Shown one piece after another: positions 1-64,000 of a DNA stretch of 64,000 bases. The notes below the pieces were generated by a model. It was not told where the DNA came from, did not search any database, and saw nothing but the letters and a program-made list of their open reading frames with translations. The first letter of the stretch is position 1. The number at the start of each line of letters is the position of its first letter. The stretch is from an uncultured Bdellovibrionales bacterium (GTDB taxonomy: Bacteria > Bdellovibrionota > Bdellovibrionia > Bdellovibrionales > SG-bin7): positions 74,209 through 138,208 of the forward strand of contig CAZCFY010000008.1 of the NCBI GenBank assembly GCA_964498095.1, written 5' to 3'. A program made the translations under genes and the position numbers.

Positions 1-8642: not shown

Positions 8643-10178
8643 ATGAAAGCATCAGTAGAAACTCTAGCAGAAATCGCCAAAGATATTTTTTCTCAATGGG
8701 ACAAAGCGTGGCCTGACCGGCGTGCTGGCTTAGAAAGTAGGGGAGTAAAGCTCGCTTGTCAGCCAGGCTGTGTGGGATGCTGTTATATGAAAAAGCCGTG
8801 TACGTTTGCCGAAGCTTGCGCGGTGTCGACTATCATGCGCGCGAATTTGTCCGCGCAAGAGCAGGAAATCGCTAGAGTCAAAGTGGAAAACGTCGTTTCC
8901 GCTCCGCATGTGAGTCAGCAGTGTCCTTTTTTAGTGAAAGGCGTGTGCGCAATCTATGAAGCACGGCCACTCGCTTGCCGTGCCTTGTGGGTTAGTGAAA
9001 ACCAGCGCCAGAACTGCCGCGAAATTTCGTCTGCGGTGAATCAACCGGAGTGTAGTCGTACGCTTTCTGATTTGACCAAAAAATTAGAAGAGCGCCAGGC
9101 GCCTTATCTTGATGGAGCCAAAACCTCTTTCTCCACTTTGTCTGAAGGATTACACGAAGTGTGGAAGCAATCACCGCTTGAGAATTTTTCGATTGCCAAT
9201 TCCGCCTGGCAAAAGCGTTTAAAGTCGCGATCATCGGCGCACGATCAAAACTGGATTGACGATCTTAACGACTGGAACATTTTAAACTTTCCTCTATCTT
9301 TGCCAGTGGCCGGAGATTATCTGCCCGACTTCACGCTTTTAAGGAAGAAAGTAAATCAAATCGAACTCTATGATGAAACTATAGAGTCAGATAATATGCC
9401 GGAGTTTATTTCACTTTATAAAAGAAAGCCCCATGCGGGCTATAATTGGGATACGGAAGAATTTTATTGGGAACGAAAGCCAGAAACATCAGAACTGCCT
9501 TACATCATTTGGATGTCAGACTCCCCGCAAGAGCGCTTTATGATGTGGGAGGCTGCCAAATGCTGCTCTGGAAAAGTACTATGTGGCGGGTTGGGGCTCG
9601 GAGTCTTTCCGCAATTAGCGCTTTCTCAAAAACAGGTGGAGTCCATAGATATCGTCGAATACGACCCAAATATTATTAAAATAATAAAGAGCACGTGGGA
9701 AAGGAACCCTTGGCCGCACTCTAAAAATGTGCGAATTATAAATGACAGCATCGAAAATTATTTGAAAACGACTAAAGAAAAGTACGACTCCGTTTACATT
9801 GACACTTGGGATGCGATTTACCACGAGTACCTTCCGCATTTAAATTTTTTAAGGAAACTCAGTGAGGGCGTATTAAAGCCTAACGGAAAAATCTATCTTT
9901 GGGCGTATGACCTGATGTTGAGAATGTTTTTATCTACCGCACGGTCGGTATTTTTACGAAGAAAGCAGTTCCTCCTATTGCCGGAAAATGGGCTAAAGAC
10001 GTTTACGAAAAAATTCGGTCTGCTTTACGACCTCATTTTTTGGTTGCGGCAAAATCCAAATGCGGATCTAGAAGACTTCCTGGGTAAAGCTTACGACATC
10101 GCGACGGAAAAAACCGAAGATCTCGGTATTTTAAAACTACAAAACTTTGAAGGCGCGGAATCCTTAGCACGGGCTTAA
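8643..10178 (+). CDS. fusion of a YkgJ-type CxxCxxCC cysteine-cluster domain with a spermidine-synthase-like/SAM-dependent methyltransferase fold
   Basis: The N-terminus has CQPGCVGCCYM plus CPFL...GVCAIYEARPLACR (UPF0153/YkgJ pattern). The C-terminus has VLCGGLGLGVFPQ ... IDIVEYDPNII ... VYIDTWD (class I MTase / spermidine synthase-like motifs I, II and post-II). Confidence 0.55.
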   Translation: MKASVETLAEIAKDIFSQWDKAWPDRRAGLESRGVKLACQPGCVGCCYMKKPCTFAEACAVSTIMRANLSAQEQEIARVKVENVVSAPHVSQQCPFLVKGVCAIYEARPLACRALWVSENQRQNCREISSAVNQPECSRTLSDLTKKLEERQAPYLDGAKTSFSTLSEGLHEVWKQSPLENFSIANSAWQKRLKSRSSAHDQNWIDDLNDWNILNFPLSLPVAGDYLPDFTLLRKKVNQIELYDETIESDNMPEFISLYKRKPHAGYNWDTEEFYWERKPETSELPYIIWMSDSPQERFMMWEAAKCCSGKVLCGGLGLGVFPQLALSQKQVESIDIVEYDPNIIKIIKSTWERNPWPHSKNVRIINDSIENYLKTTKEKYDSVYIDTWDAIYHEYLPHLNFLRKLSEGVLKPNGKIYLWAYDLMLRMFLSTARSVFLRRKQFLLLPENGLKTFTKKFGLLYDLIFWLRQNPNADLEDFLGKAYDIATEKTEDLGILKLQNFEGAESLARA

Positions 10179-10315
10179 GAGTAATCCAGGAGTTCCGACA
10201 CTTTCATGCGCGCCTGCCGAAGACCGTGTGGCTTTTTGACCTAATCACAATGATAAATTACTTCTGTGAAGTGGCTACTGTACTTGTTGCGCAATAAGAG
10301 TTATAGCATTTTGAT

Positions 10316-10741
10316 ATGGCGATCCAGATTAATGATCTACTCTTGGGTTTTGTGGCAGCAGGGGTTTCTGTACTTACAATTCACGAAATTCTTGTATTTC
10401 TACTTAAAAAGGCAGGCTTTTTACCAAGTGCAACACCTTGGTCAGTTAAACCCATCGGGCCGTGGAACGTACCAACGATAGTAAATTCCGTGTTTTGGGG
10501 TGGGCTTTGGGGTATTGTCTACGTGCTGATTAGGGATTTTTTACCGTTTGAATTCGTTTGGGAAAAAGGTTGGGCCTTTGGTATCCTGATAGCATTTGTC
10601 AGCAACTTTACTCTTTTGCCACTCATCAAAGGCAAGCCGTTGTTTATGGGTGCCAATTATAGTCTTATTGGCTGCGTTCTTCTTATCTTGTCGGGATTTG
10701 GAATTGTCACAGCCTTACTTTTCGCAAAACTACGAGGATGA
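10316..10741 (+). CDS. small integral membrane protein
   Basis: 141 aa with four hydrophobic helices. No recognisable family. Confidence 0.5.
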   Translation: MAIQINDLLLGFVAAGVSVLTIHEILVFLLKKAGFLPSATPWSVKPIGPWNVPTIVNSVFWGGLWGIVYVLIRDFLPFEFVWEKGWAFGILIAFVSNFTLLPLIKGKPLFMGANYSLIGCVLLILSGFGIVTALLFAKLRG

Positions 10742-10814
10742 TTTTTTTCAAATCTCGCGCTTCTTTAGTCGACAAAACTGCCGACTTCCGCAAAACTAAT
10801 TCTTAGGGGCGCAA

Positions 10815-11954
10815 ATGCATGAAGTCGATAGCCGTTTAAGGACTGGGTTGAGAATCCTTCGCATCATCATATTGTTCGCCATTTTATTTCCCATTGGCTA
10901 CATTCTGCTTTCTAACTATTACGACTTTGAGCCGCCAAGCGAGATAATTCAAAAAATCCTAAAAGACCGTGAGGAAGAAAGGATTAGAACCGAGGGAGAA
11001 CCCATTCTCGCCGAGCAGAGAAAGCAATGGCAAAAGGAAGCGGACGCTCGAAAGCAAAGAGAAGACGAGCTCATCGCCAAAAAAGCCAAAGAACGAACCA
11101 AAGAATATCTTTTGACTCAGTTGGGATGGGTATTGGTCGTAGGCGAGGGCAACTTAGTGGACCCGTACAGATTTTATAGAGAATGTAATCAAAAAAAAGA
11201 CTGCAATATCCCAGAAAAATTAAGGCAATGCCTGAGCCGCGATATTCGTAGCTGTGTGGAGCTCGTGTCTTATGTGGATTCGGCAAAAGAACTTAAAGAA
11301 AAATTTAAACATGAACGAGCCATGGCATTACCCATAGCATGCAATTCCGGAGTTTTTGCTTTCTGCTATATGGATATAAAGCAAATGCCGGTCGGCAAAG
11401 CGCAAATGGTGCTAAAAAAACTATGTGAACACAACTGGGCCCAAGGATGCTACGCTCTTGGTTTTTTGGAATTCTACGATAACCCGGAGATAAAAGACCG
11501 CGTTTGGAACAAAGCCTGCGACTTGAATCCCGTTTTTTGTCGCGAAATCGCCGATAAGGTGCGATTCTCATTTCAAGGAACGGAGACATACAAACTAGGT
11601 GAGCCATGGTTTAAAAGAGGCTGCGAAAAAGGGGATAGATTGTCGTGTAAGGAAGCCGGGTTGGTGCCGCGCGCCTTATACCAGGATCTGTGTGACGAAA
11701 AAAAATCTTTTTTGGCGTGTTTCCGCGCCGGCGTGCAGCTTAGTTATGATCAAGACTTTAAAGAGGCGGCAAAATATTTGGGTAAAGCTTGCGAAAATGC
11801 CCGGCCGAGCGAAGCGTACTTTTGTACCTATCCCGATGGTCCCGATGCGGAGGCCTTTCCAGCTTACAGCGCGTGGCGGAGCAGAGCCGAGAAACTTGAG
11901 GAAGCATGGTTTCTGTCCCTAGCGCCAATAAATTTGAGGATTATGGAAGATTAA
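10815..11954 (+). CDS. membrane-anchored cysteine-rich Sel1-like (Hcp-like) repeat protein
   Basis: An N-terminal TM helix is followed by a charged coiled-coil linker, then repeated paired-Cys units: CEHNWAQGCYALGFLEF, ACDLNPVFCREIA, RGCEKGDRLSCKEAG, LCDEKKSFLACFRAG and KACENARPSEAYFC. These recall Helicobacter cysteine-rich SLR proteins. Confidence 0.45.
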   Translation: MHEVDSRLRTGLRILRIIILFAILFPIGYILLSNYYDFEPPSEIIQKILKDREEERIRTEGEPILAEQRKQWQKEADARKQREDELIAKKAKERTKEYLLTQLGWVLVVGEGNLVDPYRFYRECNQKKDCNIPEKLRQCLSRDIRSCVELVSYVDSAKELKEKFKHERAMALPIACNSGVFAFCYMDIKQMPVGKAQMVLKKLCEHNWAQGCYALGFLEFYDNPEIKDRVWNKACDLNPVFCREIADKVRFSFQGTETYKLGEPWFKRGCEKGDRLSCKEAGLVPRALYQDLCDEKKSFLACFRAGVQLSYDQDFKEAAKYLGKACENARPSEAYFCTYPDGPDAEAFPAYSAWRSRAEKLEEAWFLSLAPINLRIMED

Positions 11955-11994
11955 GCGGTTCGGCGAGAGTTTAACGTAAAACGCCTCACCAAGT

Positions 11995-12873
11995 CTAAAC
12001 CTTCGAAGGAAGTTTTCTAAACTTCTGTTTAAACGCGTCGGTAAAAGCGCCAAAGTTTTCGTAACCTACGAGCAGCGCCACCTGGCTTACCGAATAAGTT
12101 TTCTGTTTTAGTAATCCCATGGCCTCATCAAGCCGACGGTTTTTTAGATAGGAGTAGGGCGTTGTTCCGGTTTCCTTTGTGAACTTTCTCGTGAGAGTTG
12201 AAATGCTCGCGCCAGAATATCTGGCCAGGTCCTTTAAATCCATGGGCGCAAAAAGATTGGACTCGATATATTGAATCGCGCGAGATGCGATGCCGGCGTC
12301 GTCAAACGTTAAAGTGGCATTTCCTTTTTCTCTCTTATTAAAGTAAATCTTTAGAATTTCCTTTAAAACTTCTGTCTCAAAAAACTGTAACGACATCGGG
12401 TTTGGATTTTTGGTGATAACCCTGAGGGTAAAGTATTCCAAGATGAGTTGCTTCAACCAAACCGTACGGCCTATTTTTTTACAAACCCGAAAGAAGCCAT
12501 TTAGCTCAGATGGCTTCATACCAATATTGCTGGCGGCCCACTCGACCTGATCTTTATTGGGGTAAAGTGCCAAAGTGTCATAAATAGAACTTTTGCCCTC
12601 ATCATCGTGAATAAGATTTTTGGGCACAATCAGAAAGCTTTCGTTATCTATTTTAAAAGTTTGTTTGGGATTTTTGGTTCTTACTTCCATGACACAGGCG
12701 CCGCGCGGGAACACCAACATGAGCCGGTCATGAATGTGGAAATCCTTATAAAATTCGCAGCTGCGTTCGTAAGCGATACCCATGGGCATCGTGAAATCAA
12801 TAACTTGATTGAGCAAACAACCCGTGGGCTTAAATTCAAATCCCTTAATCGCGGGTAAAACGAGTGATTCCAT
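11995..12873 (-). CDS. AraC family transcriptional regulator
   Basis: The C-terminal double HTH reads LKDLARYSGASISTLTRKFTKETGTTPYSYLKNRRLDEAMGLLKQKTYSVSQVALLVGYENFGAFTDAFKQKF. The N-terminus is cupin-like. Confidence 0.9.
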   Translation of the reverse strand: MESLVLPAIKGFEFKPTGCLLNQVIDFTMPMGIAYERSCEFYKDFHIHDRLMLVFPRGACVMEVRTKNPKQTFKIDNESFLIVPKNLIHDDEGKSSIYDTLALYPNKDQVEWAASNIGMKPSELNGFFRVCKKIGRTVWLKQLILEYFTLRVITKNPNPMSLQFFETEVLKEILKIYFNKREKGNATLTFDDAGIASRAIQYIESNLFAPMDLKDLARYSGASISTLTRKFTKETGTTPYSYLKNRRLDEAMGLLKQKTYSVSQVALLVGYENFGAFTDAFKQKFRKLPSKV

Positions 12874-12962
12874 AGATTGACGATTTTACCGAAGTTTTAG
12901 AGTTTTTCACCAATTATATTTTTCTCTGAAAAAGGTACAGTCACGACTCGTACGGAGGAACC

Positions 12963-13394
12963 ATGAGATTACCCCTAATTATTGCCTCTCAACTGCTGTT
13001 AGGTGTTCAAGGTAACGCGCAAACTCTGCCGGGCTTTAATGTTACGGTGACCTGCCAAGCGCATTCTTTAACCGGTGGGCATCCCAGAAACGCAACCCGC
13101 TTTACTATGGGGGTATGGCAAAATGGGGAAAAGAACGCATATGTTTTTGAAAGGGATCACCTTCGCGTGGGTCTTCAGGCGACAAAAATTTTTCCGGGTT
13201 TGAACGGCCAGTTAATTTCGCAACTCTTAGCTAAAGACCTTGATAACAACCAAATGAAAAATTATGGATCCGTTGACATTCAGTTCGACGGTACCGGAAA
13301 TGGAAAAGGTTTTTTACATAGTAATTTTGAATCCTCGGAACCGTATGTGTTGGGCACTTTAGAATTAAATAATTGTCGGACAAGGAGACTCTAA
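12963..13394 (+). CDS. exported hypothetical protein
   Basis: Signal peptide MRLPLIIASQLLLGVQGNA. The stop overlaps the next start (TAATG). Confidence 0.5.
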   Translation: MRLPLIIASQLLLGVQGNAQTLPGFNVTVTCQAHSLTGGHPRNATRFTMGVWQNGEKNAYVFERDHLRVGLQATKIFPGLNGQLISQLLAKDLDNNQMKNYGSVDIQFDGTGNGKGFLHSNFESSEPYVLGTLELNNCRTRRL

Positions 13395-13888
13395 TGATAA
13401 ACTCAATTCTCTTGGTTTCTTTCGTATTTCTTCAGATGACCTCGGCGCAGGCGGCCTGGTGGGTGCCGGTACTGAAATGTGATAACGGCGCTGCCCGAGT
13501 GGAAGTGGATTTAGGGGAACGTCGCAATTTGCAATTGGTGATCGAAGATGAGAGAGTTCGCAAACATCTGGTCAGTCTTACCGTGAACCCCAGCTATGTG
13601 CGAGTAATTAGCGGTGAGACCCACAATGGAATTTTTAGATCTTCGGATTTTCGGGGATTTATGCTAAAAGGAGTGTCACCCACTTGTCACAGCGGTTATG
13701 CGCCGACAATTAAGGTTTATCGCGAGAGATCGGGCTTGAAAGTCGCGCTTAACCAAGAAGCTGCCGAGGGTTGTTGTTGGGAGAGCGACTCTGCTGGCCA
13801 TTGTACAAGAAAATCAGCTGATGTACCCTATAAATATTTAGGGGATTGGTATTTCCAATATTGCGAAGAGCTTCCAATCCCAAATTAG
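13394..13888 (+). CDS. exported hypothetical protein
   Basis: ORF 13373-13888. The ATG at 13394 is preceded by an aaggag RBS and gives the signal peptide MINSILLVSFVFLQMTSAQA. Confidence 0.5.
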   Translation: MINSILLVSFVFLQMTSAQAAWWVPVLKCDNGAARVEVDLGERRNLQLVIEDERVRKHLVSLTVNPSYVRVISGETHNGIFRSSDFRGFMLKGVSPTCHSGYAPTIKVYRERSGLKVALNQEAAEGCCWESDSAGHCTRKSADVPYKYLGDWYFQYCEELPIPN

Positions 13889-13899
13889 AGTGGTTTTGA

Positions 13900-14808
13900 A
13901 TGAAGAGGTTTACTTTAAGTCTTTCAATTTTTATTTTGCTAAGCCTTAAGGCTAACGGCGCAGATAAGATCCCAGGGCGGGATTTTTTACTCAATAAAAT
14001 TTTACAAAATATTTCTGTCCAAGGGGCGCGCCGAGGCGCCATTATCGCCGCACCTTCGCGCGATGAAACTTTCTTTTTCCCTACATTTTATGAAACATTG
14101 GATTGGAATACTCCACGTAAGGCAGTCAGTATTCCTCTTAAGGAGTACCGTGAATTTTTGGAAGACTCGAAGGGTTATCCAGAACTCGACAGCAAACTGC
14201 AGAAGTTGACAGATAAAATTGCCGATATCTTAAAAAAGGAATTTCCGAAGAACTTTGGCAGAAAATTGCCAATAGATGTTCGAGCTGCGATTCGAATTTA
14301 TACGAATTCCGGTGGGCAAAGAATGAATTGGGTAAATTTTACTGATTTCATTCACCGAAAAATTCATATCTTTTCTCCTACGACTGGGAATCCTCAACTC
14401 TACTTAAGAGTGTTGGCGCATGAAACTCTTCATTTAAATGGAAAATCTGATGAACCTCTCTTGCTTCTTGGGCTTACAGGTTTAAGAGAGGGGCTTATTG
14501 AATATTTGACGATCAAGCTGCTTTCACGCGCTGGCGAAGTCAAAATCAAAAATAATAAAATCTGGAAGTCAGCCGAGTTCTATAGGGATTGGGTGCGAAC
14601 AATCGAAGAAGAACTCGTGGATAAGCTATTTCAAGGAGACGATACTCCGCTTGTCGATTTGTATATTACTGGTGATGTTAATGATTTCGCGACAAAATTT
14701 AAAATCGCCTGGGAAAATGGTAAATATTCTCCAGATCACTCTGCAATTGACCGCGACGCTAATGATTTTATGAAAGGCCTTTACAAGGTCATGATGGACA
14801 TAAAATAG
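13900..14808 (+). CDS. exported protein with an HExxH motif (possible zinc metallopeptidase)
   Basis: Signal peptide MKRFTLSLSIFILLSLKANG. The single HExxH (VLAHETLHL) is the only functional clue. Confidence 0.4.
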   Translation: MKRFTLSLSIFILLSLKANGADKIPGRDFLLNKILQNISVQGARRGAIIAAPSRDETFFFPTFYETLDWNTPRKAVSIPLKEYREFLEDSKGYPELDSKLQKLTDKIADILKKEFPKNFGRKLPIDVRAAIRIYTNSGGQRMNWVNFTDFIHRKIHIFSPTTGNPQLYLRVLAHETLHLNGKSDEPLLLLGLTGLREGLIEYLTIKLLSRAGEVKIKNNKIWKSAEFYRDWVRTIEEELVDKLFQGDDTPLVDLYITGDVNDFATKFKIAWENGKYSPDHSAIDRDANDFMKGLYKVMMDIK

Positions 14809-14974
14809 AATATTTTTTAGGTAATCTTTCTGGTGCACGGTGGGGGGTGAGAGCCGTGCAACCTGTGAAAAAATCAGATTGCCTCATTAACTCTCGATTG
14901 GAGCATTGATTTCTATTATTTAAACCACAGGTAAATCGCTTCCCGCCTGCGCCGATATTTTAATAGTTACAATG

Positions 14975-15673
14975 TTAGTCGGGGACCGTAACTAAATCGG
15001 CACTTAGGGTGTTGAGTTTTTTCTCTATGGCCGTGTTTGGATCTGCAGAAATAACAATGCCGATAAAATTATTTATAACGTCAGCGGAATTGCCTTGGGA
15101 TAGGATCGCAAAACTCAAATTAGGATAAAGGGGCTGAAGTTCTTTTACAATCTCCATCCAAAGGGTGGGAACGAGGGTGCGCATTTCTCCAGGAAAGTAA
15201 TAACCGGTAAGCAAAGCGAGGGACTGCTTATCATTTTTATCTAAAATATCGACGACGCTTAAAAGAAATTTCTTCATGTCCTCGCGCCCAGTTTTGATAC
15301 CGCCGCAAGAAATGGGACCGTGGCACGGACACAGGCCGCGGTTCATGACGATGAGATTAAACGCATTCGCCACAAAAGGTAGATTATTATTATCCACACG
15401 GATATTGCCGCCCTGTTTGAAATCAGAACTGATAACGAGTTTATCGGAGCTGCTCTCAATAGCGCTACCCCCACGGCCATTGTCATTTAAAAACAAGACT
15501 CTGGAATATCGGCTGTAATCAAAGTTATCATACCGGTCAAAATAGTGCCAGGAGTTGACCTTTAAAAAATTGCCGGCGGGGGAGAACAAGTTGCATTTAT
15601 TTTCACTCGCTCGAACCAGTAGCGTGTTCAAAAACAAAAAGGAAAATAGAAAAATGAGGCGGAGTAGTCCCAT
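14975..15673 (-). CDS. exported hypothetical protein
   Basis: Signal peptide MGLLRLIFLFSFLFLNTLLVRA. No recognised domain. Confidence 0.5.
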   Translation of the reverse strand: MGLLRLIFLFSFLFLNTLLVRASENKCNLFSPAGNFLKVNSWHYFDRYDNFDYSRYSRVLFLNDNGRGGSAIESSSDKLVISSDFKQGGNIRVDNNNLPFVANAFNLIVMNRGLCPCHGPISCGGIKTGREDMKKFLLSVVDILDKNDKQSLALLTGYYFPGEMRTLVPTLWMEIVKELQPLYPNLSFAILSQGNSADVINNFIGIVISADPNTAIEKKLNTLSADLVTVPD

Positions 15674-15952
15674 GATACTTAGACTTATCCGATACCAGCC
15701 GAACCCATTGTTGTCATTATTACAACAATTGTCATCATCACGAAGGGGCGCGTTCGCATATATTGCTCCTTGAGAAAGTCTGCAAAGGGCTTTGCAAGCG
15801 AAGGTCCAGATTTAAGACTTGTCTTCTTGGCTCGCTAATAAAGATGATGTGCCGTCGATACGGCACGGTTACTTGCCCTAATCTTAAATACGGAAGAATG
15901 TTTTTTCAGGTTTTAATAATCTTAGCGGTTCGAAACTCAGTAATTTTGTTTA

Positions 15953-16873
15953 TCAGTCGCATTCGAAAGATGGCGTTCCAAGTGATTTTGTGAAAACAGG
16001 GCCATCCATAATGTGATGACCAGCGCCGAAAACGACTATAACTCTATCAAATTCATTCAATGCTCTTTCAATCGTTTTTACAACATGTGGCTCCCGAACT
16101 GGATCCTGATCATATGAAAATCTCTGGAAGAAATTCCGAGAATCCTTAACGGGGGCTAAATTATCGGATGTTACCTCTGCAGCTGTAAACTCTCTGCCTG
16201 TAGTCCTTTTAAACCAAGCTACGAAATTATCAAATGTCATTTCATATTGAAATCGATCTTTCAACTGCTCAACCTCTTTTTCTTCATCTGCGGTTTTCCT
16301 AAAATCTAGTTGGCCGCGTCGCTTCCAGCGAACAGTGTGTAGATAGTAGAACCAACCTACAATATCTTCCTTTGAATATTTTTGATTAAGCTCGGTCATG
16401 TAAACCATGTCATCAGGCTCGCCGCCTATAAATGGGATTTGGTTTTTGAGGGCAAAATGAATTGAATAGAATCTCTCATTACATCTCTTAAACTCATCCT
16501 GTATACACTTTTGCGCATCTACAATCGCAGATGGAGGAGACTTCCCGGAAGACGTTCTTATTGTTTCGACAATTAAAAAGTCTGGATGATATTTATTGAA
16601 AACGCCCTCAACAAGTTGAAATGTTTTATTAAAAGTTGGCGGCCCGTCGCCATGTTTTGCAGCCACAAAGTAAAGCGTCTTTTCTCCATTGGTGTACTTC
16701 ACCAAGTAGGGCTTCTTACAAGGCTCGCTATTTTCTTTCTCCTCCGTCCATTCTTGGATGAGTTTAGTATCAAAAATAATTTTTGAGGATCCGGCCTCGC
16801 TTATGCTTCTGTTTGAACCCTGGATGTGCGCACATCCCAAAAAACAAAGACTAATAAGCAGTGAAATTTTCAT
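15953..16873 (-). CDS. lipoprotein, possibly TraB/GumN-like
   Basis: Lipobox LISLCFLGC. LYFVAAKHG near the N-terminus and VIVVFGAGHH near the C-terminus recall the TraB/GumN family. The functional call is weak. Confidence 0.4.
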   Translation of the reverse strand: MKISLLISLCFLGCAHIQGSNRSISEAGSSKIIFDTKLIQEWTEEKENSEPCKKPYLVKYTNGEKTLYFVAAKHGDGPPTFNKTFQLVEGVFNKYHPDFLIVETIRTSSGKSPPSAIVDAQKCIQDEFKRCNERFYSIHFALKNQIPFIGGEPDDMVYMTELNQKYSKEDIVGWFYYLHTVRWKRRGQLDFRKTADEEKEVEQLKDRFQYEMTFDNFVAWFKRTTGREFTAAEVTSDNLAPVKDSRNFFQRFSYDQDPVREPHVVKTIERALNEFDRVIVVFGAGHHIMDGPVFTKSLGTPSFECD

Positions 16874-17064
16874 TACCTAAGTTTATGAAATATATTTCAA
16901 TGTTGTCTACTGTGAAAGCTGACTTTGATGTCAATAACAAATGGTTTTGGATATAGCCTGGCTATTAAAGCACAGTGATTAAAACAACGCGTGCAGACCA
17001 AACTATCTTTCGCGATTTCGAATTTCTACTGTTGCAGTATATTTGACAGGAGTAAGTGGCTTTT

Positions 17065-17652
17065 TTAAGTTTGTATATTGCTGTATTTTAAAACAACAGA
17101 TCCATCATGTGCATCTAAATACACGATCATGTGTTTTGAGTCTTTAAAGCGAATCATCCAAATCAGCCGCGGTTTGTCGCCCTGTGAAGGAAACTGATTG
17201 GGTTTCAAAACTTGCATCACCGGTGAGGAATAAGTTTGGACCTCATCGGATAATCCCAAGCTCCTTTTGGCACGCTCAATTGCTTCTTCGCTTTTAATAC
17301 TTGGAGTGACGTTTACGGATGCAATTTTATTCGTAGGAACAAGATTGTTGCCAACCCGAAGCATTCCTTGATCCAAGCTATATTCAAATGAGATTTGCCC
17401 GAAAGCAACTGGTACGCCTTCGAATATTTGGTAAAAGATCACCAGACGCCGCTCTGGGAAATCGGACCCGTTGTCGATAAGCCTAAAAACAAGTTCTTTG
17501 CTGGGGTTGGAAATGCCATATAGATCTTGTCCTTTTTGAACTAAATGTTCTTTGATTTCACGAATCACTTCGGAATCATCTTTCGCAATGGCTGGATTCA
17601 CAAATGAAGAAAAAGAGACAAATAAGAGCGCTAAGCTTAGCAGTTTTTTCAT
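17065..17652 (-). CDS. exported stand-alone FTP + PepSY (M4/M36 protease propeptide-like) protein
   Basis: Signal peptide MKKLLSLALLFVSFSSFVNPAIA. FTP-like stretch VIFYQIFEGVPVAFGQISFEY. PepSY-like stretch SEEAIERAKRSLG ... VYLDAHDGSVVLKY. No protease domain follows. Confidence 0.5.
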   Translation of the reverse strand: MKKLLSLALLFVSFSSFVNPAIAKDDSEVIREIKEHLVQKGQDLYGISNPSKELVFRLIDNGSDFPERRLVIFYQIFEGVPVAFGQISFEYSLDQGMLRVGNNLVPTNKIASVNVTPSIKSEEAIERAKRSLGLSDEVQTYSSPVMQVLKPNQFPSQGDKPRLIWMIRFKDSKHMIVYLDAHDGSVVLKYSNIQT

Positions 17653-17812
17653 AAACTAACTCATGAGATTCAATATGAATTCGTTAAAGTTTTATTTTGG
17701 TAAGTTTGCGAAAACCGTGCCGATCTAAAGCCAAATGATTTCGAGCCAAGGCCTGCCTTGTAATCCTTAGGCATTTCAAGGCGGCCTTTGAATCGAAACC
17801 ATTAGAGATTAG

Positions 17813-18703
17813 TCAGATTTCGGTCTCCAATCGAAAAAGATCTATGTTCAAACATACAACTTCTTTGGCTGGAGAAGCCTTACATATTTCCAAAGATTTT
17901 TCTATGCTCTTCGATAAAATTTCGCGAATCTTCGCAAAATCTTCAATCGACATAGACATTGGTGAGGTAAAAAAAAGTTCACGTGTCTCTCGCGAATCCA
18001 TTTTTTGAATCGCTTTCATTCGCCAGTTCGTGTGGTGCTTTACTACGAGTGGTGAATCGTTTGCTATGTAAACAAATGTGGTTCCCGGTTTATATTTTGG
18101 ACCTTTGCGCTCACAAATTCCCGTGCGCACTAAAAAATCCAAGATCTCTTCTGCTTTCAGACGCGATAATTGGAATCGACTTGCAATTTGATCTAGTGTT
18201 TGACCGTCGTCGATAAACGTCGCCGAAAATATCGCCACATATATCCAACTTGAATAGAATATGGCGCGGTCGTGCGCCGAAAGTTCTGTGTGCTCTCCGA
18301 CGCGGGACTTTACCTTGGAGCGTTCGGCAAGAATCTCTTCTTTTTTAGTCAGCCAATATTTTTTTGATTTTTGTGTGCCGGCTCTATCTAAATGAACGAG
18401 TGTGAAAAAATATTCTTGCTCAAGCGGAGTCATCTTTAAGACGTCAGCAAGTTCCTTGGCTTGATCGAAATTTAGATTCTTAATACCAGAAATTACGTGC
18501 CCAAGGTAACTCGGGTGGACTCCGACAGCTGCAGCTATTTTTGAAAGATTTGATAAACCGGAATCCTTTAAAAACTCGATATGTTTGCGTAGATACGCGC
18601 GATAGTCTGAAAATTCGAAGAGATTGGCAGCTTGATCCATTGTGACCAATCGGTCATATTTGGCCATACCTTTAGACAAAAAAGATATGGAAAATAATAT
18701 CAC
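17813..18703 (-). CDS. TIGR02147/DUF4423 family HTH protein
   Basis: FSDYRAYLRKHIEFLK ... LSKIAAAVGVHPSYLGHVISGIKNLNFDQAKELADVLKMTPLEQEYFFTLV. It is a paralog of the truncated gene at 1-351. The true start may be the internal Met at 18640. Confidence 0.7.
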   Translation of the reverse strand: MILFSISFLSKGMAKYDRLVTMDQAANLFEFSDYRAYLRKHIEFLKDSGLSNLSKIAAAVGVHPSYLGHVISGIKNLNFDQAKELADVLKMTPLEQEYFFTLVHLDRAGTQKSKKYWLTKKEEILAERSKVKSRVGEHTELSAHDRAIFYSSWIYVAIFSATFIDDGQTLDQIASRFQLSRLKAEEILDFLVRTGICERKGPKYKPGTTFVYIANDSPLVVKHHTNWRMKAIQKMDSRETRELFFTSPMSMSIEDFAKIREILSKSIEKSLEICKASPAKEVVCLNIDLFRLETEI

Positions 18704-18752
18704 ACCGCATTATATTGGCGTAAAGATTGAATAACCTAACCCTGGAGCTTTT

Positions 18753-19925
18753 ATGAAGAACCTATTGAACATGACCATCCTAACAGTGGCTATTACTTTT
18801 ACGCCTCTGACACTTTTTGCAGGTGGCGGTGGGCCCGGCGGTGGATCTTATGTGAATCTACTACGCTATCATGGATTTTCACATGTCATTTACATGAATA
18901 GACCGGTCACATTTAAAAGTTATAAAGAATATCAAAATGAATTTTTTAAAAGTTTTTACGATGGAATGGACAAACTTGAAGAGTTAGTAAAAAAGGGTAA
19001 TAAATTTAAGGATCGAGCGGGCCACCAAGTTGACTTTACTTTAAAACATATTTTTGAGGCTAAAAAAATTGCTGAATCGATTCGTTCACCACGTCCTTTT
19101 GAGCAACGCTTTCGTGTTGAATATGGACTACAAGACGCTCCGACAATGACACATGAGTCGCCGCTTACCGCAAAAAATAGTTTAGAAGATTTAAATGGCG
19201 TAGTAACTTTTAATCCTGTCCAGTGGGAAAATATTTCGGCTATCATTGATCTACCAATAAACGTGAGGGCCATTAAGGAAGCTATCGCCGTGCATGAAGT
19301 AATTAGCCTTTTAGGAATTGAACGCACAAATTATTATCCGGTATCAAGTGCGTTGTTGGACGATAATTTGATTGGCTATAATACGGATATTTATCACCTG
19401 CAGGAGCAGATTATTGTAGAAGCAGCTACAAAATTTTTGAGTTTACGTGCCAAAAAGGAATTGGAATATGAAACTCCAGTCAGTGACATAGATATCTTTT
19501 GGTTTCAAGATTTGCCAAATTTCTATGACGAAAATGCGGCCAATATCTTGGATTGGGATAAAGTGGAACGTGTATTGGAAACCACCTGCAAACAAAAACC
19601 GGGATTTAAATCGATCAAATGTTACAGTGACGCGATGATGGCGGTTGCCTTTGGTGATGTTCCGAAGTTTGAAAAAGACCTTCAAACGCTAGTGGCGACT
19701 CAAGAGGACAAGCTAGGTCTGTTCTGCAAGGTCGATAACATAAGATTAGAGAATGCAGAAACTTTTCCATTAACTCAAATTTGGAATTTGGAAATGAAAT
19801 GCCAAACGCGAACACATTACAAGCTCAAGCAAGGTTTGCGAGTGAGAATAGGCTCGAGTACCAAAATTGAAATTGACGCGCCTGTTGAGGTTAATGAACC
19901 AATTTATTTTGAGCCGAAGTGGTAG
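18753..19925 (+). CDS. exported hypothetical protein
   Basis: Signal peptide MKNLLNMTILTVAITFTPLTLFA followed by a GGGGPGGG linker. 390 aa, no recognised domain. Confidence 0.55.
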   Translation: MKNLLNMTILTVAITFTPLTLFAGGGGPGGGSYVNLLRYHGFSHVIYMNRPVTFKSYKEYQNEFFKSFYDGMDKLEELVKKGNKFKDRAGHQVDFTLKHIFEAKKIAESIRSPRPFEQRFRVEYGLQDAPTMTHESPLTAKNSLEDLNGVVTFNPVQWENISAIIDLPINVRAIKEAIAVHEVISLLGIERTNYYPVSSALLDDNLIGYNTDIYHLQEQIIVEAATKFLSLRAKKELEYETPVSDIDIFWFQDLPNFYDENAANILDWDKVERVLETTCKQKPGFKSIKCYSDAMMAVAFGDVPKFEKDLQTLVATQEDKLGLFCKVDNIRLENAETFPLTQIWNLEMKCQTRTHYKLKQGLRVRIGSSTKIEIDAPVEVNEPIYFEPKW

Positions 19926-20063
19926 TTCGGCCCTTAAAATTCCGTTGGTATAGAGAAACCTATAACTAGTGCGCAGTTTATAACACTTGTTAAATGGCCA
20001 AGGCCTGCCAATCAAAGTGCGGGCCTACCTGACCAGGAATGTTTCTCGCGATTCTCGCTTCTT

Positions 20064-20137
20064 AAAGTCCTTTGGGACTTTGCCGCTCGAATCGCTCGTT
20101 TAATCGCTCACGCAGTTATCCCTCACTGCGTTCGGGC
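20064..20137 (+). repeat. modular intergenic repeat, copy 1 (degenerate)
   Basis: Mini-hairpin aaagtcc-ttt-gggacttt, then the arm-like gggactttgcc, then the tail motif tttaatcgctcacgcagttatccctcactgcgttcgggc shared with the other copies. Confidence 0.45.
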
Positions 20138-20222
20138 TTGACATAAACTTTGAGAAAATTCGACTCAAAATTTTCGTCAAGCCATTAACTTTTCCAAAAA
20201 TCGAATTTCTTCATTTTAATAG

Positions 20223-20602
20223 GATTTACCTGTGTTTTAGGTAATAGAATTCCATCCTCTAGCAGAGAGTTAATGAGGCGATCTGATTTTTTTCACAGGT
20301 TCGAATGAATTACCATATCTTCGACGGAATTTGTTATACTCAAGATGCGGATCGTAAAACATGCCAAGGTCAAAGCTTGAGCCCAAGAAGAGAGGACAGG
20401 ACCCGGGGCCATCGGTACATTTCAAGGACACGAGACGTATATTAACGGGTACTTCGGGTATTGTGACGGCCAGAAACTCCGAAGCGAAACGCCGCAATCG
20501 GTGGGATCAGCTCCATCACCATAGATCGCCGCGAAAGTTATAAGTCCCTATATGGGCGGTAGTAGCGGGGCTGATCAGCGACTGGTTTTACACAGGTAAA
20601 TC
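20223..20602. other. ORF-poor 380-bp interval bounded by a 13-bp perfect inverted repeat (MITE-like element or closing helix of a structured RNA)
   Basis: gatttacctgtgt at 20223-20235 pairs with acacaggtaaatc at 20590-20602. The only ORFs inside (20270-20497 minus, 20361-20543 plus) overlap each other and have non-protein-like composition. Confidence 0.25.
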
Positions 20603-20683
20603 TATTCGACATGAGGCAAACCGTTCGCTGTTATTACTTCCTGAGGCATCACAAGTAATTGAAAGAGATTTACCTTGTATCGA

Positions 20684-20866
20684 TTAAACGGGGTCAGCAC
20701 CTTTAATGACGACCCATAGGTTTCCGGCTTCATATGGCTGTTCTCCTTTATGATCGACCATTGTAATAGATAAACTGCCATCTCTTTGGATTTGGCTAAA
20801 AATCTGTGTTTTAGCAAAAGCGGGAGCGGAAAGAATAAGTGAAAGAAAAATGATTAGTGATTTCAT
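20684..20866 (-). CDS. small exported protein (60 aa)
   Basis: Signal peptide MKSLIIFLSLILSAPAFA. The signal peptide is paralogous to the adjacent gene. Confidence 0.4.
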   Translation of the reverse strand: MKSLIIFLSLILSAPAFAKTQIFSQIQRDGSLSITMVDHKGEQPYEAGNLWVVIKGADPV

Positions 20867-20883
20867 TTGAAACTACTTCGATT

Positions 20884-21156
20884 TTACTTACAGACGCAGA
20901 CGCGTTGGCCATCATCGCGTAACTTTCGTTGAACACAAACTCCGGCACGATCCATCGTATAGCAAGCGGTACCGACGGGTAAGCTTAAGCAAGTGTCAGA
21001 ATCAAGGTTACAGATTTTCTCGCTTGATTCACATTTTACCTTTGATTCCTCATTTGCCAGAACAATGGCAGTTTCACCGGCCTTGAGAGATATTACTTGG
21101 CTAGCGAAAACAGTTGATGAAAGAGCGATTGAAAGAAGCACCACTAAAGATTTCAT
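20884..21156 (-). CDS. small exported cysteine-rich protein (90 aa)
   Basis: Signal peptide MKSLVVLLSIALSSTVFA. The mature part carries 9 Cys (KCESSEKICNLDSDTCLSLPVGTACYTMDRAGVCVQ...RVCVCK). Confidence 0.5.
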   Translation of the reverse strand: MKSLVVLLSIALSSTVFASQVISLKAGETAIVLANEESKVKCESSEKICNLDSDTCLSLPVGTACYTMDRAGVCVQRKLRDDGQRVCVCK

Positions 21157-21234
21157 AAAATCCCCCTGCGAAGAGAAATTCTAGCTAAGGGAAATAAGAG
21201 ATTCAATGGGAGTTTTTGATGAAACTCTAGGCAC

Positions 21235-21376
21235 TCAAGGCAGGCGGACTTTGCTCGTTCAAGGCGAAATCTGCTCGCCTGTGGAGCGAATCTATGATTC
21301 GCTTACGCTCTCAGATTTCGCATTGTCTGGCTAACGCCTTTCGCCCCGGCGGGCGCTTTAATTGCTCACGCACTTA
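21235..21376 (+). repeat. modular intergenic repeat, copy 2
   Basis: Starts with tcaaggcaggcggactttgc. The hairpin has arms gcgaaatctg (21264) and cagatttcgc (to 21321), with an inner perfect stem agcgaatc/gattcgct. Tail motifs are ctggctaacgcc (21327-21338) and tttaattgctcacgcactta (21357-21376). Confidence 0.55.
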
Positions 21377-21676
21377 TGTCTCGCATTCGCGTCGACGTAT
21401 GAATTGGCAGTTGAGTTTTATCAAGAGGCGAAGCCAATGAGAATGCCGTATCATTTGAAAGAACAATTTGAGAGAGCGAGTTCTAGTGTTGTACTGAACC
21501 TTGCTGAAGGTTCGGCAAAGCCCACAGCAAAGGATAGAGTAAAATTCTATCGCATTGCACCTGGATCGCTTCGCGAGTGCCAAGGAGTATTGGCGCTCGT
21601 ACAAAATCAAATGCTTTCGCAGAAAGCGGATTATGTTGGAGCTTGTTTGTATAAGCTTAGTAAGAAAACCGTTTAG
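21362..21676 (+). CDS. four-helix-bundle protein (23S rRNA intervening-sequence protein / TIGR02436 family)
   Basis: YELAVEFYQEAKPMRMPYHLKEQFERASSSVVLNLAEGSAKPTAKDRVKFYRIAPGSLRECQGVLALV matches the family pattern (..Q..RAa.S...NiAEG......d...F..iA.GS..E). The N-terminus looks short and overlaps repeat copy 2. Confidence 0.75.
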   Translation: MLTHLCLAFASTYELAVEFYQEAKPMRMPYHLKEQFERASSSVVLNLAEGSAKPTAKDRVKFYRIAPGSLRECQGVLALVQNQMLSQKADYVGACLYKLSKKTV

Positions 21677-21684
21677 CGGCTTTC

Positions 21685-22686
21685 TTATTTTAGCACTTTA
21701 CCGTCGATTTCAAAGTCGATGATTTTTACTTCAGGAAATTCATAGAACATATCAAAAAGGGGAGTTTCTGCACTTGCGACTTCAAATGAAGAGCCATTTA
21801 GCCAAGTTTCAGCGCCCTTTTTGAATTTTAAAACTAAACGACCGTCTTTAAAAGTATGGCCAATATAAAGAGACTTTAGCTCTGGATTGGGATTAGAAAG
21901 GTTTTGTTTTAGCTCCTCTTTGTTAACCCCTTTTAAGAAGGTGTTCACGATTAAATCTACGTTTTTTAGATCTGCTGGAATTGTCCGAGATTTTGATTTT
22001 TCAATTTTTTGGGTTTTAGCATTGAAAAACCGTAAATAAATTCCTTTGCCAAAACCGGAAGTTAAGTGTGCGCCCAGTACTTTAATTAGGTCATGATGAG
22101 CATATTCGGCGCCGAAGTTTGGATGGCGAACAAAGACGACTACGCGGTCGCTAAAGGGGCTTTTTAGATAGCCGAGGGCCACTGTGGGGTTTGGCATATG
22201 AGCCGGAGAGGTTTCTCCAATTTGTTTTGACCCTAGTTTCTTCGAGTTTAAAAATACCTTATTGATCGGGCCCATGTCTGATTCGATTTTTTTAAAACTA
22301 ACATCAAGCTCATCGTCGCCAAATTTAATCGGGAATTTTTGTAGTTTATATTCAGTTCCCGAATGTAAATCGTACTTTTTCTTAAAGTCAGCAATTTCCT
22401 TAGTATACTTTTTTTGTATTTCTGAAAGAGATGGTTTTGGCCCTATTGGGTGATCAAAATCGCCAACCAAATGTTTCATTTCACTCGTATCTGTTTTAAG
22501 GCTAATGGTTACAAGGCTGAGACTTTGGTAACCTTCAAGATAGTCTAAATAAATGTATCCAAAAATGTCTTTTTTGGAAAAGCCGATTGGGTAGATGTCG
22601 GCGACATCTGATTGAAGAAGCCAGTCGTCGGCAAGGACGAAAGAAGGTGAAAGAGATAAAAAGACTGAGAGGAGAAGGTGGTTCAT
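21685..22686 (-). CDS. exported hypothetical protein
   Basis: Signal peptide MNHLLLSVFLSLSPSFVLA. 333 aa, no recognised domain. Confidence 0.55.
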   Translation of the reverse strand: MNHLLLSVFLSLSPSFVLADDWLLQSDVADIYPIGFSKKDIFGYIYLDYLEGYQSLSLVTISLKTDTSEMKHLVGDFDHPIGPKPSLSEIQKKYTKEIADFKKKYDLHSGTEYKLQKFPIKFGDDELDVSFKKIESDMGPINKVFLNSKKLGSKQIGETSPAHMPNPTVALGYLKSPFSDRVVVFVRHPNFGAEYAHHDLIKVLGAHLTSGFGKGIYLRFFNAKTQKIEKSKSRTIPADLKNVDLIVNTFLKGVNKEELKQNLSNPNPELKSLYIGHTFKDGRLVLKFKKGAETWLNGSSFEVASAETPLFDMFYEFPEVKIIDFEIDGKVLK

Positions 22687-22717
22687 ACAGAAAGTGTGGC
22701 ATGGAATGACTTAGGAA

Positions 22718-22775
22718 TCAAGGCACCGAGGCATACAAGGCAGACAAGGTAGACAAGGCAAACGGGCAGACAAGT
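22718..22775. repeat. CAAGGC-type short tandem repeat (about five 9-bp units) in the promoter region of the 21685-22686 gene
   Basis: tcaaggcaccgaggc is followed by atacaaggc agacaaggt agacaaggc aaacgggc agacaagt. The first 16 nt are identical to 24397-24412. Confidence 0.6.
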
Positions 22776-22827
22776 ACCAACAATGAAAGCGTTACTCGTT
22801 ATTAGCCGCTGGGTATTTCGATTATAT

Positions 22828-24186
22828 TTAAAGCGAAGTTGTTTTTTTCTCTTTGGGGGTTTGGCTCTTCTTTTTCTCAATAGCTGCTTTTAGAAGATTT
22901 TTTACGTTTTCATTTTGATATCGAGCGGAATATTCGAGTACTGAAATTAAGTTCCCACCAGTTGAATAGGCGGCGTCGGGAGCAAATTTGAATTCGGGGT
23001 CAGCTCCGCCATTTAAAAGTATGGAAACTAGCATCGGATCTTTCCTTTCGACTGCATAGGCCAAGAGAGGTTTACCATTTTTATCTATTCCATTGAAGTC
23101 AGCTTCTGCAGAACTTAAAGACTTAAATGCCGACGGTGATCCTAGGTGAATTGCGGTTAAAAGGGGTGGGTCTCCAGCGGGACCAAGAAGATTTACATTT
23201 TCCTTTTTTGAAAAATCCTTTTCTAGTCCTGAAAGTGGGGTTGCCGGAAAACTTTGAAAATGGGCTAAAGCAAACTTATTGCCTTTAACGTAGTCGATTA
23301 ATGGATCATTTTCTGCAGTTAAATAAGTAAATTGGCCACCCGAATTTTTCCCAATAAATTTAAGTGCACTTACCGCCAAGACTGCAAATAAATGTCTTTT
23401 ATCGCTAGATGGGCCATTACTTTGAATTGAAACTTGCCAAGCCGGCGACTTTTTATGTTGGCGAAATGCATTTGCATTTTGAGCATCAAGGACAAGTGTT
23501 CTGTTGTAAGAAATTTCGGTTTTTGAGAAAATTCTTTCCGTACTCGACATAACTAGAGATCCATAACCATTTGATGTCGCAGTCCCTGAAGTTCTCATGG
23601 AGCCTAGAAATCCGGAGCTGGAGCCAAAAATATCAGTATTGCTTGAAAATGAAGTTGTTTGTGGTTGGTTCCATACATAGCTTGTGGTTGGTACGCTCAC
23701 GGATTGAATTTTCTGCTCACGTTGTTCATTCATATCAAAATCGAATAGAACTACGATATCTGCTTCTTGTGAGGATTGAACACTCTGATAATTTAGTAAC
23801 GAAAAGACCTGTGATAAGTACTCTTTGTAGGCGTTGTAATATATATCTCCTTCATTCTCTGATTTTTTTGCACTAAAGAATATCCTTTTGCCAGATGCCT
23901 TTGTTCCAATAAGTGCGTCGCCGGCAAGGCTGTAGATTGGGGTGGTTGCAGTAATTATATGGGATAGTTTGTCATTGCGAAAAACATAAAATTTCGATCC
24001 GTAAATTATATATGTTTCGTCGATTCCCTTCTGCGTGCGCTCAGGTTTTCCTAATATCCAGGCCACTTCGAAGACTGTCATCCCCGGTTTAATTTGAGAT
24101 TGCGCCTCCTTATTTTCGCTTAAAGATTGAAGGCCTTCACACCCTAAAGCTAAGAGAGTAGATAGCAGTAATACAAATTTTTTCAC
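22828..24186 (-). CDS. lipoprotein with a BamE/SmpA-like N-terminal segment and C-terminal ankyrin repeats
   Basis: ORF 22828-24243. A GTG at 24186 gives VKKFVLLLSTLLALGC (lipobox). IKPGMTVFEVAWILGKPERTQ is BamE-like. The C-terminus PLLTAIHLGS...DKNGKPLLAYAVERKDPMLVSILLNGGADPE is ankyrin-like. Confidence 0.6.
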   Translation of the reverse strand: MKKFVLLLSTLLALGCEGLQSLSENKEAQSQIKPGMTVFEVAWILGKPERTQKGIDETYIIYGSKFYVFRNDKLSHIITATTPIYSLAGDALIGTKASGKRIFFSAKKSENEGDIYYNAYKEYLSQVFSLLNYQSVQSSQEADIVVLFDFDMNEQREQKIQSVSVPTTSYVWNQPQTTSFSSNTDIFGSSSGFLGSMRTSGTATSNGYGSLVMSSTERIFSKTEISYNRTLVLDAQNANAFRQHKKSPAWQVSIQSNGPSSDKRHLFAVLAVSALKFIGKNSGGQFTYLTAENDPLIDYVKGNKFALAHFQSFPATPLSGLEKDFSKKENVNLLGPAGDPPLLTAIHLGSPSAFKSLSSAEADFNGIDKNGKPLLAYAVERKDPMLVSILLNGGADPEFKFAPDAAYSTGGNLISVLEYSARYQNENVKNLLKAAIEKKKSQTPKEKKTTSL

Positions 24187-24268
24187 GTTGATTTCCCTGA
24201 AAAAAATTAAATTCTTACATGAAATTCTACTTGTTTGAATCACAGCTTAGCAAATAGAATATGTTGAT

Positions 24269-24448
24269 ATGAGGCCTCTGTATAATGTAATTTTACTTGC
24301 AATTTGGATTGTTTTTACTATTGGATGCAAGACTCAAAGTGAAAAGCAGCAAGAGCCGATTACTTCTCCAGCAATTCAAGACCAAGGAATAGATAGTCAA
24401 GGCACCGAGGCAGTCAAGGCAGGCGGAATTTGCTTGCTAACTAGCTGA
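24269..24448 (+). CDS. possible small lipoprotein (59 aa, below the ORF-track cutoff)
   Basis: Manual translation: MRPLYNVILLAIWIVFTIGCKTQSEKQQEPITSPAIQDQGIDSQGTEAVKAGGICLLTS*. It has a lipobox (FTIGC). Its 3' end runs into repeat copy 3, so it may not be real. Confidence 0.3.
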   Translation: MRPLYNVILLAIWIVFTIGCKTQSEKQQEPITSPAIQDQGIDSQGTEAVKAGGICLLTS

Positions 24449-24503
24449 AGAGAGTACCTTCAGCTCCGCTACGCAAATTCCGCTTTAATTGCTGACGCAC
24501 TTA
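24397..24503 (+). repeat. modular intergenic repeat, copy 3
   Basis: Starts with tcaaggcaccgaggcagtcaaggcagg. The hairpin has arms gcggaatttgc (24423) and gcaaattccgc (to 24483), with inner stem gctgaag/cttcagc. The tail is tttaattgctgacgcactta. Confidence 0.6.
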
Positions 24504-24671
24504 CCTCGTCTTCGACTCGGCCAAGGCAAAAAGGTTCAAGACATCGAAGACAAGGAAGCGCGGCGGTCCTTATGGGGCTCGTCGTGAAGTAATGTTTGTG
24601 GCATATGCATTGCTAAGTATGTGTGAGTATATGAGACTTGTTTTTAGAAACTGTTATGAGGAGATGAGGAC

Positions 24672-25250
24672 GTGAAATTGTCTTTTAATTTTACACTAGC
24701 CGCTTTTTGGGCTTTGGTAGTTTTGCCAATCGCCCTATTTTCTGCTGAGTTTCCACTTCAAGAGGTAAATAACGGCTTTGCAAAGTCGGATGGCGATCCA
24801 AAAACCATAGCAATTTCGGTTTTGAGTGCAGATGCAGCTGATGAGCTATTTCGAGAGTTCGTCACTCATAACGAAATCTTATTCGACGTCACAAATGGCC
24901 GTTGCTCTGATAGAGCTACCGATATGGCTCAAATTGCAGAAAGTAAGAGGATTATTTTAGGAAATATATTTGCGGAAGGCATACTGAGATTAAAGAGCGG
25001 CGTTCTAAAGAAAGGTTGGATGTATCACGTCGCTCCTGTGGCCTTTGTAACTCAATCTACAGGTGAGCCAAGATTGTTAGTCTTTGACCCCGCTTTGTTT
25101 CAAAAGGCCGTCACAGTAGAAGAGTGGAGAAGCGTGATGACAGATGACTCTGGCAAAGAGCTCACAGAATCTAGAACTTATATTGGATCTCGTTTTCAAT
25201 ACTTTAGTAGACTTTTTGAACAATCAAAACAAAGCTGGGACACTGAATAG
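24672..25250 (+). CDS. exported protein, possibly protein-glutamine glutaminase-like (Cys-His-Asp papain-like fold)
   Basis: Signal/TM segment LAAFWALVVLPIALFSA. GRCSDRATDMAQIAE ... KGWMYHVAPVAFV ... LLVFDPALF resembles the C...W.YHVAP...DP pattern of protein glutaminases. Recalled from memory and not verified. Confidence 0.4.
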   Translation: MKLSFNFTLAAFWALVVLPIALFSAEFPLQEVNNGFAKSDGDPKTIAISVLSADAADELFREFVTHNEILFDVTNGRCSDRATDMAQIAESKRIILGNIFAEGILRLKSGVLKKGWMYHVAPVAFVTQSTGEPRLLVFDPALFQKAVTVEEWRSVMTDDSGKELTESRTYIGSRFQYFSRLFEQSKQSWDTE

Positions 25251-25287
25251 GGCGGTCGCGCCCAGGCGTTTAGCGCTGCTTGGAATT

Positions 25288-25360
25288 GCGGACTTTACTT
25301 GCTCTTCGCAATCCCTTGTATTGCGGGGCTCGCAAAGTCCGATTTGACAGCTGACGCTTA
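25288..25360 (+). repeat. modular intergenic repeat, copy 4
   Basis: The hairpin has arms cggactttac (25289) and gcaaagtccg (to 25341), with inner stem cgcaat/attgcg. The tail is atttgacagctgacgc. Confidence 0.55.
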
Positions 25361-25535
25361 CATGCCTCACGTACGTTCGGCGTGGGAAAAGAGGATTTGT
25401 GAGTGTGGGGGAGTGATGAGGGTGATTTGGAGCGAGGCGGAACGACGACCTGCGGAGCTTGATTGCTAGAACGGTTCGCTAGCCGCTGGCCGCTGCACCT
25501 ACTGCCCTCGTCGGGCGTTTAGCAATCTGCGCTCC

Positions 25536-26096
25536 TCATGAGGTCGTCGGATTGTCTCTTAGTATTGCGACGAAGGCATTCGCCGTGGTTTGTTTGTTGT
25601 GGATCATTGCGATGGTTCGGTGAGCTCCATCAACTAATTCGTAGTCGCCCTTGTATTTAATGGAGCTATGCCTAAGTAAAATCAGTGTCCGGAGATTTTC
25701 GTGCGGCAAATCTAAGTTTAGAAACTCATTTTTGAATGCTGGATCTTCAACATGGTTGGTATGCAGTACCTTTAAGTTATACTGACTCTTCTCTAATAGA
25801 TCCTTAACTTTGTCGGTCATCGCAGGAATGTATAGAGAAGCTAGATTCACTTCCTCTAACTTCCAATGATCTACTAGCTCAAATCTTCGATCATTTCTTA
25901 TTCCTACGGTCCATATTAAGCAGGGATTGGTATCGTTTCTAGTCGCTATGTATGCGCGTACAGCGTCGGTCAATTGTTGCTCATTACTCGGGTCCCAGTT
26001 GCTGAGGAGATCCGAAAGCTCACTGGAAGTGGATTTCAGAATTTCGGTTTCTAAAAAGTATTTCAGTACATCCCAACGGGTGTAACTTTGACTCAT
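25536..26096 (-). CDS. ParB/sulfiredoxin-fold (DGxHR) domain protein
   Basis: 186 aa, no signal peptide. The C-terminus YELVDGAHRTIAMIHNKQTTANAFVAI matches the ParB N-terminal-domain/ParB-like-nuclease core motif. The start overlaps the upstream stop (ATGA). Confidence 0.45.
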   Translation of the reverse strand: MSQSYTRWDVLKYFLETEILKSTSSELSDLLSNWDPSNEQQLTDAVRAYIATRNDTNPCLIWTVGIRNDRRFELVDHWKLEEVNLASLYIPAMTDKVKDLLEKSQYNLKVLHTNHVEDPAFKNEFLNLDLPHENLRTLILLRHSSIKYKGDYELVDGAHRTIAMIHNKQTTANAFVAILRDNPTTS

Positions 26097-26620
26097 TTGT
26101 CATTTCGTTCCTGGATATGTTTAATTAGCTCATCTACTGACATTTCTTCTGAGGATTTTTCTAATTTCGTTGTCAGCTGAACTACAAACTCATTGTCTCT
26201 TTTTCCAGCATTCTTAAAACGCACTTTGAGTGTTGGAAACCATTTGGAACTAAATGTCTTTATGAATTCGAGATTTGGGGGAGTGTCTTCAAGCTGCACA
26301 TCAATGCATAATCTTGAACTATTCTCAAGTGTTGTACAGTTAGATAAAACATACTTGGATATAGCCCGAATTCCTTCCATCTTGGCGGCTTTTAGTTCTG
26401 ACTCTAAGTCAGTAACAGTGTAGTTCTCTTTGTTTTGAAATATTAGATTAAATGTTTCTTTCGGGAATAATGACTTGAAGGTTTCGGGGCTCTGCTTTGA
26501 ATAATTCCAAATCTGAATGATCTTTTGATCAGTATAAGAATCTTTTAAAGAAAAATAAGCTGCTAATGCTAAAGTCAAACACAAAGTAATAATTGCGAGA
26601 GCTATTGGCCTAAATTTCAT
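26093..26620 (-). CDS. membrane-anchored hypothetical protein
   Basis: N-terminal TM helix MKFRPIALAIITLCLTLALAAYF. There are 4-bp ATGA overlaps with both neighbours. Confidence 0.5.
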   Translation of the reverse strand: MKFRPIALAIITLCLTLALAAYFSLKDSYTDQKIIQIWNYSKQSPETFKSLFPKETFNLIFQNKENYTVTDLESELKAAKMEGIRAISKYVLSNCTTLENSSRLCIDVQLEDTPPNLEFIKTFSSKWFPTLKVRFKNAGKRDNEFVVQLTTKLEKSSEEMSVDELIKHIQERNDK

Positions 26621-26931
26621 TTATTACTCGCAGTCTGTTTGCAGTACCCTTTTGCTTCGGCTTCATAAAACTGAATGATGAGAAATTCTCTCATGGTGAG
26701 TACCGTCTGTACGCCGCTTATAGATCCATTGGGACATTTCGCTTTTAAATCTGAATGAAGATTAAAAAACGGCGTTGTCAGGTGCAATACATCAACAGAG
26801 TACGATATGGTCTCGATAGGTGTCAGATTTCCTTGCTCAAAATCAGAAATTGATAAAGACGTTACCGATACGCAGGCGGTCTGGGAAAGGATTATTAAAA
26901 ACAAAAGTAGGTTTTTCATTGTAAACTTCAC
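26617..26931 (-). CDS. small lipoprotein
   Basis: Signal peptide plus lipobox-like LLFLIILSQTAC. First gene of a three-gene overlapping operon. Confidence 0.5.
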   Translation of the reverse strand: MKFTMKNLLLFLIILSQTACVSVTSLSISDFEQGNLTPIETISYSVDVLHLTTPFFNLHSDLKAKCPNGSISGVQTVLTMREFLIIQFYEAEAKGYCKQTASNK

Positions 26932-26944
26932 TTATTCTCACATG

Positions 26945-27022
26945 GCGAACTTTGCTGGCTAGTTGGCCGAGTTGAGTACAATCAGCCTCGCGGCGCAAAG
27001 TTCGCATAATCCAGCTAACGCC
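26945..27022 (+). repeat. modular intergenic repeat, copy 5
   Basis: The hairpin has arms gcgaactttgc (26945) and gcaaagttcgc (to 27005). The tail is ataatccagctaacgcc. Confidence 0.55.
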
Positions 27023-27145
27023 TTTTTATCCTACGGACAATTCTATTTGTGTAATTCTGCGCTGCCAAGTAGAATCAAATGTAATTGATTTTTACTTTAT
27101 ATAAATTAGTGAATTCGCATCAGGACTAACGTGTAGAAAGAGTTT

Positions 27146-27349
27146 ATGAGAATAGTATCTTTCAGTTTTTTGCTAATTATAACTGGATGTTTTGATCCTA
27201 AGCCAACGCACACACTGTGGGTTAAGAGTCTACGGGGAGAGAAAGAGAAAATAGCGGATTTTTATCAAAGCCATGAAGGCGGTAATGATTGTGAAGCGGT
27301 ACGAAAGCGTTGGACGGAAAACTATCAGCCTTGGTGTGAGGCTCATTAA
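27146..27349 (+). CDS. small lipoprotein-like protein (67 aa)
   Basis: MRIVSFSFLLIITGC lipobox. No other evidence. Confidence 0.35.
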   Translation: MRIVSFSFLLIITGCFDPKPTHTLWVKSLRGEKEKIADFYQSHEGGNDCEAVRKRWTENYQPWCEAH

Positions 27350-27436
27350 TTTTGAGTCGACGACTTGCTTGTGGTATTTTATAGATCTGGCGCTCTGAAA
27401 ATTGTAAAGAGTCGGATACCCTAGAGTAGGAGTAAA

Positions 27437-27979
27437 ATGAAGAAGTATGTTGGCAATTTTGTCGCCGGGGTTTTTGTAATTGGTTTTATTCTATTGAACT
27501 CTAAGAGTTGTGTTATACAGCCATGGCATCGGCCTGAAGCTGGGGCTATTTTCTCGCTCGATGGTGAAGGCAAAAGAGGGATAATGATGGTTTTCGTCTC
27601 TGATCTCTTGGTGATGTTTTGGTACACCGACGGTAAAGGCTCAATGGAAGGAACCTTAAATGAGGTAAGAGGAAACTTAGCAACTAATTACTTTTGGAAT
27701 ATTTGGCGCATTGAAGGACCATATGTTTGGTGGCCTTTAAGAATCTATCCGTCTCACCTAAAACCAGTAAACGCAGAAATTAAGACACTTCAAAAAGTTA
27801 TCCATAGCCCCGAAAAAGGTTTTAATCCGGTATTTCAAAGTAAGGGAGATACAACCTACACCACGCTGTTGGTTGGTGATAACGTGGTTGAGTTTCATGG
27901 AATGACTCTTAAGCGAGAAAAGGACAATCCCGAATTGGTGAGCAAGTTGTTTTCTAGTTTTATTCCGGAGACGAAATAA
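27437..27979 (+). CDS. membrane-anchored hypothetical protein
   Basis: N-terminal TM helix NFVAGVFVIGFILL. 180 aa, no recognised domain. Confidence 0.5.
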   Translation: MKKYVGNFVAGVFVIGFILLNSKSCVIQPWHRPEAGAIFSLDGEGKRGIMMVFVSDLLVMFWYTDGKGSMEGTLNEVRGNLATNYFWNIWRIEGPYVWWPLRIYPSHLKPVNAEIKTLQKVIHSPEKGFNPVFQSKGDTTYTTLLVGDNVVEFHGMTLKREKDNPELVSKLFSSFIPETK

Positions 27980-28380
27980 GGTTGGTTGTATTCGTGAAGA
28001 AACGGAAAAGGGCATACATTTTGCGCTTTAAGGATTAAATCCTAACTATGGTAATGGCGATATTGAAGCGGAATCAGGTAATCAGATAAAATTGGATAGG
28101 GAGACGAACAAGTTTTGAAGAAAGTCGATTGGAAAAGAGCATTTTATGCGGCCGCTTTAGTTGCAGGAGTAATAGCAATTTTAATTGTGTTAACTAGTCC
28201 ATACTCTTGTGTAGACTTTAAAAGTAAGGCTAAAAGATTTGAGGACGCCCATTAGGCTGATCGTCAACGAGCAAACGGCGCTGCTTATGGGCTTGTCGGA
28301 AGATTACTCAATCAGTAAAGAGGGAACCACCTAGGTGTCGGAGGTTGTCCCTGGGTAGAAGGAAATTCAGATAAAATATA

Positions 28381-29907
28381 ATGCCTAAAACTAAATATAC
28401 GATTGAAGATATGCAAAAGTTCGCCAAGGAAAAGGGTGGGCGGTGTTTATCTAAACGGTATGTTAATTCCCACAGTAAGCTGTTGTGGAAATGTCAGCGA
28501 GGGCATACTTGGAAAGCGATGCCGATTTCTATTACCAGGGGTTCATGGTGCCAAAGGTGTGGTTGGATTAGTACTGGAGAAAAAAATCAAGCGCGAATAC
28601 TTGGTCACAAAAGCCATTTAGACGCACAAAGAGAAATGCTAAGAAAAGCCCGCAAGATTGCTAGAGTTAGGGGTGGGCGGCTTCTTTCTGGAAAATACAA
28701 CAATAATAGTTCTTCACTATCCTGGAGATGTGAAAATCGTCATATTTGGAAAGCAAAATACGCAAATGTTGTTAATGGCAATTGGTGTCCATATTGTACA
28801 AAAAACTATGGTGAGAAAATCGTGCGGGAGATATTTGAGAAAGTAACCGGTAGAGAATTCCACTTGGCCTATCCCAAGTGGCTTAAAAATGGCGACGGGA
28901 ATCAGCTCCAGCTTGATGGTTACAATGAATCATTAAGGATAGCGTTTGAACATCAAGGAAAGCAGCACTTTCAGGCTTTAGATGTTATGGGGGGTAGGAA
29001 AGGCCTATTGTCCCGATTAAGAAACGACAGAATAAAAAAGCAGCTTTGTAAAAGGAAAATGGTAAGTCTATTAATAATAAAATCCGTACCCCAAATCGTC
29101 TCTGTAGATGAGGCAAAAAAAATAATCTTAGACTTTTGTCAACGGCATCGAGTTAGTAAAGTTCATAAAGTTGAGGATATTAAAATCAATTTCAATTCTA
29201 TTTATGGATCAGATGGCGAGAAAATACTTTCGGCCATAGAAAACGAAGTTAGAAAAATGGGTGGGAGAATTATTGACAGAAAATATCATGGATGGAATGG
29301 CAATATTTCCTTTAAATGTCGAAGTGGTCATACGTGGTCTACTCGGCCCAAACATATTTTAAACGGATCATGGTGTCCTGTATGTGCGGGAAAGGTACCT
29401 TTGGGGATACAACTAATGCTTGAAATCGCTAACCAACGAGGCGGGGCGTGCTTATCCACTGGTTACAAAAACGCGCATACTTCTCTTAAATGGCAATGTG
29501 GCAAAGGTCATATGTGGTACGCGCCTGCGATGACGATTAGAAGAGGGGCATGGTGCGCAAAGTGTGCCGGAGTGGCAAAGCTTTCAATTGAGGATATGAA
29601 AGTGCTAGCGAAGCGGAACGGTGGACAATGTTTATCCAAAAAGTACTTCAATGTTTTCAAAAAAATAAAATGGAAGTGTGGAGAGGGCCACATATTTGTC
29701 GCAATGCCAGCTTCTGTTAGGCGTGGGTCCTGGTGCCCGATATGTCGGCGAGGAATTACTTGGACAAAACCACTCGCAGTGAAGGCAGCTAAAAAATATA
29801 AAAGTCGATCAGAATTAAAAAAGAACGCATGGGGCGGATGGGACTACCTTAGGCGTGCGGGATTATTGGATCAAGTTATGCCGAAATCGAAGACTCGCAA
29901 AAAATAG
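28381..29907 (+). CDS. five-fold treble-clef zinc-ribbon (DUF4379-like) repeat protein with a central PD-(D/E)XK-type nuclease core
   Basis: Five repeats fit the pattern GG+cLS..Y.n....L.W+C..GH.W.a....i.+G.WCp.C, two before and three after the core. The core segment GEKIVREIFE ... LQLDGYNESLRIAFEHQGKQHF matches the E...D...E.Q(K) endonuclease module seen with these zinc ribbons in phage and giant-virus genes. Confidence 0.7.
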   Translation: MPKTKYTIEDMQKFAKEKGGRCLSKRYVNSHSKLLWKCQRGHTWKAMPISITRGSWCQRCGWISTGEKNQARILGHKSHLDAQREMLRKARKIARVRGGRLLSGKYNNNSSSLSWRCENRHIWKAKYANVVNGNWCPYCTKNYGEKIVREIFEKVTGREFHLAYPKWLKNGDGNQLQLDGYNESLRIAFEHQGKQHFQALDVMGGRKGLLSRLRNDRIKKQLCKRKMVSLLIIKSVPQIVSVDEAKKIILDFCQRHRVSKVHKVEDIKINFNSIYGSDGEKILSAIENEVRKMGGRIIDRKYHGWNGNISFKCRSGHTWSTRPKHILNGSWCPVCAGKVPLGIQLMLEIANQRGGACLSTGYKNAHTSLKWQCGKGHMWYAPAMTIRRGAWCAKCAGVAKLSIEDMKVLAKRNGGQCLSKKYFNVFKKIKWKCGEGHIFVAMPASVRRGSWCPICRRGITWTKPLAVKAAKKYKSRSELKKNAWGGWDYLRRAGLLDQVMPKSKTRKK

Positions 29908-29937
29908 TGAGTGGAAATAGGGAGTGTGTTTTAAAGG

Positions 29938-30432
29938 TTACTGAACTGGTCCCCCAAACAGGATTTCGTTTTGTATATCGTAAAAATATACTCTTGCGAA
30001 CGGAATGTTTTTCTTGTAGTGCCGAATAATTTCTCTTAAATTTATATTTTGTAGCGGAGCGAGATTTTGATCTCCAATAATTTCAAACGGCTTTAGATTT
30101 TCAGTATGGATAACTAACCAACATTGTGTGGCATCGGCGTTCGCGGTGTACTTTTCAAGAGACTTGGCTTTGTCGCTAATTATCTGAACTATTTCATTGC
30201 CAAATCCTATCCATCCGCCATCGTCGTGCAGAGAGTGTCCCCTATAATAGCGTTTTCGAGATTCGCTTTTAATTTTATTCTTTTTAATCTTAGCATCATT
30301 TGAATATGAGGTTAATTCGACGGCTATGTTTTCTTTGGCTGTCCTAACAATGAAATCAGGTGATTCAGATGGATCAATACCAAGGACATCAAGTTCGTTA
30401 TGGTCTTTTAAAGCCTTTGCTACCGCGCCCAT
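29938..30432 (-). CDS. hypothetical protein, possible PD-(D/E)XK restriction-endonuclease-like fold
   Basis: ORF 29938-30513. The internal ATG at 30432 (MGAVAKALKD...) avoids a 44-nt overlap with the upstream gene. SPDFIVRTAKENIAVELTSY resembles a PD...(D/E)xK-type core with Thr in place of Lys. Confidence 0.4.
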   Translation of the reverse strand: MGAVAKALKDHNELDVLGIDPSESPDFIVRTAKENIAVELTSYSNDAKIKKNKIKSESRKRYYRGHSLHDDGGWIGFGNEIVQIISDKAKSLEKYTANADATQCWLVIHTENLKPFEIIGDQNLAPLQNINLREIIRHYKKNIPFARVYFYDIQNEILFGGPVQ

Positions 30433-30469
30433 GACCTTAAACTCAATTAGCTTTTTTGTGGTTGTCAGC

Positions 30470-31288
30470 TTAGGTCTCCTTATTTTCTGCACTTTCTGAT
30501 GGCGAATAATCAATTTTCGGTGGTAAGTCTGTCATCGCGTAATGTACAAACTGTTGGCCAAGCTGTGTAAGCTCGTATTGGTCTTCATCATCAAAGGCCG
30601 ATGTTATTGTGGATGATCCTGTGCCTTTCGATTTGGGCCTTTTGACAAAGTTCCCATAATAATCTTTTTCCCGACATTGTCTAATAATTCCGCCAGTTGA
30701 TAGATCTCTGAACAAAAGTTTGTAGAGATCGGCTTCGGCTGAATCTTCACGAACCTTATCTCTTCCCAGTGATCGCCACACCCCGCCGCGGGTTATTCCA
30801 GCATTGTTGTAAATTGCAGCAACTACTTTAAAGTGCAATTCAGAATAAGTATTTATCCAATCAATGAAGAGCCTGATTACATCGTCTACAGTAAGATCCG
30901 TGGCTGCGGCATTTGCTAAAATATTTCTAATATATATTCGTTTTTCTTTGCTTTCTGCGCCAGACCACTCGCGAAAAGTTTTGCGAATGAGAGATTGATA
31001 TTCAGGACTTTCAATTCTTTCCTTAATGTTTTCATCGTGCAAATCCAGTCGGGCTAAAATTTCAACAATTGTTTCAGCCTTTTCCTTTAATTCATCCTCG
31101 AGCATTTTTAGCCACTGATCGAAGAATTTATTTACCTTGTCTTGCTCTCTCTCAGACCAATAACCGGCTGCGGCCGATAGCATGCCGCCAACATAAGGTA
31201 CTACACTCGCAATCTGAAGCGCGCCCCGAGCTGCTTTAGATGCTCCGTTCTCAGCTGGCAGCTGTGAACCGCAAGTTTCTTCGCTCAT
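30470..31288 (-). CDS. hypothetical protein (272 aa) of unknown family
   Basis: Long clean ORF starting 3 nt after the stop of the DUF2188 gene. It has an N-terminal Gly/Ala-rich hydrophobic patch (ALQIASVVPYVGGMLSAAAGYW), a helical middle (IRNILANAAATDLTVDDVIRLFIDWINTYSELHF), and a possible wHTH-like C-terminus. Confidence 0.55.
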   Translation of the reverse strand: MSEETCGSQLPAENGASKAARGALQIASVVPYVGGMLSAAAGYWSEREQDKVNKFFDQWLKMLEDELKEKAETIVEILARLDLHDENIKERIESPEYQSLIRKTFREWSGAESKEKRIYIRNILANAAATDLTVDDVIRLFIDWINTYSELHFKVVAAIYNNAGITRGGVWRSLGRDKVREDSAEADLYKLLFRDLSTGGIIRQCREKDYYGNFVKRPKSKGTGSSTITSAFDDEDQYELTQLGQQFVHYAMTDLPPKIDYSPSESAENKET

Positions 31289-31291
31289 CGC

Positions 31292-31591
31292 TCAGCCCTT
31301 CGGTGGATAGGGATCTTTTTTGTAAGTGCGCTCTTCCTGGATGCGGCCATTTTCACCTTTGATGATGAGTTGGTCGCCACCCCAATTTCGCGTGGTTGTT
31401 GGCGCATCTTTTTTGGCGTCGGATTTATTTTGATAGGTCGCTATGGGATTTTCGTCGCCTCGGCGTTTAAGTTGCCAGTTATCGTTTTGGCGGTTTTTGG
31501 TTAGTTCAAACGTCTTTGATTTTTTCACTGAAAGCCCCCTCCTGGGTAAGTGGTTGAGCTTTAAATTTGAGTTGACTGACGAAATCGTCAA
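31292..31591 (-). CDS. DUF2188-like small protein
   Basis: NDNWQLKRRGDENPIATYQNKSDAKKDA ... DQLIIKGENGRIQEERTYKKDPYPPKG fits the DUF2188 pattern (W.v...g...a...f.tk.eA ... l.ih..dG.iqe..ty..DP.P). Confidence 0.55.
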   Translation of the reverse strand: MTISSVNSNLKLNHLPRRGLSVKKSKTFELTKNRQNDNWQLKRRGDENPIATYQNKSDAKKDAPTTTRNWGGDQLIIKGENGRIQEERTYKKDPYPPKG

Positions 31592-31711
31592 GTTAGCTCT
31601 ATAATTTTTTTTGCTTAAGCTAGAGGCGGTTTACTAGTTAAACTAAACTATTTTTGTACGCTGAGAACGGTTTGGCTGGTCTGTTGGGAAGATCCTTGAG
31701 AGAATCAGGCC

Positions 31712-32197
31712 ATGAGCCAAGGTAATCGGATTTCATCGGTATTTTTTTATTATTATTCCAGGATTTTTGCGGTGTTTTGGTTTGGTGGGTTACTAGTGGC
31801 AACTGGCGCGATGCTTTGGGGAGCATACTGCGGGAAAGTAAAGGGCGTTGACCTCCCATTTATTTTTATTCCAGTTGCGATGATGGTTTTTGGTTTTTTC
31901 TTTTTTAAGAAATTTATTTTCGATTTTCAAGCTGATGTTTGGGACTTTGGTGATCACTTACTAGTTAAAAAATCTGGAGTAGAAGATAAGATTCTCTTAT
32001 CGGATATTAAGAATGTTGGGTACAGCAGGTTTTCACCACAATTTGTAACGCTCTCACTTCGCAAAACATCAAAATTTGGAAACGAGATTATGTTTTTAAC
32101 AAAAATTAGTCCGGCCATGATGATTCCTTTTGCAAAAAGCCCATTAGTGGAGGACCTAATTGATCGAGTTGATAAGGCTAGGATTGGGAGTGGCTGA
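31712..32197 (+). CDS. membrane protein (two TM helices plus a possible bacterial PH-like domain)
   Basis: Two hydrophobic helices are followed by a soluble domain of about 90 aa. Preferred over the overlapping minus ORF 31638-31859. Confidence 0.45.
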   Translation: MSQGNRISSVFFYYYSRIFAVFWFGGLLVATGAMLWGAYCGKVKGVDLPFIFIPVAMMVFGFFFFKKFIFDFQADVWDFGDHLLVKKSGVEDKILLSDIKNVGYSRFSPQFVTLSLRKTSKFGNEIMFLTKISPAMMIPFAKSPLVEDLIDRVDKARIGSG

Positions 32198-32350
32198 ATT
32201 ACGAACCTTGTTCGGTGCTCGGGCGTTCTCAGTAACGCGTAACCGGTTAATAGTAAACCGATATTGTTTTCAGGAACTGTTTACGGGTAGCTATCAGCTG
32301 ATTACAGGGGGCCTTTAAAAACCAAGCGGGAGTTAGAGGGGAGATTGGGA

Positions 32351-32911
32351 TTAATGGTCAGTGAATTCCGTGCGCAAAATTCCATAAACTTCGATATCAA
32401 CATAAATTCCATTTTTTTTAAATTCTTGACGTAGTAACCCTTCTTTTTTCATTCCGGCCTTAACCATTACTCTTCCCGAAGATGGGTTAGATGACATATG
32501 CCTTGAGGTAATTTTATTGAGGTTTAATTTTTCAAAGCCAAATTTAAGGACTGCTAGCGCAGCTTCAGAGCAGTATCCGTTATTCCAATAATCCACACCT
32601 ATCCAATAACCTAATTCCGCCTTACTATTTCCATCTGCAATTCCATTTAAATCGATGCATCCGATAAGTTTGTCATTTTCTTTAAGAGTAATCGCAAATT
32701 GGACAGCATTTCCTTTTTGAAACCAAAGATTGTGTTTGTTTATCCATTCTTGAGCGGCCCCATCAGGATATGGATGTGGTATTGTTGCCGTAGTAGCTGC
32801 CACAAGGGGGTGGCCAGCCATCCTTTGAACAGCTTCAGCATCAGACAAAACGAATGGGCGCAGTACAAGTCTTTCCGTTACTAAACTAGGTCTATTTTTA
32901 TTTTCCACCAA
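32351..32911 (-). CDS. GNAT family N-acetyltransferase (RimJ/RimL-like)
   Basis: TERLVLRPFVLSDAEAVQRM ... IGCIDLNGI ... ELGYWIGVDYWNNGYCSEAALAVLKFGFEKLNLNKI is the typical RimJ/L-type GNAT layout. Confidence 0.9.
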   Translation of the reverse strand: MVENKNRPSLVTERLVLRPFVLSDAEAVQRMAGHPLVAATTATIPHPYPDGAAQEWINKHNLWFQKGNAVQFAITLKENDKLIGCIDLNGIADGNSKAELGYWIGVDYWNNGYCSEAALAVLKFGFEKLNLNKITSRHMSSNPSSGRVMVKAGMKKEGLLRQEFKKNGIYVDIEVYGILRTEFTDH

Positions 32912-33060
32912 ATGATTTTCTCAAAATGGTTTGTAGCTGTCTAGAGTTCTAGTGGTTATAATGCGGGGATTTGGCTAAGAATTCACGGACTTTTGAGGGT
33001 TTTTGGCGTTTGGGGAAACGAAAGCTGCTCGCCAAAGAGCAAATTAGGAATTTAAGGTTC

Positions 33061-33119
33061 GATTTAATCACTGTCGTTGTTATCCCTCGCGGTGCTCGGG
33101 CGCATAATCTAGCTAACGC
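33061..33119 (+). repeat. modular intergenic repeat, copy 6 (tail motifs only)
   Basis: gatttaatcactgtcgttgttatccctcgcggtgctcgggcgc is followed by cataatctagctaacgc. It shares gttatccctc with copy 1 and ataatc.agctaacgc with copy 5. Confidence 0.45.
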
Positions 33120-33181
33120 ATTTTACCCTGACGGGCACCCGCATTTCTAGGCTGCCGCACCGATGCCTGGGGTCGGCGCTT

Positions 33182-33640
33182 CTAATTTGCAATATGCCAG
33201 GAATTATATAAACCACCAGCGCATACTTTGCCAGTGCGGCTCACGTGCCACGAGTTGTATTGGCCACCACAACAAACTTCGCCAGTTGATGATTCATGCC
33301 AGGAGTTGTATTGGCCACCGCAAGCGACTTTGCCAGTGCGGCTTTCGTGCCAGGAGTTATACTGACCACCAGCGCAAACTTCGCCAGTTGAAGATTCATG
33401 CCAGGAGTTGTATTGGCCACCGCAAGCGACTTTGCCAGTGCGGCTTTCGTGCCAGGAGTTATACTGACCACCAGCGCAAACTTCGCCGGTTGAAGATTCA
33501 TGCCATGAGTTGTATTGGCCGCCACAAGCGACTTTCCCGGTAGATGTTTCATGCCAGGAATTATATTTTCCCCCACAGGCGATCGATTCAGAAAATGCAG
33601 GTGAGGAAAGAAGGGTTAATAGCAAAATTAGTTTCTTCAT
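33182..33640 (-). CDS. secreted tandem-repeat protein (eight 17-aa units of consensus C/A-C/A-GGQYNSWHES-x-TG-x-V)
   Basis: Signal peptide MKKLILLLTLLSSPAFS, then ACGGKYNSWHETSTGKV, ACGGQYNSWHESSTGEV, CAGGQYNSWHESRTGKV and so on. I recognise no family. The two other long ORFs over the same DNA are repeat shadows. Confidence 0.75.
   Translation of the reverse strand: MKKLILLLTLLSSPAFSESIACGGKYNSWHETSTGKVACGGQYNSWHESSTGEVCAGGQYNSWHESRTGKVACGGQYNSWHESSTGEVCAGGQYNSWHESRTGKVACGGQYNSWHESSTGEVCCGGQYNSWHVSRTGKVCAGGLYNSWHIAN
33185..33580. repeat. coding tandem repeat: 51-bp unit with a higher-order 102-bp unit
   Basis: 33301-33402 and 33403-33504 differ at a single base (cgccagttg versus cgccggttg). 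The flanking units are more diverged. Confidence 0.9.
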
Positions 33641-33652
33641 TTCACGATCTCC

Positions 33653-34132
33653 TTAGAGATTAACCGCACATTTAGGGATATCAGAATTTGTTAAATCATT
33701 AATGTGCGTCGGGTAGCTTCGGCAAATGTTTCCTAAGTTAATATTATAAAGAATAGCATTTTGATCAACAGATATTAGAATCGCTGAATCTTTCATATTG
33801 GGTAGAAATCTTAATACATCCTTTGCTTCACGAACATTATATTGGGTCATAAAAACATCAAATTTACCCATTTCTATCCAAGATTGATAAACTTCGTTAG
33901 TTTTTAGATTCATCAATGCCCAATAAAGTTTTGGAGGCAATTTTGAAATTTCGTTTTGGGAAAGATTAGATTTAATCAGAAGAGTCCAGCTGTATACGTC
34001 ATCATAGGCGTATTGCATGCCAATGTTTGGTTTACCCTGTGAATCTATGTCGGGAATAATTTCCTTTCCGAGATCAGTAGCATCTACTTGGTAGAAACCA
34101 AAAACCACAAAAAGGCTTAAAAGGTATTTCAT
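33653..34132 (-). CDS. exported hypothetical protein
   Basis: Signal peptide MKYLLSLFVVFGFYQVDA. ATGA overlap with the upstream gene. Confidence 0.5.
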   Translation of the reverse strand: MKYLLSLFVVFGFYQVDATDLGKEIIPDIDSQGKPNIGMQYAYDDVYSWTLLIKSNLSQNEISKLPPKLYWALMNLKTNEVYQSWIEMGKFDVFMTQYNVREAKDVLRFLPNMKDSAILISVDQNAILYNINLGNICRSYPTHINDLTNSDIPKCAVNL

Positions 34133-34551
34133 TTTACATTGGCCTCAAGAGTTGCGACCTCTCCCTTGGAGGGGTCAGGCTTTATTGTTGGCTTCTTTGG
34201 GTCCGAGAAATCTACTTGTGTTGCACCGAGATGAATTATGCCGTTATCTTCCTTTAAAATTACAAAATACATATGTTCAAAACTGTCGTGGCCATCATTT
34301 ATAGTCCGCAAGAGCACCAAGTTATTTTTGTGACGAACCATTCCAATGAAGTTATCTTTTTTCAGATTTGAAACAGCGACGTTATAATATGCATTATCGG
34401 TTTTTGAGTCGGAGCTTTTTGTCAAAAAGAGTTCAGTGCTTCTTTTTCCGTCGGGAAGTAGATTGGTAAAAGTCCATACGCCCGAATTTAATCCTTTTGC
34501 GAGGGAGGTTATAGAGGTGCTTAAAGCCAAAATTAAAATTAGTTTTTTCAT
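34129..34551 (-). CDS. exported hypothetical protein
   Basis: ORF 34129-34662. The ATG at 34551 is preceded by a gggaga RBS and gives the signal peptide MKKLILILALSTSITSLAKG. Confidence 0.5.
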   Translation of the reverse strand: MKKLILILALSTSITSLAKGLNSGVWTFTNLLPDGKRSTELFLTKSSDSKTDNAYYNVAVSNLKKDNFIGMVRHKNNLVLLRTINDGHDSFEHMYFVILKEDNGIIHLGATQVDFSDPKKPTIKPDPSKGEVATLEANVK

Positions 34552-34749
34552 TTCACTATCTCCCAATTTTTTGTAAGTGCCGAAGCATTGATTGCGCTTC
34601 CGAATTTCACATCGATCTTCTGAAGATCTTTTGCCGAAATCAAATATTCTTTTGAAATCCAACCGTTCTTATCAAGTTTTCCAAGTTGGATGTGGGCAAT
34701 TTGATATTGTTCAAAGCCACCCCATAGAACCGGAGAACCGGATTTAACT

Positions 34750-34825
34750 TGGAGCGGGAGACGGGGCTCAAACCCGCGACCTTCGCCTTGGCAAGGCGAC
34801 GCTCTATCAACTGAGCTACTCCCGC
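34750..34825 (-). tRNA. tRNA-Gly (anticodon GCC), CCA encoded
   Basis: The reverse complement is GCGGGAG-TA-GCTC-AGTTGATA-GAGC-G-TCGCC-TTGCCAA-GGCGA-AGGTC-GCGGG-TTTGAGC-CCCGT-CTCCCGC-TCCA. It forms a full cloverleaf with a 7-bp acceptor stem and anticodon loop TT-GCC-AA. Confidence 0.95.
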
Positions 34826-34865
34826 AAAAGAGAGTCCTCAAAAGTAGGCGGGCGGGCGAAATATG

Positions 34866-35432
34866 TCAAACATTCTTTCGAATGACTAAAGCTTCCCGGT
34901 ATTGAATGCAATATTGGAAGGCTGAAATAAGACTCAAGATTACGCTAACCCATAAGCCCCAATACCCAATGGTTGGAAAGGGAATCCCTAAAATAGGGCG
35001 ATTTAAAAGAATCATTGGTATGCACGACAATTGAAAACCTGTCTTCCATTTGCCGAAAGGTTTAGCAGCAATTACTAGGTGGTCAGCGGCGGCGGCAGCG
35101 CGGACCCCACCAATAATTAAGTCACGCGTAAGTAGCAAACTCACCATGGTGGGATCAATTTTGCGAATTGGTAATAGCATAATGAGTGTCACAGAAACCA
35201 AAATTTTATCAGCGACAGGGTCCATCAGGCGGCCGAAATTGGACTCCACATTCCAAATGCGCGCAAAGTAACCGTCATAATAATCGGTAATCGCGCCGAT
35301 GATAAAGAGGCCGGCTGCCGCCAGCTCCCCCCATTCATCGCCCCAATAAATCGCTAGCGAAATAAATGGCGTCATCGCTATACGGGAAAGCGTGATGAGA
35401 CTTGGTAATTTTTCTTGGAACGGAGTCGCCAT
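34866..35432 (-). CDS. pgsA: CDP-diacylglycerol--glycerol-3-phosphate 3-phosphatidyltransferase
   Basis: CDP-alcohol phosphatidyltransferase signature DYYDGYFARIWNVESNFGRLMDPVADK (D-x2-DG-x2-AR-x8-G-x3-D-x3-D). The start is taken at Met25 (MATPFQEKLPSLITLSRI), which aligns with PgsA N-termini. Confidence 0.9.
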   Translation of the reverse strand: MATPFQEKLPSLITLSRIAMTPFISLAIYWGDEWGELAAAGLFIIGAITDYYDGYFARIWNVESNFGRLMDPVADKILVSVTLIMLLPIRKIDPTMVSLLLTRDLIIGGVRAAAAADHLVIAAKPFGKWKTGFQLSCIPMILLNRPILGIPFPTIGYWGLWVSVILSLISAFQYCIQYREALVIRKNV

Positions 35433-35449
35433 TTGTTTAGCATGAAGGG

Positions 35450-36061
35450 ATGATCTTGTTGTTGTCAATACTCCTTTCTGTGGTGAACGCTGACGAAAAA
35501 CCATTTTGGAAAACCAAGCCCGAAGTTTACCGAAGTATTGTCGACGACCGCGAAATTGTCGTGTCGGTGACTCATAAAAAACCCAGTAAAGCGGGCGAGC
35601 CGTACAGTTTTACTTATAAAGGCGCAGAAATCGTCGCGGTCCCTCTCGCTTTTTGCCAAAAAAAGATGCTTCAATACGAAAAGCTACCCGAAATTTCCTC
35701 CTACATTAAAGAAACCAAATATGACCCGGGAAAAAAAGAACTTTATTTTCATGGCGAAGCCTACGGCTTTCATGCCAAGATGTGGATGAAGTTAGAAACT
35801 GTAATTGCCGAAAATCATTTTGAAATGCACTTTGAAGTTTTAAGAGGCAATTTAGTGGGAATGAAGGGAATTGTTCGCTCTGAAGACTTTAAGCGTCAAA
35901 AAACCGAGATGAGTTTGGTGGGAGCGCAAAGTGCTCAAAAGTTGGGTATGCCAGCGATTTTATTAGATTTTGGCTTAGAAATTGTGTTGCAACAGGTGGC
36001 AAAGAAAATTAGGAATTATTTAGAGGCTGAATTCAAGAAGGAGCAAGGCATTGCAAGATGA
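35450..36061 (+). CDS. exported hypothetical protein
   Basis: Short signal-like N-terminus MILLLSILLSVVNA. 203 aa. Overlaps the next gene by 11 nt. Confidence 0.5.
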   Translation: MILLLSILLSVVNADEKPFWKTKPEVYRSIVDDREIVVSVTHKKPSKAGEPYSFTYKGAEIVAVPLAFCQKKMLQYEKLPEISSYIKETKYDPGKKELYFHGEAYGFHAKMWMKLETVIAENHFEMHFEVLRGNLVGMKGIVRSEDFKRQKTEMSLVGAQSAQKLGMPAILLDFGLEIVLQQVAKKIRNYLEAEFKKEQGIAR

Positions 36062-36794
36062 TTCGGGCAATTCATGGCCCAATAAGCGGCGATATCCGCG
36101 CATAGTCATTCCTCATGAAAAAGCCGATCTGCACACGATCATTGGTATCAACGCGCAAATTCCCTCCGGTGAAAAAGTTCCTGTTTTAGATTTAAGTTAT
36201 AATGGCGCAGCGATCCTGCGTGTTAATGCTCCCGGAGTAGAAAAAATTGGACAGAGCTTGCCGCTCCAATTTGTTTTCGAAGGCCATCTCTTAAAACCCG
36301 TGACAACGGAAGTTGTGCGTACGTCTGACTCTGCTGTGGGTTTGCGTTTTGCCGAAATGTCGCCAGAGACACGGCTCGATTTTGATAAACTCATGAGTGA
36401 TAAAATGTTGGGAGTAAATACTCATCGCGTACGCACCGATCTTTTAAATTCACGTGACCGCCGTCACAACTTAAGTCACTGGTACCACGGCCCCAAAGAC
36501 ACCAATATTTATATTTGGCGAGACGGCGAAAAGCTTACAAAATTTATTATCGAAATCGATTATCAGATGATCGAGTATGAAAGTGAAGTTATGGCTTTTG
36601 CGCAAACTTTGCCGGAAACTGAATTTTTCCGGGAAGGCTATTCTGGCTATGCCGACGTGCGCGCTTCATCCAACGTGAGTTTTTCGCAAGCCGATCTCGT
36701 CAAGCGCGCCATTAATATTTTAAGTCACATTCCTAAAAAAGGCGCTGTCATTGATTCGGTGATAGAAGTATTGATGAAGAGAGTGAGAAGCTAA
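36051..36794 (+). CDS. PilZ domain protein (c-di-GMP receptor type)
   Basis: RRYPR (RxxxR) and DLSYNGAAIL (D/NxSxxG) lie at the canonical spacing. Confidence 0.75.
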   Translation: MQDDSGNSWPNKRRYPRIVIPHEKADLHTIIGINAQIPSGEKVPVLDLSYNGAAILRVNAPGVEKIGQSLPLQFVFEGHLLKPVTTEVVRTSDSAVGLRFAEMSPETRLDFDKLMSDKMLGVNTHRVRTDLLNSRDRRHNLSHWYHGPKDTNIYIWRDGEKLTKFIIEIDYQMIEYESEVMAFAQTLPETEFFREGYSGYADVRASSNVSFSQADLVKRAINILSHIPKKGAVIDSVIEVLMKRVRS

Positions 36795-37219
36795 TGCGCT
36801 TAAAAGAATTTATCTATGAGCGCCCCGTGGCCTACTATGAAACCGACGCAATGGGAGTTGTGCATCACTCAAATTTCATAAGACTTTTTGAAGACGCGCG
36901 TGTGGCTTGGCTGCGTGAGCGTGGCCTTGATAAAGTTCACGCGCCTCACTCCGACGTAGTCTTTGCGGTTGTAGATGCCCAGTGCCAATATATGAAGCCG
37001 CTAAAATTTGGCGATAGTGCGCAGGTGCGTGTGCAAGTGCAAGGCGAAGGTGCAAAAGTAAAATTTCGTTATGCCGTTTATCGCAATGAAGAAAAAGATC
37101 CCGCGTCAACGGGGTGTACTTTACATGTGGCCGTTGATAAAAATTTTCGTATTACCAAACCACCGGCAGCCTTGGTAAGCGTTTTGAAGGAGGAAGCATG
37201 GACAGAAATCTGGCCCTAG
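36794..37219 (+). CDS. acyl-CoA thioesterase, YbgC/4HBT (hot-dog) family
   Basis: YYETDAMGVVHHSNFIRLFEDARVAWLRE is the typical 4HBT catalytic region. 141 aa. Confidence 0.85.
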   Translation: MRLKEFIYERPVAYYETDAMGVVHHSNFIRLFEDARVAWLRERGLDKVHAPHSDVVFAVVDAQCQYMKPLKFGDSAQVRVQVQGEGAKVKFRYAVYRNEEKDPASTGCTLHVAVDKNFRITKPPAALVSVLKEEAWTEIWP

Positions 37220-38160
37220 AATTCGTACGTATCACCGAGGCCGCAGCCCTAGCCTGTTCGCGGTGGATGGGCCGTGGAGATGAAAAAAAAGCCGACCAAG
37301 CCGCTGTCGATGCCATGAGAAAAGCGTTTGATACCGTTCGCATTGACGGGACTGTTGTCATCGGTGAAGGCGAACGCGACGAAGCTCCTATGTTATATAT
37401 CGGCGAAAAAGTGGGACTAAAAGATGCCCGCGTTCCCGAGTGTGATATTGCTTTAGATCCGCTCGAGGGCACGACCATTTGCGCGCGCGGCAGTGTGGGG
37501 GCGATTTCCGTTATTGCCATTGCCGAAAAAGGAAATTTCCTGCATGCGCCTGATGTTTACATGGATAAAATTGCCGTTGGGCCCCGTTGCGTTGGTCACG
37601 TGAGTATTGATCAAACGCCCACCGAAAATATTAAAGCCGTAGCCAAAGCCCTCAATAAACATATTAGTGAGGTCACGGTTATAATTTTAGACCGTCCCCG
37701 CCACGAAAATTTGATTAAAGAAGTCCGCGGCACGGGAGCAAGGATTCAGCTCATCGGTGACGGCGACGTCTCTGCAGCAGTAGCATGTAGCATGGAAGAC
37801 ACCGGTATTGACATGCTCTTAGGTGTTGGTGGTGCGCCGGAAGGTGTAATTTCGGCGGCGGCACTTAAATGCCTGGGCGGCGACTTCCAGGGGCGGCTGG
37901 TTTTTCATAAGGAAGAACAAAAAGAGCGCGCGCGCCGCATGGGAGTTAGTGATTTAGCAAAAGCTTATCAACTTAACGATCTCGCGGCGGGACAGGTTAT
38001 GTTTTGCGCCACCGGCGTAACAGATGGGCCGCTTTTAAAGGGCGTTAAATTTTTAAGTAACGGTAAAGTAACTACGCATTCCGTAGTCATGCGTTCGCGT
38101 ACGGGTACGATTCGCAATATCGAAGCCGTGCACAATCCCGATAAAATTAAAATGGTATAA
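37198..38160 (+). CDS. glpX: class II fructose-1,6-bisphosphatase
   Basis: N-terminus MDRNLALEFVRITEAAALACSRWMGRGDEKKADQAAVDAMR, then DPLEGTT and LGVGGAPEGV. 320 aa, colinear with GlpX. Confidence 0.95.
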   Translation: MDRNLALEFVRITEAAALACSRWMGRGDEKKADQAAVDAMRKAFDTVRIDGTVVIGEGERDEAPMLYIGEKVGLKDARVPECDIALDPLEGTTICARGSVGAISVIAIAEKGNFLHAPDVYMDKIAVGPRCVGHVSIDQTPTENIKAVAKALNKHISEVTVIILDRPRHENLIKEVRGTGARIQLIGDGDVSAAVACSMEDTGIDMLLGVGGAPEGVISAAALKCLGGDFQGRLVFHKEEQKERARRMGVSDLAKAYQLNDLAAGQVMFCATGVTDGPLLKGVKFLSNGKVTTHSVVMRSRTGTIRNIEAVHNPDKIKMV

Positions 38161-38171
38161 GGAGAGATTTC

Positions 38172-38603
38172 ATGGCAACGGCACAAACATCGGCAGTTTT
38201 TAATTGTACCCCCGAGGAGTTTTATAAGATCGTCTCCGATTACCAAAAATATCCGGAGTTTTTAAAAGAAGTCACCGCTTGCCAGGTCTTGCGCGAAGAA
38301 AACGGCAAAAAGCTCGTCGAGTTTAGCTTATCTTTGATGAAGACTTTTTCCTACACTCTGTGGATGAAGGAAGAGCCAAATAAGAAAGTTTCCTGGGAAT
38401 TCGGCTCGGGAGATATTTTTAAATTTAATTCGGGTTCTTGGACTATAGAGGATGAAGGGGGTAAGGCCCGCGCGACTTATCATTTAGAAGTCGAGTTCAC
38501 ACTCTTTGTACCGAAGTTTATTGCCAACGGCCTTGTTAGCGTAAATCTGCCCAATATGATTAGTAGTTATCACAAACGCGTAAGTGACCTTTATAAAAAG
38601 TAG
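38172..38603 (+). CDS. SRPBCC (polyketide cyclase/dehydrase, RatA/COQ10-like) family protein
   Basis: 143 aa. FYKIVSDYQKYPEFLKEV ... W.F..G..F....G.W... is typical of the polyketide_cyc2 layout. Confidence 0.7.
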   Translation: MATAQTSAVFNCTPEEFYKIVSDYQKYPEFLKEVTACQVLREENGKKLVEFSLSLMKTFSYTLWMKEEPNKKVSWEFGSGDIFKFNSGSWTIEDEGGKARATYHLEVEFTLFVPKFIANGLVSVNLPNMISSYHKRVSDLYKK

Positions 38604-38614
38604 GATAAGTAGTT

Positions 38615-38959
38615 ATGAGTGATGAAAAAGACAATAAAGATAATAATGAGAGCGCTGAAGGTATTGGTGTCGGCGAAGGTTTAAAAAAATTATTTGCCGC
38701 AGGACTTAGTGCGGCCTTTATGACGGAAGAAAGTATTCGCAGCTATTTGTCTGACATAAAATTACCCAAAGAAGTTTTGTCGTTAATGATCTCAGGAGCT
38801 TCGAAATCCAAAGATGAATTTATGAATCGCGTATCTAGCGAAGTCGTTAAAATTTTATCTAAAATTGATTTCGTTAAAGAAGCTTCGCGCTTTGTCGAAG
38901 AACACAAATTTCGCGTCAGTGCCGAAATCGAAGTGGTGAAAAAGAAAGAAGACGCCTAG
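38615..38959 (+). CDS. hypothetical protein
   Basis: 114 aa, acidic N-terminus, helical. Last gene of the + strand operon. Confidence 0.5.
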   Translation: MSDEKDNKDNNESAEGIGVGEGLKKLFAAGLSAAFMTEESIRSYLSDIKLPKEVLSLMISGASKSKDEFMNRVSSEVVKILSKIDFVKEASRFVEEHKFRVSAEIEVVKKKEDA

Positions 38960-39816
38960 TACCGCGAATAACCCTCAAACTCAAAACGGTAGGGCGTTGG
39001 CGCATCACCAGGAAGTGGCGCTTCGTTGGAGTATTGGTTTTTGTCAAAGATGGTATGCGTGGGTATCATTTCATTGGGCTGGCCTAGAGCCTCTGGCAAA
39101 CCAATTCGATTTTCATTTACGTTTGTCGTGTCGGGCGCAAAATCAGGTATGACGCCACCCATTTTTTTAACTTGTTCTTCCCACGCTTCGCCGATGCGAT
39201 CGGCGGGCAGGGGATTGGCGGTTTGCACCTGGCTCCCGTTTAAATAATTTCCGTCGCGTAAAAATGAAAATGGAGATTTTGGTTCGGTAATTGACGAATA
39301 AGCAATATAGCTTTCGACAAAGCCAACGATATCTTCATGAGGATTATGTATTTCGCGAATGGCGACACTTAAATGAATCATAAACTTCCAGACCGGGAGT
39401 TCTTCGCCGTGGGTATTACCTAGGGTCGTTAATTCGGTGTAAGCCATATCCAGAAGTTGCTGGGCAAAAAAGGTTTTTGGATTTTGTCCGTTAGTATATT
39501 TACTGTCGACCTGAAATATGAGTCTATCGGTAAAATAGATGCGCTGTTTTATTTCGTGATGTTTACGGTGGAGCTCTTCTATTTGCTGTAAAGAAATATT
39601 GAGATTGTTTTGCGCCTGCTTTTCGCCTTTGGCCGTAATGTGCACCGTTTGCGTCGACAGAATCTGCGCGATCATGAGTTTATTTACTTCACTCAGATTT
39701 AAATTATAGCTTTCTTGAACGATTTTTAGTTTGCGTAACAAGTCGCTGCGCTGGTCTGCTTGGGCCACCGCCGTAAAAAGTAAAACTGAAAATATTATTT
39801 TAAAGCGAAGTAACAT
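38956..39816 (-). CDS. exported hypothetical protein
   Basis: Signal peptide MLLRFKIIFSVLLFTAVAQA. Overlaps the upstream gene by 17 nt. Confidence 0.55.
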   Translation of the reverse strand: MLLRFKIIFSVLLFTAVAQADQRSDLLRKLKIVQESYNLNLSEVNKLMIAQILSTQTVHITAKGEKQAQNNLNISLQQIEELHRKHHEIKQRIYFTDRLIFQVDSKYTNGQNPKTFFAQQLLDMAYTELTTLGNTHGEELPVWKFMIHLSVAIREIHNPHEDIVGFVESYIAYSSITEPKSPFSFLRDGNYLNGSQVQTANPLPADRIGEAWEEQVKKMGGVIPDFAPDTTNVNENRIGLPEALGQPNEMIPTHTIFDKNQYSNEAPLPGDAPTPYRFEFEGYSRY

Positions 39817-40498
39817 TGCGTTCTACCTTTTGCCGCCATTGAAATTGCAGTTCCGCTGCTTGTCTAACCGCCGCTTCGACATGCATATTGTTAATCGGCA
39901 AATTTAATTGGGGAGTCGGCTCTTGACTGACTGCCATGTTGTTAATGATTTGCGCTAAATAGGGTTTCACTCTTTTCATGGGCGAAAAGGGCGTTGACTC
40001 AATAAACGACCCGTGAAAGCGGTCATTGCGAGTACTCACCAGTTCTATAAAAGCTTGCGTTGCGGCCTCAAACTTTAAAGCCTGAATTTGTGTGTGCAGA
40101 AGACGCGTGCCGTTCTCGATTTGGTGGCGGCGCAGTAAATAGTCTAAGCGAGAGTAATTAAATTCTAAAGTTTGCGCGAGGTTTTGTAACCATTCTTTGG
40201 GGCGGCTTAAGCGTTCACTATTGGTGTTGGAATCGTTGATTTGCGCTAATATAAAATCGCATTCATTTTGTAACTTCGCCGGGAACTGATCTTCTAAAGG
40301 TTTAATCTCGGTCTTAATTAATTGTACTAAGATATTAAAATCATGCGCGGAAAGTGTATCGTTATTGGCAGCAATGAGTTTTGTGGCATCAGCATAGAAG
40401 CGCGCCAGACCCACTGCTTTAGCTAACCTTACGTCGGTGTGTGCTTGGGCAGATAGGCTTAGTAAGCTCATTAACAGTAGAACCAGGTTTGATTTCAT
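39800..40498 (-). CDS. exported hypothetical protein
   Basis: Signal peptide MKSNLVLLLMSLLSLSAQA. All-helical. Confidence 0.55.
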   Translation of the reverse strand: MKSNLVLLLMSLLSLSAQAHTDVRLAKAVGLARFYADATKLIAANNDTLSAHDFNILVQLIKTEIKPLEDQFPAKLQNECDFILAQINDSNTNSERLSRPKEWLQNLAQTLEFNYSRLDYLLRRHQIENGTRLLHTQIQALKFEAATQAFIELVSTRNDRFHGSFIESTPFSPMKRVKPYLAQIINNMAVSQEPTPQLNLPINNMHVEAAVRQAAELQFQWRQKVERNVTSL

Positions 40499-40663
40499 CC
40501 TTTACCTCAATCCTATAAAGAGCACAGGCTATGCCAAAAAAGTTGTGGTAACGTATTGAAAATACGTAGGTTTCCTCAGCTTTATGGGGGCTCTGAATAA
40601 ATCGCCAATTCCGGGTTCACAGCTGTCTGGAGTTTAGACGCTTTAAAACCGATAAGAATTCAC

Positions 40664-41905
40664 ATGGGAAAGCCGATCCATATACTTATAATTGCTCAAG
40701 ATATCGCGACTTACCGGGCCTTCGCGCAGGAAATTAGCGAGCGCGGTTGGCAGGTAGGAGTTGTCGGGTCATTTGGTGAGGCGTTAACCTATTTAGCGAC
40801 GGATTGTCCGCGCGTGGTGATGATTAGTTATAACCACGAAGACATAAATTTAAAAAATTCCCCCAAAATTTTGGAGCGGCGGTTTGGTGTTCAGTGCGTG
40901 GCATTTTGCGAGCGCCGGGCGAAAAATACCGCTAAACTTTTGCTGCAGTCGGGACTAAAAAATTTATTGTTTCCGCCAATTACGGCTGACGCTATTTTTG
41001 ATAAAGTCTCGCGTATGTTGCGAGATAAAGATGACCGGCCAAAATCTCGCAAACAAAATAAAAATGATTCCACCGGGCTTAATCGTCCACTTTTTGAAGA
41101 TGACAGCGCTGGACCCAAAGCGAAATCCGGCGCGCTCTTTGAGGTGCCGCCGCCGCAAATAAACATTCACGATTTGAATCAAGAGCCTCCGCTGTCCATG
41201 GTTGGCGAGTTGAGCGGCGACAAGAAGACTTGGTACGAAGCGGTTGTGGTGCCGAGTCTCGAAAAAGTCAGCGAGTCCTTTGTTGTTGATCCTGCCGTTG
41301 ATCTAACGCTGGATAATTGTTTTGCGGGCTTACCCATTCGCTGCGATAAATTTAACGGAATTTTGTGGTTGCTAGCGCCAGTACGTCCTGAGTCCATCGG
41401 TAGTTTTTTGGATAAATTAGCAAGTGAATTAAAAAGGCGCATGTCGACTCTAGGGCAAAAATTTTCTTGCGGAGCCCCGATCAAATTTTTCTTGCGTAAA
41501 GATGAGCGATTTTTACTGTTAAGCAAGACACAAAATAAATTAAATTGGGAACTAAGTAATATTGAATGGCAATCGGGACTTGTGCCTTCGGACATAATGG
41601 AACCCAAAACGCAAAGTTCCAAGGATCAAAAGATTATTACCATCGAGACGTGCGATATTGATTTACAAACTGACGTCACCTTTAATCTGTATATTCACCT
41701 TCCAAAAAACAAAAAGTTTTATCTTTTCGTGCGTAAGGGAAGGACCATTACCGAAAAACGCCTAGAGCGTTTAAATGCGACCGAACATGAGCTGTTCATT
41801 CAACGCCAAGATTTAGAAATGTTTCGCTCGTATGTTTTTAAAAATCGGCTCCTCCGACAACTCGCCAATGAAATTGGCAAAAAGGTTCCAGGTTCTTTTT
41901 GGTAA
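40664..41905 (+). CDS. pseudo-receiver (REC-like) domain protein with an uncharacterised C-terminal region
   Basis: N-terminus IHILIIAQDIATYRAFAQEISERGWQVGVVGSFGEALTYL..PRVVMISYN has the CheY-like alternation but lacks the canonical DD pair and the phospho-acceptor Asp. Confidence 0.5.
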   Translation: MGKPIHILIIAQDIATYRAFAQEISERGWQVGVVGSFGEALTYLATDCPRVVMISYNHEDINLKNSPKILERRFGVQCVAFCERRAKNTAKLLLQSGLKNLLFPPITADAIFDKVSRMLRDKDDRPKSRKQNKNDSTGLNRPLFEDDSAGPKAKSGALFEVPPPQINIHDLNQEPPLSMVGELSGDKKTWYEAVVVPSLEKVSESFVVDPAVDLTLDNCFAGLPIRCDKFNGILWLLAPVRPESIGSFLDKLASELKRRMSTLGQKFSCGAPIKFFLRKDERFLLLSKTQNKLNWELSNIEWQSGLVPSDIMEPKTQSSKDQKIITIETCDIDLQTDVTFNLYIHLPKNKKFYLFVRKGRTITEKRLERLNATEHELFIQRQDLEMFRSYVFKNRLLRQLANEIGKKVPGSFW

Positions 41906-41924
41906 CTAGGGTGCGTCAAAATAG

Positions 41925-42758
41925 TCAGTAAAACCCCGCAGGTCGCGAAAAAACCCCGGCAGGTAACTCGATGCGAATGCAGGCAAGACAGAAAAATTCA
42001 CCCTGGTAGTTGGGGGCATTGGCAGATATTCCTTTGTAAAGAGAGTCACCGATTATCGGGGAGCCTTCAAACGCCAACTGAGCACGGATTTGGTGACTTC
42101 GGCCAGTGATCAGTTCAATTTCGCTGGTATAGCTTCCGCCGTTGGAGTCGTCTAGCGTGGCCCGCTCCCAAACGTTACTTGTTACAACAAGTTCACACTT
42201 CTTCCAATTTGGCTGTTCTTCGCGCGAAAGAATTTTAGGCGCTCGTGCTGACGGCATCATGTAATGAACGTGTCTACCGACGTTTACGGGGTTTTCTGTT
42301 TGGGCGACATAGAATTTTTTAATTTCTTTGCGCATAAAGGCCTCATTAATTTTCGCTTGGGTCGGTAAATTTTTAGCCAAAATTAAAACGCCCTGCGTAC
42401 CAATGTCTAAACGATGGGTATGAAAAAGTTCTTGGCCCTTAAATTTTCGCATCGCTACAAGCACATTCTCAAGTGCATTATCAAGTGTCGGATGCACGGG
42501 GATGCCATACGGCTTATCGATGATCATGAGATCACGGTCTTCGTAAATCGTAAGTTGGTTCCAGTCTATTTTGCCAACAGGATAGCGCTTAGGCTGAGTA
42601 TGGACGCGAAGGTAATCGCCTTCTTTAAGTTTTAAATTTTGATTCGCCCGCGTGTGGTTAATATACACAGATCCAAGATCTATCAGGTTTTGGCTGGCTA
42701 AAGACAAAAGCTCACTAGGTTTATCAATTAAATAGTGTTCAATCCCAGGCATTAACAC
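41925..42758 (-). CDS. RluA-family pseudouridine synthase
   Basis: Catalytic motif HRLDIGTQGVLILAKN, an S4-like N-terminus, and HQIRAQLA near the C-terminus. Confidence 0.9.
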   Translation of the reverse strand: MLMPGIEHYLIDKPSELLSLASQNLIDLGSVYINHTRANQNLKLKEGDYLRVHTQPKRYPVGKIDWNQLTIYEDRDLMIIDKPYGIPVHPTLDNALENVLVAMRKFKGQELFHTHRLDIGTQGVLILAKNLPTQAKINEAFMRKEIKKFYVAQTENPVNVGRHVHYMMPSARAPKILSREEQPNWKKCELVVTSNVWERATLDDSNGGSYTSEIELITGRSHQIRAQLAFEGSPIIGDSLYKGISANAPNYQGEFFCLACIRIELPAGVFSRPAGFY

Positions 42759-42972
42759 CGCTTAGCAGGAAGGGCGCCGACGCTCAATGGTTTATTCGTG
42801 GCTAATGCGGATGAGTGGCCGACTTTTTCTTTATGGCCCGTTTACATCACTTCCGGCACCAAACGAAAAAATCAATTATCAATACCGAGAACTGCAATTG
42901 CGCGTTTCAAGAAAAAGACAGGTCCTTTAGGAAGGTTAACGCAAGTGCGCTACCAAAAAGAACCTGGAACCT

Positions 42973-43437
42973 TTATGCGGCTTCGTCTTCTGATAAGGCG
43001 AGGTCGGGAGCGAACCTTTCTAAACGGATCTTGCCGGAGTCGATAAGCTGTCTGACCTTTTCGATGACTTTGATGGAAGCGGCGTGAACTTCGTTAGGAT
43101 TGGGAGTTAGGATGGTGAAGAATTCCTCGATTTCGCGCTTTTTCAAATGAGGTAACGTAGCGATGGCCTTTTCTAAACCCGGTTGGCCCACTTTTTTTAA
43201 GGCGATGGCCAACGTGCGCGGCGGGATTTCGCTGGCAAACTCACCAACGACTTCCACGGGCCATGAAAACATTAGGTCCATCGTTAGCATTTTTTTAGAA
43301 ATTGTCATTGCCCAGCTGGGGTCTTCTTTTTTTACTATATCCATGAATTGAGTCTGCTTGCTGGAGGTACACGTTTCGATAAGTTGAAGTAATTGGCGAA
43401 AGCCACCTTTTTTGCGATAGCGGTCAAGCATACCCAT
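42973..43437 (-). CDS. FliG C-terminal-domain-like protein
   Basis: 154 aa. EIPPRTLAIALKKVGQPGLEKAIATLPHLKKREIEEFF resembles the FliG middle/C-terminal helical repeat. It is not next to flagellar genes. Confidence 0.45.
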   Translation of the reverse strand: MGMLDRYRKKGGFRQLLQLIETCTSSKQTQFMDIVKKEDPSWAMTISKKMLTMDLMFSWPVEVVGEFASEIPPRTLAIALKKVGQPGLEKAIATLPHLKKREIEEFFTILTPNPNEVHAASIKVIEKVRQLIDSGKIRLERFAPDLALSEDEAA

Positions 43438-43498
43438 GTTTTGACTCCTTTTGAGACTATTAGGCGATATCTATTAATCGGAGTCAGTGCCAGTGGTC

Positions 43499-44794
43499 TT
43501 AAGAGCTAGATTGAGAAAGTATATGCTTCACAATGATATCGTGGTTTAACCAGAGCGAAGATTTAGACATTAGGAACGAATCATGAAATATAAGTTGGCC
43601 CGTTCCCTTAAGAATTTCTTCACTAAGAACAAAGGTAACCAGATTTTTCTCGTCTTGGTGCATTTCGATAATGCGGTTTGAGCAATCCACCAGTTTCTGC
43701 ATTTGACTGAGGTTATTATGTTGCGGAAATTTGTCAAAAATATTGAAGTCCCTTTTTATTTCCGCATCGCTATAAAACTCGCGCGCGACAGTCAGTAAAT
43801 CATCAATGGATTTGCCCGGCTTTAAGAGTGCTTGGCACTTAGCAAACAGATCCTTGGTATATTTTTTGTCGGCCCCTAACTTTTTATAGGAAGATAACAG
43901 CGGATAGAGCGGAACCTCTACGCCTTGGAAAATTGAGCTTGAGTTGGTTAAGATTTCAGGAGAGTTGTAGACGCAGGTTTTAATTCCCGATTTATGAAAA
44001 CCCCAGCTATGATTCTCTAACCGAATTTTTGCCCAACCCTGAATATAAGGCGCGTAACTTTGCCAAAAATATTCCGCTCCCGTCGTGATCTCGGTGCCGT
44101 GGTAACCATAGGCCGAAAAACGCAGCGAATTTGTTTTTGCAAGCGTTGCCGATTCTTCCACTAAAACTTTAAATGTATCCGCAGTAACGGCATTAAAACT
44201 CTTATCGCAGAGCCGGCCTAAGTCGGAGTTCCAAAAACTTTCTGACGGTATAAATTTATCACCTTTGGGTTTTACGACGCGGTTTAGGGCCGCCATAAAA
44301 ATCTTGGCTCTGGGGACACCACCTGCCATTAGGTGCGCGATAAAAACATTTTTGCCCGGCTCAATGCGCGCTTGGAGTTCGCGGTAAAACTCTTTTACGT
44401 ATTTCGTAAAACGTTCCGCACCCACTTTTTCTGATTCTTCTATCTGGACCCAATTAAGCTTGGCGTTTTGCCACTCATCCATTCTAATGTCTTTAACGAG
44501 GTCACAGGGGGTGAGTCCTTGCGTGGATTTTTCCAAATCAAAACCAGCCTCTAACGGAACATTGATTAACTCCGTTGGCATTTTAGCAAGTTCATCGCCG
44601 TTTAACTTTCGCAGGGCTCCGGCCTCGCGGCGACCGACGGTCGTGTAAATAACTTTTAGCCCATATTTCTCGGCTTCCTGAATTAGCCCATTGACGTAGC
44701 CTCGTCCGAAAACTTCACCAAAGATCACCAGATAATCGCCAGGGTTATAGAGTGCTTTTATGGGGGAATCGCGTAATGGGAAGTAATTCTTCAT
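43499..44794 (-). CDS. conserved-looking cytoplasmic hypothetical protein (431 aa) co-transcribed with the efflux operon
   Basis: Clean long ORF with no signal peptide. The start overlaps the TolC-like stop (44791-44794). I do not recognise the family. Confidence 0.55.
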   Translation of the reverse strand: MKNYFPLRDSPIKALYNPGDYLVIFGEVFGRGYVNGLIQEAEKYGLKVIYTTVGRREAGALRKLNGDELAKMPTELINVPLEAGFDLEKSTQGLTPCDLVKDIRMDEWQNAKLNWVQIEESEKVGAERFTKYVKEFYRELQARIEPGKNVFIAHLMAGGVPRAKIFMAALNRVVKPKGDKFIPSESFWNSDLGRLCDKSFNAVTADTFKVLVEESATLAKTNSLRFSAYGYHGTEITTGAEYFWQSYAPYIQGWAKIRLENHSWGFHKSGIKTCVYNSPEILTNSSSIFQGVEVPLYPLLSSYKKLGADKKYTKDLFAKCQALLKPGKSIDDLLTVAREFYSDAEIKRDFNIFDKFPQHNNLSQMQKLVDCSNRIIEMHQDEKNLVTFVLSEEILKGTGQLIFHDSFLMSKSSLWLNHDIIVKHILSQSSS

Positions 44795-46023
44795 TTTTGC
44801 TCTCCTAGCACCTGTGAAACTTTATTGCCGATACTGGATTGATAGCGGAGATATGACAAATTCATCTGTAACCACAAATTATAAACCGCAAATGTCGCGT
44901 CCACCACGCGGGCTTGGTCGAGCGCCACTTCGTTGGCGGAGATGGCGCCGGCGCGAAACCGGGCGAGGCTCGTTTTAAATGTCAGCTGAATGTCGCGCAA
45001 ATTTTCTTCGGCAATTTTATATTGTTTTAAATATTGGGTTAAGTTTTTACTATGTACGGAAATTTCTTTGGTTAAATCTCTTTCCGTGTCTTTTAAAGTT
45101 TCCTCACTTTTTCTTAACTGCACAAAGCCAGCACGGATATCTGAAAGAGTTTGTCCAGAATCAAAAAGATTCCATTTTGCCGTAAGGTAAATCTCATTTC
45201 CGTAACTTTCGGTGACTTCATAATAAGAGCGGCCAACGGATAAATCCAGGCGGGGTAAATTTGTCGTTACTGTGGAGTGAGCCAACGAGCGGTTTGACTC
45301 TAAAGCTAACTGCGCCGCTTTTAATCGCGGGTGTTCACTGGGCAAGCCACTCTTGGCAACCGGTTCTTTGGGGTTGAGTTTGGGGTCGGCAAGGGCTAAA
45401 AAAGAGCCTACCCAATAACTCAGTTCAGAATAGCAGCTTTCTTTTTTCGTGAGCTCACTTAAATACCGTATGCGGCGGTTTTCGGCGTCCACCTTTAATT
45501 TTAAGAAATCATCACGAGACTTTATCCCCTTCTTAAAGCGGCTTTGCTCGATAGCGGCAATCTGTTCGCTTATCTTTAAAGCTTCAAGGGCGGCGGCCTC
45601 CGCGTTTTGTTCGTAGAGACAATTTAGATAAGTTTCCGCCAGCTGCAGTTCGTTTTGGTTTAGCGCCCAATCTTCGGTAGATTCGGTGGCGGCGAGCAAA
45701 AAACCTTTTGCACGGATATTGGTGTAGTCGCCAAAACTTGAGAATAAGTTTAAGCCGGCGCTGAGTTTCCAAGTCGGATTGGCTAAATCGTCAATTGTAG
45801 AAGTCGAAGACTTTTGCCACGCACCGGATATCGATGGAGTCAGGTTTAACCAGCTCTTGGTGCGGCCAATTTCGGCGTTTTGTGTGTCGAGATTGTAACT
45901 TTGTTGCTTCGGATGCTTGGGAACGAGTTTGAGCGCATCCTTAAGTGTGAGTGTCTGCGCCGAAGAAGAAAAGAGGGGGAGTAGTATAAAAACGAGAAGC
46001 TTAAACATGTTTTCGGTCCGCAA
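44791..46023 (-). CDS. TolC-family outer membrane efflux protein
   Basis: Signal peptide, two-fold internal repeat of coiled helical segments, LTLKDALKLV near the N-terminus. Positioned 3' of the RND pump. Confidence 0.8.
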   Translation of the reverse strand: MRTENMFKLLVFILLPLFSSSAQTLTLKDALKLVPKHPKQQSYNLDTQNAEIGRTKSWLNLTPSISGAWQKSSTSTIDDLANPTWKLSAGLNLFSSFGDYTNIRAKGFLLAATESTEDWALNQNELQLAETYLNCLYEQNAEAAALEALKISEQIAAIEQSRFKKGIKSRDDFLKLKVDAENRRIRYLSELTKKESCYSELSYWVGSFLALADPKLNPKEPVAKSGLPSEHPRLKAAQLALESNRSLAHSTVTTNLPRLDLSVGRSYYEVTESYGNEIYLTAKWNLFDSGQTLSDIRAGFVQLRKSEETLKDTERDLTKEISVHSKNLTQYLKQYKIAEENLRDIQLTFKTSLARFRAGAISANEVALDQARVVDATFAVYNLWLQMNLSYLRYQSSIGNKVSQVLGEQK

Positions 46024-49000
46024 TCACTTCTAAGCAGGGTACTATTATTAATGTGAGAAGAGTGGAGAAGAGCATTCCAAAACTTACGCTAATTCCGAGT
46101 GGCTGTAGCACCTCTCCGCCTTGCCCGAGACCCATAGCCAGAGGAATCATAGCTAGGATCGTAGTAAAGCTCGTAATTAACACGGGCCGCATCCGTACTG
46201 AAGCTGACTTAATCGCCGCGCTCACTGGATCAAGCCCTTCCTCACGGCATTGATTATAAAAGCTCACCAAAATAATTGAATTATTCACGGCAATGCCGCC
46301 GAGAAGAATTACACCTAAAAATGAATTTATAGACCAAGTACTGTCAAAAACCCAAAGCGCCAAAGACACGCCCAAAAATCCCAGCGGGATAGCGGCCTTA
46401 ATGATTAATACATCTTTTATGTTTTCAAACTGGACATAAACAATCATCGCGATGAGACACAAGCTGATTAAGAAAGCGTAAATGAGGCCACGTAGCGATT
46501 TATTAATTTCGACCTGCGAGTCTTCGATTATTACCTGAACGTCTTTAGAGCGCGGTAAGGATTCCACCAGGGCTTTCAATTTCTGTTCATTATTATATTT
46601 ATCTTCGCGGGCCTGTTGCGTGAGATATCCGTAAACGAGTGTATTGCGAGTTTCTTCTTCGATATAAAAACCTGAGACCGCATCATCAAGGCTAATTGTG
46701 GCAAGTGCACTCAAGGGTAAAATACTGGCGCCGGCAATTACGGGAATGGCGGCAATATCTTCGGCCGTCTTAAACCACTGTTCAGGGTATTGGATGTAGA
46801 CGTATTTGTCTTTATCGTCGGTTTTAACAAATCCCAATCCCTTTTGGCGAATCCCAGACGAAATAATTTCGCCAAGATCAAAAAGTGTTGGGCCACTTAA
46901 GTCTTTATCCTTAATCCGGTCCAGAACTTGAAACTGGGGTTTTAAAGTAAATTGAGGCTCACGTTTTACCGTGCTATCGACCCAGGCGAGCAGTCGGGTG
47001 CCCTCTAATTCCATTTTAAGTTTCTCGGCGTATTCCAGAGTTTCACTTTCGGGGCCGGTGATTTTTACGGAAAGATGGGGCGGATTTGGAATGGGCAGTT
47101 TTGAAGGATTGAACGGCCAGACGCGAAATTGAATTTGCGGCGTACTCACCAAACGATTTTCTAATTCCTTCATCGTTTCTTTCATAAGCTTCTTGGATTT
47201 TAGATGGGCAAAAATTCCACCTTCGTCGCGGTCGCGGACTTGGGTAAAAGTATAATCAATCTTGTCGCTAAATTCATTCTTAAGAATTTTTTCGTAGGGT
47301 TCTAAGGCCATCGCCGCTTCTTCGGTCGACATTGATCCCGAAATAGAAGCCCAAATTATGACTAAATCAGAGCTGGGGATGGCGATAATTTCTTTTTTAA
47401 TTTTTGGCAGCAAGATATACGATACGCCAATTACCAGCGCAAAAGCCCCAGTGCTTAATGAGACCCGTCGCACCTTTGAAGAAAGAATAAAGCGCAGAAA
47501 TCCCTGATAGAGCAGCACGAATTTTTCGTAATAATAATTAAAGGCCATTGAGACGCGGTTCATTTCGTTGGGGTCGTGATGGATTTGCGAACGAATGGTA
47601 GGCACTAAAATAATTGCCACGATGGCGGAGAACACGTGCGAATAAACTACTGCTTTTGCTAAATCACCTAAAATGGCGTAGGTAACTCCGGAGGTCATCG
47701 ACAATGGTAGGAAAACAATAACGCTTGCTAACGTGGAAGTTAGAATTGGCCATTTAACTTCGTTGACCGCGTCCATGATGACATCAAGGCGCTCACGTCC
47801 TTTATTCCTTTCCATTTCAAAATGGCGAATAATATTTTCGACCATGACGACGCTAGCATCGACGTTCATTCCCGCGGAGAGGGCTAAGCCGCCCAACGAA
47901 ACGAGGTTGATCCCGACGTTGTTAAAGTACATCAAAATAAAGGCCCAGGCCATGGCCAGTGGAATTTCCAGGGCAGAAAATACGGTGAGCTTAAGCGAGC
48001 CTACGAACAAAAGTAAAATCGCCACGGCAAAGAATCCACCGAGCGCGATGGATTCATAAACGTCGCGGACTGCCGCATTGATGACGTTACTGGGATTTAC
48101 CAAGATCTTAAAGTCTGCGCCTTTTGGCCATTTTGGTTTCGAAGTTTCTAAAATTCCGGTTACTTGATCGCAAAGCTCTTTTAAGTTCGCATCGTCGCGC
48201 GGGTTAACGAACAGAATTAAACTCTGCTTGCCATCGGTTTTGTAAATGTCTTGTCCTTCTTGGCCGGCGCGCAGTTCGATGACGGCGATATCTTTGAGTT
48301 TTAAGCCCGGAGTGCCAAAAGGTTCCAAAGAAAGTTCTTCAAGTTCAGAAACGTTTTCGACTTTGTTTTGCAGTAAGATCTGGTAATTACTTTCGCCTAA
48401 CTGGACGCTGCCGGGGTAAATAGGCGCTAAGGCACTTTCGACGTAGCCCGCGAGCTTAAAGACGTCGACGCGATGAAATGTGGCGCGCTCGGGATTTACG
48501 GTAATATAAACATTTTGCGCGCTCGGGTCGGTAAGGCCAACTGCTTTTGTGCCTTCGAGGGACTTAATTGGACTGTAAATTAAAGGCTCCAGCGCTTTTT
48601 TAAGCGCCGTTAAATCCCCATCCGGAGAAGAAATGCTGGCCGCGTAAAAGGCACTATTTGCCTGGCGCTGCCAATAGTTCATAAAATCGCGCATTTCTTT
48701 TGGTAAACGCGGGCGGATGGTTTCCACCACGGTTTGTACTTCGCGGTCAGCTTTTTTGGCGTCAATGCCCCATTTAAATTCTACCGTGTAGTTCATGTGA
48801 CCGGGCTCGCCGCGAACCGTGACTTTTTCTGCGCCCTCTATTTTTCGTAAATTCGCCTGCAGCTCATCACCATATTGATGATAAAAATTTTCCGGCGTCA
48901 TGCCCCGCAGACTTACGTTGACGCGAAATTCAGGTTTGGCCGAATTAGGAAAAAGAGTAACTGGCAAAAACCGCGACAGCACGATGCCAAGGACAGTAAA

Positions 49001-49051
49001 CGCGATAATTAAAAAATAAAGGCGCTTAGGCCGGGCGTAGATCGATTTCAT
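46001..49051 (-). CDS. RND efflux transporter permease (AcrB/HAE family)
   Basis: 1016 aa with 12 TM helices in a 1+5/1+5 arrangement and two large periplasmic loops. Typical motifs include GLALSAGMNVDASVVMVENI and ASVRMRPVLITSFTTILAMIPLA. Confidence 0.95.
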   Translation of the reverse strand: MKSIYARPKRLYFLIIAFTVLGIVLSRFLPVTLFPNSAKPEFRVNVSLRGMTPENFYHQYGDELQANLRKIEGAEKVTVRGEPGHMNYTVEFKWGIDAKKADREVQTVVETIRPRLPKEMRDFMNYWQRQANSAFYAASISSPDGDLTALKKALEPLIYSPIKSLEGTKAVGLTDPSAQNVYITVNPERATFHRVDVFKLAGYVESALAPIYPGSVQLGESNYQILLQNKVENVSELEELSLEPFGTPGLKLKDIAVIELRAGQEGQDIYKTDGKQSLILFVNPRDDANLKELCDQVTGILETSKPKWPKGADFKILVNPSNVINAAVRDVYESIALGGFFAVAILLLFVGSLKLTVFSALEIPLAMAWAFILMYFNNVGINLVSLGGLALSAGMNVDASVVMVENIIRHFEMERNKGRERLDVIMDAVNEVKWPILTSTLASVIVFLPLSMTSGVTYAILGDLAKAVVYSHVFSAIVAIILVPTIRSQIHHDPNEMNRVSMAFNYYYEKFVLLYQGFLRFILSSKVRRVSLSTGAFALVIGVSYILLPKIKKEIIAIPSSDLVIIWASISGSMSTEEAAMALEPYEKILKNEFSDKIDYTFTQVRDRDEGGIFAHLKSKKLMKETMKELENRLVSTPQIQFRVWPFNPSKLPIPNPPHLSVKITGPESETLEYAEKLKMELEGTRLLAWVDSTVKREPQFTLKPQFQVLDRIKDKDLSGPTLFDLGEIISSGIRQKGLGFVKTDDKDKYVYIQYPEQWFKTAEDIAAIPVIAGASILPLSALATISLDDAVSGFYIEEETRNTLVYGYLTQQAREDKYNNEQKLKALVESLPRSKDVQVIIEDSQVEINKSLRGLIYAFLISLCLIAMIVYVQFENIKDVLIIKAAIPLGFLGVSLALWVFDSTWSINSFLGVILLGGIAVNNSIILVSFYNQCREEGLDPVSAAIKSASVRMRPVLITSFTTILAMIPLAMGLGQGGEVLQPLGISVSFGMLFSTLLTLIIVPCLEVIADRKHV

Positions 49052-49893
49052 TTCGTAACAGTCGTCTCCGGCTTGGCCTGGCGGGCGACTTTATCGCCAT
49101 CTTTTACAAATTCGCTGGATTTTAAAACAATCTCATCTTTTTCGACTAAGCCTTTGGTAACGATATGCTGGCCATTAACCAAATCGCCGAGTTCAACTTC
49201 CGTCATGTGAACGGTGTCCTGCTTATCAAGCTTACGCACAAATTTCTTGAGGTTTAATTTTACGAGCGCTTGGGGCGGGACGATAATATGATCTTCCGAC
49301 GGCGGATAAACGGTTAATTTACCCACGGCACCCATGGTTGGCCGGTCAATTTTCTCGGTGGGCAGGAGTTCCATTTGAATAGTGCCGGTGCGGGGATTTA
49401 CCACGGTCGAAAGTGCCGAAACCTTGGTTTTAATTTTTTGCACCTCGGATTCAAAAAGGGCCTCGAAACCTAGCTGCAGACGGCGCACGTCTCCGGCGGG
49501 GGCTTCAACAATAATTTTAAAAAGATTGGGATCAATGACTTCTCCCGAACTCTCTCCGGCGCTGACGGTCTTTCCTAAATGAACATCAAGTTTGGCGACG
49601 ACCCCGGAAACGGGAGCGCGCACGGCATAGTCATTAAAATTCATCTCCATTTGATTATTCTTCATGTAAAAGATAACTTCGCCGCGGCGGACTTTTGTTC
49701 CTAAGCCGCGCACGATGCGGGTGACGGTCCCGGTGATTTCGCTGGTGAGTTTTCCCTGCACGACGGGAATAATTACTGCGGGGTATTTAATTAAGCGCTG
49801 GATTTTTTGTTTTTGAATCACCAAAGTATCAACGGTGGGAGTGGTTTGCGCCGCAAAACCAAAAGACACCAAAATGGCTAAAATCTTAAACAC
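49048..49893 (-). CDS. RND efflux periplasmic adaptor (membrane fusion protein)
   Basis: Signal peptide, a lipoyl/barrel-sandwich-like segment (VRAPVSGVVAKLDVHLGKTVSAGE), and an ATGA overlap with the RND gene. Confidence 0.8.
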   Translation of the reverse strand: MFKILAILVSFGFAAQTTPTVDTLVIQKQKIQRLIKYPAVIIPVVQGKLTSEITGTVTRIVRGLGTKVRRGEVIFYMKNNQMEMNFNDYAVRAPVSGVVAKLDVHLGKTVSAGESSGEVIDPNLFKIIVEAPAGDVRRLQLGFEALFESEVQKIKTKVSALSTVVNPRTGTIQMELLPTEKIDRPTMGAVGKLTVYPPSEDHIIVPPQALVKLNLKKFVRKLDKQDTVHMTEVELGDLVNGQHIVTKGLVEKDEIVLKSSEFVKDGDKVARQAKPETTVTK

Positions 49894-49952
49894 TTATAAC
49901 CTCCGGGAAGGAACCGATTTAAGCACCGGTCAGAGGCTAAATCAACGGTGAA

Positions 49953-52100
49953 TTAGTGGGCGGCTAGAGGCTTAATATTATGGCGAGAAAAGGGGGATAA
50001 TTCTTGTAAAAAAGACGTTAAAAAGTCTTTCGCTTTGACATTGGTTTCGCTTCGCAACATGAAGTCGATTTGGTCTTTATTGGTAAATGTCGAAATACTT
50101 CCTGGATAGGCCCTTTGCTCGTGACTAAAAAGCTCAACGCCTTCGACGAAAATCTCCTGCGGGCTTGATTTTGCCGTTCTTGAGGCATCGGTTAGGTTTA
50201 AAAGCTTTGTCGTCATATTTAAAAAGGTAAAATAGTCGCGGTTACCTCTTAAAGAGAGGACGAAGGGACGGTTATTGGGATGGCGAGCATCGATAAAGTC
50301 GCCCGTCGAAAAGTGCTGCGAGAAAAAGTAGTAAGTTTCAAAAAAGCTAGTTGGCTCGCTTACCACATCGGCACAAAAGTGAAATCCCTGGTGTTGCCCC
50401 AAAGCTTGATCGTTTAACGTAATGCTTAAGCACGGGCGGTACTTTTGTACTTGAATTTCAAGCTGGGCTTGCTGCTCGATCAAATAAACGCCATGAGAAA
50501 AGTTAATGCTATGTCCGTTGCTTTCAGAAAAAGAATCTGATCGTGAGGAATCTTTGCTCCACTGGAAGTCGACCGCTGCAGAAAAGAAATCTTTTATTAA
50601 GGGAACTTTGGAAAGCACGTTACTAAGCAACGACATCGGACGAATGGAGGCGCCCGCCGAAACAGAAGTACCCTCGCGTAGGCTCGAGGAAAGGCTTCTC
50701 CCTGAGCTTAAATCAAAAGAGCTGGCGACGTTAAAGCTTTGCGATCTGCCGCCGAGCCAAGTGGCACGTGGTTTGGGATCCAAAATGTGAATGCGGTGGT
50801 CAAGCGAGAAGAACTTTAAAGGTTCCTTTTCGCAATTCATATTGGTTTGGGCGGATTTTGCAAAGGCACTGGCAGAATTAATTTTAAACCCGTCCATAAA
50901 AGCTAACCGGCAAAGTGGGCGTAAGTTTTTTATCAAAAGATCATTAAAAGTTTTATTTTGCGTAAGCTTGAGCAGACCTTCGGCGGCTACCGTCTGCATA
51001 AAAATGGGGTCAATTGGCAAGTTTTTATATTTCGCATCCTTGGGCATAAAGGGCGTTAAGCCATTTTCGGCGACATAAGAATCCAATGAGTACTTTTGTT
51101 GACGCTCAATAAGCCGGGCTTGCACTGATTGCTTATGTTCTTTGATGACTTGGTTCATTTTAGTAAAGCTATTTGAGTCGGAGTCAGAGCGGGCGATGAG
51201 GATATTTGAAAGTTCATTTGAGGGAGTAAAGGAACCCCAAAAAACCCGCGGTTGGAGTCCCGAGCTGAGATCGGGACCTTTGCCATCGGCTCTTAAGGGA
51301 TAAAGTTCAAAGGCAATGGAGTTACGTCCTCCCCAAACGATGAGGTCGGAGGTGCTTAATTCAATTTGCGTTTGGACACGGCTACCAACAACGTCAACGA
51401 CGCGCTCATAGGAATCTATTAATAGCGGCAACGCCGAAGTTGAAGAGAGATTTTCGTCGCCCAAAAACAAAGAAGCGCGCAAGAGGTACTTTCCGTCACG
51501 CAAGCGTTCGGAGTTACTCAACGATATAGATTGCATGTCGGGACGGATGATTTCCGGGGAGATCATCAGTGAGTAGCGGCGGACAAAGGTAATATCCAAC
51601 ACGGAATTTATACGGAAATCCGTACCGCTAAATTGCGCGAGCACCGAAGGAATTTGTACGAATGGCGCCGGCTGCGCTTTATTTTTTTTGCGCTCCTCAT
51701 CGATAAAGCGGCCATCCACCGCAAATTCAGTGTCGCTGCGAAACGGATTTATAAAAACCGGGACGCTAATTTTATCTTGGGAACCTGCGGGAAGCAGCGA
51801 GACAAACATGACTTGGTCGCCACTTTGGTAGATTTTATGGCGATATTGGCCTTTCCAAGTTAGGCAACCCTGGGCATCAGTTTTTGTTTTGACATTTCCT
51901 GGTTGCGCTTGGACTTCTAAATTCGGCTGGCCTAAACAGGTGGAGAAACGAAGATTCAAGCTCCGGTCAACGGTAGATTGCGCGGTCGGGGCTACACCCA
52001 GAAACTGAACTTTAATTTCTGTCGGAGTAAGGCTTTGTGCATAAGCACAGACGCAAAATAGATAGAATTTTATGCTAAGAAGTAGTGATAATTTCAGCAA
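49953..52100 (-). CDS. large exported hypothetical protein (715 aa)
   Basis: Signal peptide MLKLSLLLSIKFYLFCVCAYAQS. No recognised domain. Confidence 0.6.
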   Translation of the reverse strand: MLKLSLLLSIKFYLFCVCAYAQSLTPTEIKVQFLGVAPTAQSTVDRSLNLRFSTCLGQPNLEVQAQPGNVKTKTDAQGCLTWKGQYRHKIYQSGDQVMFVSLLPAGSQDKISVPVFINPFRSDTEFAVDGRFIDEERKKNKAQPAPFVQIPSVLAQFSGTDFRINSVLDITFVRRYSLMISPEIIRPDMQSISLSNSERLRDGKYLLRASLFLGDENLSSTSALPLLIDSYERVVDVVGSRVQTQIELSTSDLIVWGGRNSIAFELYPLRADGKGPDLSSGLQPRVFWGSFTPSNELSNILIARSDSDSNSFTKMNQVIKEHKQSVQARLIERQQKYSLDSYVAENGLTPFMPKDAKYKNLPIDPIFMQTVAAEGLLKLTQNKTFNDLLIKNLRPLCRLAFMDGFKINSASAFAKSAQTNMNCEKEPLKFFSLDHRIHILDPKPRATWLGGRSQSFNVASSFDLSSGRSLSSSLREGTSVSAGASIRPMSLLSNVLSKVPLIKDFFSAAVDFQWSKDSSRSDSFSESNGHSINFSHGVYLIEQQAQLEIQVQKYRPCLSITLNDQALGQHQGFHFCADVVSEPTSFFETYYFFSQHFSTGDFIDARHPNNRPFVLSLRGNRDYFTFLNMTTKLLNLTDASRTAKSSPQEIFVEGVELFSHEQRAYPGSISTFTNKDQIDFMLRSETNVKAKDFLTSFLQELSPFSRHNIKPLAAH

Positions 52101-52256
52101 GCCTGGTCTCTCCGCTTTTAACGAAGGAGAACGCTACAAATTTCATTCCTGCTTTAAGTGCAAGGTGATGAATTTCTAGGCTCAAGCACCTAAATTTTTA
52201 CAAAAGCACTAACGTTTTTCTGGCATTTATAAAGTTAGTATGAATAATTTACACTG

Positions 52257-53474
52257 GTGGCAACAGTTAAACCATTTAAAGCGTTAAGGCCCAGTTCCCA
52301 GTTCGCTAGCCAAGTGGCGGAGCTTCCTTATGATGTTGTTTCTACCGAAGAGGCGCGGGAGATCGCGCGTTTTCGCCCCCATTCGTTTTTTCATGTGAGC
52401 CGCGCTGAAATTGACTTCCCCGCTGGGCAAGATCCGCATACTTTGGCCGTATACGAAAAAGCTCATAAGAATTTAGAGAAACTAATCGTCGATAAAGTTT
52501 TAACGCCTGATTCACGCGAAAGCCTCTATGTTTATCAGCTAATTTTTCAGGGCCGTACGCAGACAGGGCTAGTTGCCTTGTGCAGTACCGAGGAATACGA
52601 AAAAGGAATAATTAAGAAGCATGAGCTCACCCGGCAGGATAAGGAAGACGACCGCGTTAAACATATAGAGGTTTGTGCCGCGCATACGGGCCTGGTCTTT
52701 TTGGCCTACCGGCGCAACCAAGAATTAAAATCCGCCATCTATAAAGAAATAGAAGGCAAGACTTGTGAAATAGATTTTATCACCAGTGACAAAGTACAAC
52801 ACCGTATTTGGAAAATCGATGATGCCGAAGCTATTTCGCGGCTACAACATTTAGCGCAAAAAATTTCTGCGTTTTATATTGCCGACGGTCACCATCGCGC
52901 GCAGGCCGCCTGGCGGGTGGGCCGCAGCCGACTGAGCTCAGCTTCAAAATATTTTATGGCGGGAATTTTTTCGGAAGATGAATTAAAGATCCTGCCTTAC
53001 TTCCGTATTTTAAAAAATGCCAAGGATGATATTGAAGCACTTATTAAGAAGGCCCAAGGTTTTATTTTATCTCCGTTAGAGGGTGTAAAATCCTTTGCGC
53101 CTAAGTCGCGTCACCAGTTCGGCGTATTTTATGCGGGTAAATGGTACCAGCTTACCGCGCAGAAAGAAATTATTGACGAAAAGGACCCTGTCAAAAACCT
53201 CGATGTCTATTTATTGCAGGAGTATTTTTTAAAACCGGTTTTTGACATAAAGGATCCCCGTACCGATGAAAAGATTGATTTTATGGGTGGTATACGGGGG
53301 GTCGAAGAGTTAATGGCTACCTGTCTGAAAAATAATTTTCTTGGAATTACGCTGTTTGCGACCTCTTTGGACGAGGTGATGAATGTCGCCGACAAGAATC
53401 AAATCATGCCGCCTAAATCTACCTGGTTTGAACCAAAACTAAGAAGCGGCCTCTTCGTAAATAAATTCGAATAA
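52257..53474 (+). CDS. DUF1015 family protein
   Basis: GTG start. The N-terminus ATVKPFKALRPSSQFASQVAELPYDVVSTEEAREI is the hallmark DUF1015 opening. ADGHHR lies mid-protein. Confidence 0.85.
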   Translation: MATVKPFKALRPSSQFASQVAELPYDVVSTEEAREIARFRPHSFFHVSRAEIDFPAGQDPHTLAVYEKAHKNLEKLIVDKVLTPDSRESLYVYQLIFQGRTQTGLVALCSTEEYEKGIIKKHELTRQDKEDDRVKHIEVCAAHTGLVFLAYRRNQELKSAIYKEIEGKTCEIDFITSDKVQHRIWKIDDAEAISRLQHLAQKISAFYIADGHHRAQAAWRVGRSRLSSASKYFMAGIFSEDELKILPYFRILKNAKDDIEALIKKAQGFILSPLEGVKSFAPKSRHQFGVFYAGKWYQLTAQKEIIDEKDPVKNLDVYLLQEYFLKPVFDIKDPRTDEKIDFMGGIRGVEELMATCLKNNFLGITLFATSLDEVMNVADKNQIMPPKSTWFEPKLRSGLFVNKFE

Positions 53475-53527
53475 GGTAACAGTTCCCTTTTCTCGATGTG
53501 GCGCATCGAGAAAAGGGAACTGTTACC
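53475..53527. terminator. perfect 24-bp-stem hairpin between convergent genes (probable bidirectional terminator)
   Basis: ggtaacagttcccttttctcgatg - tggcg - catcgagaaaagggaactgttacc. It begins 1 nt after the DUF1015 stop and touches the stop of the minus-strand gene. There is no clear U-tract. Confidence 0.6.
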
Positions 53528-54192
53528 TATAAGTTTTGGAGGCGGCAGGCGAGGTTGGCGGTTTGTGGGCCATCTATGCGACCGGGGTATTTGGAATCGA
53601 CGACAGTGGTGCGGTTGATAGTCAGATGAAAGGGCGGCCCATCGTAAACAACTTCGGTCGCGGTGTTTGCGGACAGGGTAACTAAAATTTTTTGTACTTG
53701 TTCGCCTTGCCTATAGTAGGTAACGAGCCTTTGGCCGTTAAAGTCCTGTAAAATAAGTTCGTACGTGCCCGTGCTATCGTTGCAGAAGACTTCCGTAACG
53801 GGCATTTCTTCGAGGCTTGCATATTTGTAAGAGTATTGTTCGTAAATTGTATTGTTGTAAACCGCAAATCCAGAATTAAATTTTGAAAGTTCAACAGTAC
53901 TTACTTCGATTACTGACTGGGTGTTATCGCAGCTGCCCGAGTAGTAATAGCCCGCGCTTTCGTAAATTCCGATGGAGCTGCCGTAATCAGTCGTCGTTTG
54001 ACCCTGACTAACGCAAGTGGCGTTGCGAACGCGGGCAATATAATCCAGCCATTTATCTGCAACAGCATCCGCCGTTGAAGTCATTCCACCGTAACCGCTG
54101 CCATTTCCCTCAAGTAATAAGCAGCCTTGATTCATCATTGCGGTTAGCAATAATAGCTGTATCAAAATGAGATTAAATTTCCCCCGTCGCAT
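53527..54192 (-). CDS. lipoprotein, hypothetical
   Basis: ORF 53527-54327. The internal ATG at 54192 gives MRRGKFNLILIQLLLLTAMMNQGC (lipobox). Confidence 0.55.
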   Translation of the reverse strand: MRRGKFNLILIQLLLLTAMMNQGCLLLEGNGSGYGGMTSTADAVADKWLDYIARVRNATCVSQGQTTTDYGSSIGIYESAGYYYSGSCDNTQSVIEVSTVELSKFNSGFAVYNNTIYEQYSYKYASLEEMPVTEVFCNDSTGTYELILQDFNGQRLVTYYRQGEQVQKILVTLSANTATEVVYDGPPFHLTINRTTVVDSKYPGRIDGPQTANLACRLQNL

Positions 54193-54241
54193 ACTTAAAT
54201 GATAACTAAAATTCGGTAAGAAAACGACCGATATTTTTGGC

Positions 54242-55720
54242 GTGATAGAGAGGGAGTTACTCGAAAAAGTTAAAGAATGGGACATAATGGTGCGGCGGGG
54301 ACAAGGCAACCGTGTGGCCGCGGCCATTCAAAAAATCTCATTATCAAACATTCCGCGTAACCACGTGGCGGCCTTGGCAAACCTCTCTCGGCGCGTGGGC
54401 TATTCAAACTTCTCGTTGAAGTTACTTTTTCCCATTGTGCGCCCGCAAGTTTCTGGCGTGCGCTCGCCCTCTACTTTGGAGCTTGCTGAGTACGGCGCTG
54501 CCTTAGCAGATATCGGTGCCATTTCGGAGGCGCAGAAAGTTTTAAGTGAAATAAAGGTGGACGGCATTTCTTCACGAGTCTGGCTCTTTCAAGCGTTTAC
54601 ATACTTTAGAACTTGGGATTACGAAGCCGCCCTTCCTTTTCTAGAAAAATTCGTCGCTGCGCAAACGGATGATTATCAAAAAAGTATTGGGAGCTTAAAC
54701 CTAGCTGCGGCACAAATCATTTGTGACAAACTCGAAGAGGCGGCGCAAACTTTAGAGAATGTTTTAAAAATATCCTATGAACAGGCGAATTGGCTGCTCT
54801 ATGGGAATGCCCTAGAGCTACAGGGTCAACTAAATGTCAAAAAAGAGTCATGGAAGAAGGCCGAACAAGTTCTTTTAAAAAGTACGGAGTTTTTGGCGGG
54901 CGCAAGTCCGGCGGGACTCCTTTATGCTAAAAAGTGGTTAGCGGTCGCTAAGGTAAAACAAAAAAAGGCCCAAGCGGTCCATGAATTTTCGGCAATTATC
55001 AAGGAAGCGCAAAATATTGGTGAGTGGGAAACTATACGTGATTGCGAGCGCCATAGAGCTCTCATAACCAAGAACGAATTGCTTTTTAATAAAGTTTATT
55101 TTGGTACACCTCATGAGGCCTTTCGTAAAAAGTTACGCTTAGCCGGGAGTGCGCAGGGACTGACTATTTACCCGTGTTACCATTGGGAGTCCGAGGGGAA
55201 TAACCAGGCAAAAAATGTGACGATTGACCTTATCGCCGGACAGGATCTAAAGAAAAAAATAAAATTAAAAACCGGCCAGGCCATGCACCGTTTGCTATTA
55301 GTGTTATGTAGCGACTTTTATAAACCATTTAGTCAGGGAGAATTATTCGGGCGCGTTTTCCCCGGGCAATATCATGACCCTTTCTCTTCTCCGGATCGCG
55401 TATATCAGTGCGTGCGGCGCTTACAAAAATGGTTTGGGGCTAAAAAAATTGGCCTAGAGATCTTAGGTCATCAGCAAGAATACCGAATAAATCTCTCTAA
55501 ACAGGTGGCCATCTTGAAGACTGACTCCCGGAGCGGAAATCTTAGGGGACTCCGGCTGCAAAATCATTTTTCCGTAGGCGAATTTTCGGCGCGGGATCTC
55601 GCGCAAAAAGAGTCAGTTTCGTTGCGCTCGGCGAATCGAATCTTAAGCGATTTGCTAGCGGAAGGTCTGGTTGAAAAGGTAAATCAGGGCCCACGAACTC
55701 GCTTTCGAATGCCCGGCTAG
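54242..55720 (+). CDS. TPR-like helical-repeat protein with a C-terminal winged-helix-like segment
   Basis: GTG start. The middle has TPR-like helical pairs. The C-terminus LAQKESVSLRSANRILSDLLAEGLVEKVNQGPRTRF looks like a wHTH. Confidence 0.5.
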   Translation: MIERELLEKVKEWDIMVRRGQGNRVAAAIQKISLSNIPRNHVAALANLSRRVGYSNFSLKLLFPIVRPQVSGVRSPSTLELAEYGAALADIGAISEAQKVLSEIKVDGISSRVWLFQAFTYFRTWDYEAALPFLEKFVAAQTDDYQKSIGSLNLAAAQIICDKLEEAAQTLENVLKISYEQANWLLYGNALELQGQLNVKKESWKKAEQVLLKSTEFLAGASPAGLLYAKKWLAVAKVKQKKAQAVHEFSAIIKEAQNIGEWETIRDCERHRALITKNELLFNKVYFGTPHEAFRKKLRLAGSAQGLTIYPCYHWESEGNNQAKNVTIDLIAGQDLKKKIKLKTGQAMHRLLLVLCSDFYKPFSQGELFGRVFPGQYHDPFSSPDRVYQCVRRLQKWFGAKKIGLEILGHQQEYRINLSKQVAILKTDSRSGNLRGLRLQNHFSVGEFSARDLAQKESVSLRSANRILSDLLAEGLVEKVNQGPRTRFRMPG

Positions 55721-55797
55721 CGACAAAAGTCTAGAAGCTCTGCCGATGCGTCAAGAACGCGCTATAAATAGCCGAAAACACAAATAGGAAAAGTATT

Positions 55798-57444
55798 TTG
55801 CTGTTCCAAAAAAGTGAGGAATGGGTGTCATTCGACTACGATAAATATAAAAATCGCAACCATGGAGCCGGCGGTGACTGGTGGGCTTCGTATGCCGACT
55901 TATTTACGATGATGTCATTTATTTTTTTGCTGATGTACGTCTATGCCGCAGTCACCAGTGGAACCAATAATATGCAACAACAATTGGAATACCAGCGGCT
56001 CTCACAAGAAGCCGAAGATTTGCGCCAGCAAATTAAAGTTTATAATACACTTAAACAGGAATACGTCGAAAACCAAGCCACCGACCAAGAGCAACAAGCG
56101 TACAAAGAACTTATGGGTAAGCTTGATTTACTGCAAGATCAGGCCAAAGTAGAAAAAGACGACTTAAGGCGCAAGGCGGATGAAAACGAAAAAACCGAAC
56201 GCGCCCTAAATAAGTATCAGCAGATGATTCGGAATATCATCAACACTAACATCTTGGCAAAAACCCGTCTTGAACGCCGCGAGAAAATCATTGCGGAAAA
56301 AGAAGTGGAGCTAACGCAAAAGGGCGAAGAGATTCAAAATCTAGAACAAAATCTTGAAGAGAAAATGAAAATGGTTGAAGCGAGCAACCAAAAAATTGCC
56401 GGTCTAGAAGAGTCTTTAGAGAAAAAAGTAAAGGAGCTTAAAAATTCCTTTAAAGCGCAAAAAATTACCAAACAAGCCATGGAGAGAAAGATTGCGGCTT
56501 TAACTCAGGAAACGCAAGATAAGGTGGAAGATCTTGAGCGCGAAAAAAATGAAGTATCGCAGAAACTTTATGGCGTATCTAAAGAACTAGAAAAAGCATC
56601 TAGCGCATTGACCGAGAAGGAAGCTACGGTGGGGCAGTATGAAAAGCAAATCGCCGAAATGAAAGCCAATCGCGACGCTGACCTGGCAAAAGAGCGCGCC
56701 GCCTTTGACAAAAAGCTGGCGGCCGAGCGTCTCTCTGGCGAAGCCAAGGCCAGTGCCCTTCGCGAATTTAATAAGAAGGCCGAGGCGCGGGCCAAAGAAC
56801 TTGATTCCAAAATCGCGTCTTTGCAGGGAGAAGTGGCGTCATCAAATAAAGAGTTAGAAAAAGCCCGCCGGGTTGCCAACGCCCGCAAGGAGTTAGCAAA
56901 AGCTATAAAAGAAGGTTTCAAGAAGGCTGGTGTTGATGCTGAGGTGGACGAAAGAACCGGAGACGTTACGCTTTCCTTTGGAGATTCCTACTTTGATACC
57001 GGCAAATCTAGACTGAAACCGGCCATGAAGGAGTCGTTACAGCAATTTATGCCTAGCTATTCTGAAGGTATTTTTACGAATCAAAAAGTCGCCGAGAAAA
57101 TTAAATCCGTCGAGATCGTTGGTTTTGCGTCTCCCACCTTTAAAGGAAAATATATAGATCCTGAAAGTTTGGATCTAGAAGACCGCAACGCCGTTAACTA
57201 TAATCTTGATTTAAGTTACCAGCGCGCCAAATCTATTTTTGAATATATTTTTGACCCCAACAAGATGACTTATAAATACCAGAAGAAACTTTTGCCGCTG
57301 GTTAAAGTTACGGGCCGCAGCTTTTTAGCGGAAGGGGCCAAGGGCCGGGGCGTGGCTTCGGGATTTGATATTAATGAATATTGTAAGAAATTTGACTGTA
57401 AAAAGTCACAAAAAGTTATCATCAAGTTTAATTTGGATGAATAG
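55798..57444 (+). CDS. MotB/OmpA-family protein with a coiled-coil insert of about 330 aa
   Basis: MotB-type N-terminus WWASYADLFTMMSFIFLLMYV, a long heptad-rich segment, and an OmpA-like C-terminus (VTLSFGDSYFDTGKSRLKP ... NYNLDLSYQRAKSIFEYI). The start is uncertain: TTG at 55798, or an in-frame GTG at 55825 preceded by gaggaa. Confidence 0.8.
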   Translation: MLFQKSEEWVSFDYDKYKNRNHGAGGDWWASYADLFTMMSFIFLLMYVYAAVTSGTNNMQQQLEYQRLSQEAEDLRQQIKVYNTLKQEYVENQATDQEQQAYKELMGKLDLLQDQAKVEKDDLRRKADENEKTERALNKYQQMIRNIINTNILAKTRLERREKIIAEKEVELTQKGEEIQNLEQNLEEKMKMVEASNQKIAGLEESLEKKVKELKNSFKAQKITKQAMERKIAALTQETQDKVEDLEREKNEVSQKLYGVSKELEKASSALTEKEATVGQYEKQIAEMKANRDADLAKERAAFDKKLAAERLSGEAKASALREFNKKAEARAKELDSKIASLQGEVASSNKELEKARRVANARKELAKAIKEGFKKAGVDAEVDERTGDVTLSFGDSYFDTGKSRLKPAMKESLQQFMPSYSEGIFTNQKVAEKIKSVEIVGFASPTFKGKYIDPESLDLEDRNAVNYNLDLSYQRAKSIFEYIFDPNKMTYKYQKKLLPLVKVTGRSFLAEGAKGRGVASGFDINEYCKKFDCKKSQKVIIKFNLDE

Positions 57445-57453
57445 GGAGCAGTT

Positions 57454-58410
57454 ATGCAAGATCTAATTCGTCATTTCGTTAAAGTCGTATCCGAGGTGGG
57501 CGCCGCTTATCTCTTCCAGACTTTAACGATTGTGTTTTTAATCGCCATTGCGCTGCGGGTTTTGGTTTATTACACTGTCGCGCGGGAATTATGGTTTGCC
57601 CGGGAGTTTGATAAGCGGGCCCAGCGCTTTTTATCCAGCGAAGAAAGTAAAGGGGATATTTCCTTTTTCTTGGTGGCGAAAAGATTGCTAGAAAAAACCT
57701 TTTACGAACTCTTTGAAGTGCGAGCCATCATGAGCCGCCGTCGCCCTGACCCGATCATGGGAGTGGGGGACCGTGTATTTCTAATCAATCAAGGAGCGGC
57801 CTGGCTTGTAAAGGATACTCTGCGCCAAGTGAAATATTTGAAACATGGCAAACATGATCCTGATTTCATGCAGATTACGAAAAACGTATTTCAAAACAAT
57901 CCTTGTTTTAATCGCTTATTCGGGGTTTTTCCCGCCTCGACACTAAATGATATTCTTAATGTCCTGCCCAGCATCATGATCATCGGCGGTATTTTTGGAA
58001 CGTTCCTAGGTATCATGAACGCTCTCCCGCAACTAGGACTTATCGATGTCAAAAACGTAGAAGGTACCAAAGTCGCAATGAATGAATTTTTATTCCACCT
58101 TGGCGTAGCGATGACGACTTCGATCATCGCGATTGCATTCTGGGTGGCACTTACATTCGTAAACTCGTTACTTTCGCCTGAGCGTTTATTTGTGCAAGCG
58201 GTGGAACGTTACGAAAACGTGCTCGCCGTGTTGTGGAACCGCAGCGACGACAATCGTTTGCCGGAAGACATTCCCGAATTTAACGAACATAAAGATCCTT
58301 TTGATGCCTTGGCGGAACAGGCTGTAAACCGTGTATTAAGCGGCAAAAGGAAGTATGAAGATGAAAACCGGGGCGCGCCAGCTCCGACTCCAAAAGGAAA
58401 AGCCTCATAA
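57454..58410 (+). CDS. MotA/TolQ/ExbB-family proton-channel protein
   Basis: N-terminal TM helix. C-terminal TM pair with LPSIMIIGGIFGTFLGIMNALPQLG and VAMTTSIIAIAFWVALTFVNSLL, the family signature region. Confidence 0.7.
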   Translation: MQDLIRHFVKVVSEVGAAYLFQTLTIVFLIAIALRVLVYYTVARELWFAREFDKRAQRFLSSEESKGDISFFLVAKRLLEKTFYELFEVRAIMSRRRPDPIMGVGDRVFLINQGAAWLVKDTLRQVKYLKHGKHDPDFMQITKNVFQNNPCFNRLFGVFPASTLNDILNVLPSIMIIGGIFGTFLGIMNALPQLGLIDVKNVEGTKVAMNEFLFHLGVAMTTSIIAIAFWVALTFVNSLLSPERLFVQAVERYENVLAVLWNRSDDNRLPEDIPEFNEHKDPFDALAEQAVNRVLSGKRKYEDENRGAPAPTPKGKAS

Positions 58411-58430
58411 GAGAGACTTTTTAATAGAGT

Positions 58431-61022
58431 ATGACTAAGCTTTCGGTGGTATTTAAAATCACGCTCCCGTCTGATGAGGGAGAGGAGTATAAATACCTCG
58501 AAGCGGACAACTTTATAATTGGACGTTCGCCCGATGTCGAGGTCTGTCTAAAAGACAAAGGTGTGAGCCGAAACCACCTTAAAGTCAGCGCTCACGGTAA
58601 AAAAATCTTAATTCGTGACCTTGGGTCTGCTTACGGAACGCGGGTGAACGGCACCGTCATACCCAAAGATGAAGATGTTCAATACAAACCTGGGGCACCC
58701 ATTAAACTAGGCGGCTGGGAAGAACCTGTCCGCTTGGAACTCTTCCATTTACCGATGACCGAGCAAGAAGAAGGTGGACTCATTATTCAGGAAGCTCGTA
58801 TGGAGGCGGATAACATACGCCGCAAGGTGGAGCATGAAGGGCAAAAAGTAAAAGTCAACGCCGAGAACAACGCGGCCCGCACCGTCGATGAAGCCAGATC
58901 CAAAGCCGCGCGCATTATTGAAGAAGCCAAGCAACAAAATGCCCTCATGGAAAAGCAAATAGAAGCGGCCGCGCGCGAGAAGGCAGAGCGGTTAGAAGAG
59001 CAAGCCCAGGAAGAAGCGCAGGCCATTCTTGAAAAAGCCCGCCAAGAAGTAGAGCCTTTAAAACAAAAAATTTTAAAGGACGCCGAAGATAAAGGTCAGG
59101 AAACCGCCAAGGTATTGGTTGATGCCGCCGAACAAAAGGCGCGGGTACTTGCGGAAAGTGCCGCGCAGAAAATCGAAAGTCTAATTGGTGAATACCAAGA
59201 AAAAGGCCGCGCCTACGTGAAAGAAAAAGAACGCGTCGGTGCTGAGGTCATTAAGGCCGCCGAAGCCAAAGCCGCGCAGCTATTAAGTGATAGTCAAATG
59301 AGCGTAAATGAGATTTTACGCAAAGCTCAGGACGACGGCGAACAGGACCGCCGCCGCATCGAACTTGAGGCTCAGGAAAAACAGGAAGAGGTCTTAGAGA
59401 AAGCGCAAAAAGAAGTTGAGCGGCTTATTGAAGACGGCAAATCTCAAGCTGCTAAAATGGTAGAAGCGGCAAAAGAGGAGTCGCGCAAAATCATCGAGAC
59501 GACGCACGAACTAAACCAAGCGGCGGTAGCACGCTTGCAGGTGCTAAAAGAACAAATTACGAATGTCGAAGAAGACAAGAAAAGCGTCTTAAAGCAAAGT
59601 GAGGCGTTACAAGAAGAAAAACGCCAGTATGACCTTGAAATCGAAGAAGTCCGTGCCAAAAAAGAAAAACTCAAAGACGAAGTGGCGCAAGCGAAACTAA
59701 ATACGCAAAAGCAGCTTAATCAAATCGAGGCCGAGGTTCGTAAAGTGGAGGCGGCTTTACGCAAAAAGGAAATTGCTTGTGACGAGGCCGAGCGTAACCG
59801 GGCTACCCACGAAGAGGCGGCGCAGGAAGCCATAAAACTTAAAGAAGACGTACAAAATACGCTCGATGAAATGGAAAAGACCGTCACGTTACAAAAAGAA
59901 AAGCTTGGCCGGGAAATCGAGGAGCTAAAAGCTCAGCGGGATGAAGTCGCAGAAACCCTGGATGTCGTGCGCCAGACCTACGAACAAAAGCAAGAAAAAA
60001 TATCCGAAGAGCTTAACGCTTACCGCGAAAAGCGCATGCAAAAATTAGAATCTGAGCTGTCGAAACTGCGCTTAAAAGCGGAGGAGGATATTAAATCGGC
60101 CAAAGATGCTAATGACCAGGAAATTGCCCAAGCCAAAAAAGAACTAGAAATCGAAGTCAATGAAATCCGTTCCAGCGAAATGGCGCGATTGGAAACCGTT
60201 AAAGCGCGCGAAGAGGCGGCGCTCTACGAGCGTAAGAATCATCACATCGAGGAAATTACCAGAAATCTCGACATGGTATTCCGGTCGCGTGCTGGAAAAC
60301 TAGAAAAGATGATTAACAATGGCGACGCCTTTTATAAAGAGATTGGTGAAGTTGTTAGAAAAGTTGTTAATCAGGAGTACGACGTTCATCAAGAGCAAGT
60401 AAAGACCATCATGACTTTTAATCCCGATGACGTCAAAAAGGTCAAAAAATTCTGGCAGAAAACAGTTGGCTTTTCTGTTCTCGGAATTGCTTTGATAGCT
60501 CTGCACTTTCAGTTTCCAGAGTGGCCCACGGTCTTAATGCAAAAAATTAGGCCCGACAAGTCAGCCTCGGAAGTCATAAAAGAAGAGATGAAGCAGGAGC
60601 AGCTTAAAAACGCTTTTAATCCAAATCTAACGCCGAACTTCAAAGAAACATATACCGAAAACGTTCTCTATACCGAGAATTACCTCGGTAACGAGCGTAG
60701 TTCTTCTTACCACGACCTTTGGATCAAGGAGCTAAATAAATTCGTGCTCGATGATTTAAATCTCAGCGAAGAAGCCACGGTAAATCTCGTCGCCGCCGAG
60801 TCCGTGCTTTTAAAAAACTTAGAGGAGCAACGGGCGAAGATTACCAACAAGCAGCTAAAAGAAGGCATTAAAAAGCTCGAAGACATCGAATCCGACGCTG
60901 TAGTAAAAATGAGTCAACTTTTGGGTGGCGAAAACAACTACGAAAAATACTATAAATTTAAAAACGACTTTTACGAAAAGTTCACGGCAAAGATGCCGGC
61001 CTCTAACCCAGTTTCCCAGTAG
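58431..61022 (+). CDS. FHA-domain protein with a very long coiled coil, one TM helix and a C-terminal domain of about 170 aa
   Basis: FHA core FIIGRSPDVEVCLKDKGVSRNHLKVSAHGKKILIRDLGSAYGTRVNG. About 550 aa of E/K/A-rich heptads follow, similar to ATP-synthase-b/FliH-like repeats. The TM helix is TVGFSVLGIALIALHF, near aa 690. Confidence 0.85.
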   Translation: MTKLSVVFKITLPSDEGEEYKYLEADNFIIGRSPDVEVCLKDKGVSRNHLKVSAHGKKILIRDLGSAYGTRVNGTVIPKDEDVQYKPGAPIKLGGWEEPVRLELFHLPMTEQEEGGLIIQEARMEADNIRRKVEHEGQKVKVNAENNAARTVDEARSKAARIIEEAKQQNALMEKQIEAAAREKAERLEEQAQEEAQAILEKARQEVEPLKQKILKDAEDKGQETAKVLVDAAEQKARVLAESAAQKIESLIGEYQEKGRAYVKEKERVGAEVIKAAEAKAAQLLSDSQMSVNEILRKAQDDGEQDRRRIELEAQEKQEEVLEKAQKEVERLIEDGKSQAAKMVEAAKEESRKIIETTHELNQAAVARLQVLKEQITNVEEDKKSVLKQSEALQEEKRQYDLEIEEVRAKKEKLKDEVAQAKLNTQKQLNQIEAEVRKVEAALRKKEIACDEAERNRATHEEAAQEAIKLKEDVQNTLDEMEKTVTLQKEKLGREIEELKAQRDEVAETLDVVRQTYEQKQEKISEELNAYREKRMQKLESELSKLRLKAEEDIKSAKDANDQEIAQAKKELEIEVNEIRSSEMARLETVKAREEAALYERKNHHIEEITRNLDMVFRSRAGKLEKMINNGDAFYKEIGEVVRKVVNQEYDVHQEQVKTIMTFNPDDVKKVKKFWQKTVGFSVLGIALIALHFQFPEWPTVLMQKIRPDKSASEVIKEEMKQEQLKNAFNPNLTPNFKETYTENVLYTENYLGNERSSSYHDLWIKELNKFVLDDLNLSEEATVNLVAAESVLLKNLEEQRAKITNKQLKEGIKKLEDIESDAVVKMSQLLGGENNYEKYYKFKNDFYEKFTAKMPASNPVSQ

Positions 61023-62298
61023 AAGAAATCCATTCAATTACTTTTTGCGTGGCACCCACTTTAGTGCGTACGAGGGCGCGAATCTCGTTTTTAATATTTA
61101 AGCGTTCTGTCGTCGACAGGCTGTTAAAAAATCGTGTTGTGTCCTCAATGTCTACAAAGGTAGAGCAAGGACTTACGGCAAAAAAGTTTATGTTTTCATA
61201 TTTCTGACGAAGCACTATTTTTTTAAACTCCATAGCTTCGCGGTTATTTTGGTGAAACGGGCCAACCAGAGTTAAGCAACCACAGGCTAGGGCTTCCATT
61301 ACACTGTGCACGTTTTTGCGAAACGAGCCACCAATAAAGGCGATATCGGCATGCGCGTAAAGTTCGGCTAAAATTCCCACTTGGTCCACGATTAGGACCT
61401 CACCGGCTTGGAGTGGCCGATGCCATTCGGAATAAAGAACATAAGGCAGCGACTTCTGGACTAAAAGTTTTTTGATTTCGGTCAAATGTTCTGGTGATGG
61501 TTCATGGGGCACCAAAATAAGCCGTGCAACTTTGGCGTGGTAGGCGTCAGAAATTTCCAGAATCTGAGTTTCATCCTCTGGCCAAGTCGACCCGGCAACC
61601 AAGGTTACCCCATCTTTTAATGGCGGTAGGAGCTCGGCCTTGATGGGCTTAGGATGTTCCAAGCGAAATAAAACTTGATCATAACGGGTGTCCCCCATCT
61701 TCTGCGAATTAATTCCTAGGGCGGAATAATTTTGCACGTCTTCTTCGCTCACGGCAAAAATTTGTGAGATCAAAGAGAATACGAAGCGGTAAAAGCCGCG
61801 CACGCTCCAGTGGTTGCGCCGGCTTCCAGCGGCAAAAGTAGAGGAAAACAAAAGGACCGGAATTTTTTGCTCACGGCAGTAAGACAGCATTTGCGGCCAG
61901 GTGTCGGTACGAGCCAAGAGCAGCGCGCGGGGCCGATGAAAATCTATAAACTCTTTTACCGCTGCAGAAGTGTCCCAAGGGGAGGGACTTGCGAAGTCAA
62001 CACCGGGAAAATTGCGGCAGGCGCTTTCCGCTGATGGCGAAAAAAAAGTAACTAAAATTTTTACCTTGGGAAACCGGGCCTTTAATTCGCGGATAACGGG
62101 CTTAGCGTACTCGAATTCCATGCTGGAGGCATGAAACCAAATTGGCTGAGAATTAGCCGTAAAATTTAGCCAGGGTTTTACTCCGTTGACACTTTGACGC
62201 AGCTGAAAACCGCGCGCGATTTTAGCGTTAAAAAAAGATAAAAGCCAAAAAGTCGGGAGAAACAATATGTGATATAGCCCCGCATAGAGAAAAATCAT
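61003..62298 (-). CDS. waaA: 3-deoxy-D-manno-octulosonic acid (Kdo) transferase
   Basis: The start is taken at Met41 (MIFLYAGLYHILFLP), giving an ATGA overlap with the upstream GT9 gene. IWFHASSMEFEYAKPVIRELK and TDTWPQ align with the WaaA motifs (H.vS.GE / E.WP). Confidence 0.85.
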   Translation of the reverse strand: MIFLYAGLYHILFLPTFWLLSFFNAKIARGFQLRQSVNGVKPWLNFTANSQPIWFHASSMEFEYAKPVIRELKARFPKVKILVTFFSPSAESACRNFPGVDFASPSPWDTSAAVKEFIDFHRPRALLLARTDTWPQMLSYCREQKIPVLLFSSTFAAGSRRNHWSVRGFYRFVFSLISQIFAVSEEDVQNYSALGINSQKMGDTRYDQVLFRLEHPKPIKAELLPPLKDGVTLVAGSTWPEDETQILEISDAYHAKVARLILVPHEPSPEHLTEIKKLLVQKSLPYVLYSEWHRPLQAGEVLIVDQVGILAELYAHADIAFIGGSFRKNVHSVMEALACGCLTLVGPFHQNNREAMEFKKIVLRQKYENINFFAVSPCSTFVDIEDTTRFFNSLSTTERLNIKNEIRALVRTKVGATQKVIEWISSTGKLG

Positions 62299-63317
62299 GA
62301 GCGTGCCTGCTGATTTAAGATCTCCATGGCTTTCTTGGCGACAGCCCCGGGAGAAACTTCTACCATGCAACGGCGGAAGGTCGTCTGCTGGCAGCGGCCG
62401 CTGCCATCCTTGGAGCAAGGTTTACAAGGTAAGTTTTGGACTTCCATGATATGAGATGTGGGCCGGGTTGGATAACCAAACGCCGTGGGTCCGATGAGCG
62501 CAATCGCTGGTGCCCCCAATTGATCAGCGGCATGTAACAGTCCCGTGTCGGCTGAAATCGTCAGTGAGGCGGCTTTTAAAGCCGCGCAACTTTCGATGAG
62601 CGTTAACTTTCCGGCTAAATTTTGCACGCGGTTGGGATCGATCTGCTGATACTTATCGCAAAATTGATCCTGCGGTCCGCCCAAAATTACAAAACTTTGC
62701 TGCGGTAAGGATTCGATTAAAATTTTCCAATGCTCCTGGGGCCAGCGCTTCATGGTCCACGCGGCCGAGGGTACAAGTGCAATAAATGGTTTTGGTACAT
62801 GAATCTTTCGTAAGACAAATTCCAGAGTAGCCTCAGGAAAATAAAGTTGCGGTGCCGGTGGTACAAAGGTTTTGCCCAGCCAGCGGGCCAGTGGCCTTAA
62901 ATAAGAATATTGCCCGCGAAACGGCATCAAGTATTCGCCACGGCGGCCGAGTTTAAAATACAAAAATCTCTTCCAGCGCTCTTTAGGCCGGCGTAAAAAA
63001 TGCGGGGATCTAAAAAGTGTTAGGATAAAACTGACTAAACGGGAACGCAAATTATCGTGAGCATCATAAATATGCGTAAAGTTTTCGGCGCGCAGTCTCC
63101 AGGCTAAACGCAAAAGTCCCCACAGGCCGGTTTGGCGCTCAAAACTAGAAACGTTATTGATCATCGGGTGATGTTCCACCAAGAAGGAGAACTCGTGTTT
63201 AACTATCCAATGCACTTGCGCTTGGGGAAATTTACTCCTAAAGGCCTGAGGAATGCCGAGGCCTTGAATGATATCGCCAATACTTCCAAAACGAATGATC
63301 AATAATTTTTCGTGCAT
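62295..63317 (-). CDS. glycosyltransferase family 9 (LPS heptosyltransferase-like)
   Basis: The N-terminus KLLIIRFGSIGDIIQGLGIPQAFRSKFPQAQVHWIV and the C-terminus DTGLLHAADQLGAPAIALIGPT are typical of RfaC/RfaF-type GT9 enzymes. Confidence 0.85.
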   Translation of the reverse strand: MHEKLLIIRFGSIGDIIQGLGIPQAFRSKFPQAQVHWIVKHEFSFLVEHHPMINNVSSFERQTGLWGLLRLAWRLRAENFTHIYDAHDNLRSRLVSFILTLFRSPHFLRRPKERWKRFLYFKLGRRGEYLMPFRGQYSYLRPLARWLGKTFVPPAPQLYFPEATLEFVLRKIHVPKPFIALVPSAAWTMKRWPQEHWKILIESLPQQSFVILGGPQDQFCDKYQQIDPNRVQNLAGKLTLIESCAALKAASLTISADTGLLHAADQLGAPAIALIGPTAFGYPTRPTSHIMEVQNLPCKPCSKDGSGRCQQTTFRRCMVEVSPGAVAKKAMEILNQQARS

Positions 63318-63342
63318 GGAACCTCAGGTTAACATTTCGACT

Positions 63343-64000
63343 CTAAAAAAAGTAGGATGACGCAATTAGCATAGAGAAAATCTGTTCGGATTTAGTGGTG
63401 AGTTGAATTTGATTATTAATGATTTGCGTACTCTCACCCCGGCCGCCGGTATAGTAACCGCCAAATGTAAACGAAGTGCGCTCAGAAGTATAAAAAGCTA
63501 AGTTTGCGCTCATGCCCCACATGTCAATATGATCACCCTGACGGCGCTGACTAGTGTTGTCGATATCTGGATGCGAAGAATAATTCGTATAAATCCCACC
63601 GCGCACGCGCAGCCAGCTTCGCCATTTGTATTCCGCTCCCAGGGCGTAGTTGACGAGAGCCTTATGTACGAAGTGGTCGGCAAACTGTTCTGTTTCTAAG
63701 TCAACGTAAGAAGTAGCGCCATAGTAGGTGACGTCGGCAGAAACCAAAAATTTGTCATTGCGGTAAGCGGTTCCAAATGCCAGCCGAGGCGGGATTTTTG
63801 TAAAAGAGCGCACGTCGGGGTGCGGGTCCTCAACACGGTCGGCAGGAGTGGTCGTGGTTTTTACCTTATAGTAAGACCCACGGCCGCTAACTTCTAGAGA
63901 GGGAAAACGCAAACTCAAGCCAAAAGAAAGATTATCATTGTATTGATGAAATAGTCCCAAAATATAAACTATGTCATTGTGGGTGAGTGATTTTTCTTCA
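63343..64000 (-). CDS. outer-membrane beta-barrel protein, C-terminal part (gene open to the right edge)
   Basis: Alternating amphipathic strands and a C-terminal ...IASSYFF (terminal Phe). The reading frame upstream of the track start (63960) has no stop up to position 64000, so the gene is truncated by the window. Confidence 0.6.
   Translation of the reverse strand, partial: EEKSLTHNDIVYILGLFHQYNDNLSFGLSLRFPSLEVSGRGSYYKVKTTTTPADRVEDPHPDVRSFTKIPPRLAFGTAYRNDKFLVSADVTYYGATSYVDLETEQFADHFVHKALVNYALGAEYKWRSWLRVRGGIYTNYSSHPDIDNTSQRRQGDHIDMWGMSANLAFYTSERTSFTFGGYYTGGRGESTQIINNQIQLTTKSEQIFSMLIASSYFF

Follow-up and report, generated by a model that had tools for sequence, protein, structure and literature searches.

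A family of eight or nine non-coding units, every one on the + strand, occupies the span between 20.0 and 33.2 kb of the window, the 64-kb stretch of bacterial DNA analyzed here, and appears on balance to be the multiplied, mostly gene-less 5' flank of a PF05635 gene unit that is common in the Bdellovibrionota. The units are built from a CAAGGCA-type tandem repeat, an imperfect hairpin of 50-65 nt, and a conserved tail (TAAT..GCTNACGC). Stand-alone genes of the PF05635 "23S-IVS / four-helix-bundle" family are very common, with many copies per genome; a full-text name search of PMC and bioRxiv returned no paper whose title or abstract concerns their flanks. A conserved cis-architecture, consisting of a variable tract of 8-9-mers and a long stem in which the ribosome-binding site is often buried, offers a handle on both the function and the spread of these genes and predicts that their expression is regulated or processed. 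The flank also marks an unstable DNA site, with indels, inverted duplication and, in the window, multiplication. For the window, an apparently novel REP or integron family would give way to a gene-linked origin.

The units and their island

The repeat family described in the initial annotation is confirmed. All of the strings quoted there were found at the positions assigned to them, and the modular make-up that it proposed is borne out, but its count of at least six copies rises to eight or nine (Table 1). The copy it placed at 20064 truly starts at 20048, only the inner stem having been seen; that at 33061 is present with two tails and a merely degenerate hairpin; the leader match at 22718 is a repeat-only copy; and a further partial copy at about 32213-32245 had been missed.

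Table 1. Modules of the repeat family and the adjoining gene, in window coordinates
Feature	Position	Strand	Details
Copy A hairpin	20048..20095	+	Outer stem GCGATTC/GAATCGC, inner stem AAAGTCC/GGACTTT; z -4.3
Copy A covariance-model match	20044-20123	+	E 6e-14, training sequence
Copy A tail, type T1 long form (TTTAATCGCTCACGCAGTTATCCCTCACTGCGTTCGGGC)	20099..20137	+	Repeat family D2; BLAST match to 21357-21377
Copy B leader, ~2 units ACTCAAGGC	21224..21257	+	TRF; 27-nt block 93% identical to 24408-24434
Copy B orphan 5' arm GGCGGACTTTGCT	within 21224..21257	+	No 3' partner
Copy B1 hairpin CAAGGCGAAATCTG / CAGATTTCGCATTG	21260..21325	+	Inner stem AGCGAATC/GATTCGCT; z -4.4
Copy B1 covariance-model match		+	E 2e-20, training sequence
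Copy B1 tail, type T2 (ATTGTCTGGCTAACGCCTTT)	21322..21341	+	Repeat family D15, BLAST
Copy B2, small G+C hairpin CGCCCCGGCGGGCG, then T1 tail	21342..21395	+	
Copy B2 covariance-model match	21349-21381	+	E 0.004
PF05635 four-helix-bundle (23S-IVS/Avd-type) gene	21396..21676	+	Pfam 1.5e-15; first 5 codons missing
Leader-only copy, ~5 units of period 9	22718..22774	+	No hairpin; BLAST, TRF
Copy C leader, ~3 units AGTCAAGGC	24395..24422	+	BLAST, TRF
Copy C hairpin GCGGAATTTGC/GCAAATTCCGC	24423..24483	+	Inner stem AGCTGAAG/CTTCAGCT; z -5.1
Copy C covariance-model match		+	E 8e-21, training sequence
Copy C tail, type T1	24484..24522	+	Repeat search, BLAST
Copy D hairpin GCGGACTTTAC/GCAAAGTCCG and T1-like tail ATTTGACAGCTGACGC	25288..25357	+	One A.C mismatch; z -3.7
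Copy D covariance-model match		+	E 6e-16, training sequence
Copy E hairpin GCGAACTTTGC/GCAAAGTTCGC and T2 tail ATAATCCAGCTAACGCCTTTT	26945..27026	+	z -3.2
Copy E covariance-model match		+	E 7e-22, training sequence
Partial copy G, T1 end (CGGTGCTCGGGCG) and degenerate T2 (TTCTCAGTAACGCG)	32213..32245	+	
Copy F, remnant 5' arm (CGAAAGCTGCTCGCC), weak stem, two tails	33019..33124	+	
Copy F tails	33063-33101, 33101-33124	+	T1-like, then T2
Copy F covariance-model match	33085-33129	+	E 7e-5, outside training set

TRF resolves the leader into short tandem units of period 8-9, and the tail, in the form TTTAATYGCTSACGC or ATAATCYAGCTAACGC, begins in every case where a hairpin has its 3' foot. Counting both strands, the 64 kb contain 15 instances of the motif GCTNACGC, of which 8 lie within 20106-33112, all 8 on the + strand; a composite pattern that joins the tail to the two arms picks out copies C, D, and E and has no match in 100 shuffles. 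Four BLAST pairs link the modules: 21229-21255 with 24408-24434 (27 nt, 93%), 21354-21376 with 24481-24503 (23 nt, 96%), 22718-22743 with 24397-24422 (26 nt, 92%), and 27003-27026 with 33101-33124 (24 nt, 92%). The edges of the units are sharp, such that copies B and C have blocks of 27 nt and 23 nt in common while their flanks are unrelated and their interiors differ. Copies are modular, partial or tandem, copy B is apparently nested, and units also lie back to back with no spacer (B1-B2 and F1-F2). The leader of copy C and the terminal part of a truncated lipoprotein-like ORF (24269-24448) overlap, and 3' of the copy C tail lie more CAAGG-type units and another hairpin (24504-24555). In copy F, whose residues 33090-33102 are identical to CGGTGCTCGGGCG of copy G, the fold is no better than that of shuffles.

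The single orientation holds whatever the direction of the flanking genes, as had been claimed: the junctions holding units are divergent in three cases, convergent in three, and tandem in two. Cumulative GC skew climbs across the window, placing the units uniformly on the leading strand. Intrinsic terminators were rejected, in agreement with the initial annotation, as the hairpins are followed by no T-run (the tails start TTTAAT or ATAATC) and none of the five main hairpins is matched by a terminator-pattern scan; among the 23 sites in that scan, overlap with units is limited to the small G+C hairpin in copy B (21340-21355) and the weak stem of copy F, read on the - strand (33042-33025).

RNA z-scores of the five hairpins range from -3.2 to -5.1. 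Compensatory change in the arms, another point of the initial annotation, stands up as real but thin, given that it comes from five sequences only: in the 11-bp outer stem, paired cells make up 86%, as compared with 79% in shuffles (1 of 500 reaches 86%) and 22-51% when the partners are slid, and both sides have changed in three pairs. Copies C and E, which have a 38-nt interior in common (62% identical), add two further compensated pairs in the inner stem. The hairpin feet read GCGRA.../...TYCGC. The stems are nearly all Watson-Crick (0-2 G.U among 13-33 pairs) and are equally stable whichever strand is folded, a composition no less suited to DNA palindromes than to RNA.

Outside 20-33 kb, a covariance model turned up nothing convincing in the remaining 51 kb of the window, whose 64 kb belong to a contig at least 172 kb long. 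Strict sequence patterns, which are blind to diverged copies, gave 9 matches in unrelated taxa among 185,579 species genomes, where about 9 are expected by chance (an estimate from pattern degeneracy and collection size), and nothing above chance in metagenomes and viral contigs. The island that holds the units, all in direct orientation, is a 13-kb patchwork of orphan genes adjoining tRNA-Gly, in which most intervals between units measure 0.9-1.7 kb and carry 1-3 small orphan ORFs, including a GNAT acetyltransferase, facing both directions. At the same pgsA-tRNA-Gly anchor, relatives have other genes and none of the units; judged by this comparison, the island is a variable hot spot.

A conserved flank of PF05635 genes

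The window has one PF05635 gene, and only copy B still adjoins it. Homology begins at codon 6, the ribosome-binding site and five codons having been lost; alignment to the closest relative (L015) indicates that copy B2 occupies their place. The gene is annotated in the source genome from the ATG at 21437 as a protein of 79 aa, to which P0273 (79 aa) is 100% identical, and the window protein aligns at 77% identity with the full-length P0274 from residue 6 of the latter. A subfamily HMM matches it at 21362-21673 (E 1e-39, HMM positions 6-99). The overlap of one copy with this gene was treated in the initial annotation as a side remark; one tail does overlap the long ORF of the gene, and the overlap is key to the origin of the family because the leader and hairpin form a conserved upstream flank of such genes in relatives.

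In four independent Bdellovibrionota relatives, each with a different gene neighborhood, tandem 8-9-mers are followed by a long hairpin and then the start codon, and this order on the coding strand (L015, L020, L021, and L022/L023) recurs in window copy B. L015, whose protein is 77% identical, has 15 octamer units at 2788-2911, a hairpin at 2914-2964 and the gene at 3001. L020 (66%) has 15 perfect GTCAAGGCA units at 9812-9946, an ATG at 10038 and a hairpin (-46 kcal/mol, z -8.9) with the Shine-Dalgarno sequence inside its 29-bp stem, L021 (68%) has 3 units and a stem of about 29 bp including AAAGGAG (z -5.5), and in L022/L023 (59%) ATCAGGCA units precede a CCTCC/GGAGG hairpin that adjoins the ATG. 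L017/L018 have the hairpin with no tract upstream. At the repeat-to-hairpin junction L015, the closest relative, is homologous in sequence to copies B1 and C, its "TCAAGGCAGCGAGGCAGCAAGGCGAAAAG" aligning with "TCAAGGCACCGAGGCAGTCAAGGCAGGCGGAAT" and "TTCAAGGCGAAATC" of the window; the hairpin sequence varies throughout, with pairing retained. Instability is evident from an indel of about 155 nt within the octamer array of near-identical strains and from an inverted duplication of the PF05635 gene around a perfect palindrome. The tandem repeat and hairpin constitute the conserved 5' flank of a PF05635 gene subfamily. In the relatives each gene has a single leader, and the 10 kb to either side hold no solo copies; the tail, seen only in the source genome, has no counterpart in any relative examined; multiplication of the units thus far appears to be unique to the source genome.

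The gene unit of the relatives comprises, in this order, a CA(A)GGCA 8-9-mer tandem array, a long imperfect hairpin and a PF05635 gene. In intact units the hairpin would act within the mRNA leader, where its 3' arm, predicted to pair the ribosome-binding site in three of the four relatives (L020, L021, and L022), should block translation until the hairpin is melted or cut; the block is predicted because the Shine-Dalgarno sequence lies inside that arm. Stems of 20-29 bp are the type of double-stranded RNA cleaved by RNase III, as in 23S rRNA intervening sequences. Such a translational role would not be universal, since the hairpins of the window and of L015 contain no Shine-Dalgarno sequence. 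The repeat-plus-palindrome may also be a fragile, recombination-prone DNA site, one that in the source genome would have been copied locally and would now be a joint between blocks of acquired genes, with the tail as the junction sequence. As the tails are 90-96% identical and the adjoining hairpins are far more diverged, the tail probably spread more recently. Candidate routes of multiplication are local duplication at the recombination-prone repeat-palindrome and hairpin-directed mobility. Several observations sit poorly with an origin from a gene leader: solo copies have sharp edges and no trace of a PF05635 gene, the tail has no counterpart and solo copies do not occur in relatives, and the Watson-Crick stems fold alike on both strands. 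Decayed duplications match the sharp edges and gene-less solos less well than a discrete element or a site-specific joint would.

Alternative readings

The recombination sites suggested in the initial annotation would make the units hairpin sites at cassette boundaries, with the island a CALIN-like array (a CALIN being a group of attC sites that lacks a neighboring integrase) and the recombinase elsewhere. A co-oriented array of eight or nine + units is indeed present within 13 kb, with none convincing outside, separated by short stretches of small orphan ORFs; the hairpins combine conserved feet with variable centers, unit edges are sharp, and genes are truncated exactly there, at 21396 and 24448. 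This reading is nevertheless improbable, as the RYYYAAC/GTTRRRY boxes are absent from the hairpin feet, the conserved tail lies outside the stem and on one side only, inter-unit ORFs run in both directions, back-to-back units enclose nothing, and the leader and hairpin of relatives go with a single gene family, one per gene. An attC-like pattern (xxxxAAC...GTTxxxx pairs plus inner pairing) has 13 matches in the window, of which three fall in the island span (20183-20275, 27849-27991, and 33850-33906), about the share expected by length, and none on a unit. The 47 ORFs scanned, located at 454-39816, include no integrase, recombinase or transposase family, neither Phage_integrase (tyrosine recombinase) nor the Y1/HUH enzymes RAYT and TnpA.

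That last result bears also on a REP/MITE-like non-autonomous element, copied in trans on single-stranded DNA by an HUH nuclease (RAYT or IS200/IS605 TnpA) and thereby fixed in orientation relative to replication. The layout of hairpin, A/T-rich linker of 7-8 nt and conserved 8-mer may resemble that of HUH nuclease sites, and modular, partial, tandem, and apparently nested copies, the uniform leading-strand orientation and tails so much more alike than their hairpins would all be in keeping with it. HUH enzymes, however, usually read the hairpin sequence, which is not conserved here, and the dispersed family that the initial annotation had in mind is not in evidence, since the 51 kb outside the island, for all their many intergenic regions, yielded no convincing copy and strict matches in genomes, metagenomes, and viral contigs stayed at chance levels. 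A GTAG-type tetranucleotide with a conserved palindrome is absent (the 5' flanks are CAG, AAG, ATG, ATT, and CTC, and the palindromes differ), as are terminal inverted repeats and target duplications: the ends of copies B and C (AGGCAS... and ...ACGCACTTA) are not inverted copies, and CAAGGCA on both sides of copy C is part of the tandem tract. An element of this kind is accordingly doubtful.

Independent small structured RNAs, or RNA stability or processing elements transcribed from the + strand, are more improbable still. Stems kept through compensatory change, conserved A/U-rich linkers between hairpins, and the position of the homologous hairpin of relatives in a probable mRNA leader speak for them; against them, no promoter-like site is associated with the units, which lie antisense, upstream or downstream of their neighbors in no pattern, G.U pairing is almost absent with both strands equally stable, and Rfam contains no matching family even with E as high as 5. 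A reading of the units as remnants of a decayed protein-gene family, which would have told against the initial annotation, is effectively refuted and can be given hardly any weight. The stretches after tails A, C, and D faintly resemble the N-terminus of the gene by eye and one tail overlaps its ORF, but the subfamily HMM (75 members, all filters off, every stop-to-stop fragment of the window) matches only the gene itself, with nothing near other units at E up to 50, and an octamer periodicity cannot keep a reading frame.

A bolder version of the gene linkage, in which the PF05635 gene, octamer tract and hairpin form a self-contained mobile cassette moved by hairpin-directed single-strand recombination or nicking, seems unlikely. 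The hairpin foot and TAAT..GCTNACGC tail would then be the reaction joint and the island an integron-like gene-capture array with non-canonical sites. If true, it would also account for the arrival of stand-alone "IVS protein" genes in rRNA operons and in housekeeping intergenic regions, lon-clpX being one example.

Relation to known systems

A diversity-generating retroelement (Avd) was rejected, as the island ORFs include no reverse transcriptase domain and no long near-repeat pair lies beside the gene. The 23S rRNA intervening sequences with a PF05635 ORF, as in Leptospira and Coxiella, have the same protein family and associate the gene with a long RNase III-type stem. The window unit differs in lying outside rRNA genes (with no rRNA in the window, insertion in 23S helix 25/45 is excluded) and in having its hairpin wholly upstream of the ORF rather than enclosing it; to our knowledge, an 8-9-nt tandem array like that found here is undescribed for intervening sequences.

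The units resemble attC sites and CALINs as co-oriented, imperfect hairpins of 50-65 nt with variable centers, placed between blocks of orphan genes at one locus, but they lack R''/R' (AAC/GTT) boxes, carry their motif outside the stem, accompany genes of mixed orientation with no IntI among the scanned ORFs, and have a hairpin that in relatives belongs to one gene family. Like REP/BIME, pneumococcal BOX, and enterobacterial ERIC elements, they are extragenic, palindromic, and modular, with partial and tandem combinations. Those elements are dispersed genome-wide in both orientations, whereas here a single island is seen in 64 kb, in one orientation, and the modules would derive from a gene leader.

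Although the closest relative and the window copies leave the Shine-Dalgarno sequence unpaired, the flanks of L020, L021, and L022, with a Shine-Dalgarno sequence in a stable predicted stem, resemble translation-blocking leader hairpins. They also recall repeat-tract contingency loci, such as the 7-bp repeats upstream of the Haemophilus hmw genes, in that the upstream tract varies from 3 to 15 units, with indels between strains.

Units of one orientation confined to a single island

The repeat units of the island between 20 and 33 kb are assembled from up to three modules. As delimited by TRF, module 1 (the leader) consists of short tandem repeats with a period of 8-9 and the unit (G/A)TCAAGGCA. 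Module 2 forms an imperfect hairpin, 50-65 nt in length, in which an internal loop separates the outer stem (about 11 bp) from the inner stem (6-8 bp). Module 3, the tail, invariably starts at the hairpin 3' foot. The tail occurs in two related forms, T1 (TTTAATYGCTSACGCASTTA...) and T2 (ATAATCYAGCTAACGCMTTTT), with another hairpin 3' of every T1; the repeating logic of the units is hairpin, linker, hairpin. All copies except B are solo. Copies B and C have both edges in common (27 nt and 23 nt), while their interiors differ and their flanks are unrelated. The tails are 90-96% identical where the adjoining hairpins can barely be aligned, which implies that the tail either spread after the hairpins had diverged or is undergoing homogenisation.

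Repeat units and other features of the window
Feature	Position	Strand	Composition or assignment
SDR gene	865-1638	-	
Group II intron match	1901-2052, probably to about 2650	+	Rfam D1-D4-4, 76 bits, E 8e-15
MFS gene	2701-3936	-	
Palindromic unit	14860-14937	-	about 80 nt
Copy A	20048-20137	+	hairpin, T1 tail
Palindromic unit	20223-20303		about 80 nt
13-nt end of palindromic unit	20590-20602	-	third copy, inverted
Copy B	21224-21395	+	composite: leader, orphan 5' arm, hairpin B1, T2, small G+C hairpin, T1
PF05635 gene	21396-21676	+	four-helix bundle
Leader-only copy	22718-22774	+	tandem repeat without hairpin
Copy C	24395-24522	+	leader, hairpin, T1 tail
Copy D	25288-25357	+	hairpin, T1-like tail
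ORF	25536-26096	-	186 aa
Copy E	26945-27026	+	hairpin, T2 tail
ORF	28381-29907	+	508 aa, repeated treble-clef zinc fingers (PF14311)
ORF	31292-31591	-	99 aa
Copy G	about 32213-32245	+	partial: T1 end, degenerate T2
Copy F	33019-33124	+	weak stem, T1-like tail, T2 tail
ORF	33182-33640	-	secreted, cysteine-rich
tRNA-Gly(GCC)	34750-34825		end of island

Every string quoted in the initial annotation is present in the window, and the repeat family it described departs from chance. The motif GCTNACGC has 8 of its 15 window sites within 20106-33112, all on the + strand, and a composite pattern of the tail and both hairpin arms matches copies C, D, and E but none of 100 shuffles. Blocks common to the units extend over 21-27 nt at 90-96% identity. 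Over the whole window, with filters off, the covariance model R1 (hairpin plus tail, built from five window units) recovers the five training copies together with the second parts of copy F (F2, E 7e-5) and copy B (B2, E 0.004), and its best match outside 20-33 kb reaches only 14 bits (E 0.03) and lies within a gene.

The single orientation noted at the outset holds for all copies whatever the direction of the flanking genes: the junctions that hold units are divergent in three cases, convergent in three, and tandem in two, so that the units have no fixed relation to transcription. The accompanying view that the units are not terminators is likewise borne out: a terminator pattern is matched by no main hairpin, only by the small G+C hairpin in copy B and by copy F's weak stem. 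A promoter-like site was found on no unit.

The island itself runs up to tRNA-Gly(GCC) as a mosaic of orphan genes and includes small secreted proteins, an ankyrin lipoprotein, a GNAT acetyltransferase, and a glutamine deamidase-like protein whose sole relative is 45% identical. In related genomes the pgsA-tRNA-Gly anchor is kept with other genes there (a CBASS-like pair, for example), and none of the units was seen at these loci. Variable genes and defence genes have a hot spot at the pgsA-tRNA-Gly site.

Kept pairing and a gene-linked origin

Five hairpins are more stable than their shuffles (z -3.2 to -5.1). In a MAFFT alignment of five units, 86% of outer-stem cells are paired, compared with 79% in column shuffles (1 of 500 reaching the observed value) and 22-51% when the partners are slid. 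Three outer-stem pairs have changed on both sides (G-C to A-U, A-U to C-G, and U-A to C-G), and the interiors of copies C and E, both 38 nt long and 62% identical, contain two further compensated inner-stem pairs. The claim of compensatory change in the arms stands, for a sample of only five sequences. G.U pairs are nearly absent from the stems, and their count gives no difference between strands.

Copy B adjoins the window's only PF05635 gene (Pfam 1.5e-15), an overlap that the initial annotation reported and treated as incidental, although it provides the decisive context. On the contigs of the closest homologues of this gene, a tandem tract and a hairpin recur upstream. At locus L015 (protein 77% identical), 15 octamer units (GCAACAAG / ATCAAGGC) are followed by a 14-bp hairpin and then the gene. 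At L020 (66%), 15 perfect GTCAAGGCA units accompany a 29-bp stem (-46 kcal/mol, z -8.9) whose 3' arm spans the Shine-Dalgarno sequence and ends 3 nt short of the ATG. L021 (68%) has 3 units and two hairpins, the second of about 29 bp and with AAAGGAG, and the low-GC genome of L022/L023 (59%) has ATCAGGCA units and a CCTCC/GGAGG hairpin adjoining the ATG. The gene's neighbours are different at each locus: a sigma-54 activator and a 2OG oxygenase at L015, isocitrate dehydrogenase at L020, aldehyde dehydrogenase at L022/L023, and lon and clpX at L017/L018. At least five paralogues occur on contigs all of 2,662,874 bp, most likely a single contig.

Where its repeat passes into the hairpin, L015 shows sequence homology to copies C and B1, the first hairpin-tail part of copy B. 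Leader plus hairpin are, from this and from the order of tract and hairpin at the relatives' loci, the conserved 5' flank of this PF05635 gene subfamily, an arrangement of which the searchable literature appears to offer no description for stand-alone PF05635 genes. The link explains two of the three modules; the tail is absent from the relatives' PF05635 loci, where no gene-flank local alignment scores 22 or more.

The window gene can be aligned to a full-length homologue only from the homologue's residue 6, and its DNA homology to L015 starts at ACGTATGAA, position 21396. The source annotation starts it at an internal ATG (P0273, 79 aa). About 75 nt of T2-hairpin-T1 sequence separate B1 from the gene and stand in place of the ribosome-binding site and first codons.

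The site also varies among relatives. The near-identical strains of L022 (9752-9906) and L023 (about 6640) are distinguished by an indel of about 155 nt within the octamer tract that precedes the PF05635 gene, with CAGGCAATC at its flanks and three extra octamer units at its end. At L017 (9608-10297; also L018 and L019), two divergent PF05635 genes lie around a perfect palindrome of about 100 nt, inserted between lon and clpX; this is an inverted duplication with the upstream hairpin at its centre. Judged from these sequences, the repeat-plus-palindrome is visibly unstable DNA.

Origin of the units

The family is assigned to the gene-linked palindromic repeats or leaders. The stem of an intact unit may act within leader RNA: three of the four relatives have the Shine-Dalgarno sequence paired in the stem, and the stems are long enough for RNase III. 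Intervening sequences of 23S rRNA that carry a PF05635 family protein undergo RNase III processing, a system that the leader stems of these genes echo. The tandem tract varies in unit number, which may tune expression. Given the visible instability of the repeat-plus-palindrome, the solo window copies are read here as having arisen by local copying and recombination at the fragile site, which lies in a hot spot that continues to acquire foreign genes; their direct orientation would follow from a tandem origin.

A discrete DNA reaction directed by the hairpin would suit several features of the units at least as well: their sharp edges, the absence of a gene remnant from solo copies, the near-absence of G.U pairs, and the tail, for which the gene-leader reading does not account. 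The initial interpretation holds in part: structure is constrained, and neither terminators nor gene debris explain the units. Its REP and integron labels do not pass the tests that define these classes. An integron-like mechanism is unlikely, as the hairpin feet read GCGRA.../...TYCGC and lack AAC/GTT boxes by inspection and regex, an attC-like regex is unenriched in the island, and no integrase, other recombinase, or transposase family was found among 47 ORFs scanned between 454 and 39816. A REP- or MITE-like mechanism is similarly doubtful: the conserved 5' tetranucleotide of REP elements is absent and the palindromes vary by copy, and the terminal inverted repeats and target duplications of MITEs are absent. 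It also seems improbable that gene, tract, and hairpin form a mobile cassette, with the island as an array from its recombination reaction.

Beyond the gene-linked reading, several other assignments were set aside. Pairing of leader with tail as an outer, R-box-like stem is perfect in copy C, yet where B and C differ by G/C the positions are not partners, so that nothing covaries. The TTCGCATAA of T2 resembles a XerC arm; no XerD-type arm lies 6-8 nt from it, and a Xer/dif-like site reduces to this resemblance. TAAGTGCG, which resembles an oriT/MOBQ nick site, is on the T1 reverse strand, the wrong strand relative to the hairpin, and a copy of the tRNA-Gly 3' end, expected of att repeats from tandem integration, is found in no unit. 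Against Rfam, neither the gathering score nor a relaxed limit (E up to 5) yielded a match. By eye, the sequence that follows tails A, C, and D has the faint look of the PF05635 gene's N-terminus; an HMM of 75 subfamily members, run unfiltered on all stop-to-stop fragments, matches only 21362-21673, so that the units are not debris of a decayed protein gene.

In public collections, the T1 pattern has nine matches among 185,579 species-representative genomes, in unrelated taxa and at about the number expected by chance as estimated from the degeneracy of the pattern and the size of the collection. The composite pattern and T2 have none in metagenomes, T1 has none in viral contigs, and BLAST against plasmids and phages gave no match; the strict pattern scans require exact matches, which diverged copies would escape. 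The 9-periodic CAAGGCANN (pattern CAAGGCANNCAAGGCANNCAAGGCA) has more than 120 matches in IMG/VR viral contigs (L024-L143), and a PF05635 gene is in none of the matches listed. Most likely they are coding repeats of the collagen-like Gly-X-Y type, which can mislead pattern searches that use this motif.

Other features of the window

No ORF for an intron-encoded protein occurs on the + strand at the group II intron match, which sits between the SDR and MFS genes and has the appearance of a group II intron, complete or fragmentary, that lacks an ORF. Within the island, the zinc-finger protein matches phage families annotated as HNH/homing endonucleases (phrog_559, 8.7e-57) and is probably the product of a selfish nuclease gene, and the 99-aa ORF matches the PADLOC candidate defence family PDC-S16 (1.5e-13) and phrog_3220. 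The 186-aa ORF is unmatched in Pfam, PADLOC, and PHROG; its end (...YELVDGAHRTIAM...) resembles by eye the DGxHR nuclease motif of ParB/sulfiredoxin type and is a candidate for such a motif. The cysteine-rich protein consists of 51/102-nt tandem repeats (GGQYNSWHES.TG.V.C units). At the pgsA-tRNA-Gly anchor of a relative with PgsA 85% identical (GCA_021733565.1, locus L013, 3268-5129), SMODS/CD-NTase and patatin genes make up the CBASS-like pair.

A second, unrelated repeat, the palindromic unit GATTTACCTGTG...CACAGGT, is present in two copies 84% identical over 70 nt (E 5e-9). The inverted third copy of its 13-nt end closes off, immediately after copy A, a segment of 380 bp with inverted repeats at both ends; the arrangement is MITE-like.
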